Source: an uncultured virus (IMG/VR IMGVR_UViG_3300011906_000002) (taxonomy: Duplodnaviria > Heunggongvirae > Uroviricota > Caudoviricetes). From it: a stretch of 37,076 nucleotides of DNA. The notes below the pieces were generated by a model. It saw only the letters and a program-made list of their open reading frames with translations, searched no databases and was not told the origin of the DNA. The number at the start of each line of letters is the position of its first letter. Within the stretch, counting starts at the first letter, position 1. The DNA lies in the IMG/VR virus record IMGVR_UViG_3300011906_000002, positions 186,001-223,076 of that record; one strand, given 5' to 3'. Positions 1 to 37,076 of the stretch are shown here, one piece after another. A program made the position numbers and the translations under genes.

Positions 1-2
1 AT

Positions 3-860
3 GATGATCGGGTCATTGTAATCGGCCCCCATTGCTTTAAAGCGAATGCTCAACTGATCATTGTCGCCGTTGTACACACCCTCGTTGGTGAAGTTAAACG
101 CATTACCCAACGGACTGTTTAACGGAAAGGCTGCGCCACAACACGCAATCTTTTGAACGTACTGGCGCTTGTGATCCAAGATCAAACGGTAGATCCGTGT
201 CTGGTAATCGATGCGCCGTTCAACAATGTTCTCAGGATATGGCACCATTACGCCTTGGTAAACCGAGGACATATAGTGGAGCCATACGAAAAACAGCAAT
301 GATATAGGGTCGCCTTCAATATTTTTGAAGGTCGCGTTGAGTTCAAACGTCTCAAAGAAACGCGAGTGGCTATCAACCATGCTCCAAGCTTCTTGGAAAA
401 GACCCGGTGTGGAGGTGAAAGTCTCGACACCAACATCTGGCCAACCACTGAGGGAAATCAGATTGTTGCTAAGTAGTGGTATGAATGCGCTGTCCTGATC
501 AATCAGCGGACATGCCAATGGGACTCCACTGCCACCTAGGGTGGGGTCATCAAACTTAGCCGGACTCCCAAGGTAAGGGTCTAGCAGCATACGTACTGCA
601 CGCTGTAAAGTGTTCACCCCACCGCCGTTGCCATCGAGCAGCGGTGTCAGGACGCGCACAGGCGTTATGTTATCGTATGTTAGGTTGAGATTAGGCCGCG
701 TAAAAAAGGTCAGGCCCACATTGTCTTTGTTGTTCGGTACGGGGTTTCCGTAGCCGCGGTGGTTGATCCCAAAAAGCGTGTTCAACGCCGCCTGGGAAAT
801 GTCACCTCGACCGACTGACCGTGAGATCTGTCCTAGGACATCCTTAATCGTTTTGCTCAT
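3..860 (-). CDS. Virion structural protein, phiKZ gp88-like (runs off the left edge; not in the ORF track)
   Basis: Manual translation from the ATG at 860 (AAGGTG RBS upstream): MSKTIKDVLGQISRSVGRGDISQAALNTLFGINHRGYGNPVPNNKDNVGLTFFTRPNLNLTYDNI. The GINHR...G.TFFTRP.LNL motif and divergent position before the gp89-like gene are recalled from phiKZ-like phages. Confidence 0.75.
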   Translation of the reverse strand, partial: MSKTIKDVLGQISRSVGRGDISQAALNTLFGINHRGYGNPVPNNKDNVGLTFFTRPNLNLTYDNITPVRVLTPLLDGNGGGVNTLQRAVRMLLDPYLGSPAKFDDPTLGGSGVPLACPLIDQDSAFIPLLSNNLISLSGWPDVGVETFTSTPGLFQEAWSMVDSHSRFFETFELNATFKNIEGDPISLLFFVWLHYMSSVYQGVMVPYPENIVERRIDYQTRIYRLILDHKRQYVQKIACCGAAFPLNSPLGNAFNFTNEGVYNGDNDQLSIRFKAMGADYNDPII

Positions 861-886
861 GAAACACCTTCGAAGGATTTGCAACC

Positions 887-2044
887 ATGATGAATGACGT
901 CGTCACCGGCCTTGCGCTGGCCGGTAAGCTCACGGAGGTTATGCGTAACAGCACCTCCGACTCGTTGATCGAGTACACCAAGCCCACTCGCGTTGAACCG
1001 CTTGTGTTGATGGATGCTCGTGTTACCAAACTCGATGTCGCTCCTGACATCATGCAGTCGTTGACTTCATTGTTCAGCGGCTATTACCTACAGGCTGTTG
1101 CACTGTCGGTAAACGTGGGCCGGGTCGATGTAGTAAAGCTGCTCGACAAACTCAACCCACAACGCAGCGTCAAAGACAACGTTGCCAACGGCATCAGTGA
1201 CGGCGTATCGCTTGTCCTGGAAGATGCTCGCTCATATAGTTTCCGTCTCCCGGTACCGGGTCAGGGAAGCGGGCTGGAAAAGTTCGGCATCTCCATGGAA
1301 GCGGCAACTGTGCGTGAGATGGCACGTGCTGCAGGCAACGGTGAAACTGTACCTGGCGGTGAAGAAACCGCAGGCTTTGGTCGTGACACGGTAGCCTCGC
1401 TCCAAGACCTGACTAACCTTTCGGTTGGTAAGATGTTGGAAGTACAGATTGAGTCGGATGGTCAGCGTGCTACCTTCCCGATTAACGTGCGCCTAATCTG
1501 CACAGGCATCGGTTCTAGTGAACTGGTTCATATCCTATCGGTGGGAAGCAAGAAAATCACCGTGAAGGAACGATTCCATGCTTGGCGTTCAGGCCAACTC
1601 GAGTTCATTCGTGACCTCGTAATGTGCCAAGACCTGATCGATGCCCACAAGAAAACCCTCGCCAAAGACAACTCCGGTCTGTACGAGGAAATCCGCAATC
1701 GTCGTCGTGGTAACAGCATCTCGGCAATCTTCTCCGGTCAACCGTCCGTGGCCACAGCCTCGAACCTGATCGTTGTGGGTGCACCGACTGCCCGTGAACT
1801 GGAACGCGCTGTAGGCGGCCGTCTGAAGGACCTGCGGGTGCGTGACAAGATCTTCAACGAGACCTACTGCATGATCCTCTGTGTAGTGGACCCGGACTAC
1901 GAGATCGTAACCTTCTATCATCGGGGTATTGCTATCCCGACTGAGCTGTCGTTCAAGGAGCTGAAAGTCTCCAACGGCAAGAAGGGGCCTGATGTGGCCG
2001 AAATCATGAAGGCCTACCAAATGGGCGCCAACCCCTCGATCTAA
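887..2044 (+). CDS. Virion head protein, phiKZ gp89-like
   Basis: 385 aa; SLIEYTKPTRVEP, NLSVGKMLEV, GQLEFIRDLVMCQDLID and GPDVAEI motifs; ISME putative protease site; synteny. Confidence 0.75.
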   Translation: MMNDVVTGLALAGKLTEVMRNSTSDSLIEYTKPTRVEPLVLMDARVTKLDVAPDIMQSLTSLFSGYYLQAVALSVNVGRVDVVKLLDKLNPQRSVKDNVANGISDGVSLVLEDARSYSFRLPVPGQGSGLEKFGISMEAATVREMARAAGNGETVPGGEETAGFGRDTVASLQDLTNLSVGKMLEVQIESDGQRATFPINVRLICTGIGSSELVHILSVGSKKITVKERFHAWRSGQLEFIRDLVMCQDLIDAHKKTLAKDNSGLYEEIRNRRRGNSISAIFSGQPSVATASNLIVVGAPTARELERAVGGRLKDLRVRDKIFNETYCMILCVVDPDYEIVTFYHRGIAIPTELSFKELKVSNGKKGPDVAEIMKAYQMGANPSI

Positions 2045-2056
2045 GCGGAGTCAACC

Positions 2057-2953
2057 ATGAAGATCCAGAAGTTCCTTTCACTGATGCTCCCGACCTTCGA
2101 GCGCAGCCGTTTAACCGAGGAACTCTCGGTGCTGCGTGCAGAGATCGAAGAGATCACTTTGCCTCCGTATATCTCCGTTAAGGAACACTACGGTCGCAAC
2201 AAGCTTCACGCTAAGCAATGCCAGAACTACGACCGTGAGTTCACCAAAAAGATCTCCCCCAAACTCGGCAATGTCAACTACCTCTTCGGAGTGGGTGCGG
2301 TATTGGAAGGTATGGGTGAGCGTTTGGACACGATCGAGAAGATGGTTAACAAAGCCTTCGCTCAAGACGTTGGTTCCAGTGCCATCAGTTTCACTCGCGC
2401 CAACCTGATTCAGTACCTCGAAGTGGTGTCCTTTGCATCGCGCTACGCCCGCCGTCTGCTGTTGTGGACGTTGAGCGAAGAGCAAGGCGACAACAAAAAC
2501 GGCTTCATATTGCCTAAGGCAATGTCCAAAGCCGAAGAGCGTTGGATCTGGGACAACCGCGATAACTTCGCACAAGCCTGCCGTATCCTCTACATCCAGC
2601 CGCGTCAACTGGAGTCGAGCTTTGCTGCGATCCCGGACATGACTGTTACGGCTGATGAAGTGCCGATGATCGAACAAACCCTGGGTGCCACCAAAACCGA
2701 TCCGCTCGGCTTTGGCTTGATCCCGGTGCGTCTGAACCCGATCTACTACGTGCGCATGGCTGTGGCTGAGTGGCAAGTCAGTCGTTACAAAGCTGCGCTG
2801 GAAGAAAAGCGCGCCCTCGAGTATCGCCTGCTGGCGCTTAAAGAAGAGCGTGAGCCTGATGCGCGTCTGCAACAAGAGATTGCCTACACTGAAGGCCGTC
2901 TGCAGAAGCTCAACAAGAAGGTGATGGACATGGAGAGTGACTACTATGACTAA
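2057..2953 (+). CDS. Virion head/inner-body protein, phiKZ gp90-like
   Basis: 298 aa; GGAG RBS; DPLGFG...NPIY motif and C-terminal coiled coil (QQEIAYTEGRLQKL); follows the gp89-like gene. Confidence 0.7.
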   Translation: MKIQKFLSLMLPTFERSRLTEELSVLRAEIEEITLPPYISVKEHYGRNKLHAKQCQNYDREFTKKISPKLGNVNYLFGVGAVLEGMGERLDTIEKMVNKAFAQDVGSSAISFTRANLIQYLEVVSFASRYARRLLLWTLSEEQGDNKNGFILPKAMSKAEERWIWDNRDNFAQACRILYIQPRQLESSFAAIPDMTVTADEVPMIEQTLGATKTDPLGFGLIPVRLNPIYYVRMAVAEWQVSRYKAALEEKRALEYRLLALKEEREPDARLQQEIAYTEGRLQKLNKKVMDMESDYYD

Positions 2954-3515
2954 GACGTCAGGTGTGCTCTTTCCTCGTGGATTCCTGCTACCCAATGCCA
3001 CTGGCAAGACGGTGACAGATCAAGGGCGCCGTGACGTAGACCAGCTGGTGGACCTGTTGTTCACCGGCCGGGTCAACACCCAAGGGTTTTCGTACTACCG
3101 GGAAGTCTTCCCAATAGCTATGGAACTCTTCGGTGACTTTACGCGCTTTGTTCGGACTCAAGAAAATAACCCGTTCCTCTACGGTTATAATTATGAGTTT
3201 CTGCTGGATACGCTGAAGTTCATCCACACGGGGTGCCGTAAGGTTTCCATACACAACTGGAAGCCCTTGCTCGCCGAGTGGGCAGAGCCTCATTCGAGCC
3301 ATAAGCAGCGGGCTAGTAGTGAACGGCTGAATACGAGCTTTAAACCTGGGGCTGGTCGCCACGGTGCCGAGATCGTTGCCATGTGGTGTTCACATCCCAA
3401 TGGTTTGGAAGATATGGTTATGACGATGGGGTTGATGTTTGGTTCGTCTTACGAGCCTGACACGACTGAATCGGCTGCCTCTCGGATCAAAAAGCTTAAT
3501 CAGCTTTTCGCTTAA
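2946..3515 (+). CDS. Conserved phiKZ-like hypothetical protein (gp91-like)
   Basis: ATG at 2946 after GGAGAG, overlapping the upstream stop; LFPRGF and YNYEFLLDTLKFI motifs; synteny. Confidence 0.6.
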   Translation: MTKTSGVLFPRGFLLPNATGKTVTDQGRRDVDQLVDLLFTGRVNTQGFSYYREVFPIAMELFGDFTRFVRTQENNPFLYGYNYEFLLDTLKFIHTGCRKVSIHNWKPLLAEWAEPHSSHKQRASSERLNTSFKPGAGRHGAEIVAMWCSHPNGLEDMVMTMGLMFGSSYEPDTTESAASRIKKLNQLFA

Positions 3516-3535
3516 ACAATTTTCGCACAATCAGT

Positions 3536-3545
3536 GTATTGTATG
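3536..3545 (+). promoter_or_regulatory. Putative late promoter (TATG type)
   Basis: GTATTGTATG in the AT-rich gap upstream of the head protein gene; matches GTATGGTATG at 6570 and 12691(-). phiKZ non-virion RNAP late promoters carry TATG at the start site. Confidence 0.5.
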
Positions 3546-3601
3546 CACAAGTGCGCAAAACCTAGTCGCATGACTATCCTTAACGTTACGGAGTTTTACT
3601 C

Positions 3602-4891
3602 ATGAGTCTGAAGCAACTGTTCATCTCCATGGAAGATGAAGCCACCAACGAAACCGAGCTGGTCGTTTCTGCCGACGATACCCTCGAAATCGAAATCGCG
3701 GACGCCGGCGAAGCTGAAGGCGAAGCTGAAGAGCAAAGCGACAACGTCGAAGAGCTGGGCGAAATCTCTGAAGGTCTGGAAAGCATCCTGATCTCCATGG
3801 AAAGCGCCATGCAAGACGGCGGTCTGAACCCGCAAGCTGCTCTCTTCATGCAGCACGCTGTTCAAGCTCACGTTGGTCGTCTGGGCCTCGAAGCTTCCGA
3901 CGTTACCCCGTCGATGGAATCCTTCGGTGGCGCTTCTGGTCAGGCCGCTGCTACCACCATCTCCATGGAAGGTATCGGCGAAACCCTGAAGAAAATCTGG
4001 CTGGCGATCAAGAACGCCGTTGCCAAGGCAATCCAGGCCATCAAGAACTTCTTCGCCAAAATCTTCGGCGGCGTCAGCAAGCTGAAAACTCGTTGCGACG
4101 CTCTGAAGAAGGCCGTTTCCGACCTGACCGAAGAGAAAGGCGACAAGGTCAAGGTTCCGAACGCCAACACCCTGCGTTACAAGGGCAAGGCTGACACCGG
4201 TTCCATCATCGCCGGCCTGGACGCTACCCACAAGATCGCTGGCGATCACATGGAAGGTCTGTCGAAAGCTGCTGCTGAGTTCTACGCGATTCGCGTACCT
4301 CGCCTGCTGGCCGCTGCCGAGACCAACGATTTCTCCCGCGACCTGCTGAACAACGAACTGCTGGACGCCAGCAAGCCGTTCACCGAAGTCGCTCAGAAGA
4401 CCGTCAGCGTCAGTGCTGTCATGTCCGGCGACGCCGTCATGCGCATGGAAGAGACGGCCAGCAGTGAGAAAGGTACCGACGGTAACCTGAAGGCTCCGAA
4501 ACTCGTCAAGGGTTACGGCTTCAAGGCACTGGACGACGCTGGCACCGAAGTCGCTGCTCCGAGCAAGGCTGAGATGCAGAAGGTTCTGGGCAGCTGCGAC
4601 AAGCTGATCTCCCAACTGGAAGAGAAGAAGAAGTCGCTGGAAAAGCTGACCGAAGCTCGCGAGAAGGCCATGAAGGAGACCGAGAAGAAGGTCGAAGGCT
4701 GGACCAAGAAGATCAAGGAAAGCGCCAAGCAAACTGCTGCTTCCATCATCATGCGTAAGGCCAACCTCGACCTCGGTCGTGGCGTCAACCAGATCTACTC
4801 GCACGAGTTCAGCGTCGTTCGCGCCGCTCTCGCGTTCGTTGATCGCGGCGTAGCTGCACACAAGGCCGGTCCTGCTAAAGACAAGAAGTAA
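3602..4891 (+). CDS. Internal head / inner-body protein, phiKZ gp93 family, proteolytically matured
   Basis: 429 aa; acidic propeptide with four SME motifs (ISMED, ISMES, PSMES, ISMEG) followed by ETLKKIWLAIKNAV..IKNFF helix; strongly biased codons typical of high expression. Confidence 0.85.
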   Translation: MSLKQLFISMEDEATNETELVVSADDTLEIEIADAGEAEGEAEEQSDNVEELGEISEGLESILISMESAMQDGGLNPQAALFMQHAVQAHVGRLGLEASDVTPSMESFGGASGQAAATTISMEGIGETLKKIWLAIKNAVAKAIQAIKNFFAKIFGGVSKLKTRCDALKKAVSDLTEEKGDKVKVPNANTLRYKGKADTGSIIAGLDATHKIAGDHMEGLSKAAAEFYAIRVPRLLAAAETNDFSRDLLNNELLDASKPFTEVAQKTVSVSAVMSGDAVMRMEETASSEKGTDGNLKAPKLVKGYGFKALDDAGTEVAAPSKAEMQKVLGSCDKLISQLEEKKKSLEKLTEAREKAMKETEKKVEGWTKKIKESAKQTAASIIMRKANLDLGRGVNQIYSHEFSVVRAALAFVDRGVAAHKAGPAKDKK

Positions 4892-4915
4892 TTCAAGTCT
4901 GAAGTAACGCGCCTT

Positions 4916-4950
4916 TAAAAGCCCATCCTTCGGGATGGGCTTTTATGCCG
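4916..4950 (+). terminator. Intrinsic terminator with TATGCCG tail
   Basis: TAAAAGCCCATCC-TTCG-GGATGGGCTTTTA followed by TGCCG. Confidence 0.9.
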
Positions 4951-5028
4951 CCTCTGTAATAGCTTATTAAAGAAAGGAACGGATGAAAGAGCTGATCGTT
5001 CATTTGTCCCAACAGACCAAATAAAAAA

Positions 5029-5056
5029 ATTTCAGATCTATATTACCTTGGTGAAT
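5029..5056 (+). promoter_or_regulatory. Putative early (virion RNAP) promoter
   Basis: ATTTCAGATCTATATTACCTTGGTGAAT; 21/28 identical to 12727-12754; contains the TATTAC core known from phiKZ early promoters; A-tract upstream. Confidence 0.7.
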
Positions 5057-5103
5057 AGGATACAATACTGTATCCACTACCCTGCAATCTGAGGAGATTC
5101 ACC

Positions 5104-6021
5104 ATGTCTGCTATCAATACTGTATCTGCTGCCCGTGCTTTCGCTAAGACCATGATCGTTCTGTTGGAAAACAGTGGCGAGCACGAAGGCAAAAAGTTTG
5201 TAGGTTCTGCACGTACCGAGAACGGCGAACCCTTCTTGCTGGTTGAAGGCAAGCACCCCATCAGCTTCGAACCTACCGAAGAAGGCACTATCGTCTTCAC
5301 CAACACCAAGCTGAAGGACGTGGCCAAGTTCACCCTGAACCATGCCAATCCTGTCCGTAATGAACTGGAAGCCTATTGCCAAACCAACGGGCTGATCTAC
5401 CAGTACAACTTCCGGGCTAACCCGATGGAGAAAGCCATCATCACCGCCACCCTGTCGAACACTGTGCGTCAGTTCGAACTGCACGGCGATCAAGCCACCG
5501 AAGAACTGATCATCGGTGGTGTTCTGGAAGAGACCATGGGTAACTTTGCCCAAGCTATCAAAGTGGTTGCCCCAGAGATGATGGACCACGAAGAAACCAG
5601 TCTGGCCGATGCGATGATCGCTGCAGGCATGACTCCTACCCGCGAAGAAGCCGCACCAGTGCGACCCAGTGCCATGTTGGCAAACACACATCAAGAGGCT
5701 ACTATGAAGAAAGTTGAAGCTGCCCCTGTGGTTACTGAAGCCAAACACAACCCGGTCAATCTGTTGAAGCGTGTGGCCGATGAAACCGACACCAGTCGTG
5801 CTGAAGCATTGATCGGTATTCTTAGCCAAGGTCAAGACCTGAACGAGGATGAGAAAACTATGCTCAACACACTGCGCACCATGGTCGCTAAGACCAAAGC
5901 CCGTCGCGATAAGCTGGAAGAAACCCTGAATGACAATAGTAACATTGTTGCCCACATAGTCGGGCGCCGTCTGCGCAGCCACCTTGTGCCTTACGGTCTG
6001 TATCAGCGTCATCTGGCCTAA
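5104..6021 (+). CDS. Hypothetical early protein
   Basis: 305 aa; GAGGAG RBS; directly behind the early promoter; C-terminal coiled coil; no recognised family. Confidence 0.75.
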   Translation: MSAINTVSAARAFAKTMIVLLENSGEHEGKKFVGSARTENGEPFLLVEGKHPISFEPTEEGTIVFTNTKLKDVAKFTLNHANPVRNELEAYCQTNGLIYQYNFRANPMEKAIITATLSNTVRQFELHGDQATEELIIGGVLEETMGNFAQAIKVVAPEMMDHEETSLADAMIAAGMTPTREEAAPVRPSAMLANTHQEATMKKVEAAPVVTEAKHNPVNLLKRVADETDTSRAEALIGILSQGQDLNEDEKTMLNTLRTMVAKTKARRDKLEETLNDNSNIVAHIVGRRLRSHLVPYGLYQRHLA

Positions 6022-6030
6022 GGGCTGAGA

Positions 6031-6066
6031 AGAAAGAGGGGCCTTTGGGCTCCTCTTTTTTTTTTA
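6031..6066 (+). terminator. Intrinsic terminator
   Basis: AAAGAGGGGCC-TTTG-GGCTCCTCTTT followed by a long T run. Confidence 0.85.
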
Positions 6067-6116
6067 CATTGTTTAGTGATACTATAGACAACCCACCATT
6101 AAAGGAAGTAGTTGAT

Positions 6117-6533
6117 ATGAGTAATAAAACCCTTCACCGCCATCTGGTTATCTTTGGTGACCATAAAGAGTCCCTAGTAGTTGAAGCCGTAGATCAACCA
6201 GGACCAGGTAATGCTCACCATCACTACACCATCACTGGTTTTGATACTAAATCCAATCCCAGTAATAGTAACGCTGAAGGCTATGTTTCCAGTTTCAGTA
6301 GGTTGCCGGTGATATTCCAACACGGTACCGTACCCGAATGTGGTCAGAACGGCATAACCATAGAAGCACTGTTGGCAATCTGCGAACACCGTTTGTCTGG
6401 TTTCCAGTCAGGACCATACTCCAACAACTATAATGCAGAAGCACTGCTACACGTGGGCAAAGCTTTGGATGCCCTTAAACAAAGGACCCTGGACCGACTG
6501 GTTCGACAAGTCGAAGGTCTCGAGAAAGCATAA
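6117..6533 (+). CDS. tad1: Thoeris anti-defence 1 (Tad1) family cyclic-nucleotide sponge
   Basis: ATG 6117 after AAGGAAG, 138 aa. GPGNAHHHY, IFQHG...NGIT.EALLAICEHRL..FQSGPY...N..AL.H...AL..L..RT.DR..R.VEG align with the Tad1 pattern (GPGGAYHEY; FQKG; LLEIVRDRL.SFQAGPF; NACALTH; RVEDRIER.V.G). Confidence 0.85.
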   Translation: MSNKTLHRHLVIFGDHKESLVVEAVDQPGPGNAHHHYTITGFDTKSNPSNSNAEGYVSSFSRLPVIFQHGTVPECGQNGITIEALLAICEHRLSGFQSGPYSNNYNAEALLHVGKALDALKQRTLDRLVRQVEGLEKA

Positions 6534-6536
6534 GTA

Positions 6537-6568
6537 AGGAGGGGGGGTTAGCCCCTCCTCCTATGTCG
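6537..6568 (+). terminator. Terminator-like hairpin with TATGTCG tail
   Basis: AGGAGGGG...CCCCTCCT followed by CCTATGTCGC; weak T tract. Confidence 0.6.
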
Positions 6569-6569
6569 C

Positions 6570-6579
6570 GTATGGTATG
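6570..6579 (+). promoter_or_regulatory. Putative late promoter (TATG type)
   Basis: GTATGGTATG upstream of the structural operon; identical to 12691-12700 on the minus strand. Confidence 0.55.
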
Positions 6580-6627
6580 GCTTAGACTAAACGTGTGGTT
6601 GACACTGCACAACCCAAGGAGTTAACC

Positions 6628-8154
6628 ATGCCCAACATTGTTTCTGAGATCCCCGAGACGTATAACTCGGTGTCTCGTCCGGTGTGCGTCCAGATGATCA
6701 AAGATCTGGTAGCGTACATGGGGTTACCGGAAGACACAGGGATCGATTATTACGGTAGTACCGAAACCCAGTACCAGTCCTCGACCCCAATGGATCAAAC
6801 GCCTGCTAACAAGTATGGCTTTACCGGCCGGGTGTTTGTAGAGGTGGAGGAGGAATACATTGAAGAACGTACCCTCACCACTGCAGTACGCAAGCCTAAC
6901 GAACAGTTTATCTTTTCTGATCCTGAGCTAGGCGTTTCTGTTAAACCGGTCTACGTTCGAACCGAAGTGGCCATCAGTTTCCGTTACCGTGCCCCAGATC
7001 GGACCAGTGCCATGCGGTGGCGTGACCGGATGCGTCTGAAGGTCTCTGAGGGGCAGCAAGAACTGTTGCACGAGTTTGATTACCACTATCCCCTACCTAA
7101 AGCTGAACTGATCATCCTGCGCGAAATCTGGCGGATGCGTGAAGCTCAGTTCGGGTATGGAGAAGACTTGAAGACCTACCTGCGCAGCCATTTCAGTCCT
7201 CGTGTAGTGTCAGTCACCAACCAAGCGGGTCGTGGGGCGTTGTTGTCCATGGCAGAACGTCAGGTCGGAGTCATCGGTTGGTTCGACTTTATGGCACAGC
7301 CTGACAAGGGCGCGACTGCCAGCGAAGGGTCGCCTTGGGAGATTGGGTTTGAATACCGCTTCCAATACGACAAACCTGTGGCCTGTGCCATGCGCTATCC
7401 GATCGTCATCCACAACCAAGTGATCGATCCTAAGTTCCGGCGTGAGAAACTCCATTACGAGCTGGCTAACGTCTCCCGTCGTCCGAACGATGAACGTCGA
7501 CACCTCGATAAGTTCACTCGACTCTACACTGACGCGGTCTATCCATTTAAAGGTGTGCGCATTCCAGACTACGATGACTGGTCCACTAACGTTCAGTTCA
7601 AGAACATGAACGAGGTCCTCACCCTGTTGATGGGAGTTGATCCTCAGAACCCACGGGAGTTGTTTAATCTCCGTGAATTAGGTACCCACGAGTTCGTCCC
7701 GTCAGTACTTCGCTTCTTAGCAGGCGAGTCTCGGTACCTGACACTACCCCTCCAGTCGGTTTTCACGATACACCTGTTCTCTGGGGATCGTCGTTTGGAT
7801 GAGTCGTGGTTGATCGTGGATGCAGACCTCAACGTACGCACTACGCAAGACCTGGACCCACGCAATATGTACCACGTGGTGATTACCATAACCGACCTGT
7901 CGACGTTAAGCCTGAAGGTACTGGATCGGATGCGCAATCATGGTGAAGCGGCGTTAGCCCTCATCAAGTTGATGTATCCGAAACGGGAAAAGACGTTAAC
8001 ACCAGAAGACAAACGCCTGGTAGGCGGTAAACTCTTGCCCATTAAAACCATCATGAAAGTGATCAGCGCCAAAGGGCGTGCCCCCGTGATGCAGACTGTG
8101 GGTAGCTACAGCATCATCGTTAGACCAAAGGATGACCTCCATGCCAATTCTTAA
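6628..8154 (+). CDS. Virion structural protein (phiKZ gp98-like region)
   Basis: ATG 6628 after AAGGAG; about 508 aa; YPIVIHNQ and RIPDYDDW motifs; first gene of a coupled four-gene block; gp number from synteny only. Confidence 0.65.
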   Translation: MPNIVSEIPETYNSVSRPVCVQMIKDLVAYMGLPEDTGIDYYGSTETQYQSSTPMDQTPANKYGFTGRVFVEVEEEYIEERTLTTAVRKPNEQFIFSDPELGVSVKPVYVRTEVAISFRYRAPDRTSAMRWRDRMRLKVSEGQQELLHEFDYHYPLPKAELIILREIWRMREAQFGYGEDLKTYLRSHFSPRVVSVTNQAGRGALLSMAERQVGVIGWFDFMAQPDKGATASEGSPWEIGFEYRFQYDKPVACAMRYPIVIHNQVIDPKFRREKLHYELANVSRRPNDERRHLDKFTRLYTDAVYPFKGVRIPDYDDWSTNVQFKNMNEVLTLLMGVDPQNPRELFNLRELGTHEFVPSVLRFLAGESRYLTLPLQSVFTIHLFSGDRRLDESWLIVDADLNVRTTQDLDPRNMYHVVITITDLSTLSLKVLDRMRNHGEAALALIKLMYPKREKTLTPEDKRLVGGKLLPIKTIMKVISAKGRAPVMQTVGSYSIIVRPKDDLHANS

Positions 8155-9544
8155 CCCTACGGCGCCAGCGCCAGCACCTGAGAAAAACTTGGGACACGCA
8201 GTGTCTCCTCAGGTCAAGAGTAATGTGGTCGACAGCCGTTACCAACCCCTGAAGTCGTTGTTGGCTTTTGTGGAAGGGGCGAGTTGGGCCGTCAACTACT
8301 ACAGCCAGATCTTGGGCAAGGATGACGAGGTCTCTGACCTACAGTTGTCTCAAGAAGCTCCTTACCAACAATACCGGTTGATCAAGCACCTTGAGCTTAA
8401 GGTCACCGATGAGTTGTCTCAGAGCCAAGACAGCCAAACCCGGACCTGGGAAGTCAGTGGTGGGGCCACCGTTTACGCAGGGGTGATCCCTAACGTCGGT
8501 GACGTCTTTATTGCTGACATTGGTGACGGTAAGGAAGGGATCTTTACCATCCTGACCTCCGAGAAGAAATCTCGTCTGAATGATGCGGTGTACACCATCA
8601 CCTACCGGATGCGTTCGGAGATGGATGGTGTTCATCGTCGTGATCTGGATGAGAAGGTGGTAGTCACGCAGGTGTTCGTTAAGAGCAACTTGCAACACAA
8701 CCACGCCACGACGCTAGTCACTTCTGAATTCGAACAACTGGCAAAGATCGAAGCCGGTTACAAGCACTTGGTGATGCACTACTTCCGTGACTTCTTCAAC
8801 ATCGAACACCAGACCCTGCTGGTTCCAGATCAGCCCACCAAGTTGTACGATCCGTTTTTGACCTCTGGGGTACTCTCCACTGTCGATCAGAACGAGCATC
8901 CGTTGTTGTTCCGCATCAAGGTGTTGAACGTTGAGCGAGACCCTGCCTTTAAAGAGATCAACCTCTGGCAGTGCCTGGCACAGAACAACGTGGATCTATT
9001 GACCATGGCGTTTTACCGCGCCGGTGTAGCGCCTCGTGGGCAGTTCAATGAACACCCACAGTTCAATGGCTTTTACTACAGTGGGATTGACAGCATTGTC
9101 TACCCGTTGGATAAAGCCAACTTGAAGGTGGTTGACTCTACACGTTCTGACGTCGCCTACTACAACAACGGTTACTCTTGTGACTATGTAGACCCACTGG
9201 TTCCTGATCGGGTAGTGGGAGGTTCGACACGATCCTTGAGTCTGACCAAATTGCTACAAGGCTCTACCGACTTGGACGGTTTTGCTGAAGCGTCAGATAA
9301 CACGCCTTTGATCCACCCGGTGACTAAGGATGACTTCTACGTATTAAGTGAAGCGTTCTACTACAACCAAACAGGACAGTCGATTCTGGAACAGGTCACC
9401 CGCAATACCCTTGAAGGTAAAGTGGTGGACAAGGCTGACCTGCTACGGCTAGTAGTGGCAGCTAAGACCTGGCCTAACTTGGAGCGGTTTTACTACATCC
9501 CGCTGATCCTGATCCTTATCAAGTATGCGATGGCAGATTACTAA
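8141..9544 (+). CDS. Virion structural protein (phiKZ gp99-like region)
   Basis: ATG 8141 after AAGGA; LLAFVEGASWAVNYYSQ, PNVGDVFIADIGDG, YDPFL and LERFYYIPLIL motifs typical of phiKZ-like virion proteins. Confidence 0.7.
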   Translation: MPILNPTAPAPAPEKNLGHAVSPQVKSNVVDSRYQPLKSLLAFVEGASWAVNYYSQILGKDDEVSDLQLSQEAPYQQYRLIKHLELKVTDELSQSQDSQTRTWEVSGGATVYAGVIPNVGDVFIADIGDGKEGIFTILTSEKKSRLNDAVYTITYRMRSEMDGVHRRDLDEKVVVTQVFVKSNLQHNHATTLVTSEFEQLAKIEAGYKHLVMHYFRDFFNIEHQTLLVPDQPTKLYDPFLTSGVLSTVDQNEHPLLFRIKVLNVERDPAFKEINLWQCLAQNNVDLLTMAFYRAGVAPRGQFNEHPQFNGFYYSGIDSIVYPLDKANLKVVDSTRSDVAYYNNGYSCDYVDPLVPDRVVGGSTRSLSLTKLLQGSTDLDGFAEASDNTPLIHPVTKDDFYVLSEAFYYNQTGQSILEQVTRNTLEGKVVDKADLLRLVVAAKTWPNLERFYYIPLILILIKYAMADY

Positions 9545-10132
9545 ATGATCATTGAGAAACCTGGGCATTCCCCCGCCGAAAAGATTTTCCAGTATTACGT
9601 CGATTGCTTTATCCCTCAGTTGTATCTGGTGGATCAGTCTTTCGTCGAAGAGTTCGGCCTCCAAACCTCGATGAGTGAGGAGTTGGATAATGGGCGGATG
9701 AACGCACCGGTTCCGGCGCGGTTGACTGTAGCGCAGATGGCTGACAAAGCGCGACAGGGTGCCCAGATTGCTCTCATGTATCCAGATGACTCCAAGCAGA
9801 TCTACGAGTGGATTCGGGACCATGTGAACGATTGGCACGATGCCTTGCTGATGGACCCCAACCGCCGTGACGCACCAGTGGAAGACTTGGCGATCTTAGA
9901 AGAGTTCGCTGAACAAGTGTTCCCAATGGCCCGGACGTATATGGACTCGCAACCGACCGCCTCGAAACTGTTTAACGCTTTGGAGCGGATGAACAAGCGT
10001 CGCAGTGTACGCCGTCGTGTATCGCAAGAGCAGGCTGAGATGCCAAAGGTGGAATACACCCACAACAGCTTGGCTCACGTGATCACCGACATGGTGGAGA
10101 AACGCGGAGGACGCGACAGTGTTGGAGAATAG
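9545..10132 (+). CDS. Conserved phiKZ-like hypothetical protein (gp100-like)
   Basis: 195 aa; abuts upstream stop; APVEDL..LEEFA motif; synteny. Confidence 0.6.
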   Translation: MIIEKPGHSPAEKIFQYYVDCFIPQLYLVDQSFVEEFGLQTSMSEELDNGRMNAPVPARLTVAQMADKARQGAQIALMYPDDSKQIYEWIRDHVNDWHDALLMDPNRRDAPVEDLAILEEFAEQVFPMARTYMDSQPTASKLFNALERMNKRRSVRRRVSQEQAEMPKVEYTHNSLAHVITDMVEKRGGRDSVGE

Positions 10133-11465
10133 CTCACTGATGAATGCTGTTCGAGAAGTCACGGACAGCAAGACCCCGTTGTTAATGTACCGGTACAGTG
10201 CGGTGGTGCGTTTACCAGACGGCCAAGAAATCACACCACTGCGGTTAGTGTCTACGGACATTGCACGCGACTACCTTAAAGCCTTTGCTGATGACACCTA
10301 TATCACACTGGTCTTCGGGGTAGGGACGTACAGCAAGTACATCTACGCCAACAAGGAGCGGTTGACGGTCTTTGTTACGCGTGAAGCTGTAGGCGACTTT
10401 ATAGGGGCGGCTGACGAACCCATCTTAAGCCGTGAGTTCAAGGCCGTACTCTGTGAAAACAAGGACGTTGCTGCAGCTTCTGGCTCAGGGATCTTGGATG
10501 ACGTAGAGGTGGCTGATACCGCTAACTTGGCGATGGTGCGTTTTCAGTTGATTGATCGTTCCACCGAGTGGTTGCGCTCAGTGTCTATCGGTGGAAGCTT
10601 TCGCAAATGTACTGCCGCTGAAGTGCTGCTCTCGTTGTTGTCAACCAAAACCCAAGAGATCCCTCGGGAAGTGGTGGGCGAACAAGGTCGGGTGGATATG
10701 GTGCCTGCGGACAACACGCAGATCCGTGACCACGTGGTGATCCCACATTCTACACCGTTGGTAGAGTTGGGTGATTTCCTTCAGGAGAAGTGTGGGGGGA
10801 TTTACTCAACCGGACTCGGTATTTACTTACTAGCAGGCGACTGGTATGTGTGGCCTGCACTCAACACCAAACGGTTTGAGCAAAGTCCGCGTGGATTGAC
10901 TGTACTAAACGTCCCAGAAGAAAAGATGCCCAGCATTGAACGAACCTGGTTGCAAAAAGGCAATCAGTTAATCGTACTCTCGACTGGACGTACCGACATC
11001 ACAGACGTTTCTGATAAAGCCAAACTCGACCAAGGGATCGGGATACGCTTTAACGACGCCAAAGGGTTGCTAGACGGTTTTGCTTCCACTGTTGGAAACA
11101 TTGCTAAAGCGGCTCGTGGTAAGAACGTAACGGAAGTGTTGATCGATACTGCCATCGATGGCATGGCACACGTTGCACGCAGCGCTAGTAAGGTGAGTAG
11201 CAATCTGTTCTCGGAGCTGTCCAACACAGCCTTTCGAAAGGGTAATAACGTCACGGCCACTTGGGAGAACTCAGACCACACATTACTGTACCCCGGCATG
11301 CCGGTGCGGTTCATGTACGAGTTCGAGAACCAAGTGCGTATCCGGTACGGAACCTTGGTGGGTGACCAACACTTTATCTCAATGGAAGGTAAGGGTGGAA
11401 CTAGCCAACGGTTCAAATCCAACACTGCACTGTATTTGTTCCTAAATAAGGAAGAGGGGTCGTAA
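10119..11465 (+). CDS. Virion structural protein (phiKZ gp101-like, possible baseplate hub)
   Basis: 448 aa; GTG start after GGAGGA; LQEKCGGIYSTGLGIY and WENSD..LLYPGMPV motifs; hub function is inference. Confidence 0.6.
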   Translation: MLENSSLMNAVREVTDSKTPLLMYRYSAVVRLPDGQEITPLRLVSTDIARDYLKAFADDTYITLVFGVGTYSKYIYANKERLTVFVTREAVGDFIGAADEPILSREFKAVLCENKDVAAASGSGILDDVEVADTANLAMVRFQLIDRSTEWLRSVSIGGSFRKCTAAEVLLSLLSTKTQEIPREVVGEQGRVDMVPADNTQIRDHVVIPHSTPLVELGDFLQEKCGGIYSTGLGIYLLAGDWYVWPALNTKRFEQSPRGLTVLNVPEEKMPSIERTWLQKGNQLIVLSTGRTDITDVSDKAKLDQGIGIRFNDAKGLLDGFASTVGNIAKAARGKNVTEVLIDTAIDGMAHVARSASKVSSNLFSELSNTAFRKGNNVTATWENSDHTLLYPGMPVRFMYEFENQVRIRYGTLVGDQHFISMEGKGGTSQRFKSNTALYLFLNKEEGS

Positions 11466-12068
11466 ATGTTCATTGTGTTTGAAGGCGGGGAAGGGTGCGG
11501 GAAAACCACACTGCGTCGTGCGGTGGGTGAGCGACTAGAGGCAATGGGACATACGGTCACGTATACGCGGGAACCTGGCGGTACACCCATGGCTGAAGAG
11601 ATTCGGTCGTTAATCCTGAGTCATCGGGACGAAGAGGTGGATGTTGTTACAGAAGCCTTGTTGTTCTTTGCTGCCCGCCGTCAACACCTTGAACAAGTCA
11701 TCAAACCTAACCTGAAGCTTGGACACATCGTCCTGTGTGACCGGTTCATCGATTCTACCTACGCCCTACAATGTGCAGGTGGTAGTCTTTCCCAATCCGT
11801 GTTCGATACTTTGGTTGAGACCACCCTAGGTACCTTGCGCCCTGACTTGACGGTGGTGCTGGATCTTGATCCTGTAATCTCCTTTGATCTGGTGCGTGAG
11901 CGGGGACAACTGGACCGGATGGAGTCTAAGGGGCTTGAGTACCATCAACGGGTGCGAACAGGTTTCTTGGAACAGCTCCAGCGTGACCCTGCGCGTTACT
12001 ATTTGATGACAGCCCATCGGGATCTGGATCGGATGGTGCAGGAAGTGATCAACCGTTCTGGCTTGTAA
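11466..12068 (+). CDS. tmk: Thymidylate (dTMP) kinase
   Basis: FIVFEGGEGCGKTT P-loop, TREPGGTP, LLFFAARRQH, CDRFIDSTYALQ, PDLTVVLD, DRME. Confidence 0.97.
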   Translation: MFIVFEGGEGCGKTTLRRAVGERLEAMGHTVTYTREPGGTPMAEEIRSLILSHRDEEVDVVTEALLFFAARRQHLEQVIKPNLKLGHIVLCDRFIDSTYALQCAGGSLSQSVFDTLVETTLGTLRPDLTVVLDLDPVISFDLVRERGQLDRMESKGLEYHQRVRTGFLEQLQRDPARYYLMTAHRDLDRMVQEVINRSGL

Positions 12069-12111
12069 CGGCATAAAACGTACAGGGAGGCCGAAGCCTC
12101 CCTGTATGCCG
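12069..12111. terminator. Bidirectional terminator flanked on both sides by TATGCCG
   Basis: CGGCATAAAA..TACAGGGAGGC-CGAA-GCCTCCCTGTA-TGCCG between convergent genes. Confidence 0.85.
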
Positions 12112-12120
12112 CCTTAGCTA

Positions 12121-12636
12121 TTACGCTTCAAAACCATTCAGGTCTTGGTTGGGCGAGGCTTCGCTCATCGGAATCGGTTCAGGAATGAACTTCTTCACGG
12201 TGACATCAATTTGCCCAATGTAGCCGTAGCTACCGTCTACAGCAACCAGCTGAACGACTTCTTCATCCACACCGTTGAACGCAGGCAGTTCGCTTACGCT
12301 CAACTGTACTTCAGAAGCTGCCACGAGCAGCTGAGCAACCACTTGAGCCTTAACGTCTTCCAACGTCGAGGACTCGCCCAGTTGAACTACCACCGGCTCA
12401 ACCGATTGACCCGCAAGGTCAATACGAGTAAAGCGATGAGTCTGACTGTCAACAAAACCACTGCCTGGTAGTGCAGTGATTACGATCTGCGTGTTACGTG
12501 GATTGACCCCCGTCTCATCCACATATGCAGAAGGTACACTGACAGAGATCTGCTCAAGCGTAAAGCTTTGGGCATTGTCAGCGTTGATCAGAGCCAGAAC
12601 GTTCTCGATACCACTTTTGAGAATATCGTATTTCAT
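12121..12636 (-). CDS. Virion structural protein (jumbo-phage tail-associated family)
   Basis: 171 aa; LALIN..N, RNT.I.ITA..GSG...RIDL, SYGYIG and terminal DLNGF pattern seen in phiKZ-like virion paralogues; own late promoter and RBS. Confidence 0.65.
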   Translation of the reverse strand: MKYDILKSGIENVLALINADNAQSFTLEQISVSVPSAYVDETGVNPRNTQIVITALPGSGFVDSQTHRFTRIDLAGQSVEPVVVQLGESSTLEDVKAQVVAQLLVAASEVQLSVSELPAFNGVDEEVVQLVAVDGSYGYIGQIDVTVKKFIPEPIPMSEASPNQDLNGFEA

Positions 12637-12690
12637 GGTTGCTTCCCCTTTTCCTTCCTACCGTCGGTTCGAGAGTTACGCTTCCCCTCT

Positions 12691-12700
12691 CATACCATAC
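12691..12700 (-). promoter_or_regulatory. Putative late promoter (TATG type)
   Basis: CATACCATAC reads GTATGGTATG on the minus strand, 55 nt upstream of the ATG at 12636. Confidence 0.55.
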
Positions 12701-12726
12701 CGAGCCCTGGTTCGGTAATTAAACAC

Positions 12727-12754
12727 ATTTCAGACCTACATTATACAAGTGAAT
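12727..12754 (+). promoter_or_regulatory. Putative early (virion RNAP) promoter
   Basis: ATTTCAGACCTACATTATACAAGTGAAT, second copy of the 5029 motif, heading the long plus-strand accessory run. Confidence 0.7.
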
Positions 12755-12774
12755 CTGCTATTAGGTGTTACTTC

Positions 12775-13266
12775 ATGTTAGTACACGTAGATGTCTCAGA
12801 CTTACAACTGGCTCAAAACCATCTGTTCCGTCTATTCGAACCGTACTTGCTTGACTGTGCGATTAATTACTGCGCCAGCTATAGGTCCATGCCGTATGAG
12901 AAGTTTCACACGGAGATGATCGAGTACCTATTTGACGGGACCTTGATGGACGAGGACTTCCGGGTAGTGGGCCAGCCGGTGATGGATCGGTTAAACGATC
13001 TGGAGGAGCACGAGTTCAACATGTTGGCAATGATCAGCTACAGCATCTACCAACGTGTGACGCAGTTCTATTGTCACATCTGGCAGGAACCCTCACTGAA
13101 AGAATCGGTTTTAGTCGGCTACCAAGGGCATCGAAACTACCGGATGATTGAGGTGGAGATCGAGGTGGATGCACCAGACCACCTATTGGCTGCACTACAT
13201 AACCGCAGAATGATCAAACACAAAAAACCCATGCAAGACCTAACCTACATTCCTAAAGGGATATGA
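12775..13266 (+). CDS. Hypothetical protein
   Basis: ATG 12775 after AGGTG and downstream of the early promoter (the track start at 12568 overlaps the opposite gene); ATGA-coupled to the next gene. Confidence 0.65.
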   Translation: MLVHVDVSDLQLAQNHLFRLFEPYLLDCAINYCASYRSMPYEKFHTEMIEYLFDGTLMDEDFRVVGQPVMDRLNDLEEHEFNMLAMISYSIYQRVTQFYCHIWQEPSLKESVLVGYQGHRNYRMIEVEIEVDAPDHLLAALHNRRMIKHKKPMQDLTYIPKGI

Positions 13267-13892
13267 TGATGTTTAAACTGATTGAAGACCGTGTCAATGG
13301 AGAAAGCCGTTTCTCGCAAATCCGGGGTAGTTACCTGGGTAATGGTGAACTCGACGCGGAGGTCTTAGCTGAAGTTGGGGATCTGATCAACCAAGGCGTA
13401 TTGGGCTTTGTTCTGGCGTGGCATCCGATTCACGATGACAGCGAAGACTCGATCCAGTACGCACGCATTCTCCAAATCCCACAGCCTCGTGTGTTACGCA
13501 CGGTGGTGATTGAAGGGATCGATGGCATACCAGTCACCATCTCACCAAACCTCTCTACAGAGATGCGGTACGTTGTGATTGGTGATCTGTCGTTCTATGA
13601 CGTCCACGAATACAATTTCATGCGTAAGGAGGTGGAGAAAGCCTGTGTTGACAACAACCGTCCTCGTGCGTTTTTCGTAGACGGTGGTGAACTACGTGAC
13701 TACTTCACGTTGAACTACATGTCGTTTGGTGAAAACGAACTGTTGATGCCAACCGTCCCTAACGTGTGGATCATCGATGAGAGTGGTCGCCACATCTGTC
13801 GGGCTTTTACGCCCAGTTTCTACCCGGCAACCCTAGAAGACCTAGAGGATCTTGACGATGACGACAATCACACTGACCCGAGTGAAGTTTGA
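13263..13892 (+). CDS. Hypothetical protein
   Basis: 209 aa ORF in coupled run; acidic C-terminus. Confidence 0.65.
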   Translation: MMMFKLIEDRVNGESRFSQIRGSYLGNGELDAEVLAEVGDLINQGVLGFVLAWHPIHDDSEDSIQYARILQIPQPRVLRTVVIEGIDGIPVTISPNLSTEMRYVVIGDLSFYDVHEYNFMRKEVEKACVDNNRPRAFFVDGGELRDYFTLNYMSFGENELLMPTVPNVWIIDESGRHICRAFTPSFYPATLEDLEDLDDDDNHTDPSEV

Positions 13893-14124
13893 CGAGCAAC
13901 CGCAAGAAGGCCAGACCTACACGTTCGAAGAATCGAGCTTTATCGCAGAGCTGTTAGCCCATCCCGATTTCCAAGTCCCCGGCGAGAAAAACGTCGAGGT
14001 GACGGTCATGGACATGGGCGACTGGGGTTACCCGATTGAAATCGAACGTCAGCAACAAAGCGGCCACATGTACAGCATGTTGGTCGGACACATCGATGTC
14101 AACCCCCACGAACTTAACCTGTAA
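13858..14124 (+). CDS. Hypothetical protein
   Basis: ATG 13858 after AGAGGA; phage-like codon usage. Confidence 0.6.
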   Translation: MTTITLTRVKFDEQPQEGQTYTFEESSFIAELLAHPDFQVPGEKNVEVTVMDMGDWGYPIEIERQQQSGHMYSMLVGHIDVNPHELNL

Positions 14125-14141
14125 CTAATAAGGATACACTC

Positions 14142-14423
14142 ATGATGCGTGGCACCCAGTGGCAGTCTTTTATCGAAAAGACGTGTGTTGAAATGGAACA
14201 ACTTCCAGAGGACGCCCCTCTACTGAAAACCCTGGGGGTGGACCGTGGCGTGGCACTGGCTAAGCGCATCCATGAGTTGTTTCCTCAGTACGCCGAGTCG
14301 CACCCGGTGTTGAGTGAACGGTTTACGAACCTGCTCAAAGACTGGAAGTTTCGCAGTCATCTCGAATTCATGACGCCCGAAGAAATTGTGCGGGTGGTTA
14401 CGGAGAACAACCTCCGGTTTTAA
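14142..14423 (+). CDS. Hypothetical protein
   Basis: 93 aa; AAGGA RBS. Confidence 0.65.
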   Translation: MMRGTQWQSFIEKTCVEMEQLPEDAPLLKTLGVDRGVALAKRIHELFPQYAESHPVLSERFTNLLKDWKFRSHLEFMTPEEIVRVVTENNLRF

Positions 14424-14483
14424 AAAACGCCCAAGTCCCATATTGTGAGCAAACCCCTTTAACCTTAATTTCGTAGTTAGACC

Positions 14484-14684
14484 ATGGTCAAAACCTCGTA
14501 CATCGCGCGGGATCGTCTGTATACCAAACTGGCTCGCAAAGGCTATCACGTTCAAGCAATACTGCGATGCGTCGATGAGCTTACCCCGGCTGAGAAAGAC
14601 CCAGTTGAGTTGTTCAACTTGGCCGATGTAAACGACTGGATTGCTGCGAACCCGAAAGACACTGTCAACACCACAAGGAAATAA
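14484..14684 (+). CDS. Hypothetical protein
   Basis: 66 aa; fills the gap and ends 6 nt before the next gene. Confidence 0.55.
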   Translation: MVKTSYIARDRLYTKLARKGYHVQAILRCVDELTPAEKDPVELFNLADVNDWIAANPKDTVNTTRK

Positions 14685-14690
14685 CGACTC

Positions 14691-15632
14691 ATGTCGAAGA
14701 AAGAAATGGTCCTGGTACACCCTACCGCTCAAATCAATGCGTTGTTCCCCAAAGAAGGTTTTGCCCTAGGTCAGGACCTGGCTCCCAACTTCGCCGACAT
14801 CCAAGCGCTCGAAGCCCAACTGGTTGACGGTCTGTCGATCCAACGTCGTGAAGCGGTGGAGGAGAACTCGAGCTACCGTCACTTCCTGCCTTACGTTCAA
14901 CTGATGCGCGTCAACCCCGAAGGCAAGTTGGAAGTCTTCGCATACCAGCGCGTTAAAGGTGTAGGTGAAGAACGACTGCTGGGTCGTCACTCCATCGGTC
15001 TGGGTGGTCACATCAACGTCAGTCACTGTCAGTTCTACGACGGACACACCAACCTCAACCTCGGTATGACCATCATGTACAACGTGATGGAAGAACTGTG
15101 CGAAGAGCTGTCCTACGAAAACGTTCCGTTCATGCAAGCAATGTTGGACCGCAACATCCGTTCGCAGCCGAACATCTATGGTTACCTGAACGACAACAGC
15201 GACAAAGTCGGTCAGCGCCATCTGGGCGTTACCATGTTGATGATGGTGCCGTATGGCTACGATCCGATCTGCACCGAAGAGTCCATGGTCACCGTCGGCT
15301 TCGTGGAACTCGAGACGCTGCGTGCCAATCTCGATCAGTACTCCTTCGAAAACTGGTCGCGGTTGATCATCGAAGGACTGCCTGCTGAATTCACCAACGA
15401 CCTGATCGAAGCCGGCAAGCGCGCCGCTGAAGAATTCCGCGTGTTTGAAGCAGAACAAGCAGAAGCCCTGAAAGGCCTGGTGGCCGTCGGCGGCATCGAA
15501 GGCGTACAAAGCGAAGGTCTTGTAAAAGAAGGCTTCCAGCTTGATGATGTAGATAACCGCGTTATCGCGGAAGTCGCCTTGGACCCGAGTGAAGAAACCT
15601 GCTCGGCTGAATGTCAAGCTGACCGTCTGTAA
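14691..15632 (+). CDS. NUDIX-like phosphoesterase (YmaB/COG4112-type)
   Basis: R...EE..SYR..LPY, Y.R..G.GE.RL....SIGLGGHIN, EELCEEL (degenerate Nudix box), ND.S..VG..HLG, ENWS; acidic C-terminal extension. Confidence 0.8.
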   Translation: MSKKEMVLVHPTAQINALFPKEGFALGQDLAPNFADIQALEAQLVDGLSIQRREAVEENSSYRHFLPYVQLMRVNPEGKLEVFAYQRVKGVGEERLLGRHSIGLGGHINVSHCQFYDGHTNLNLGMTIMYNVMEELCEELSYENVPFMQAMLDRNIRSQPNIYGYLNDNSDKVGQRHLGVTMLMMVPYGYDPICTEESMVTVGFVELETLRANLDQYSFENWSRLIIEGLPAEFTNDLIEAGKRAAEEFRVFEAEQAEALKGLVAVGGIEGVQSEGLVKEGFQLDDVDNRVIAEVALDPSEETCSAECQADRL

Positions 15633-15645
15633 CCCGCAAACGTAA

Positions 15646-15678
15646 CAGAGTGGGTCGCGAGGCTCACTCTGCTATGCC
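15646..15678 (+). terminator. Terminator-like hairpin with TATGCC tail
   Basis: CAGAGTGGGTC-GCGA-GGCTCACTCTG then CTATGCC. Confidence 0.7.
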
Positions 15679-15692
15679 ATCAAGGAACGAGT

Positions 15693-16661
15693 ATGAGCAC
15701 ACCAAGCCTCATTCAACGTGCATTCAATGCGCTCTACAATCTTAACAAACCCCATCGCAATAGCGTGTTGTTTATCAAAGTGAAAGCTGCGATTAAAGCT
15801 GATGGGTGTGCCTACGTTCGCCACAACGATCTAGGAGGTCGTCAACTCGGCCTTAGTTCGCAAATTCGCATGATTACAAGTGCGGACTACGATCGCAGTA
15901 AACGCGAAGAATCCTACGCAATACTCAACCCCTACACTCACGAACGCAGTACCTTTACCTACACCGTGGAAGAGGTTCCCAAAGCCGCACTGTTGCACGC
16001 TGGTAACTTCAGGTATGTAGCCCTCACCCAAGGTGTGGACGAACGTCTGGCGGCTTCCTACGCTACCAAGGCGATGTCTTTGCACCGCGTGGTTGAATGG
16101 GTGGTCGGGACAGATACCTTTGGTAATCTGCTGACCCTGTACTCGGGGTCTCGTCCCTGTGGCAGCGCTAGTCTTTCCCAAGGCAGTATCATCAACTTCA
16201 ATGTCCTGGATGCTGAAACACTGAAGTTCAAACACATTATCCACTGGGACTACACCAAAGGCCACCTGTGGAATGCGGTATTAAATCCCATCCCGATGGG
16301 TCGTCCGTTACTCAGCCATTGGTTATTAGCCAGTGAACCTGAGGAAAGTTTGTTCAACTGGACGTTTAAGACTCAGCGTTACGTTGAGGAAGACCATCCC
16401 CATGTTCGCACTAAGTGGGGAACCCCGTGTTTTAGCGGTTTCAACTACGGTGACCTCGTAGCCACCCCTACCTGGGTAGGAATGGTTGTGGGTGAATGTA
16501 CCTCAGAAACAGAAGAGACCGTTATCGTGGTAGTTGATTTCCCTGGTCGTCGAGGCGAGTCAAAAATCAAGTACAGTCTGTACCAACCCGAGCGTATATT
16601 TAGCTTGGTTGATCTTATCCACAACCCACAGGTTGCTACCATCGCTCAAGCAACCGCCTAA
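15693..16661 (+). CDS. Hypothetical protein
   Basis: 322 aa; AAGGA RBS. Confidence 0.7.
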   Translation: MSTPSLIQRAFNALYNLNKPHRNSVLFIKVKAAIKADGCAYVRHNDLGGRQLGLSSQIRMITSADYDRSKREESYAILNPYTHERSTFTYTVEEVPKAALLHAGNFRYVALTQGVDERLAASYATKAMSLHRVVEWVVGTDTFGNLLTLYSGSRPCGSASLSQGSIINFNVLDAETLKFKHIIHWDYTKGHLWNAVLNPIPMGRPLLSHWLLASEPEESLFNWTFKTQRYVEEDHPHVRTKWGTPCFSGFNYGDLVATPTWVGMVVGECTSETEETVIVVVDFPGRRGESKIKYSLYQPERIFSLVDLIHNPQVATIAQATA

Positions 16662-16681
16662 TCTTAAAGGACTAAGTTCCC

Positions 16682-17116
16682 ATGTCAGTACAACAATACG
16701 ATCAGTTCCGTACCTTCAAAACCACCCAAGCTCAAGAGTTCCTGTTTGTAAAACAAGAACCCCACTTGTGGACTGGGTACTTTGAAGAACTCGGGGTTTG
16801 TCCCGACGGTCACGTTCGGGTTTTTCACGTTACTGGGTTTATGACCAATGATGCCATTGTGTTGTTGACCACGGTGATTGATCGTCCTGTGAGCATTCGT
16901 CTGCCGGAAGTTGACCTCAGTAAGTTGCCAGTGAAGCCCACTGTTTACTTAGGGTGTGCAGAAGGTTTGGATCACGCCACCGACGAGTTTGCAGATCGAC
17001 TCCTCGATTGTTTGATGTACCAAAGCCCAACGCAGCGGACGTTGGACAAAGAACGCTTTCTCAGTCACTTCTGGGCGGGCTTGGAACTCCATGGTCGGGT
17101 AACCGTGACATTCTAA
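16682..17116 (+). CDS. Hypothetical protein
   Basis: 144 aa; AAGGGA RBS. Confidence 0.65.
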   Translation: MSVQQYDQFRTFKTTQAQEFLFVKQEPHLWTGYFEELGVCPDGHVRVFHVTGFMTNDAIVLLTTVIDRPVSIRLPEVDLSKLPVKPTVYLGCAEGLDHATDEFADRLLDCLMYQSPTQRTLDKERFLSHFWAGLELHGRVTVTF

Positions 17117-17172
17117 TTCAACTAAGGTCAGTTCGCTGGCCTTTTCTTTTTGGATCAATGAGGGTTAGACTC

Positions 17173-17814
17173 ATGCGTAAGATGTACTTTGCTTTGAATG
17201 CCTTGATCACCCCACACCTCAAGGACCTGGACACCTCTGTCAGACTCAGACTGTCTCCTGATCTTGAGTACGTTAATCAGGCCTTCAATGAAGACGTCCT
17301 CTCTGTTGAGATCGATGACGAACAGATTGTGTCGTACGACGGTGACGAAGGCTACGCACAAATCAGTGAGTTGCATCGGGCGGGTAAAACTCCAGATGGG
17401 TTCTGGACACAAAATGAGAGTCTGTTCGCCGACTACTCAGGTCCGCTTGGGGTGGTTAAAGATGCCGAGGTTGTAGTCCGCGCAGCGTCCCATGAGTTGG
17501 ATAGCGTCCCCCACATCCGCGTGATCATTACCTCCGAAAGTGAACTGCGTACCGATCCTTGGTGGTGGGCAACTGATGTAGTCGGTGTGTTGGTTAAGAA
17601 GTACGCACCGGATTGGGCCAGCATTGCCTATGCGGGGGTGAAGGTCAATGACAAAGCGTTTGAAGCCTATTACATCCCCACAGTCGTTAAACCCAAAGAA
17701 CTGCGCAAGACTGTCACTCAAGTGATAGAAGTTGCTTCTACCGCGTTGACCAACATCAGTAACGCCTTTTACAGCTTCGATAAAAAAGAAGTGGATCTGG
17801 ACCTGTTCCTGTAA
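17173..17814 (+). CDS. Hypothetical protein
   Basis: ATG 17173 after GAGGG (track start overlaps the upstream gene); about 213 aa. Confidence 0.65.
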   Translation: MRKMYFALNALITPHLKDLDTSVRLRLSPDLEYVNQAFNEDVLSVEIDDEQIVSYDGDEGYAQISELHRAGKTPDGFWTQNESLFADYSGPLGVVKDAEVVVRAASHELDSVPHIRVIITSESELRTDPWWWATDVVGVLVKKYAPDWASIAYAGVKVNDKAFEAYYIPTVVKPKELRKTVTQVIEVASTALTNISNAFYSFDKKEVDLDLFL

Positions 17815-17853
17815 CCGCACCACCTTAAACGCACTGAGCAGGATTGTACAACC

Positions 17854-18237
17854 ATGAAGAACCAACTTCCCCGTGTATACCGTTACAAGCCCGTGATTGG
17901 CAGCCGCGTTGCTGACAAGTTCATGTTGAGGATGCCCGACAAGATGCGGGACGATGTAAAGGAGCGGGCGGGAGAAAACAATCGTTCGATGAACTCAGAA
18001 CTCCTCGATATGATTGAGCGACAACTCAATGCTTCGTCGGAAAGTGCTAAATGGATTCCGACCGTGGGTCAGGTGGTTAGATACGAAGAAAAGTATTATG
18101 TCATCGACAACTTTGTATTTGAACGTGGTGGCCTTTACGCAAAGTTGAAGCCCACGTTTCTTCAGTCAGGAAGTTTTGGTCTACCTCCAGAAGACCCAAC
18201 CGTCCTGGTCTTTGAACTTACACCCCTACAACTCTAA
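17854..18237 (+). CDS. Arc/AmrZ-like ribbon-helix-helix DNA-binding protein
   Basis: SRVADKFMLRMPDKMRDDVKERAGENNRSMNSELLDMIERQL matches the Arc family and Pseudomonas AmrZ (SRTADKFVVRLPEGMREQI...HHRSMNSEII). Confidence 0.85.
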   Translation: MKNQLPRVYRYKPVIGSRVADKFMLRMPDKMRDDVKERAGENNRSMNSELLDMIERQLNASSESAKWIPTVGQVVRYEEKYYVIDNFVFERGGLYAKLKPTFLQSGSFGLPPEDPTVLVFELTPLQL

Positions 18238-18253
18238 ACTTAAGGCGACTCCG

Positions 18254-18766
18254 ATGAAAGAAGAAACCCTCAAAGAACTGGGACGCATTAACGAAAACCT
18301 GACGACCACTATTGAACGGACCTATGGTAAGTGGTGTTGTTCGGTTCTGAGCACCCTCTACACTGACCTAGGGCCTGGCGATAAGATCCACATCCTGGTT
18401 TACCAACCGGCGAAAAACCGACCCATACTGGCACCCTTTGTCAATGAGGCTAGTCAGTGCGTGTTGCTTAACATCAATCCAGAAGCGGTACTACGCTTTT
18501 CCATGGACTTCAAGGGCCTGACCTTTGAGTGTGGTCTGCGTGGTCAGGTGTTCTTTGACACCATCGAGTGGGAAGAAATCGCAGCCTTCGAAGTGCGTAA
18601 TGGGGGTTGGGTGAAATACCAAGTACCGTTGAATACAGAAGACGCCATTCTGATGGTTGATACCTTGACAACTACGCGAGGGATAGTGGCAGACCCTTTG
18701 CCGTTGTTGGAATCGGATGCACCGTCGAACAATGTTGTCCAGGTACAATTCGGTAATAAGGGGTAA
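18254..18766 (+). CDS. SspB-like (ClpXP adaptor) protein
   Basis: ATG 18254 after TAAGG; VLLNINPEAVLRFSMDFKGLTFECGLRGQVFFDTIEWEEIAAFEVRNG parallels SspB IVLNIAPRAVGNLEL....VRFNARFGG....VSVPLAAVLAIYARENG; flexible tail ending NNVVQVQFGNKG. Confidence 0.6.
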   Translation: MKEETLKELGRINENLTTTIERTYGKWCCSVLSTLYTDLGPGDKIHILVYQPAKNRPILAPFVNEASQCVLLNINPEAVLRFSMDFKGLTFECGLRGQVFFDTIEWEEIAAFEVRNGGWVKYQVPLNTEDAILMVDTLTTTRGIVADPLPLLESDAPSNNVVQVQFGNKG

Positions 18767-18769
18767 GTG

Positions 18770-19024
18770 ATGACCAAGCCATGTCCAGTTGCACGTGTAC
18801 GCGCCGCCATCGAACGCAAGATAGGTTTAAAGGACCTACGCTACACCATCGATACAGAGTACGGTCCTAACGATGGCGAGCACTTGCGGTGCGTGGTAGA
18901 CGAGGGGTTTGTGACCTTTCACTTCTCCCCGTCGCTGTACGAACGACTGGACGTTGCCCACAATGAAACCCTACGACCCACCTACGAGTACATTGCTCAG
19001 CACTTAGGAATTGCAATGACTTGA
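18770..19024 (+). CDS. Hypothetical protein
   Basis: About 84 aa; AAGGGG RBS; coupled run. Confidence 0.6.
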   Translation: MTKPCPVARVRAAIERKIGLKDLRYTIDTEYGPNDGEHLRCVVDEGFVTFHFSPSLYERLDVAHNETLRPTYEYIAQHLGIAMT

Positions 19025-19047
19025 TCCAGTTAAACTAGGGGTCCTTT

Positions 19048-19512
19048 ATGGATACCAAAAATAAACAGTCCGAAGTCAACGCACTGGTAGAGAAGTTAAA
19101 GAGCATGCAGGCCGATGTCGAGCGTCGTCGTTACTTGATACGCCACTACCTCCACCGGTACGCCATGTATTGCAACGCAGCCCGTCCTGTTATGGAACAC
19201 CTGCGTGAGACCTACCTGAATTACCCACCCGAAGCCAAGGAGAAGTGTACCTTCTTGGATTACCGAGACCGTGGGTTGTTTGTGGTTAAGATCTATCGGC
19301 CTGATGTGGTGGTTCATTTCCAGCACCTGTTGAAAGAAGACCGCGTTTCGGTAGTCGTTGAAACCTACGATGAACCCGGAGTGTGTAAGAATTGTGAAGG
19401 CAACTATACCAAAGTAGCCAGTTACTTTAATTCCCTTCTTTATGTAACCAGCACTTTGGACTTGTCTATCGAAGAGACGATGGATGAAATTTTGCACCGG
19501 GTGATGAAATGA
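19048..19512 (+). CDS. Hypothetical protein
   Basis: 154 aa; AGGGG RBS; ATGA overlap with the next gene. Confidence 0.65.
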   Translation: MDTKNKQSEVNALVEKLKSMQADVERRRYLIRHYLHRYAMYCNAARPVMEHLRETYLNYPPEAKEKCTFLDYRDRGLFVVKIYRPDVVVHFQHLLKEDRVSVVVETYDEPGVCKNCEGNYTKVASYFNSLLYVTSTLDLSIEETMDEILHRVMK

Positions 19513-19964
19513 GCCGAGTAAAAGAAGCACAAGTCCGCTACAAACTGACAGAGGTGCAGATCAATGAATGGGCGCCTCGGATCGAGGCTAAGTACGAACC
19601 TACGTATCAGCGCGAAGCCTTTTTGAACTTGGTGACTCTACCATTCCAAGCTGCTAAAGAGGAATTCGGTGATCGACGAATTGGTCCTGACACCGCCGAG
19701 TTGATTAACCATCGCATTCGGGAACGGGTGTGGGAATGGGTTGACCAGCGTTCTCATTTGGGTTCCGACTTCACCCTGAATCGTTTCTTGTGGTCGGTGA
19801 TCCCTAATCCGGAACGCACCACTATGATCCCGTCGGTGTTTCCTGACGTCTTGCGTCAACTGCGTCAAGGTAATGCACCACTGCGTCTATTCAGACCTAA
19901 GTACGAGGAACTACTTAGACTGATTAGTGAGGAATTAAAACTCGAACCTGATAGGAGTTCTTGA
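19509..19964 (+). CDS. Hypothetical protein
   Basis: 151 aa; coupled on both sides. Confidence 0.65.
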   Translation: MSRVKEAQVRYKLTEVQINEWAPRIEAKYEPTYQREAFLNLVTLPFQAAKEEFGDRRIGPDTAELINHRIRERVWEWVDQRSHLGSDFTLNRFLWSVIPNPERTTMIPSVFPDVLRQLRQGNAPLRLFRPKYEELLRLISEELKLEPDRSS

Positions 19965-19965
19965 G

Positions 19966-20715
19966 ATGGAGCCTCTTGAAGCCATTGAACCGTTGGTGCT
20001 TTATCATCATTGTCAACACCCCGAAAAACTGTCGATGGAAACCCTCGAGCCCCGAGGACTATTTCTGTCGCACAACGATCGTAATTGGTCCTCGCCTCAC
20101 CTGCGTGACATCATTACGTACGAGGTGTCGTTAAAGCCTGGAACGAAGCTCAAGAAAATCTACTCGTTCTGCGACTTTGAACAACTGAAGCGTGATGACC
20201 TGATCCTCCAGTACATGGATGAAGGTTACGATGGTATCGAACATCGCTTCGGTCTCGAAGATGCCGCGGTTTTTCAAAAAGGAGGGTTGTATGAAGACTT
20301 CGAATGGGTGAAGTCCAGTAAAGAAAACCCACCCATGGGTGATTCTTCAAGTGATCAAATCTTTCTGTTTCGGGCCACCGATTCGGTAGAGAGCATCATT
20401 GTTTCGAGACCTTCTGACTTCCAAATGGCAACACAGTTCATTGAGGTTGTGTTGCCTCGAAAAGTTTTGCCTTCCCTTGGCGAGAAACCTATTGCGGACA
20501 TTCGAGACTCACGCGAGTGTCGCAGACTGTTGTCTATATATGCCCCACGAGGACATTACTTAAGTTGTTGGTATGAATTCAACTCCCATACGATCAAGCT
20601 TCGGTATATCCCCCGCCCAGTACTTGAGATTGAAACTTTAAATTTGGAGAACGATGGAGATTTAAGACGACTAATCCTCGCCGCACTCGCCGAAGCTAGC
20701 AGTTTTGTCATTTGA
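19966..20715 (+). CDS. Hypothetical protein, possible ADP-ribosyltransferase-like fold
   Basis: 249 aa; AGGAG RBS; ordered motifs LYH, GLFLS, YEVSL, GYDGI, QIFLF resemble phage ART-like domains; the function is tentative. Confidence 0.45.
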   Translation: MEPLEAIEPLVLYHHCQHPEKLSMETLEPRGLFLSHNDRNWSSPHLRDIITYEVSLKPGTKLKKIYSFCDFEQLKRDDLILQYMDEGYDGIEHRFGLEDAAVFQKGGLYEDFEWVKSSKENPPMGDSSSDQIFLFRATDSVESIIVSRPSDFQMATQFIEVVLPRKVLPSLGEKPIADIRDSRECRRLLSIYAPRGHYLSCWYEFNSHTIKLRYIPRPVLEIETLNLENDGDLRRLILAALAEASSFVI

Positions 20716-20753
20716 TCAACTAAACGCTAACCCTCCTTGATAAGGAACGACTC

Positions 20754-22004
20754 ATGTCTCACCGCGACAATAGCCCAACCGGTCAGTACCACGCCCTGAT
20801 GGAAGACATTCTGGATAACGGCATCCATTGCGAGAACCGTACCGGAATCGACACCCATAGCGTCTTTGGGCGCGTGATGCGCTTTAACATCAGCAATGGT
20901 CAGGTACCGCTGCTACACAGTAAGAAGGTTTTCACCAAAGGCATCTTCCATGAACTGGTATGGATGCTCTCAGGCGATACCAACATTCGTTACCTCAAGC
21001 AACACGGGGTAAATATCTGGGACAGTTGGGTTAAACCCGGTACTGAAGAGTATCGCGATATGACTCATAATGAAGTCTTCGATGCATTGGTGTCCTTTAA
21101 GGTCAGCGATCGTTCGAACCAGAACGAGATCAGTCCGATCGATGATGTCGATGACCCGGAAGGTCTGCACAAGGACTACTTCGAAATCAACCGTACCGAC
21201 GTACGTCTGAAAATCCGGTACAGTACCGATGAATCGTTGCGTAATGCCTACCGTGAAGTCTTTGGCAAAGAACCGTTGGCGTTGGTGGCAGGCGAACTCC
21301 CGAAGATCTACCAGCACCAGTGGCGGCGTTGGGAATCGATCAAGACGGTGGTCAATGACAGTCCGCTGGTCGATTACTACCGGGACAATGGGTATCGTCT
21401 CTGGACTGAAGTCTATCAGCCTGAAGACCGCCTGACGTACGCCATCATGAAGAAGGAGTACGATCAAATCCAGATGTTGGTCGATAAGCTCAAGAATAAC
21501 CCCGACGACCGTCGCATCATCCTGTCGGCATGGAACGTGGCTGAAATTGAGGAGATGGCTTTGCCGCCGTGTCACACCCTCCTCCATCTCAAGCCCTACA
21601 AGCTGGGTCTCAGTGAACGTAAAGTGATAGCTGAAGAGCGAGACATCCCGTTGGAGCAAGTAGCAACGCATCGCTTGTCTGGTCTACTCTACCAACGCAG
21701 CGCTGACGTACCCATTGGAGTTCCCTTCAACATCGTCCAGTACTCGTTGCTGATCCAGATGTTGGCCCATGTCACCAACATGGAAACCGGTGAGTTCGTT
21801 TGGGTTGGGGGTGACTGTCACGTTTACGAGAACCAGATCGAGGTGGCCAACCAGCAGCTGTCTCGTCCTACCGAAGGTCCTTACACCCCACGGATAATTC
21901 TGGACCCACGGGTGAAGAACATCTTTGACTTCACAGTCGAAGACATCGCGGTGGTAGACTACAACCCACAACCTGTCCTCAAGTATCCAGCAGCGGCGGT
22001 GTAA
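20754..22004 (+). CDS. thyA: Thymidylate synthase with large insertions
   Basis: NRTGIDT, ELVWML.GDTNI, IWDSW, Y..QWR.W, DQI, NNPDDRRII.SAWN, MALPPCH, YQRSAD..GVPFN, GDCHVYENQ. Confidence 0.97.
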   Translation: MSHRDNSPTGQYHALMEDILDNGIHCENRTGIDTHSVFGRVMRFNISNGQVPLLHSKKVFTKGIFHELVWMLSGDTNIRYLKQHGVNIWDSWVKPGTEEYRDMTHNEVFDALVSFKVSDRSNQNEISPIDDVDDPEGLHKDYFEINRTDVRLKIRYSTDESLRNAYREVFGKEPLALVAGELPKIYQHQWRRWESIKTVVNDSPLVDYYRDNGYRLWTEVYQPEDRLTYAIMKKEYDQIQMLVDKLKNNPDDRRIILSAWNVAEIEEMALPPCHTLLHLKPYKLGLSERKVIAEERDIPLEQVATHRLSGLLYQRSADVPIGVPFNIVQYSLLIQMLAHVTNMETGEFVWVGGDCHVYENQIEVANQQLSRPTEGPYTPRIILDPRVKNIFDFTVEDIAVVDYNPQPVLKYPAAAV

Positions 22005-22047
22005 CTATGTCCAAGCCCCAACGTCTGAAGCTTGGGCAATTGTAATA

Positions 22048-22078
22048 CGGCATAAGAGGGTGGGACAACCCACCCTCT
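22048..22078 (-). terminator. Terminator-like hairpin with TATGCCG tail on the minus-strand side
   Basis: CGGCATA-AGAGGGTGGG-ACAA-CCCACCCTCT. Confidence 0.65.
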
Positions 22079-22097
22079 CTTAAACTAGGATTTGGTT

Positions 22098-22475
22098 ATG
22101 ATACCGAACAAATTTGCTTTGACAATAAACGGAATAGAAGAACCTCGAACCTTTACTAAAGACGACCTTTGTGCATTGATGGGACAGACTCCTTATCAGT
22201 TTCAGACCAATGGGATTGAAATTAAAGATGGGTCTGTTTTTGAACTGTTCTTTGTTGAAGATTGTGTCGACTACACTGTGTACAATTACCACACCAAAGT
22301 TTCACAGGCAGACTTTCGTAGCGAGTTGATCGGTGCCGAAGGTTCGGTACGAATCATAGAGGACATCATCTGTACGGTGTCATTTACTCAATATTCGGGC
22401 GATACCGACATTCATGTGGAACTCTCAGAGCACGGGGAGTGTCGCCAAGTTCCAGATTTGCGTTTAGTGGTATAA
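22098..22475 (+). CDS. Hypothetical protein
   Basis: ATG 22098 after TAGGA; about 125 aa. Confidence 0.6.
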   Translation: MIPNKFALTINGIEEPRTFTKDDLCALMGQTPYQFQTNGIEIKDGSVFELFFVEDCVDYTVYNYHTKVSQADFRSELIGAEGSVRIIEDIICTVSFTQYSGDTDIHVELSEHGECRQVPDLRLVV

Positions 22476-22493
22476 CTTAAACTGGAGGTCCTG

Positions 22494-22901
22494 ATGGACA
22501 TCGACACACTAGGTCAGCGTTACCTTGCCTTAGGCGAGATTAACCTACCTGATAAAGTTTTCTTCAGTTTCGAACAAAACCAAAAGGTCTACCACCTTAA
22601 AGCTTTCCGAGCAACAGGTGCAGCCATGCAAATGGATGACCTTTGGTATTACACTCAAGTCGAAGGTGCGTTGGTGTTAGAGTTAGGGGTGCGTGATCAT
22701 CACCTGTTACCACAACTCCAGTACCCAGAACTCTTTGTGTTTACCGAACACCGAGAAGACGGCTACATAGCCGATTACTCCAAGAAGTACCGGGGTGGAA
22801 TCCCAGAAGAATGTGATGACGCCTTTGACAAACTCTTTACCCTCTTCGAATATCTGGTAAAACAAGATGAATCAGGAATCCCGTACGTTCCAAGTATTTG
22901 A
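22494..22901 (+). CDS. Hypothetical protein
   Basis: 135 aa; GGAGG RBS. Confidence 0.7.
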   Translation: MDIDTLGQRYLALGEINLPDKVFFSFEQNQKVYHLKAFRATGAAMQMDDLWYYTQVEGALVLELGVRDHHLLPQLQYPELFVFTEHREDGYIADYSKKYRGGIPEECDDAFDKLFTLFEYLVKQDESGIPYVPSI

Positions 22902-23052
22902 CAAAACCACAGGCGAACGCTCTGAGGTCACAGGCGTAACTGCACTCGCCAAACTTCTCAAACTCCCCCCAGAACACATTCCTGAAATCTACATCACCAA
23001 AGTAACCTTTAGTCATCACACCGTTTACGAACACACCCCTCATTCTAGGTAA
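22867..23052 (+). CDS. Small hypothetical protein (weak NUMOD1/HTH-like look)
   Basis: 61 aa; fills the gap; VFDKTTGE...TALAKLL pattern only suggestive. Confidence 0.45.
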   Translation: MNQESRTFQVFDKTTGERSEVTGVTALAKLLKLPPEHIPEIYITKVTFSHHTVYEHTPHSR

Positions 23053-23056
23053 TCCC

Positions 23057-23776
23057 ATGAGTAGCATCCCAGGATATACGCTCGAAGCTTTTGTCGCATG
23101 GCAATTTGATCTGATAGTTGAAGGTGCAGGCGAAACCAATGTCAGTCGCGGTATAGCAGAAAGTATTGGTAACGCAGTACACCGACCTGTGTTGTCTAAG
23201 GTGCAGTTCATGCCTTTGGTGGCTATGTACGAACCGTATCGTGAAACCATTGAACGGCGTTTGGGCGACTTCAATGAAGAAACCCAGTCATGGCGTGGCT
23301 ATGCTGAATACGTAGACTTGGACGTTCCGTTAGATATTGTCGAAGCGGCTCAAGAATATGTCAAGGTGTTGACTACTACCCCAAGTACCCATCCTGTTCC
23401 CACGATCTACAACAAAGGTGAGTACAAGTCGCTGACCTTGCGTGAGATCGAAGAACTCGAGAACAAGCGTATAAGGCACGCCAGTACCATGAAGGTGGCT
23501 CACCTCGAGGATATGATCGAACGTGTCATGTTCGACGTTCTGTTGAGTCCTGCAGGGCGTCCTAGCACCACTGTGTGTCGGTTGTATCTGACTGAGACCT
23601 TCAGCGTGATTGGTTCGTCCAATGTCTTGGATCATGACAATTACGACGCCGAATCAGGCAACCATTTCGCCTACATGGATGCCTTTGACAAACTGTGGGA
23701 CTACGCAGCAGTGTTATCTCACATGTCGGCCGTAGTGATTGACAGAAACGTCAAAGTAGCCTTGAAGAAAGACTAA
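23057..23776 (+). CDS. Two-domain protein with C-terminal N4 Gp49/Sf6 gp66-family (Acb4-like) domain
   Basis: C-terminal TTVCRLYLTETFSVIGSSNVLDHDNYDAESGNHFAYMDAFDKLWDY fits the family pattern T.C.L.L.NGF.V.G.SAC....NFD.E.G...A...A..K.W; N-terminal ~140 aa unknown. Confidence 0.65.
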   Translation: MSSIPGYTLEAFVAWQFDLIVEGAGETNVSRGIAESIGNAVHRPVLSKVQFMPLVAMYEPYRETIERRLGDFNEETQSWRGYAEYVDLDVPLDIVEAAQEYVKVLTTTPSTHPVPTIYNKGEYKSLTLREIEELENKRIRHASTMKVAHLEDMIERVMFDVLLSPAGRPSTTVCRLYLTETFSVIGSSNVLDHDNYDAESGNHFAYMDAFDKLWDYAAVLSHMSAVVIDRNVKVALKKD

Positions 23777-23780
23777 CCCT

Positions 23781-23813
23781 AACCCGATCCTCACGGGTCG
23801 GGTTTTATGACGC
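23781..23813 (+). terminator. Intrinsic terminator with TATGACG tail
   Basis: AACCCGATCC-TCAC-GGGTCGGGTT then TTATGACGC. Confidence 0.85.
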
Positions 23814-23923
23814 TGATCGGTTAAATCTAACGGCTGTGCAGTATTTAATAGAGACTGTATAGCTTTTTCCTTGGGGGTTTTATGAACGTCTTTATTAAGG
23901 CTGAGTGTATAGAGGAGGCTTGT

Positions 23924-24433
23924 ATGCAGATAGACATGTTTGCACCACAAGAGGCCGGTACGGTCGCCATGGAACCCTTAGGTCCAGGTTGGATGGCACG
24001 TTATCATCACCAACCCAACTGTAAAGTTCCTCCTCTGATTATCGTTGATGACAAGTTGGATGTGTATGTCAAACAACTGGTGGCCACTAAAATCAACCTA
24101 GCCGTATCCTGGTGGTTGATTGCGAGTTACGCCTACTACATCCTTGATGAAACTTTAATCAGCGATGAGCTATTTGATGAACTTACCCAAGTCATCAAAC
24201 TTAACTTTGACCGTATTGAACACATCAATAAAGACCTGATCACCGAAGATCGTTTGTCGGCAGGTTCGGCGTATGACTTGCGTCTGTACCCCACCCGTGT
24301 GATGAGTGTAACCCAGCAGTTACTGGAGAAAATGCGTCAAGCTTATCCCAATAAAAAGATGAGTGCATCGTACGAACAGTTGGGTAAACCGCTCAAAGAT
24401 CCTTCTGAATATAAAAGCATGGTCCGCCCCTGA
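23924..24433 (+). CDS. Stand-alone NAD-dependent DNA ligase domain Ia-like protein
   Basis: Probable ATG 23924 after GAGGAGG (alternative 23882); ASYAYYILDETLISDELFDEL matches LigA Ia YY.LD.P.ISD.EYD.L; no KxDG adenylation domain. Confidence 0.65.
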   Translation: MQIDMFAPQEAGTVAMEPLGPGWMARYHHQPNCKVPPLIIVDDKLDVYVKQLVATKINLAVSWWLIASYAYYILDETLISDELFDELTQVIKLNFDRIEHINKDLITEDRLSAGSAYDLRLYPTRVMSVTQQLLEKMRQAYPNKKMSASYEQLGKPLKDPSEYKSMVRP

Positions 24434-24456
24434 AAAGGGTGCGGACTTTATGCCGC
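24422..24456 (+). terminator. Terminator with TATGCCG tail overlapping the stop codon
   Basis: GTCCGC-CCCT-GAAA-AGGG-T-GCGGAC then TTTATGCCGC. Confidence 0.75.
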
Positions 24457-24463
24457 CTTTGTT

Positions 24464-24476
24464 CAGAAATCGTATG
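24464..24476 (+). promoter_or_regulatory. Putative late promoter of fibre module 1
   Basis: CAGAAATCGTATG; near-identical to 28470-28482 and 35009-35020. Confidence 0.65.
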
Positions 24477-24539
24477 AAAAAGGAACAGGGATTGTGCTTG
24501 GGATACTGGCCTCTCTACAAGCACTGTTCTTTTTTTTTT
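24477..24539 (+). promoter_or_regulatory. Structured 5' leader hairpin with TACTGGCCTC loop and poly-T tail
   Basis: AAAAAGGAACA/TGTTCTTTTTT and GTGCTTG-GGA/TCT-A-CAAGCAC stems enclose the loop at 24504-24513; same loop at 35047-35056. Confidence 0.6.
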
Positions 24540-24567
24540 GCCCTAATACACAACTGGAATCTTTATC

Positions 24568-24966
24568 ATGTCTGAGAAACGTTTTTTCGGTTTTACCGAT
24601 TTCTCCAATTGGGTTCGGGGACAAGTCACCACCCTGAGCGAATACTTAAATCTTAAACTGGGTGAGGCCGATACTCGTCTAGGCGAGATGGATACCAAGC
24701 TGCTGAACAAAGCAGACCAAAGTGCTCTGGATCTCACCAACGAAGCGGTGGCCACTAAAGCCAATCAAAACGAAGTGTCTGATGCACTGGACAGTAAGTT
24801 GAATGCTGATGCCATTGCCGTTGATTCGGCGAAGCTGGGTGGACAAGAACCGACTCACTTTGCCACTGCACAAGCAGTCACTCAGTTGGAAGCTGACGTC
24901 AACACTATGCTGACTGACCTCACTGCTGCGTTTAACGCCGGCACTGAAACCATCAACGCCGTCTAA
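24568..24966 (+). CDS. Short tail-fibre/adaptor protein (MSEKRFFGF family, module 1)
   Basis: 132 aa; N-terminus shared with 28536 and 35108; KADQ/KANQ coiled-coil repeats; DSAKLGG fibre motif. Confidence 0.7.
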   Translation: MSEKRFFGFTDFSNWVRGQVTTLSEYLNLKLGEADTRLGEMDTKLLNKADQSALDLTNEAVATKANQNEVSDALDSKLNADAIAVDSAKLGGQEPTHFATAQAVTQLEADVNTMLTDLTAAFNAGTETINAV

Positions 24967-24977
24967 GTAGGAGGTGA

Positions 24978-25796
24978 ATGATGGGCCTTAACACCATAGC
25001 TGAACTTGCTACGCGTGTCGCCACGGCTCATCAGGACTCACGGGAATTCGCCGAACAGTACCCAGATTTACTTAAACAGAGTTTGTCTGTGGTGCTGTAC
25101 GTCGATCCCGATACGGGGAATGATGACAACGATGGCCTGTCGTGGACAAGTGCTAAAGCCACGATCCGCAGTGCGGCAGACGAGATCCCAGGGGGTGGAT
25201 CAGGCACGATTAATTTGGTCAAGGGTAAAATCTATCTGCTGACCGCTGACATTCCGTGTGGGAACAAATTCATCCAGATCAACGGGATTCATGATTTTGA
25301 TTACACCGGGACTTACGCCACAATCAAACCGGTCTTTAACAACAGTCCTACCTTGGTGGCTGGTACGCGTTTTCACATCGGACAAAACGGGTTTCTATAC
25401 CTACGAGGTTGTCGACTGGAGACCTTAAAATACACCGCCGCTGAAGCCAGTTTAACCCACACCGATTACGCAACGTCTTTGTTGAACACCAACACGGCGT
25501 GGGGCGCCTTCTGGTTGGAACATTGTCAGGTGATCTTGAACAATGGTCCGTTGATGCATCAGCACTCAGCAGGTAGTTACGGGTGTGCTGATTTGTTTAT
25601 GCGTGAGATCGACGTCACTCGCACCCCAGTCGGTGAACTGACAGACAGTCGCCGCAGTGCAGTGTTAATGGGGACGCACGGTAACGCACCGATTCCGTTT
25701 CGGCTTTATGCGTACCGGGTCATTCTCAACAACATCCCAACGCTTAAAGAACTGTTTACCCAAACTTTGGTTGCGGCAAAAACCAACGTCGTTTAA
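24978..25796 (+). CDS. Putative tail-fibre receptor-binding protein, paralogue A1
   Basis: 272 aa; LYVDPDTGNDDNDG...AKATI..A motif of beta-helix/tailspike-like domains; paralogous to 25809. Confidence 0.6.
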   Translation: MMGLNTIAELATRVATAHQDSREFAEQYPDLLKQSLSVVLYVDPDTGNDDNDGLSWTSAKATIRSAADEIPGGGSGTINLVKGKIYLLTADIPCGNKFIQINGIHDFDYTGTYATIKPVFNNSPTLVAGTRFHIGQNGFLYLRGCRLETLKYTAAEASLTHTDYATSLLNTNTAWGAFWLEHCQVILNNGPLMHQHSAGSYGCADLFMREIDVTRTPVGELTDSRRSAVLMGTHGNAPIPFRLYAYRVILNNIPTLKELFTQTLVAAKTNVV

Positions 25797-25808
25797 CTAG
25801 GAGGTTAT

Positions 25809-26669
25809 ATGAGTATTCCAACAGGTGCCTCCGCTACACTGGAGGCGTTTAACCAATTCGTCTCTGGAGTAGAAGGAAAGTTGACCGGGTTTAAACAAAC
25901 CCAAACGGATTTGTCCAAAGGTGCCGGCACCACCGTACACCAGAACATGGATCAAATCCTTTACGTCGACCCTACAGCAGGCAACGACAGCAACGATGCT
26001 CGTTCGTGGTTCATGGCCGCTGCCACCATCGAAGGTGCCGTGTCTAAAGTTCCGGTTGGTGGATTCGCAGCGATCTATCTCAAGGCGGGTGTGACTCACC
26101 GGATGACCCAACAGGTTGATCTGGAAAATCGCTCGATTCTTTTGGCTGCCTCGACTTACGACTACTACGTTGACTCCACCTACATCCCAATCGAATCGGT
26201 GATGTACGTCGTGGAAGACGGAGAGGTGCAGGCCGGTGGGTTTAAGATGGGGCGGCGGAGTTTCTTGCGGGTGGTGGGATGTAAACTCATCACAGGCAAA
26301 TACACCGCAGCACAAGCAAGTTTAATCAAAAACGATTGGCAGTCCTCGTTTATCAGTTCCTTCGGATCGAAAGGTACGGTGTTCTTGGAACACTGTCAGA
26401 TCGTTCTGAATAACGGACAGTTTACGCACCAGCACACCGGTGGCAGTATCGGGACGGTTGATCTCTACATGCGTAACGTAGACATTGTGGTGACTGCAGT
26501 TTCTGCCTTAGTAGTGACTGCACGGTCCCCCTACCTGATCGGACAATACGCTGGCGATGCCATGCCTTTCTTTGCGTACGGTATTGAGATGTCCAAAGCT
26601 TCGGGTGTGACGTGGGCCAGTTTGATCTACGCCACCACTACTTACGCCACCACTAACCTGAAGGATTGA
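25809..26669 (+). CDS. Putative tail-fibre receptor-binding protein, paralogue A2
   Basis: 286 aa; LYVDPTAGNDSND; shares KYTAA.ASL and LEHCQ..LNNG...HQH..GS.G..DL.MR with A1. Confidence 0.6.
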   Translation: MSIPTGASATLEAFNQFVSGVEGKLTGFKQTQTDLSKGAGTTVHQNMDQILYVDPTAGNDSNDARSWFMAAATIEGAVSKVPVGGFAAIYLKAGVTHRMTQQVDLENRSILLAASTYDYYVDSTYIPIESVMYVVEDGEVQAGGFKMGRRSFLRVVGCKLITGKYTAAQASLIKNDWQSSFISSFGSKGTVFLEHCQIVLNNGQFTHQHTGGSIGTVDLYMRNVDIVVTAVSALVVTARSPYLIGQYAGDAMPFFAYGIEMSKASGVTWASLIYATTTYATTNLKD

Positions 26670-26673
26670 TGAC

Positions 26674-26943
26674 ATGTTGATCAAGTCATTGGAACACGAA
26701 GGTCGAGTTTACGACTTTTGGGAAGCCGACCGTTTGTTGGAAATTGGGTTGCCAGCCGATGTTGTTCAAGCTGCCGTAACTCGTCAAGAACTGGAAGACG
26801 TTCAAGCGCTGCGACAAACAGCTTACCGAGCCGAATCCGATCCGCTCTTTCTGGAATGGCAATACGACCAGACCCCCGAGAGCGAACAACTGTGGCGTGA
26901 CAAAGTAGCTGAGATTAAAGCTCGCTATCCGTTGCCTGTCTAA
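26674..26943 (+). CDS. Putative tail-fibre assembly chaperone
   Basis: R..AY..ESDPLF.EWQYD......W..KV.EIK.RYP pattern, common downstream of fibre genes. Confidence 0.6.
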   Translation: MLIKSLEHEGRVYDFWEADRLLEIGLPADVVQAAVTRQELEDVQALRQTAYRAESDPLFLEWQYDQTPESEQLWRDKVAEIKARYPLPV

Positions 26944-26955
26944 CCGAGGTGGTCT

Positions 26956-27576
26956 ATGGACGCTACAACACGGGCGGCCTTATCCGAGTCGATCGATAAT
27001 TTCTCTATGGCTATTAAAGGGAAAACCGATACACTCGAAGTAGGGATCGCTGAACAAGAAACAAACGCAATACAGCAAAGCGAACTGCGTGAGATTGATG
27101 GCATTCCGTACAACATCGGAACAGTGCGTAAGTCGATCTTCCAGGGGTTTATCGCAAACACCACAGGTACTGTGGAATCAACAAGTGCACAAGGGGATTT
27201 TGACCTAATTCCAAACCTAGGTACCAATGCTAACGTGTACGTGCACATCAAGGTTCCGATTAACGTCAATGTAAATTCGGAGATGATGTGGTTTCACCTA
27301 ACAGGGTATGCGTTTGGTGCTGCTAAGATCATTGACGAGGTAATCGTCGGTTACAGCTACGCTCCTAGTAAGACCCTTATGAACAACAGTGCATCAGGCA
27401 ATCTAAGTCCTGTTATGTATACCGATGCCAGTGGTAACGTGGTGTTGCGACTTTTGTTCCCAAGTATCTATTACGCCACGCTCAAGATCGATACCATGAA
27501 GGTGGGTAACGGTCGCCTGTTTCAGAAAGGCGATCTGATTGCCAGACTCTCACTTAGCGCTACCATTAACTTCTAA
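26956..27576 (+). CDS. Putative tail-fibre tip/lectin-like protein, paralogue B1
   Basis: 206 aa; short helical N-terminus then beta-rich domain; paralogous to 27817. Confidence 0.55.
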   Translation: MDATTRAALSESIDNFSMAIKGKTDTLEVGIAEQETNAIQQSELREIDGIPYNIGTVRKSIFQGFIANTTGTVESTSAQGDFDLIPNLGTNANVYVHIKVPINVNVNSEMMWFHLTGYAFGAAKIIDEVIVGYSYAPSKTLMNNSASGNLSPVMYTDASGNVVLRLLFPSIYYATLKIDTMKVGNGRLFQKGDLIARLSLSATINF

Positions 27577-27585
27577 GGAGTTATC

Positions 27586-27804
27586 ATGAACGAAGAAGAA
27601 GTACTTAAGGCTGCGTGGGCCTCTGTCCGGGAAACACGTACTCAGCTGTTACGTAAGACCGATTTCACACAACTCCCCGACAGTCCATTGACTGAAGCGC
27701 AGCGTGCTGAAGTGGCTACGTACCGTCAACAGCTACGTGACCTTACCGAACTCAGTCAAAGCCCGTTTGAGGTTGTGTGGCCGACTTCGCCGTCCTTCTT
27801 ATAG
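27586..27804 (+). CDS. Tail-fibre assembly chaperone
   Basis: W..VR..R..LL..TD.TQLPD.PL......YRQ.LRDL......V.WP..P is the classic phage tail assembly chaperone pattern. Confidence 0.85.
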   Translation: MNEEEVLKAAWASVRETRTQLLRKTDFTQLPDSPLTEAQRAEVATYRQQLRDLTELSQSPFEVVWPTSPSFL

Positions 27805-27816
27805 TGAGGTGACGTG

Positions 27817-28446
27817 ATGACCATGCAAGAAAATCTATTGGGTGCCGTCGGGTCAATCGAACAGTTAGTTGGTGATACTGCATTGGTCTTAAACGATCAA
27901 AACGCACGACTGGGTGTAGTGACCAACACCTTTTCAGAATTAGCCGATTTGCGGATGGTGGAAGGCGACCCCACTCGACCAGGGTGTGTGCGCCGAGCTA
28001 TCTTTCAAGGCATTGTGTACGCCACTGGTGGCCCACCCGGACTTGGTTCAGCTGGCGATTTTCCTCGGATAGATCTAGGTGAAACGTCCGCTGTCTACGT
28101 ACACTTCAAATTACCATTGAAGATCACCGTCAACAACCGCATGTTTCATTTGCGAATCCGTGGGTACTCTTACGGTAATGCAAAAGCGGTGGATGAAACG
28201 ATTGTCGGTTATTGCAAAGCCTCCTCAACACGGATAGAAGCGATCGCAACTAAAGGGAATTTCTCACCTACGGTTTACGTGGACGCTAACAACAATGTTG
28301 TCGTGAGGCTGTACTTTCCAAACATCTATTACACAACCGCCGTAATCGATTCCATGCGTGTGTCATCGGGTGCTGAAAGTGATATGTTCAAACGAGATGA
28401 CATAGTGGCAACGATGTCTAGAACATCCACCGTTAACTTCGGTTAA
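27817..28446 (+). CDS. Putative tail-fibre tip/lectin-like protein, paralogue B2
   Basis: ATG 27817 after GAGGTG; shares IFQG, GDF, VYVH.K.P, DE.IVGY and GN.SP..Y.DA..NVV.RL.FP.IYY with B1. Confidence 0.55.
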   Translation: MTMQENLLGAVGSIEQLVGDTALVLNDQNARLGVVTNTFSELADLRMVEGDPTRPGCVRRAIFQGIVYATGGPPGLGSAGDFPRIDLGETSAVYVHFKLPLKITVNNRMFHLRIRGYSYGNAKAVDETIVGYCKASSTRIEAIATKGNFSPTVYVDANNNVVVRLYFPNIYYTTAVIDSMRVSSGAESDMFKRDDIVATMSRTSTVNFG

Positions 28447-28469
28447 CTCTCGCCTTCCTACAGGTCTCT

Positions 28470-28482
28470 CAGAAATCTTATG
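28470..28482 (+). promoter_or_regulatory. Putative late promoter of fibre module 2
   Basis: CAGAAATCTTATG upstream of the ATG at 28536. Confidence 0.65.
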
Positions 28483-28535
28483 GGAAAGCACTGGGGAAGC
28501 CATGCTTTACTTTTTTAATCAACGGAGTCTCCACC

Positions 28536-30224
28536 ATGTCTGAGAAACGGTTTTTCGGCTTCGGTGAATTCGGAACTTGGGTTCGAGAGCAAGTCGCTGG
28601 GGTGATGTTGGCCCTGGGTGCTAAAGCTGACGCAACCTCCGTACACACCAAAACAGAAGCACTGGAAACCTTTTTGGCGATTGCTGGCAAGGCAGTGGAT
28701 TCGTCCTTGCTCGACGGCAACACCAAAGCCCAGATTATTCTTGAGGCAATTGCTAACGCTAACCTCGACAGTAAACTGGACGTTACAGCACGTGCCGAAT
28801 TTGCAACAGCTTTGCAGGGCACCAAGGCTGACAGTGCAATTCAACCTGATGTCTTGCAAGGGTTGTTAAACACCAAGCTTAATGCCTCGGGTTATACCGC
28901 AGGTGACGTCTTGGCTAAGTTGTTAACAGTTGATGGTGCAAGTTCTGGACTGGATGCCGACAAGCTCGACGGTAAACAACTGTCGGTGATTGAGTCTGAA
29001 TACAAAGCCTTTACTAACGCGGCAGTGGCTGCTCTGGTAGACTCTTCGCCCGATGCGCTGAATACGCTTAACGAGTTGGCGGTTGCTTTGGGTAATGACC
29101 CGAACTTTGCAACCACCATCACCAACCAGTTGTCCACTAAAGTTGACAACACTGACGCGCGTCTAACTGATGCTCGTGAATGGTTGGCCACCACAGTCAT
29201 CCAGTCTGAAGCTGAAACAGGTACTTCCACTACTCGCCGTGCATGGACTGCACAACGGGTGCGTCAAGCCATAACAGCTTGGTGGTCAGTGTCTGCAGAC
29301 AAAGCCAAGCTGGATGGAATTGCTGCAGGTGCAGACGTTAACGTACCCACCAATTTGGGTTACACCACAGGTGCTACTGCCGGTACTGTCACCAGCTCCA
29401 CTGGTACTAACGCCAGCCTGCCTGCAGCCACCACCGCAGCCGCTGGTCTGTTGAGTGCTACCGATAAGGTTAAGCTCAATGGGATTGCTGCTGGGGCCAC
29501 AGTGAACTCGACGGATGCTGCGTTGTTGGATCGTAGTAACCACACGGGGGCACAAGCGATCGCTACCGTGTCGGGTTTGCAAGCTGCACTGGATGCTAAG
29601 TTCAGCACTACCGGCGGCACTGTCAGCGGCAACATCACGGCCTCGAGTTTCTATTCCGCTAACTGGTTCCGCTCCACTGGTGCTACTGGCTGGTACAGCG
29701 AAACCTACGGCGGGGGCATCCACATGTCGGACACTACTTGGGTGCGTATTTACGGCTCCAAGAGTTTCTATGTGACTGGTAACATCGCAGCCACGGGTGA
29801 AATCAGCGGCTACTACTCCGATGAGCGTCTTAAAGAAAACATGACGCCTATAGTTGGGGCACTTGCTGGCCTGCGTACCATCAAAGGCTACCGGTACAAT
29901 GCCAGTGAACTGGGTGCTGAGTTTGGTTACGACCCACTCAAACCTGAGATCGGTTTCAGCGCTCAAGAATGGCAGGCCCTTGCGCCTGAGATTGTAGAGT
30001 TGGCACCTTTTGATTACAGTGATGACGGAGAACCGGGTGTATCAAAGTCGGGTGAACATTACCTGACCTTGAAGTACCATCGTACTCTGCCTCACGTGGT
30101 CATGGCTATCAACGAGTTAGCTGATTCTGTTGACAGTGATCGAATTGCTTTCCAACAATTGGTGGCCACGGTTGACGACATGAAAAAGCTGATCGCCGAC
30201 TTGCAAGCAGCCGCTCAGAAGTAA
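28536..30224 (+). CDS. Long tail fibre with C-terminal intramolecular chaperone (peptidase S74-type)
   Basis: 562 aa; MSEKRFFGF start; SGLDADKLDG, LVDSSPDALNTLNELA.ALGNDPNF, KAKLDGIAAGA, NHTG.Q fibre motifs; NWFRS.G.TGWY...YGGGI.M.D.TWVR segment; YSDERLKEN cleavage site; G..AQE; terminal coiled coil. Confidence 0.92.
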   Translation: MSEKRFFGFGEFGTWVREQVAGVMLALGAKADATSVHTKTEALETFLAIAGKAVDSSLLDGNTKAQIILEAIANANLDSKLDVTARAEFATALQGTKADSAIQPDVLQGLLNTKLNASGYTAGDVLAKLLTVDGASSGLDADKLDGKQLSVIESEYKAFTNAAVAALVDSSPDALNTLNELAVALGNDPNFATTITNQLSTKVDNTDARLTDAREWLATTVIQSEAETGTSTTRRAWTAQRVRQAITAWWSVSADKAKLDGIAAGADVNVPTNLGYTTGATAGTVTSSTGTNASLPAATTAAAGLLSATDKVKLNGIAAGATVNSTDAALLDRSNHTGAQAIATVSGLQAALDAKFSTTGGTVSGNITASSFYSANWFRSTGATGWYSETYGGGIHMSDTTWVRIYGSKSFYVTGNIAATGEISGYYSDERLKENMTPIVGALAGLRTIKGYRYNASELGAEFGYDPLKPEIGFSAQEWQALAPEIVELAPFDYSDDGEPGVSKSGEHYLTLKYHRTLPHVVMAINELADSVDSDRIAFQQLVATVDDMKKLIADLQAAAQK

Positions 30225-30235
30225 CTGCTATACTT

Positions 30236-30267
30236 AGGACTGAGTCGCAATGACTCAGTCCTTTGTT
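30236..30267 (+). terminator. Perfect 11-bp hairpin, possible leaky terminator or processing site
   Basis: AGGACTGAGTC-GCAAT-GACTCAGTCCT then TTGTT; no TATGCCG tail. Confidence 0.65.
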
Positions 30268-30291
30268 CTATTCATTGTGAGGTAATTCATT

Positions 30292-30843
30292 ATGGCATTG
30301 CCTACATCCGGTACGATCAGTTTCAGCATGATCAATATTGAACTGGGTCGTCCCGCTACTCAACGATTGAACTTAAGCGACGCCGCTATTCGACAATTGG
30401 CCGGGGCTTTAAGTGGTCCGGTAAACCTGTCCATGTTGCGGGGTAAAACCGTCAACAACAGCTTGGCCGAAGTGACGCTCGCTGCAGCCGCTTACGTACC
30501 TGCAGCAGGGTATGAATATGCAGGCTTCGGGTCGGCTACTTACGGTTCGATCTCACCCACCACTTTGTCCGGATACGCCATCCTGACTTGTTCGGTATTG
30601 AACTACGCCGGTAGCTACAGCTTATCTTTCGAAGTCAATACTGGTGGTGCGAGACCCGCTTGGTCTTATGCCACTAAGATTGTTATAGGTGGAGTGACTT
30701 TTTCAGGAGCCTTTGCACCCTTTACTAACACCAAAACTGGCACTACTACCATTGTCTTTTCTGTTGTTATTACGGCAGCTCAATTTAGCACAGTGCGTAG
30801 CGCCATCGTCAACCGTTCGACGGTTGTTAAACTTCTCCCTTAA
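30292..30843 (+). CDS. Putative fibre-tip adhesin / receptor-binding protein
   Basis: 183 aa; MALPTSG.IS...IN.ELG...L....R.LAG..SG...LS.L.GK N-terminus typical of proteins following S74-capped fibres; Thr/Ser/Gly/Tyr-rich beta C-terminus. Confidence 0.65.
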   Translation: MALPTSGTISFSMINIELGRPATQRLNLSDAAIRQLAGALSGPVNLSMLRGKTVNNSLAEVTLAAAAYVPAAGYEYAGFGSATYGSISPTTLSGYAILTCSVLNYAGSYSLSFEVNTGGARPAWSYATKIVIGGVTFSGAFAPFTNTKTGTTTIVFSVVITAAQFSTVRSAIVNRSTVVKLLP

Positions 30844-30852
30844 AGGTGACTC

Positions 30853-31089
30853 ATGTTTACGTTTGTTACTCGAAATGAAAAAAGTGTGGTGGTGGAGACG
30901 TTACACGGTAATGTAGAAATCTTCTACGAACCCATGAACGTAGGTACTCTACCACCTGACGAAGCATTCCTTCAAGGTATGGCTTATGCGGTGTTGTTTA
31001 ATTGCGGACTACCACACCAACCGGCCAGCAACCCCAATGAAGGGTTGGAAGAAACCCAAGTGACTCGAGAAGTCTCGGAGGACATTTAA
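30853..31089 (+). CDS. Small hypothetical protein
   Basis: 78 aa; AAGGTG RBS; abuts the next gene. Confidence 0.65.
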   Translation: MFTFVTRNEKSVVVETLHGNVEIFYEPMNVGTLPPDEAFLQGMAYAVLFNCGLPHQPASNPNEGLEETQVTREVSEDI

Positions 31090-31728
31090 ATGACTACAAC
31101 CTATACCCGTAACGGTTGGAACGTCACCCGCGTCAACGGGTTTGACTTGTTTGAACTGGTGCTTGAAAAAGACAAGATTGCAGCCATTCCTGTTGATGTG
31201 CCGAGTCAAGCCATTTTGGGTTCCAGTGATGCAGGTATCAACACCTACCGATTCAATGCGTTTATCGAGGGGACCTTCAAAGTCGGCTCCACGGTAACGC
31301 CTGAATTTATTCGTGGTCGTGGTGACGGGGCTGATGAAAGTCGCGTCACGGTTAAAGGCAGTTTCCATTTGGTTGGACTGGAGGAGCGCAATCGGTTTAT
31401 GTGCATCAACGCACAAGACCCAATGGCCAAACTGTACCTGTCGAAGAACTACGCCTTGGCACCGGGTGAGTCCTGTGTGATCACTCCTCGAGAGATGGAG
31501 CAAAACGTCTTCATTGTGGAAGGGGCTCTTCAGGTGAACGAAGGTGGGGTGTTCAACAACATCAAACACCTGCGCTTGACTAAACCTCAGGATTATAGCT
31601 TCCGTAACACCGGACAAGACAATGCGTTCTTGGTCTATGTTTATGAAGCAACTGTAGAAGAAGTCAAAGCCCAATGTACCAACGTTCCGGTGGATAGTTT
31701 GGCCACCGTTGAGAGTCTTCAGGAGTAA
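31090..31728 (+). CDS. Cupin/pirin-like double-stranded beta-helix protein
   Basis: 212 aa; two F..EG...V strands; LAPGES......VFIVEGALQVN......FRN......FLV resembles a pirin C-terminal cupin; no His metal motif seen. Confidence 0.5.
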   Translation: MTTTYTRNGWNVTRVNGFDLFELVLEKDKIAAIPVDVPSQAILGSSDAGINTYRFNAFIEGTFKVGSTVTPEFIRGRGDGADESRVTVKGSFHLVGLEERNRFMCINAQDPMAKLYLSKNYALAPGESCVITPREMEQNVFIVEGALQVNEGGVFNNIKHLRLTKPQDYSFRNTGQDNAFLVYVYEATVEEVKAQCTNVPVDSLATVESLQE

Positions 31729-31731
31729 CAC

Positions 31732-32520
31732 ATGCGAACCCCTCCATTTATGATTACCTATCCACGACTTAAAGTCGTGAATCGTTTGACAGCCGCCTGT
31801 GTCATGGCATCGCCACTCGTAGCGTTTGCTTTTGGTATGAGTTGGGGTCTGCTACTAGCGACCCTCGTGATCTGGCAGTTCATGCAAGTTGTAGGCTTAG
31901 TGGTAGGGGCGCATCGTTACTTCTCACACCGCATGTTCGCAACAAACCGCGTCTGGCAATGGATCATGGCTGTCAGTTGTGTCGGCGCCCTCACAGGACC
32001 ACCTTGCGTGTGGGCAGACTTACACATCAAGCACCACAAACACGCCGACGATGAAGACGATCCTTATATCGACTTCATTCGCACCGGGGTCTCACCGTTC
32101 AGTCATGAGAACTTCAAGGGTAATCGTACCTTGCTCAAGATGTTGGCGACTGACCCCATGCACGGTCTGACGATCAAGTATTACTTCTTGATAGTCTTAA
32201 CCTTGGCGTTGGTCTTAACCACCATTGGAACTGCAGCAGGCCTCGATCCGTTGACTGCGTTGTTTTGGCTGTATCTGGTCCCAGGCGGTTTGTGTCACAT
32301 GACCTTGCGCTTTGTGGTCTGGTCAGGACATGTACCGGGACTCGGTTACCGTAACCACGAGACACCGGATAACAGCCACAACTGGTGGTTGGTCTCATTG
32401 ATCTCTGGTGGAGAAGGCTGGCACAACAATCACCATCATGACCAAACCGCTGTCAACCTTCGCCAGAAATGGTGGGAGTTCGATCCTGCGTATTGGATTA
32501 TTAAGGCAATCCGTAAATGA
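31732..32520 (+). CDS. Membrane fatty-acid desaturase 1 (delta-9/DesC-like family)
   Basis: His boxes HRYFSH, HIKHHKH, GEGWHNNHH; hydrophobic TM segments; WWEFDP tail. Confidence 0.93.
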   Translation: MRTPPFMITYPRLKVVNRLTAACVMASPLVAFAFGMSWGLLLATLVIWQFMQVVGLVVGAHRYFSHRMFATNRVWQWIMAVSCVGALTGPPCVWADLHIKHHKHADDEDDPYIDFIRTGVSPFSHENFKGNRTLLKMLATDPMHGLTIKYYFLIVLTLALVLTTIGTAAGLDPLTALFWLYLVPGGLCHMTLRFVVWSGHVPGLGYRNHETPDNSHNWWLVSLISGGEGWHNNHHHDQTAVNLRQKWWEFDPAYWIIKAIRK

Positions 32521-33260
32521 AATACCTTCAGTTCAGCGGTAGAGCTTCGGTTCTAGTGGCTGTGCTGGCAATGGGGATCAGTTTGTTCTGCGTAATTCAC
32601 CCCAGTGCCTTATGGGTGCTGGGGAGTTTTATGGCCTTTCAAGTGTATTGGACCTGCGGCGTGGCATGCGGGGCTCATCGGTATTTTGTTCACCGGTCAT
32701 TTGAAACCAGTACATTCTGGCGAGAGTTTATGGTGTGGGCTATTTGTGCCGCCGGAGGACTCCATCCTTATATCAGCATTGCTATTCACCGTGAGCACCA
32801 CAAACACTCAGACACTCCAGACGATCCACACAACCATTATCGTGGTTGGGGTTTAGTCAACGCTAAGAAACTCAACCTGACTATCCCCAGACGGTTACGC
32901 AAACAGTTCTTAAGCGACCCGGTTGCCATGCGTATTCAGAAGTACTATCTCCTGTACCCTTTAGTTACAGCCACTGTTTTGGCCCTAGTGTCGTGGGAAG
33001 CCTTGATCTATTTATGGGCTATCCCAGCAGCACTGACCCAAGTGTTGCGTAAGACAGTATTGTTAGACTGGGTCCATCGGTTTGGGTATCAAAACTGGGA
33101 AACCAACGACCATTCTCGCAACTCCAAAATACTCGGTCTACTTTTTGGGGGTGAGGGTTTACACAACAACCATCACGCTTTTCCCAATCGCTGGAACATG
33201 GCCATGAAAAAAGGTGAGCTTGATCCAGGGGCGTGGTTTATCAGGTTAATCAAACGATGA
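32517..33260 (+). CDS. Membrane fatty-acid desaturase 2 (delta-9/DesC-like family)
   Basis: His boxes HRYFVH, HREHHKHSDT..DPH, GEGLHNNHHAFP; ELDP tail; ATGA overlaps at both ends. Confidence 0.95.
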   Translation: MKYLQFSGRASVLVAVLAMGISLFCVIHPSALWVLGSFMAFQVYWTCGVACGAHRYFVHRSFETSTFWREFMVWAICAAGGLHPYISIAIHREHHKHSDTPDDPHNHYRGWGLVNAKKLNLTIPRRLRKQFLSDPVAMRIQKYYLLYPLVTATVLALVSWEALIYLWAIPAALTQVLRKTVLLDWVHRFGYQNWETNDHSRNSKILGLLFGGEGLHNNHHAFPNRWNMAMKKGELDPGAWFIRLIKR

Positions 33261-34180
33261 AATTGAACCTACTCCAAAAGGCCTTTCTCAATGACGGGAA
33301 GGCCATGATGTACAGTAGCTTGAATGTACCGCTGTTCTCTTGTAGTCGAGACTTGATGCAAGAGGCTGTGGATGAACTCACGCATCGTATCCCACTGCTT
33401 AAGGCAGGTGTTGTGAACGGTAAAGTGATTACCCACGATCGGGTGCTAGTGACTCAAGGACATGGTGACCAACACCAAAACATCCCCAGCTGTTTAAGCG
33501 TTACTGAAGACCAGAACGGATTCTGGATCGGGTTGTCTCACGAATTCGTAGACGGTTGGACCTTCATGAAAGTCACCCGAGAACTTTTTAATATCGCCAG
33601 AACTGGCGAACTGGGTAACTACATCAGTAACCAACCCCTTCCAAAAATCCAAGCAACCGGTGCGTTAGAACTCAGACCTTTTCTCTTTCAAGGGGAGGTC
33701 GGATTAGCTAACACCTATTGCGTGCCCATCGGTACCGGCTATCTTAAAAACGCCAAAGCACAAGGCTTACGCGTACAGGACTACTTAGCACAAGTGGCTT
33801 GTGAGGTACTGGACAACCCTAATATCCTAACCACCCGTTTTGTTGAAGGGTGTGAGGACTACTGGGGCCATTATTCACTGTACGGTTTAGGGTCGAATAA
33901 AGACGGTCAGTTCTCCCTTGACATCAGTCATGAAAACTTCACACGACTGATCATGAAGTTTGGAATGAGTGAGAAGATTGGAAACTTCTTTGTTGGCTCG
34001 TTCCCCATTGGACCTAGCGCCTTCGAACCTACAGACTTGGTTCAGTTTCTTAAAAAGAATCAGATGGGTCGTTTACAAGTCATCTCGTATAACGGCACTC
34101 ATCATCTGCGGATCGCTTTCAACAAAGCTATCCCCAACCAAACAAAATACATCGACCAGTTTGTCGAGCTTTTATCATAA
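33257..34180 (+). CDS. CoA/ACP-dependent acyltransferase (condensation-domain/CAT-like fold)
   Basis: ATG 33257 in ATGA overlap; about 307 aa; LMQEAVDELTHRIPLLKA helix and SHEFVDGWT (HxxxDG catalytic motif). Confidence 0.6.
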   Translation: MKLNLLQKAFLNDGKAMMYSSLNVPLFSCSRDLMQEAVDELTHRIPLLKAGVVNGKVITHDRVLVTQGHGDQHQNIPSCLSVTEDQNGFWIGLSHEFVDGWTFMKVTRELFNIARTGELGNYISNQPLPKIQATGALELRPFLFQGEVGLANTYCVPIGTGYLKNAKAQGLRVQDYLAQVACEVLDNPNILTTRFVEGCEDYWGHYSLYGLGSNKDGQFSLDISHENFTRLIMKFGMSEKIGNFFVGSFPIGPSAFEPTDLVQFLKKNQMGRLQVISYNGTHHLRIAFNKAIPNQTKYIDQFVELLS

Positions 34181-34190
34181 GGAGGTCGGT

Positions 34191-34970
34191 ATGAAACTTT
34201 GGGAATACACTCGCTCCAGAGGCGAGTTCATGCCACTGCAAGTGGTTCTAGCAGTAGTCATGGTGCCTGTGTTTATTACGGTCGCTGATTTAGACTACCG
34301 GTGGTTATGGGCAACCTTGGGAATGGTCGCCTTCTTCAACGTCTGCTTGATAGAGGCCTTTGCTCACCGTTTCTGTACACACGGTGCTTATGAGCTTAAT
34401 AAGCCCTTAGAATGGCTCCTAGCCATCCTCACAAGTGTAGTGCCAGGGACAGGCTCAACTATCGGGTGGGCGATGATTCATGCAGCCCATCACCAATACT
34501 CAGACACGGCTAAAGATCCTCACAGTGCACAGTACTCCAAGTTTTGGGAGCTGTTGGTGTGGCGTTACCCTTACACTGGAAACTTGCATTCAGTGCGGTA
34601 CCTGACACGTGATCCGGTCCACAAAGCTTTGCACCAGTATTACTTGGTGTGGATGTTGGCTTGGGCTGGGTTGTGGTACGTCGTGGCGGGAATCAACGGT
34701 TTTGTTTTTATGGTCCTATTACCCTGGGGTTTGGGTCCTTTTCTCTCCACCGTACAGAACTACATGTTACATGCTGATGCACCGTTGAACTACCGCAATT
34801 TCAGCACGCCTGATAATTCACAGAATTCACCGAGCATGCATTTGTTAAGCTTTGGAGCGTGCGGATTACACAACAACCACCATGCTCATCCTCGAGCCTG
34901 GGTCACGGCGATGAAGAAATACGAGATTGATACAGCAGCGTGGTTTATCCGGTTGATCAAAAAAGATTAA
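34191..34970 (+). CDS. Membrane fatty-acid desaturase 3 (delta-9/DesC-like family)
   Basis: ATG 34191 after AAGGAGG; His boxes HRFCTH, HAAHHQYSDT.KDPHS, LHNNHHAHP; NYMLH; EID tail. Confidence 0.93.
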   Translation: MKLWEYTRSRGEFMPLQVVLAVVMVPVFITVADLDYRWLWATLGMVAFFNVCLIEAFAHRFCTHGAYELNKPLEWLLAILTSVVPGTGSTIGWAMIHAAHHQYSDTAKDPHSAQYSKFWELLVWRYPYTGNLHSVRYLTRDPVHKALHQYYLVWMLAWAGLWYVVAGINGFVFMVLLPWGLGPFLSTVQNYMLHADAPLNYRNFSTPDNSQNSPSMHLLSFGACGLHNNHHAHPRAWVTAMKKYEIDTAAWFIRLIKKD

Positions 34971-35008
34971 GTTTGTCATTCATTTACGGACTTTGCCCGT
35001 ACAAACTG

Positions 35009-35020
35009 CAGAATCTTATG
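35009..35020 (+). promoter_or_regulatory. Putative late promoter of fibre module 3
   Basis: CAGAATCTTATG upstream of the ATG at 35108. Confidence 0.65.
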
Positions 35021-35029
35021 AGAGTGCGA

Positions 35030-35073
35030 TGAAAAAGGGCTCTCGACACTGGCCTCTCGATTAACCTTTTTCA
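35030..35073 (+). promoter_or_regulatory. Structured 5' leader hairpin with CACTGGCCTC loop
   Basis: TGAAAAAGG/CCTTTTTCA outer stem and TCGA/TCGA inner stem enclosing 35047-35056. Confidence 0.6.
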
Positions 35074-35107
35074 AGCCGCTGTATCACTAAACAACTGGAG
35101 CAACACC

Positions 35108-35911
35108 ATGTCTGAGAAACGTTTTTTCGGTTTTACCGAATTTTCGAGCTGGGTGTCGACTAAGGTTAGCGATGCTCTCGCTATCGTCGATGCGGCCCTA
35201 AGCTCCACTGTGAAAAAGACCGATGACTTCGGTCAATACAAGGTCGGCGAGCTGGAACTGTCTGCGCTTCTGGCAGACTTGGCTTCGGGGGCTGATCTGG
35301 CGACCCTGCAACAAGGCTTCAATGATTTCGTCGCTGCTAAGGCCACGACTCTGGAAGCCGTCGCCGGTACTGATGACGTCAAGTACATCACTGCTCTGAC
35401 AGCCAAAGCGGCCATCGAGGCAGCGGTTAACGACCTGGTTGGTTCTTCTCCGGAAGCACTGAACACCATCGCCGAACTGGCAGAAGCACTGTCGAACAAC
35501 CCAGACGTGATCACTGAACTGACTACCCTGGTAGGCCAAAAGCTTGATGCAAACGCACAGGCCACTGACTCTGCCAAGCTGGGTGGTCAACTGCCTGGTT
35601 ACTACGCTACCGCTGATCAAGTGGCTAGCAAGCTGGATTCGACTGCTACTGCTGCTGACTCTCAGCGTCTGGGTGGTCTGTTGCCGGGTAGCTATGCAAC
35701 TGCTGAAGCCTTGGCTGGCAAACTGGGCACTGGTGCTCAAGCTACCGACTCGGCTAAGTTGGAAGGGCGTTCCAAAGCTGAAGTCATGGCCGACACCAAG
35801 GCTTTTCTGGCTCTGGGCACTGCGTCTAAATCCGACATCTTCGTATCCACTGTGGACCCGATCTCTACCGATGGTAAAGACGGCGACCTCTGGATCAAGT
35901 ACACTCCGTAA
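35108..35911 (+). CDS. Short tail fibre (MSEKRFFGF family, module 3)
   Basis: 267 aa; LVGSSPEALNTIAELAEAL.NNP, three KL......DS..L.G repeats, terminal P...DG.DGDLWIKY motif. Confidence 0.85.
   Translation: MSEKRFFGFTEFSSWVSTKVSDALAIVDAALSSTVKKTDDFGQYKVGELELSALLADLASGADLATLQQGFNDFVAAKATTLEAVAGTDDVKYITALTAKAAIEAAVNDLVGSSPEALNTIAELAEALSNNPDVITELTTLVGQKLDANAQATDSAKLGGQLPGYYATADQVASKLDSTATAADSQRLGGLLPGSYATAEALAGKLGTGAQATDSAKLEGRSKAEVMADTKAFLALGTASKSDIFVSTVDPISTDGKDGDLWIKYTP
35540..35770 (+). repeat. Degenerate 90-nt (30-aa) tandem repeat within the fibre gene
   Basis: Units begin at 35540, 35630 and 35720: KLDANAQATDSAKLGG..YATA / KLDSTATAADSQRLGG..YATA / KLGTGAQATDSAKLEG. Confidence 0.8.
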
Positions 35912-35937
35912 ACCCAACCCATTTTGAGGTGCTTTAA

Positions 35938-36558
35938 ATGACCACTTTTTTCTCGGCCTCGCGCCTTGGTCTGTTCAACATGCCGGTTGGTGATGCGGTC
36001 GAACTGAGCGAAGAAGTTGCTGCTGCTCTGACTGCTGAACTGGTTGCCGGTAAAGTGCTTTCGGTTGATGCTGAAGGCAATCCTATCGCAGTAGAAGCGC
36101 CTCAGGCGCCAAGCTACGAAGAGATCTTCCTGAGCAAGCCTATCGCTGAGCGTCTGGCTATCCAACTGGGTCGTCTGAATGCTGATTACGATCAGGCGGT
36201 AGCGGTACTCAACTCCGATTACCCAACTGCTGAAACTCACACTTGGACGCTGCAGGTTACTGAAGCCCGCGAATACCAAGCGTGGATCGACGGCGGTCGG
36301 GTTGGTGACGCTCCTGCAACACCGTTCTTGGCTGAACTGAACGAAGGTCGCGTTGCGGCTAACGTAGGCGAAGGCTTCGAAGACCTGGTGTCGCGTGTCC
36401 TGGCAAACGATGCGGTGTACAGTCCTGCCCTGGCAGCCTTTACTGCGTACCGTCATGGTATTGAAAAGCAACTGCGTACTGCTGAAGTAGTAGGTGACGA
36501 TGCTGCATTCAACGCCATCAGCTGGACCTTTGCTCAACCGGAAGCTCCGGTAGCCTAA
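35938..36558 (+). CDS. Tail-fibre assembly protein
   Basis: FFSAS..G.F..P.DAVELSEE....L......GK....DA.G.P N-terminus (Tfa-like) plus YP..E..TW..Q..EA......TPFL..L...R module. Confidence 0.75.
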   Translation: MTTFFSASRLGLFNMPVGDAVELSEEVAAALTAELVAGKVLSVDAEGNPIAVEAPQAPSYEEIFLSKPIAERLAIQLGRLNADYDQAVAVLNSDYPTAETHTWTLQVTEAREYQAWIDGGRVGDAPATPFLAELNEGRVAANVGEGFEDLVSRVLANDAVYSPALAAFTAYRHGIEKQLRTAEVVGDDAAFNAISWTFAQPEAPVA

Positions 36559-36562
36559 GGTG

Positions 36563-36640
36563 AATCCGTGGGGCCTTCGGGCCTCACGGGTTTTATGCCG
36601 GCATAAAGCGCTCTAAGGGACCGAAGTCCCCCAGAGGCTA
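36563..36640. terminator. Convergent terminator pair joined by palindromic TTTATGCCGGCATAAA
   Basis: Plus strand: AATCCGTGGGGCC-TTCG-GGCCTCACGGGTT-TTATGCCG. Minus strand: GGGAC-CGAA-GTCCC hairpin with CGGCATAAA on its left. Confidence 0.85.
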
Positions 36641-36645
36641 CGCGG

Positions 36646-36915
36646 TTAGAAACCGCAGCGCAACGTGTGAAAATGGATCTCGACTGCTTCACCAACTTCA
36701 AACAACGGGTTCTTCAGTACCATTCGACCAATACCGTAAGTGTTAAAGTAGTCCTGAACTTCTTCAGGTTTACACACCCCGTTGATCACGGTAAAGAACC
36801 GACGTTCCTCACGGTCAGAGACCACGTAGCCATGACGGTTCTCTTCACGAATCGGGTATTCCCGACACTCAAACAGAAACGCCAAGCGCTCTAACGGACG
36901 GACATGGTTAACCAT
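36646..36915 (-). CDS. Hypothetical protein
   Basis: About 89 aa; ATG 36915 after GAGGACAAGGTG; ends at the convergent terminator. Confidence 0.65.
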   Translation of the reverse strand: MVNHVRPLERLAFLFECREYPIREENRHGYVVSDREERRFFTVINGVCKPEEVQDYFNTYGIGRMVLKNPLFEVGEAVEIHFHTLRCGF

Positions 36916-36988
36916 CACCTTGTCCTCGTGTGACCCAGGCCACGATGCCTAACGCACTGACCGCTACCACCACAAGAAAGAGGTCCAT
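36908..36988 (-). CDS. Putative 26-aa single-TM microprotein (not in the ORF track)
   Basis: MDLFLVVVAVSALGIVAWVTRGQGDG*; GAGGTG RBS; TGATG coupling to the upstream gene; stop overlaps the next start. Confidence 0.55.
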   Translation of the reverse strand: MDLFLVVVAVSALGIVAWVTRGQGDG

Positions 36989-37074
36989 CAGAAATCCACC
37001 TCAAACACAGAGTCTTCGTCATCCCGCTCCATCAGACCGACCTTGTACTGACCGTTGGCTTCTTCTTGCGGAGA
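36988..37074 (-). CDS. 3' end of a gene entering from the right edge
   Basis: Open frame ...SPQEEANGQYKVGLMERDDEDSVFEVDF* ending in TGA at 36988-36990. Confidence 0.5.
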   Translation of the reverse strand, partial: SPQEEANGQYKVGLMERDDEDSVFEVDF

Positions 37075-37076
37075 AG

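Follow-up and report, generated by a model that had tools for sequence, protein, structure and literature searches.

The window, that is, the whole 37,076-nt stretch analysed, carries two paralogous fibre-like genes, A and B, whose late leaders share an invariant core. Its gene content places the phage among the nucleus-forming, phiKZ-like jumbo phages: the nuclear shell protein, PhuZ and the non-virion RNA polymerase subunits were taken as markers of membership, and tblastn searches of G000 matched phiKZ gp54 (E 2e-26), PhuZ (2e-33), gp55 and gp68, as did those of G001 and G003. A blastn search against named phages gave no match, the nearest of them showing 30-36% protein identity. The features considered were the following:

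24422..24454, plus strand: terminator-like hairpin with a TTTATGCC tail, parting operon A from the upstream gene
24464..24476, plus strand: late promoter-like motif of gene A, putative start site G24476
24476..24539, plus strand: leader A, predicted 5′-terminal rod with bulges and a terminal T10 run at 24530-24539
24496..24515, plus strand: conserved core A, GCT-N3-GA-N-ACTGGCCTCTC; 24507-24515 exactly complements nt 3-11 of the putative gene D transcript
24568..24966, plus strand: gene A, encoding a fibre-like protein of 132 aa with a weak match to phrog_23820 (tail fibre, E 1.5e-8)
24978..34970, plus strand: swappable cassette between A and B, of varying composition among relatives
28470..30224, plus strand: paralogue C, 562-aa fibre with an S74 chaperone domain and the same promoter type as A and B
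35009..35020, plus strand: late promoter-like motif of gene B, putative start site G35020
35020..35085, plus strand: leader B, predicted rod with a lower A/G-run helix, a 4x4 internal loop, a TCGA/TCGA helix and a 10-nt loop
35039..35058, plus strand: conserved core B; 35050-35058 exactly complements nt 3-11 of the putative gene D transcript
35108..35911, plus strand: gene B, 267-aa fibre-like protein sharing with protein D a 105-aa segment that is 57% identical
35938..36599, plus strand: fibre-assembly-like gene and operon terminator, downstream of B
G000 64599-63235, minus strand, outside the window: gene D, with TATG at 64641

TTTATGCC occurs at 37 sites in G000, mostly behind a hairpin, and the tail of the terminator-like hairpin upstream of operon A is one of them. 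A phiKZ-type TATG motif is conserved before A, B, C and D, and the putative start sites were assigned from it; in the available part of a phiKZ study, the late promoter is TATG with its G as +1 (PMC4666361). The protein encoded by A has the shared N-terminal peptide M(S/F)(E/D)KRFFGF, and 54 protein homologues of B were found, with ∼25 more distant ones at 43-70% identity. Between the two genes, the cassette contains putative binding modules, fibre chaperones, paralogue C and three fatty-acid-desaturase ORFs. Paralogue C, which is optional among relatives, has a short leader hairpin lacking the core and thus provides an internal control; its G002 orthologue has a different, long leader hairpin, also without the core.

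In genes A and B, the core GANACTGGCCTCTC lies downstream of the TATG late promoter, at +26 to +28 from the putative start, and the leaders carry UGGCCUCUC. The original prediction had described two loop words after TATG promoter-like motifs, and we found both, TACTGGCCTC at 24504-24513 and CACTGGCCTC at 35047-35056, behind motifs at 24464-24476 and 35009-35020, respectively. It had also proposed to look for the loop in related phages, where the core proved unchanged in all 11 leaders, from six related records. The 14-mer occurred twice in each of G000-G003 and once in the fragment G004, where reversed-pattern controls gave no occurrence, and twice in G006. When the upstream GCT was included, G000, G001 and G003 each had exactly two perfect matches to the resulting 16 fixed positions; any other site had at least three mismatches. 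The same prediction had the element tuning the choice of fibre module. Switching between A and B is unsupported: both bear the same loop, and the optional paralogue C lacks it.

Could the core be just a relic of the A/B duplication, within an ordinary 5′-terminal stabilising hairpin followed by a U-rich enhancer or premature terminator? The leaders of the paralogues A and B can be aligned over their whole length, intergenic DNA is broadly conserved in the clade (73% three-way identity, 268 invariant runs of at least 11 nt), and leaders with a 5′ hairpin and a U run also precede several other late genes in these genomes and paralogue C of G002. We consider this explanation very unlikely, however, as the 16 positions are kept in both copies despite ∼30% protein identity and diverged arms, fourfold-degenerate sites are 49-54% identical among the related genomes, with neutral survival of the core estimated at ≤1e-5 per locus, and the other 5′ hairpins have small ordinary loops.

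The two cores form direct repeats around a cassette of variable length (6-13 kb), and in some tRNA-Glu(CUC) genes a stretch of the D arm and anticodon arm is identical to the core. A recombination site for fibre-cassette swaps, or a tRNA-Glu(CUC) mimic or relic, is nonetheless largely refuted and highly improbable. The flanks on either side of the core stay paralogue-specific in 11/11 leaders, with no hybrid flanks and no crossovers at the repeat; swaps fall after gene A and before promoter B, with a loose end at 35011 (run X3), and the joints listed for four runs, all made up of contigs, include none between the two cores; the listed pieces of the RNA run cover neither core. As for a tRNA origin, tRNAs were 2 of the 80 bacterial matches examined, no tRNA model matched, B lacks the 3′ anticodon strand, and neither an anticodon stem-loop nor a cloverleaf was found.

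In wider searches, a scan for TATG plus the 14-mer gave 39 matches, nine of them from the clade and the remainder unrelated, including two tRNA-Glu; a relaxed scan gave at least 121, and among the 80 examined only two had the core, both known leaders. Bacterial genomes yielded at least 120 matches, in line with the ∼280 expected by chance, and the 80 examined contained two tRNA-Glu and no host motif. The metagenome scan recovered the G006 contig alone, and all 15 matches of a TGAAAAAGG-anchored scan were unrelated. No Rfam 15 family reached its gathering threshold (best mir-6, 26 bits against 58, and PreQ1, 10.5 against 39), and no distant leader homologue was found by core-pattern and model scans. 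The core and four contig-identifier stems were absent from six supplementary files of Fremin et al. (PMC10690425); the motif may be listed in others, namely files 1, 2 and 4.

As to the structure of the leaders, the core is predicted to be exposed at the tip of a 5′-terminal rod. ACUGGCC was predicted to be unpaired in all 11 leaders (probability 0.84-0.99), and folding z-scores were just −0.6 to −2.5. The shared 10-nt loop that had been proposed was predicted for B leaders (P 0.89-0.93) but not for A leaders (P 0.00-0.17), which favour an 8-nt or open loop. The co-varying stem was not confirmed: GTGCTTG/CAAGCAC and TCGA/TCGA occupy non-homologous positions, B having an internal loop at the place of the A helix, and the RNAalifold covariation terms were unfavourable (+0.52 in A, +0.09 in B). 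Changes on both sides affected two of 12 pairs in B, both within a slippable purine/pyrimidine run, and formal covariation is weak. Two further words of the claim were present in the window but not conserved, TGAAAAAGG not being retained in 4/4 A orthologues, nor ACAACTGGA, the ribosome-site region, in 5/5 B orthologues. What is supported of the proposed cis-regulatory RNA is that a structured late leader carries a conserved element, probably regulatory and not described before; the stem covariation, ACAACTGGA and TGAAAAAGG are no part of it.

The poly-T run that had suggested an attenuator in the first leader is present (T10 at 24530-24539). Tails of T9-11 occur in 5/5 A leaders, where they resemble G000 terminators and make attenuation plausible; in B leaders they are T5-7 and the case for attenuation is weak. 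Taking a compact GC-rich, small-loop hairpin directly before a U tract as the mark of an attenuator, the U tract is present in A, a simple terminator scan called neither leader, both being long bulged rods, and no alternative antiterminator was found in either. An invariant single-stranded loop atop divergent stems is the usual signature of a protein-bound loop, and a phage protein (an unassembled fibre, a chaperone or an antitermination factor) might bind ACUGGCC at the rod tip to control A and B at the level of translation or read-through, the match to D described below being then due to chance. Promoter-proximal termination is frequent in phiKZ and 201phi2-1, and 11 of the 15 T9+ runs in G000 follow compact hairpins, leader A likewise ending in T10. 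The T4 gene 43 operator, as described in the accessible text of its report, is a hairpin with varying stems and a conserved loop ∼40 nt 5′ of the start codon, which overlaps the ribosome site and is bound by the gene's own protein (PMC3014915). By contrast, the A/B loop has an RNA complement and no known protein ligand, and 50-60 nt and the entire rod separate it from the ribosome site. Since loop size also differs between A and B, B has just T5-7, neither leader was called a terminator, and protein binding does not account for the D complement (p ∼0.002-0.03), we regard this explanation as unlikely.

The original prediction had also offered a loop-pairing site, and for this option a concrete candidate partner was found, the 5′ end of gene D. 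This third fibre-family gene lies at least 66 kb away, heads its own operon and encodes a 454-aa fibre-family protein with PHROG tail-fibre matches. Its putative late transcript begins GAGAGAGGCCAAACUCUU and contains the 5′ word GAGAGGCCA, an exact complement of the A/B loop that is invariant in 5/5 records. The first 18 nt, identical in the five records holding the site, are predicted to fold into a weak hairpin of 5 bp whose loop contains GCCAAA, and an IMG/VR scan for this 5′ end returned just the four relatives among those records. The match between D and the A/B loop is, at the sequence level, a new observation of this work. The word originally suggested for a trans-acting partner, GAGGCCAGT, was rejected: the only further copy in G000 is antisense to coding sequence adjoining the B operon, and D reads GAGAGGCCA. 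Other candidates were also discarded. Within each gene's own message the loop had no conserved partner among the early codons, as far as codon 20, the ribosome site or the operon terminator, the best duplexes (−4.9 to −10.1) falling at unrelated positions, and the complement in the gene E leader (G000 9120) is present in G000 only.

An all-against-all screen of TATG leaders (37 in G000, 48 in G001 and 42 in G003, one of A/B being reported per genome) returned the A/B loop and the D 5′ end as the sole match of at least 9 nt; the same screen found none among the 30 leaders of DT01 or the 22 of G005. The probability of this match by chance was ∼0.002, or 0.02 under a conservative null, values to be read knowing that D was identified after other ideas had failed and that the intergenic DNA of this clade is in any case well conserved. 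In 20,000 trials with shuffled 11-mers, 0.18% matched a conserved 9-mer lying no more than 25 nt from a conserved intergenic TATG, 4.7% any conserved intergenic site and 23% any conserved site; given CTCTC, the chance was ∼1-3%. After opening both hairpins, net predicted binding was −7.3 to −11.7 kcal/mol for the 9 bp and −5.5 to −7.1 kcal/mol for the 6-bp seed, and RNAcofold placed the intermolecular helix in the optimal structure of only six of nine pairs. In a second helix, both positions at which A and D differ yield G-U pairs. When sites across each genome were ranked on raw duplex energies, D scored −19 to −24 kcal/mol and was outside the top eight per genome, chance sites reaching −25 to −30 kcal/mol. 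When occlusion of the D ribosome site was tested, its predicted unpaired probability was 0.01-0.07 with or without binding. Overall, an accessible seed and a conserved, accessible target in another transcript were both predicted, and pairing with D would explain the U on both sides of GGCC in the loop.

Both sides of the match are invariant in all records and no compensatory change was found, so RNA pairing is indistinguishable from a shared DNA site. GAN[AT][CT]TGGCCTCTC might serve a phage protein or the non-virion RNA polymerase as an operator or as a downstream promoter element, located behind the late promoters of the three fibre operons, forward at ∼+26 in A and B and inverted at +3 to +16 in D, with RNA complementarity as a by-product of the inversion. 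In each of G000, G001 and G003 the double-stranded motif has exactly three copies, one apiece at A, B and D, and its distance from the start is constant in A and B (+26 to +28). DNA downstream of TATG alters phiKZ late transcription ∼30-fold, according to the accessible part of that study (PMC4666361), and window position 17854 holds a gene for an Arc-like DNA-binding protein. On the other hand, the site differs in position and orientation between A/B and D, forms no clean palindrome and is absent from paralogue C and other late promoters; both copies fall within predicted hairpin loops, and changes in the rod retain pairing. Unlike the invariant site, the Arc-like protein shows just 39-49% identity between relatives, and no core site precedes its own gene. 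We judge a DNA site to be rather unlikely; if true, it would define a candidate fibre-specific late regulon.

The reading we prefer, to which we give somewhat less than an even chance, is that the core is an RNA recognition loop pairing in trans with the D 5′ end and coupling the fibre operons. The complementarity suggests that the A/B and D messages pair to coordinate fibre production. First contact would probably involve UGGCCU and AGGCCA, the CUGG of the loop fitting the YUNR U-turn pattern of antisense-RNA loops, and would extend to 9 bp with B, or to 10-11 bp plus a second helix of 5-6 bp with A. The pairing RNA could be the full mRNA or, for A, an RNA of ∼60 nt freed at the T10 run. As the most likely outcome, the paired RNA would guard the D 5′ end from 5′-end-dependent decay; D/D2 output would then rise and fall with the transcription of operons A and B, which would keep the fibre subunits in proportion.

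Comparable systems are known. In the accessible portions of the reports, phiKZ makes many 5′-UTR-derived short RNAs (PMC10914365) and phiKZ-like phages many leader-derived ones (PMC10914365, PMC11512511). Within this phage group, T102 (before PHIKZ221) and sRNA005 of the gp182/gp277 leader resemble A and B in being structured leaders straight after a promoter, which in the gp182 case precedes a structural gene, and in possible premature termination giving an RNA of 60-100 nt; those portions propose no target. The phiKZ gp182 leader lacks the core, the core pattern is absent from phiKZ (at up to two mismatches), and a model scan gives just one weak match there (E 0.4). In Listeria, part of the hly mRNA pairs with the 5′ end of the functionally linked prsA2 mRNA and stabilises it (PMC8722363), and Rli51 is an early-terminating leader that also acts in trans, with an RNA bound to its loop (PMC11394854). 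As far as those accounts go, the Listeria pairings are proven and the partner is a 3′-UTR or host sRNA, whereas here two donors and one acceptor, all phage structural genes, are predicted to pair 5′ leader to 5′ leader. The c4 RNA of phages P1/P7 and the sar RNA of P22 also pair with a transcript of the same phage, but the available description presents them as RNAs that temperate phages dedicate to immunity and that prevent the antirepressor from being made (PMC12197685); in the present case the pairing would join late mRNAs for structural proteins in a nucleus-forming phage, and the ribosome site is not the target.

In phiKZ-like phages, structural genes are scattered and transcription, in the phage nucleus, is apart from translation, and the locus bears on how these phages balance virion parts. 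With a named seed and a named target, the action of leader RNAs on other phage mRNAs becomes a testable question. In a broader version, which we find quite unlikely, late structural mRNAs would carry address loops that pair the leaders of full-length messages. Fibre mRNAs of distant loci would thereby stay together during export, stabilisation or translation, for co-assembly of a multi-subunit fibre, and the tail-sheath/major-head complement described next would belong to the same network.

A second conserved complement was observed between the tail-sheath and major-head leaders, comprising 8 nt plus a 10-nt word that has one matched change in phage DT01.

The window forms the terminal 37 kb of G000, a 223,076-base virus record. 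Among its gene products are relatives of the phiKZ nuclear shell protein, of PhuZ and of non-virion RNA polymerase subunits, which makes it a nucleus-forming, phiKZ-like jumbo phage. No tRNA genes were found in it, and the nearest named phages share 30-36% protein identity with it. Five more records belong to the same clade (G001, which is complete, G002, G003, G004 and G006). Median protein identity among G000, G001 and G003 is 78-82%, while fourfold-degenerate sites are just 49-54% identical.

Three paralogous fibre-like genes, whose products all start with MSEKRFFGF, lie in the window:
24568, + strand: gene A, weak tail-fibre PHROG match
28536, + strand: gene C, tail-fibre PHROG match
35108, + strand: gene B, tail-fibre PHROG match
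Each is preceded by a CAGAA(A)TCNTATG motif, in agreement with the original prediction, which had placed the A and B leaders after a TATG-type promoter. The phiKZ late promoter is TATG with its G as +1 (available part of PMC4666361), and by analogy the same probably holds in this clade. Leaders A and B carry GANACTGGCCTCTC at +26 to +28, which is absent from the C leader despite the same promoter motif. There are two copies in each of G000-G003 and G006 and one in the fragment G004; reversed-pattern controls gave 0 matches. With the upstream GCT included, 16 positions of this core are invariant in 11/11 leaders; no other site in three genomes comes closer than 3 mismatches. Because the A and B proteins are ~30% identical and the leader arms differ between the two genes, this invariance reflects selection rather than drift, neutral survival being at most 1e-5 per locus. 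No Rfam family matches the A/B leaders, and searches beyond the clade recovered no homologous leader. The element claimed as undescribed is real, selected and uncatalogued, and so far restricted to one uncultured clade.

The leaders are predicted to fold from +1 into rods, hairpins of 18-23 enclosing pairs that leave ACUGGCC unpaired (0.84-0.99). The rods are only moderately stable, with z of -0.5 to -1.7 relative to sequences with shuffled arms and of -0.6 to -2.5 in a separate folding test. The 10-nt loop said to be shared by both leaders was recovered in B, whereas A leaders are predicted to favour an 8-nt or open loop. The co-varying stem did not survive, as the two helices compared in A and B are non-homologous. 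Within the B stem, 72/72 cells pair and 2/12 pairs have changes on both sides, which was matched in 10/500 shuffles; both of these pairs belong to a slippable run, and no variation occurs in the four apical ones. Covariation support for the stem is weak. ACAACTGGA and TGAAAAAGG, noted in both leaders, are common to the leaders in the window alone. Several other late genes also have a 5′ hairpin and a subsequent U run ahead of them, so the rod is ordinary and the special part is the invariant loop, whose CUGG fits the YUNR U-turn rule of antisense-RNA loops.

No conserved partner for the loop was found within its own gene, and a leader-codon pseudoknot was rejected on that ground. In a three-genome alignment, 28 nt of intergenic sequence at G000 64621 proved invariant; on the minus strand they hold a TATG motif directly followed by GAGAGAGGCCAAACTCTT. 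With the start site placed from this TATG, GAGAGAGGCCAAACTCTT would be the 5′ end of the message of a further gene, outside the window:
G000 64599-63235, - strand: gene D, 454-aa fibre-family protein
Nucleotides 3-11 of the D message are the exact complement of TGGCCTCTC. The 5′-terminal 18 nt of D are identical in 5/5 records holding the site; the match was found neither in the fragments G006 and G007 nor in the distant G005. At least 66 kb of the circular map separate D from A and B. D shares with B a 105-aa segment (57% identical) and is followed by a 938-aa fibre-like gene. Because a weak hairpin predicted at the D 5′ end holds GCCAAA in its loop, both partners are predicted to present GGCC. 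A is predicted to pair with D over 10-11 bp, with a further helix of 5-6 bp, and B over 9 bp; the predicted net binding for 9 bp of pairing is -7.3 to -11.7 kcal/mol. In D itself, codons 4-6 are predicted to sequester the gene's own ribosome site (G000 64570-64615, - strand), and the DNA of these codons is identical in 5/5 records. The leader of a 173-aa gene (G000 9117-9147, + strand) starts with the same loop complement in G000 alone; in G001 and G003 the orthologues differ.

When every TATG leader was compared with every other (37 in G000, 48 in G001, 42 in G003), the loop and the D 5′ end gave the sole match of at least 9 nt in the three genomes. Of the trials with shuffled cores, 0.18% hit a conserved 9-mer lying no more than 25 nt from any of 54 conserved intergenic TATG sites, 4.7% a conserved intergenic 9-mer and 23% any conserved 9-mer. 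The chance is 1-3% if CTCTC is treated as fixed, since GAGAG-like sequences are common at late 5′ ends; all these figures leave out the partner's fibre identity and the four or five ideas tried first. The D site is not outstanding by raw duplex energy, and no compensatory change was seen among clade records because both sides are invariant. A loop bound by a protein, as in T4 gene 43 (available part of PMC3014915), with the D match arising by chance, is unlikely.

The reading we favour, tentatively, is RNA-RNA pairing in trans between the A/B loop and the D 5′ end. Simple occlusion of the D ribosome site is unlikely because binding leaves predicted access to it unchanged. The A/B leader would instead cover the first bases of the D message, which might protect it from 5′-end-dependent decay; such protection by mRNA pairing was shown for Listeria hly-prsA2 (available part of PMC8722363), and for D we infer it. 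Leader A ends in T10, resembling the terminator tails of G000 (B has just T5-7), and one phiKZ leader releases a 71-nt RNA in >90% of transcripts (PMC10914365, in part); for these reasons a short RNA acting in trans may come from A. The strongest rival, a single DNA site that A and B carry in forward and D in inverted orientation, is itself rather improbable. It is consistent with the same words occurring exactly three times per genome and with the importance of downstream DNA for phiKZ late promoters (PMC4666361, in part), and an Arc-like DNA-binding protein would be its candidate regulator (window 17854-18237, + strand; 39-49% identical in G001 and G003). A recombination site and a tRNA mimic were also tested, and both failed.

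Pairing in trans would have precedents: the element would combine known kinds, leader-derived RNA and mRNA-mRNA pairing. Leader-derived RNAs are reported in phiKZ and 201phi2-1, with no targets given in the available parts of PMC10914365 and PMC11512511; mRNA-mRNA pairing (PMC8722363) and a dual cis/trans leader (PMC11394854) are described in Listeria, and phage immunity RNAs are known (review PMC12197685), all as far as the accessible sections go. In the literature covered, mostly outside subscription journals and including part of the structured-RNA catalogue PMC10690425, neither the motif nor leader-to-leader pairing between phage structural mRNAs was found. The candidate partner of the element is specific and cheaply testable; a wider leader-pairing network among late mRNAs seems quite doubtful.

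Complementary 8-nt and 10-nt words, invariant in G000, G001 and G003, occur in the leaders of the tail sheath (G000 108201, - strand) and major head protein (13143-13308, + strand) genes. In phage DT01 the longer word is present as 9 nt and shows one matched change; this word may be a DNA element because it resembles a promoter motif. Three stretches of 107, 63 and 61 nt (G000 122170-122276, 108148-108210 and 172670-172730) are invariant in three genomes whose neutral identity is ~50%; they lie outside ORFs of at least 100 aa and are candidate non-coding RNAs or small genes. G000 has two terminator-like classes, with examples at window 24447 and 36592: a hairpin plus T9-12 (15 runs, + strand throughout) and a hairpin plus TTTATGCC (37 sites), in many cases arranged back to back into bidirectional elements. 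The swappable cassette between A and B holds three fatty-acid-desaturase ORFs (PF00487) at window 31732-34970 (+ strand) and, in the same interval, a 315-aa ORF with what we take to be an HxxxDG-like motif; all occur in G002, and none was seen in the examined stretches of G001, G003, G004 and G006. Directly upstream of operon A, a stand-alone NAD-ligase N-terminal domain gene (Nlig-Ia, PF22745; window 23882-24433, + strand) occupies the same place in 4/4 relatives examined.

Follow-up and report, generated by a model that had tools for sequence, protein, structure and literature searches.

Introduction

Receptor-blocking genes of phages adjoin the gene for the receptor-binding protein, as exemplified by llp of T5 and cor of phi80. 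Pelagimyophages and cyanomyophages carry hypervariable 'host recognition clusters' that combine tail fibres with surface-modifying enzymes, and in the accessible part of the report describing them the authors read these clusters as altering the surface against co-infection (PMC7029224). The same portion of that report mentions a desaturase only as a stearoyl-CoA desaturase among the genes unique to freshwater pelagimyophage genomes. For vFAD-I and vFAD-II, the lipid desaturases of cyanophages, acyl chains of the host are the presumed substrate in infection (PMC5776448). In a bacterial system, CdiC, a homologue of HlyC, acylates lysine in the class IV receptor-binding domain of CdiA, and this modification, according to the accessible portion of the paper, promotes binding to target-cell LPS (PMC8510554).

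Here, we describe a gene cassette from a 37,076-nucleotide stretch of phage DNA (hereafter, the window) that appears to be a lipid-tailoring pathway encoded by a virus and not described before; our search returned no published description of it. An earlier note on this DNA had proposed an acyl-tailoring system built from three desaturases, an acyltransferase and a cupin. What stands of that proposal is that the genes are intact, form one block and belong to families compatible with oxidation followed by transfer; the triple unit and an analogy to polyyne clusters did not hold.

Results

A compact gene block between two tail-fibre genes

The cassette (30292-34970) resides in the 223-kb genome of a phiKZ-like phage and comprises seven genes, all on the plus strand and spaced by 9, 0, 3, −4, −4 and 10 nt, with both overlaps reading ATGA. 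These ORF coordinates bear out the tight, co-directional packing noted before, and matches to Pfam Peptidase_S74 and tail-fibre PHROGs likewise confirm that fibre genes flank the block, the one upstream being S74-capped. This upstream gene, which heads the module, encodes a 562-aa tail fibre (28536..30224, plus strand) with a C-terminal Peptidase_S74 intramolecular chaperone (PF13884, residues 428-487, E 6.8e-10) and 29 PHROG matches, the majority to tail-fibre families. Past its stop codon and ahead of the cassette, a scan for terminator-like structures located a 12-bp stem-loop followed by a weak T tract (30236..30262, plus strand). Downstream of the cassette lies a 267-aa tail-fibre gene (35108..35911, plus strand; 19 PHROG matches, mainly to tail-fibre and tail families) that has the N-terminus MSEKRFFGF and 5′ sequence in common with the S74 fibre.

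A motif scan placed a conserved element (GAATCTTATG; 35009..35023, plus strand), a putative promoter, at the start of this next fibre module. The motif GAA(A)TC(T/G)TATG has three copies in the 223-kb genome (window positions 24466, 28472 and 35011), always at a distance of 60-100 nt from the fibre gene that follows, and the scan of that genome found none in front of or inside the cassette. The absence of this fibre upstream motif within the block, together with intergenic distances of 0-10 nt or overlaps at ATGA, supports a predicted operon character.

Two conserved desaturases and one lineage-specific addition

Three cassette genes encode desaturases, as had been claimed: each has complete His boxes and a Pfam FA_desaturase match exceeding the gathering score. 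Desaturase 1 (Des1; 31732..32520, plus strand; 262 aa; PF00487 E 7.9e-18), an SCD/DesC-type membrane diiron enzyme, and its sister paralogue Des2 (32517..33260, plus strand; 247 aa; E 2.3e-13), which has an ATGA overlap at each end, are core members, with about 50% and 52% identity, respectively, to the Des1 orthologues and DesB of loci L005-L007. Des3 (34191..34970, plus strand; 259 aa from ATG; E 1.3e-15), preceded by a ribosome-binding site (TAAGGAGGT) 6 nt upstream of its start, is a lineage-specific addition found only in the window and in L004, that is, in two of six loci. The three paralogues are 30-34% identical to one another, Des3 to Des1 and Des2 included. In the IQ-TREE analysis, Des1 formed a six-row clade (support 99) and Des1 plus Des2 a 12-row clan (SH-aLRT 99), outside which Des3 fell (IQ-TREE subset). 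The earlier 'triple desaturase' therefore does not hold as a unit: the conserved core has two, and the third is found in a minority of loci and outside their clan.

All eight His-box histidines are invariant in 12 desaturase sequences, hydrophobic hairpins lie at residues ~10-60 and ~143-188, and a profile search of the PDB returned SCD1 as the sole match (E 6e-24 for 4YMK, and 3e-23), in alignments that bring the three boxes into register. The cassette desaturases cluster with viral, not bacterial, sequences (a branch with support 95 sets the bacterial rows apart). Identity is ~30-37% to other viral desaturases and 27-36% to the best bacterial relatives, for which only two of the 79 top loci hold more than one copy.

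A miniature condensation-type acyltransferase

The gene between Des2 and Des3 (33257..34180, plus strand) encodes 307 aa when read from its ATG, eight codons downstream of the GTG at 33233 that was listed as the start. The product, a soluble protein, carries the motif S-H95-E-F-V-D99-G100-W, in which H95, D99 and G100 are invariant across ten sequences, and is predicted to fold as a complete, miniature NRPS-type condensation domain, a stand-alone member of the CAT superfamily. Its AF2 model (pLDDT 92.4) found NRPS Cy/C domains as best Foldseek matches (E 1.6e-13) and VIA gave a Z score of 23.4 and an rmsd of 3.1 over 304 of 307 residues; the fold thus substantiates the HxxxDG acyltransferase-like protein suspected earlier. 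A profile search of the PDB matched bacitracin synthase 3 at its HHxxxDG motif (E 0.0054). The protein has no Pfam match, and Condensation was detected in none of ten family members. The family counts nine representatives among 1.84 billion proteins, and a motif scan of bacterial genomes confirmed no member.

The remaining cassette proteins

The 212-aa protein preceding Des1 (31090..31728, plus strand) is a core member present in all six cassette loci, predicted to be soluble as no hydrophobic segment was detected in it. It may have a cupin fold: the 'cupin-like' label finds signals in its favor, all of which stay below threshold (Pirin_C at E 0.013 in three of five family members; KduI at E 0.076) or at lead level (ESM-Atlas neighbors scoring 0.87-0.88). 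A search of 5.8 billion proteins returned one other cluster only.

The first gene of the block (30292..30843, plus strand) encodes an adhesin/tip-like protein of 183 aa that matches phrog_26817 (E 1.2e-8), a family of unknown function to which a 180-aa neighbor in L012 also belongs (E 1.1e-11). For the earlier designation as a fibre-tip protein, the family match holds and the tip identity itself amounts to a weak lead: Gp38_N occurs in 16% of the members of one Atlas neighbor cluster. The protein has a conserved N-terminal part of ~53 residues and a variable C-terminal part, with L-R-G-K52 and K148 invariant in five sequences. Its first ~53 residues are common to 62 viral loci, of which only four have the cassette and 58 lack it within 5 kb.

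The following 78-aa ORF (30853..31089, plus strand) is conserved in L004-L007, absent from the L012 locus and had no family match in Pfam and PHROG searches. Between the window and L004 it shows pN 0.047 and pS 0.687. Because the GGLS motif of L005-L007 reads GTLP in the window, the 78-aa protein has no conserved carrier-protein serine.

The core is inherited as a block in three phage lineages

The cassette loci, defined as all those holding the acyltransferase, number six (the window, L004-L007 and L012) and represent three lineages rather than six independent events. In each of the six, a core of the cupin-like protein, Des1, Des2 and the acyltransferase follows genes for an S74 fibre and an adhesin-like protein: S74 fibre homologues precede the cassette in L004-L007, and the L012 order is S74 fibre, phrog_26817 protein, cupin-like protein, two desaturases and acyltransferase. 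L012 is a complete, unrelated 108-kb phage without the phiKZ-type structural protein that four of five searched records have. The expectation that homologues would co-occur with each other and with fibre genes was thus borne out, even on an unrelated backbone, and the sequence flanking the block differs among the three lineages. Judged from substitution patterns, every cassette gene is under strong purifying selection, with pN of 0.03-0.10 against pS of 0.49-0.85 between the window and L004 and dN/dS of 0.03-0.08 wherever dS is unsaturated.

That the cassette comprises enzymes of cellular types and lies near the end of the record might suggest a host-derived insert or an assembly artefact without phage function, an explanation to which we assign next to no probability and which our data contradict. 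Its GC content (0.47-0.50) stays inside the window range (0.45-0.56), gene order is identical in L004 (protein identity 82-94%), the core was found again in four further phage records, and selection and the low identity to bacterial sequences likewise speak against it. Moreover, an 8,584-letter contig from another study covers window positions 28511-35141 with 225 differences and joins fibre, cassette and next fibre. In other runs, contigs are broken or branched at positions 28511 and 35105-35142. The misassembly considered in the earlier note is contradicted by the L004 order and the independent contig.

Related desaturases in other viral loci

Desaturases of this kind are encoded by at least 541 viral stretches. 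Among 78 desaturase-bearing viral loci, 33 have 2-10 copies, often next to receptor-binding genes: in seven, a desaturase pair lies at most three ORFs from an Mtd_N receptor-binding protein (directly adjoining in six), and another fibre-linked lineage has the pair followed by a gene matching phrog_462 ('lipoprotein', E 9e-13). In seven other loci, located in virion structural modules, a compact desaturase adjoins protein-lysine acyltransferases of the HlyC family (PF02794, E 4.9e-27). One viral contig, L080, combines ten desaturases with a ketosynthase, a PP-binding carrier and a phosphopantetheinyl transferase.

Discussion

We tentatively favor, at somewhat less than an even chance, a reading of the cassette as a lipid-tailoring operon within the phage's host-recognition (tail-fibre) module that acts on the envelope of the infected cell. 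The enzyme families, as assigned by homology and fold, suit a pathway in which an acyl chain is oxidized and then transferred. The desaturases would reside in the inner membrane of the host and oxidize acyl chains supplied by it, by inserting double bonds or through related reactions; we speak of desaturation as the presumed chemistry because the FA_desaturase superfamily also includes hydroxylases, ketolases and acetylenases. Searches of the whole phage genome found no PP-binding carrier, AMP-binding ligase or rubredoxin, and given that the phage lacks a carrier protein or activating ligase, the host would have to supply the donor as acyl-lipid, acyl-CoA or acyl-ACP. Moving the acyl group from a thioester to an amine or hydroxyl acceptor would then fall to the condensation-type enzyme. 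That this acceptor may be an envelope lipid or glycolipid of the infected cell is the weakest step of the proposal: condensation-domain enzymes usually use carrier-protein or CoA thioesters and small-molecule acceptors, and we know of none that acylates an envelope lipid. The cassette would thus probably alter the infected cell's envelope, changing the surface recognized by the neighboring fibre and adhesin so as to mask receptors, exclude superinfecting phages or shield progeny from debris—by analogy, the same logic as in receptor-blocking genes beside receptor-binding genes. The host recognition clusters of pelagimyophages and cyanomyophages, read as surface-altering (PMC7029224), and the phrog_462 'lipoprotein' gene after the desaturase pair of another fibre-linked lineage favor this host-surface reading. 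The fibre linkage could also merely reflect fibre regions being insertion hot spots.

This linkage (six of six loci, two backbones) is predicted equally well if the acceptor were the phage's own tip protein, with the adjacent adhesin-like protein or the fibre receiving an unsaturated acyl chain at a lysine or at its N-terminus. A lipid on the receptor-binding tip would then insert into the host outer membrane. Amide formation comes naturally to condensation domains, the adhesin-like protein offers invariant lysines (K52 and K148), and the desaturases next to HlyC-family enzymes or Mtd_N proteins in other viruses point the same way, as does, in the accessible portion of PMC8510554, the non-phage precedent of CdiC acting on CdiA. 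We regard such tip lipidation as a serious rival, though clearly less probable than the envelope reading. Against it, the HlyC loci belong to different phages with a different transferase, and the 58 of 62 adhesin-like loci devoid of the cassette imply that the tip family generally does without these enzymes. To our knowledge, moreover, no condensation-superfamily member acylates a folded protein.

Less probable again is a diffusible product, whereby serial desaturation would yield a polyunsaturated or alkynyl chain released as an ester or amide to serve as a signal, antimicrobial or anti-phage compound. Three ancient paralogues, each ~50% conserved across lineages, suggest distinct positional specificities, tandem arrays are common among viral loci, L080 links its desaturases to the ketosynthase and carrier named above, and stand-alone C domains are known chain-release enzymes (e.g., the enacyloxin entry in our Foldseek list). 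However, the genome encodes neither carrier protein, acyl-AMP ligase nor rubredoxin, the conserved core has two desaturases instead of three, the fixed fibre linkage is left unexplained, and a lytic giant phage would presumably have little time to gain from a secreted compound. Slightly more doubtful still are ordinary membrane-fluidity auxiliary metabolic genes (AMGs) that would render host phospholipids more unsaturated in infection, with the other genes as unrelated passengers. The abundance of viral stretches with such enzymes and the name 'stearoyl-CoA desaturase (delta-9)' given to relatives by their sources favor this idea, as do the cyanophage vFADs, which the available part of the report describes as DesC-like delta-9 lipid desaturases active on C16 chains in yeast (PMC5776448). 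Yet it explains neither the joint retention of two to three divergent paralogues, multiple copies of which are rare in top bacterial loci, nor the translational coupling to the acyltransferase through an ATGA overlap, nor the co-inheritance of four core genes in all six loci.

Comparison with known systems

Bacterial polyyne clusters (caryoynencin, cepacin or protegencin type) and JamABC resemble the cassette in their side-by-side desaturase-family genes, presumed to act on one acyl chain. Other defining parts of polyyne clusters are a fatty acyl-AMP ligase, a dedicated ACP and a rubredoxin. None of these was found in the genome-wide search and the cassette core has two desaturases; we therefore rejected membership in this class, and with it the caryoynencin-type analogy of the earlier note.

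Stand-alone condensation-domain acyltransferases share with the cassette enzyme a two-lobed fold that extends along the entire chain (Z 18-23) and the His-x3-Asp-Gly motif. In contrast to these comparators—which, going beyond their PDB titles, we take to be PapA5, VibH, SgcC5, the RzmA starter C domain and the enacyloxin chain-release C domain—the cassette protein spans 307 rather than ~390-450 residues, replaces the first His of HHxxxDG by Ser, Thr, Asn or Asp, goes without a Pfam Condensation match throughout its family and has no cognate carrier protein in the genome.

CdiC/HlyC and CdiA, where a lipid on a receptor-binding protein aids Gram-negative outer-membrane recognition, provide a functional analogue for tip lipidation; as far as the accessible part of the paper goes, they differ in enzyme family (TAAT/HlyC), bacterial origin and lack of a desaturase (PMC8510554). 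HlyC homologues adjoin desaturases in other phage contigs, not in the window. The vFADs, like the cassette desaturases, are phage-encoded, membrane-bound DesC/SCD-type enzymes of the delta-9 family with three histidine boxes; in the portion of the report available, they constitute one cyanophage AMG of two genotypes, with tandem sets not described (PMC5776448). The cassette instead unites, by translational coupling, two to three divergent desaturases with the 212-aa protein and a condensation-type acyltransferase, and its position after a fibre gene is constant in a phiKZ-like phage as well as a 108-kb one. Host recognition clusters, finally, likewise mix tail-fibre genes with non-structural enzymes and are read as changing the host surface; as described in the accessible part of that report, they span 34-45 kb in T4-like phages and contain mostly glycosyltransferase and radical SAM genes (PMC7029224), whereas the cassette is a compact operon of four to five genes kept as a block.

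Genome context and architecture of the cassette

The window is the final 37 kb of a 223,076-bp source record that carries direct terminal repeats. Two results indicate a giant phage distantly related to phiKZ: proteins of the record match PHROG families of internal head and virion proteins, and a tblastn search with one structural protein matched 289 phage records, the best of them (36% identity) being jumbo phages of Xanthomonas, Burkholderia and Ralstonia. No nucleotide similarity was found between the cassette, or 25 kb of the window, and any of 50,697 phage records.

The interval 30292–34970 is filled by seven plus-strand ORFs encoding, in order, an adhesin-like protein (183 aa), a 78-aa protein, a cupin-like protein (212 aa), the desaturases Des1 and Des2, a putative acyltransferase (307 aa) and a third desaturase, Des3. 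Spacings are 9, 0, 3, −4, −4 and 10 nt; both overlaps read ATGA, and a strong ribosome-binding site precedes des3. The cassette is flanked on both sides by fibre genes whose products share the start MSEKRFFGF; the upstream fibre, of 562 aa, has a C-terminal Peptidase_S74 chaperone (PF13884, E = 6.8e-10, profile positions 1–57 of 58). The earlier note's description of seven co-directional, tightly packed genes behind an S74-capped fibre is thus borne out. The GC content of the cassette is unremarkable.

A 12-bp hairpin is located just 3′ of the stop codon of the S74 fibre gene. Across the 223-kb genome there are just three copies of the motif GAA(A)TC(T/G)TATG (window positions 24466, 28472 and 35011), each 5′ of a fibre gene, and a whole-genome motif search placed no copy ahead of the cassette; it may be a candidate late promoter or a mere remnant of fibre-gene duplication. 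Scans for sigma-70 promoters and terminators, which are of small value for a phiKZ-like phage, returned fewer matches than in shuffled sequence.

In another study, a contig of 8,584 letters spans window positions 28511–35141 with 225 differences. Contigs from three other runs diverge from the window precisely where the two fibre genes share their 5′ ends (28511; 35105–35142), and one contig has the same 30 letters at its start and end. We infer that these divergence points are what a module swapped by recombination at the fibre 5′ repeats would be expected to look like, suggesting a shuffling of fibre modules at this shared repeat. Just upstream of the S74 fibre, at 26956–28446, two paralogue-like ORFs of ~206–210 aa stand on either side of a 72-aa tail-fibre-assembly protein (phrog_4912, E = 1.8e-21), in what appears to be a further small tip-plus-chaperone unit. 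Elsewhere in the window (20754–22004), a thymidylate synthase of 416 aa, whose residues 4–415 match a PHROG profile of 335 positions, probably carries an insertion.

Three compact diiron desaturases of probably different history

Des1, Des2 and Des3 are compact (247–262 aa), share 30–34% identity with one another and score 65.6, 50.9 and 58.3 bits, respectively, against the FA_desaturase family (PF00487; curated cut-off 29.7). Des1 and Des2 each have an orthologue of ~50% identity in other phages. Across an alignment of 12 cassette desaturases, eight histidines in three boxes (HX4H, HX2HH and HX2HH; H61, H66, H98, H101, H102, H231, H234 and H235) are invariant. Searched against the PDB, the corresponding 12-sequence profile had mammalian SCD1 as its sole matches (E = 6e-24 and 3e-23), the histidine boxes of the two lining up. 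A Kyte–Doolittle plot, a crude method that is not a topology predictor, gave hydrophobic segments at ~6–60 and ~143–188 in all three proteins, in line with two hydrophobic hairpins or four membrane spans. By family, these are integral-membrane diiron enzymes of the SCD/DesC type with a predicted desaturase activity; against the NCBIfam DesA-family equivalog they score 55–68 bits, far under its 400-bit cut-off.

We built a FastTree phylogeny of 184 rows and an IQ-TREE phylogeny of a 75-row subset; the subset was made by removing five long-branch rows, thinning redundant ones and choosing at random which viral and bacterial rows to keep. In the FastTree phylogeny the bacterial rows all lay to one side of one branch (support 80) and the 14 cassette rows all to one side of another (92). 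IQ-TREE retained the bacterial split (95) and united Des1 and Des2 in a clan of 12 rows (99), with Des3 falling outside it, among other viral array desaturases. As the monophyly of all 14 rows was not reproduced, we limit our claim to the Des1–Des2 clan: in these trees, Des1 and Des2 are sister paralogues that arose inside the cassette lineage, and Des3 is a later and probably separate acquisition.

A trimmed condensation-domain enzyme

The 307-aa protein had no match in Pfam, PHROG or NCBIfam, and none of ten family members matched any acyltransferase family at E ≤ 1. The family is rare: a word-indexed search of 5.8 billion clusters yielded three clusters, and an exhaustive HMMER search of 1.84 billion proteins nine representatives. 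No bacterial relative was confirmed in a motif scan of 185,579 species, each represented by a single genome, nor were any of 188 pattern matches in a scan of metagenome contigs. This subfamily appears, by these searches, to be almost confined to phages.

Among the ten sequences, down to 23% identity, the motif x-H95-x3-D99-G100 is invariant, the first histidine of the canonical motif being replaced. A profile search of PDB sequences paired this motif, weakly (E = 0.0054), with its HHxxxDG counterpart in the NRPS condensation domains of bacitracin synthase 3 and McyA. An AlphaFold model based on the ten-sequence alignment reached a pLDDT of 92.4 and a pTM of 0.89 (three sequences gave a pLDDT of 48.5) and comprises both lobes of a two-lobed, V-shaped fold. 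Foldseek returned 254 PDB matches at E ≤ 0.001, topped by cyclisation (Cy) and condensation (C) domains, and VIA-align aligned 304 of the 307 residues to these ~410-residue domains (Z = 23.4, rmsd 3.1 Å). The fold and the invariant H95, D99 and G100 confirm the earlier assignment as an HxxxDG acyltransferase-like protein, and the model indicates that it is a complete but trimmed condensation-domain enzyme. Given that it matches no Pfam family, we class it outside PF00668, as a distant and new subfamily of this fold.

The accessory proteins

The window's 212-aa protein had no match in Pfam. Its family shows cupin signals at the level of leads (Pirin_C, E = 0.013 in three of five members; KduI, E = 0.076), as do its Atlas neighbours (scores 0.87–0.88), and no solved structural relative was found by sequence. 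We compared its profile, as the sole query, with those of neighbour families from other desaturase loci; the best link, a weak one, was to a 177-aa family encoded upstream of desaturase pairs (36% probability, E = 3.7e-4), and there was no match to the two Pfam-positive cupins of another viral locus, L038.

The 183-aa protein matches phrog_26817. Its N-terminal ~53 residues are shared by proteins of 75–437 aa at 62 viral loci, which fits a conserved attachment domain joined to a variable receptor-binding part. In one Atlas neighbour cluster, 16% of the members carry Gp38_N. For the 78-aa protein there was no family match and, specifically, no PP-binding signal; this, along with the replacement of the GGLS found in the related records L005–L007 by GTLP here, where the serine of a carrier protein's GGxS is missing, led us to reject it as an acyl carrier protein in this phage. 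A general partnership with the adhesin family is not supported either, the 78-aa gene being present in only 4 of the 62 loci with that family. A complex prediction for the 183-aa and 78-aa proteins scored 0.00 with the fold of the partner uncertain, and is neutral on binding.

The cassette is conserved next to fibre genes

The acyltransferase recurs in five further viral records (86% identity in L004, 47% in L005–L007, and a member in L012). All six loci share one gene order—S74 fibre, phrog_26817-type protein, cupin-like protein, two desaturases, acyltransferase—so that the cassette homologues do co-occur with each other and with fibre genes. The 78-aa gene is absent from L012, and the third desaturase is confined to the window and L004. 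The phiKZ-type structural protein present in the other four records has no homologue in L012, which belongs to a complete 108-kb phage, and beyond the block the flanks are unlike among the three lineages. Between the window and L004, pN is far below pS in every gene, with dN/dS at 0.03–0.08 and dS saturated in two genes.

Desaturase arrays in other viral loci

A desaturase-profile scan of viral contigs confirmed 541 of 612 candidate stretches. Our survey set consisted of 78 loci from the best 80 stretches which, after removal of four duplicates and addition of L004–L007, left 78 distinct loci. One desaturase is present in 45 of these, two in 27, three in 3, and four, five and ten in one each. 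Multi-copy loci thus make up 33 of the 78 viral loci (2–10 desaturases) compared with 2 of 79 bacterial ones (the 80 best loci, 79 of which had a desaturase match), suggesting that desaturase arrays are a common theme in viruses. Bacterial desaturase ORFs were longer than viral ones.

A recognised fibre or receptor-binding gene lies within five ORFs of the desaturases in at least 18 of the 78 loci, a lower bound since many ORFs in the other 60 have no annotation. These 18 fall into three lineages, and all have two or three desaturases; among the other 60, PHROG tail-fibre families occurred only in fragments of one of the three. Recurrent neighbours across the survey were radical SAM (25), GNAT (15), asparagine-synthase-like (13) and B12-radical SAM (9) proteins, Asp/Arg beta-hydroxylases (9 loci), HlyC-family acyltransferases (7) and Mtd_N receptor-binding proteins (7).

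Several arrangements stood out. In L015–L018 and L022 (also L025 and L050), a desaturase pair comes immediately after an Mtd_N receptor-binding protein and is itself followed by a 185-aa protein and an Asp/Arg beta-hydroxylase. Six loci (L035, L037, L039, L042, L049 and L062) have tail-fibre genes, a 90-aa ORF, a 177-aa ORF and a desaturase pair, after which four of them (L035, L037, L039 and L062) carry a 76-aa lipoprotein-like ORF (phrog_462); it is this 177-aa ORF that shows the weak profile link to the window's 212-aa protein. L065, L068 and four more loci encode a lone desaturase near a major head gene; its neighbours are an unannotated protein of 928 aa on one side and, on the other, one of 465 aa with a cell-wall-hydrolase domain. 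In seven loci (L020, L021, L033, L041, L074, L083 and L084), a gene for an HlyC-family (RTX-toxin-type) lysine acyltransferase directly adjoins a compact desaturase. Such pairs lie within virion structural modules, one group being surrounded by scaffold, major head and ejection-protein genes and the other by terminase and portal genes, which hints at acylation of virion proteins.

Two arrays are larger. L038 (2397–8937) holds five tandem desaturases with overlapping stops and starts, then a B12-binding radical SAM enzyme; two 205-aa proteins follow the array, one with Cupin_2/AraC_binding matches. L080 (1–14738 of a 52,582-bp contig) packs ten desaturase genes into 15 kb along with genes for a ketosynthase, a phosphopantetheinyl transferase, a PP-binding carrier of 80 aa, an ATP-grasp enzyme and a Rieske protein. 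The contig is classed as viral, and the set resembles a lipid natural-product cluster that depends on a carrier.

A putative acyl-tailoring pathway and its possible acceptors

The enzyme families, translational coupling and co-inheritance of the cassette are most naturally read as an acyl-chain tailoring pathway, for which the acyl donor would have to be host-supplied. As acceptor we favour a host envelope lipid, because the enzymes would act at the membrane and because receptor-blocking genes sit beside receptor-binding genes. A further reason is that enzyme islands beside fibre genes have been interpreted as surface alteration (PMC7029224). If the favoured reading is right, the lipid surface of the infected cell would be rewritten, a new, lipid-based form of receptor masking.

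Alternatively, host acyl chains might be desaturated and then attached by the condensation-domain enzyme to the adhesin-like protein or the fibre. Lipidation of the tail tip would explain the linkage to adhesin genes equally well. In other phages, desaturases occur together with HlyC-type protein acyltransferases, and a lipidated receptor-binding domain is known from bacteria (PMC8510554). We nevertheless regard tip lipidation as unlikely. Were it true, the tail tip would bear a tailored lipid with which to anchor in the host outer membrane, and the desaturase pairs and arrays beside receptor-binding genes as well as the phage HlyC-type enzymes would be variants of one undescribed strategy. 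We know of no earlier lipid-modified phage adhesin.

Comparison with known systems

The earlier note had likened the cassette to caryoynencin-type polyyne clusters, which comprise three desaturase/acetylenase genes, a fatty acyl-AMP ligase, an acyl carrier protein (ACP) and a rubredoxin. The window encodes three desaturase genes, which may or may not include acetylenases, but only two of the six related loci have three, the core having two. Moreover, the 223-kb phage genome contained no match to a PP-binding carrier (PF00550) at E ≤ 0.1, nor to an AMP-binding ligase (PF00501) or a rubredoxin (PF00301). Given these missing parts and the two-desaturase core, the polyyne analogy is weakened.

In the openly available full-text literature, we found no description of a phage operon with multiple desaturases or with a desaturase plus a condensation domain. 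The nearest accounts concern the cyanophage desaturase vFAD (PMC5776448) and host-recognition clusters (PMC7029224). What emerges here is a conserved, putative multi-enzyme operon in which several desaturases and a dedicated, putative acyl-transferring enzyme are physically tied to host-range genes. To our knowledge, phage desaturases have hitherto been known as the single membrane-fluidity genes of cyanophages, whereas in the present cassette several are coupled to an acyltransferase.
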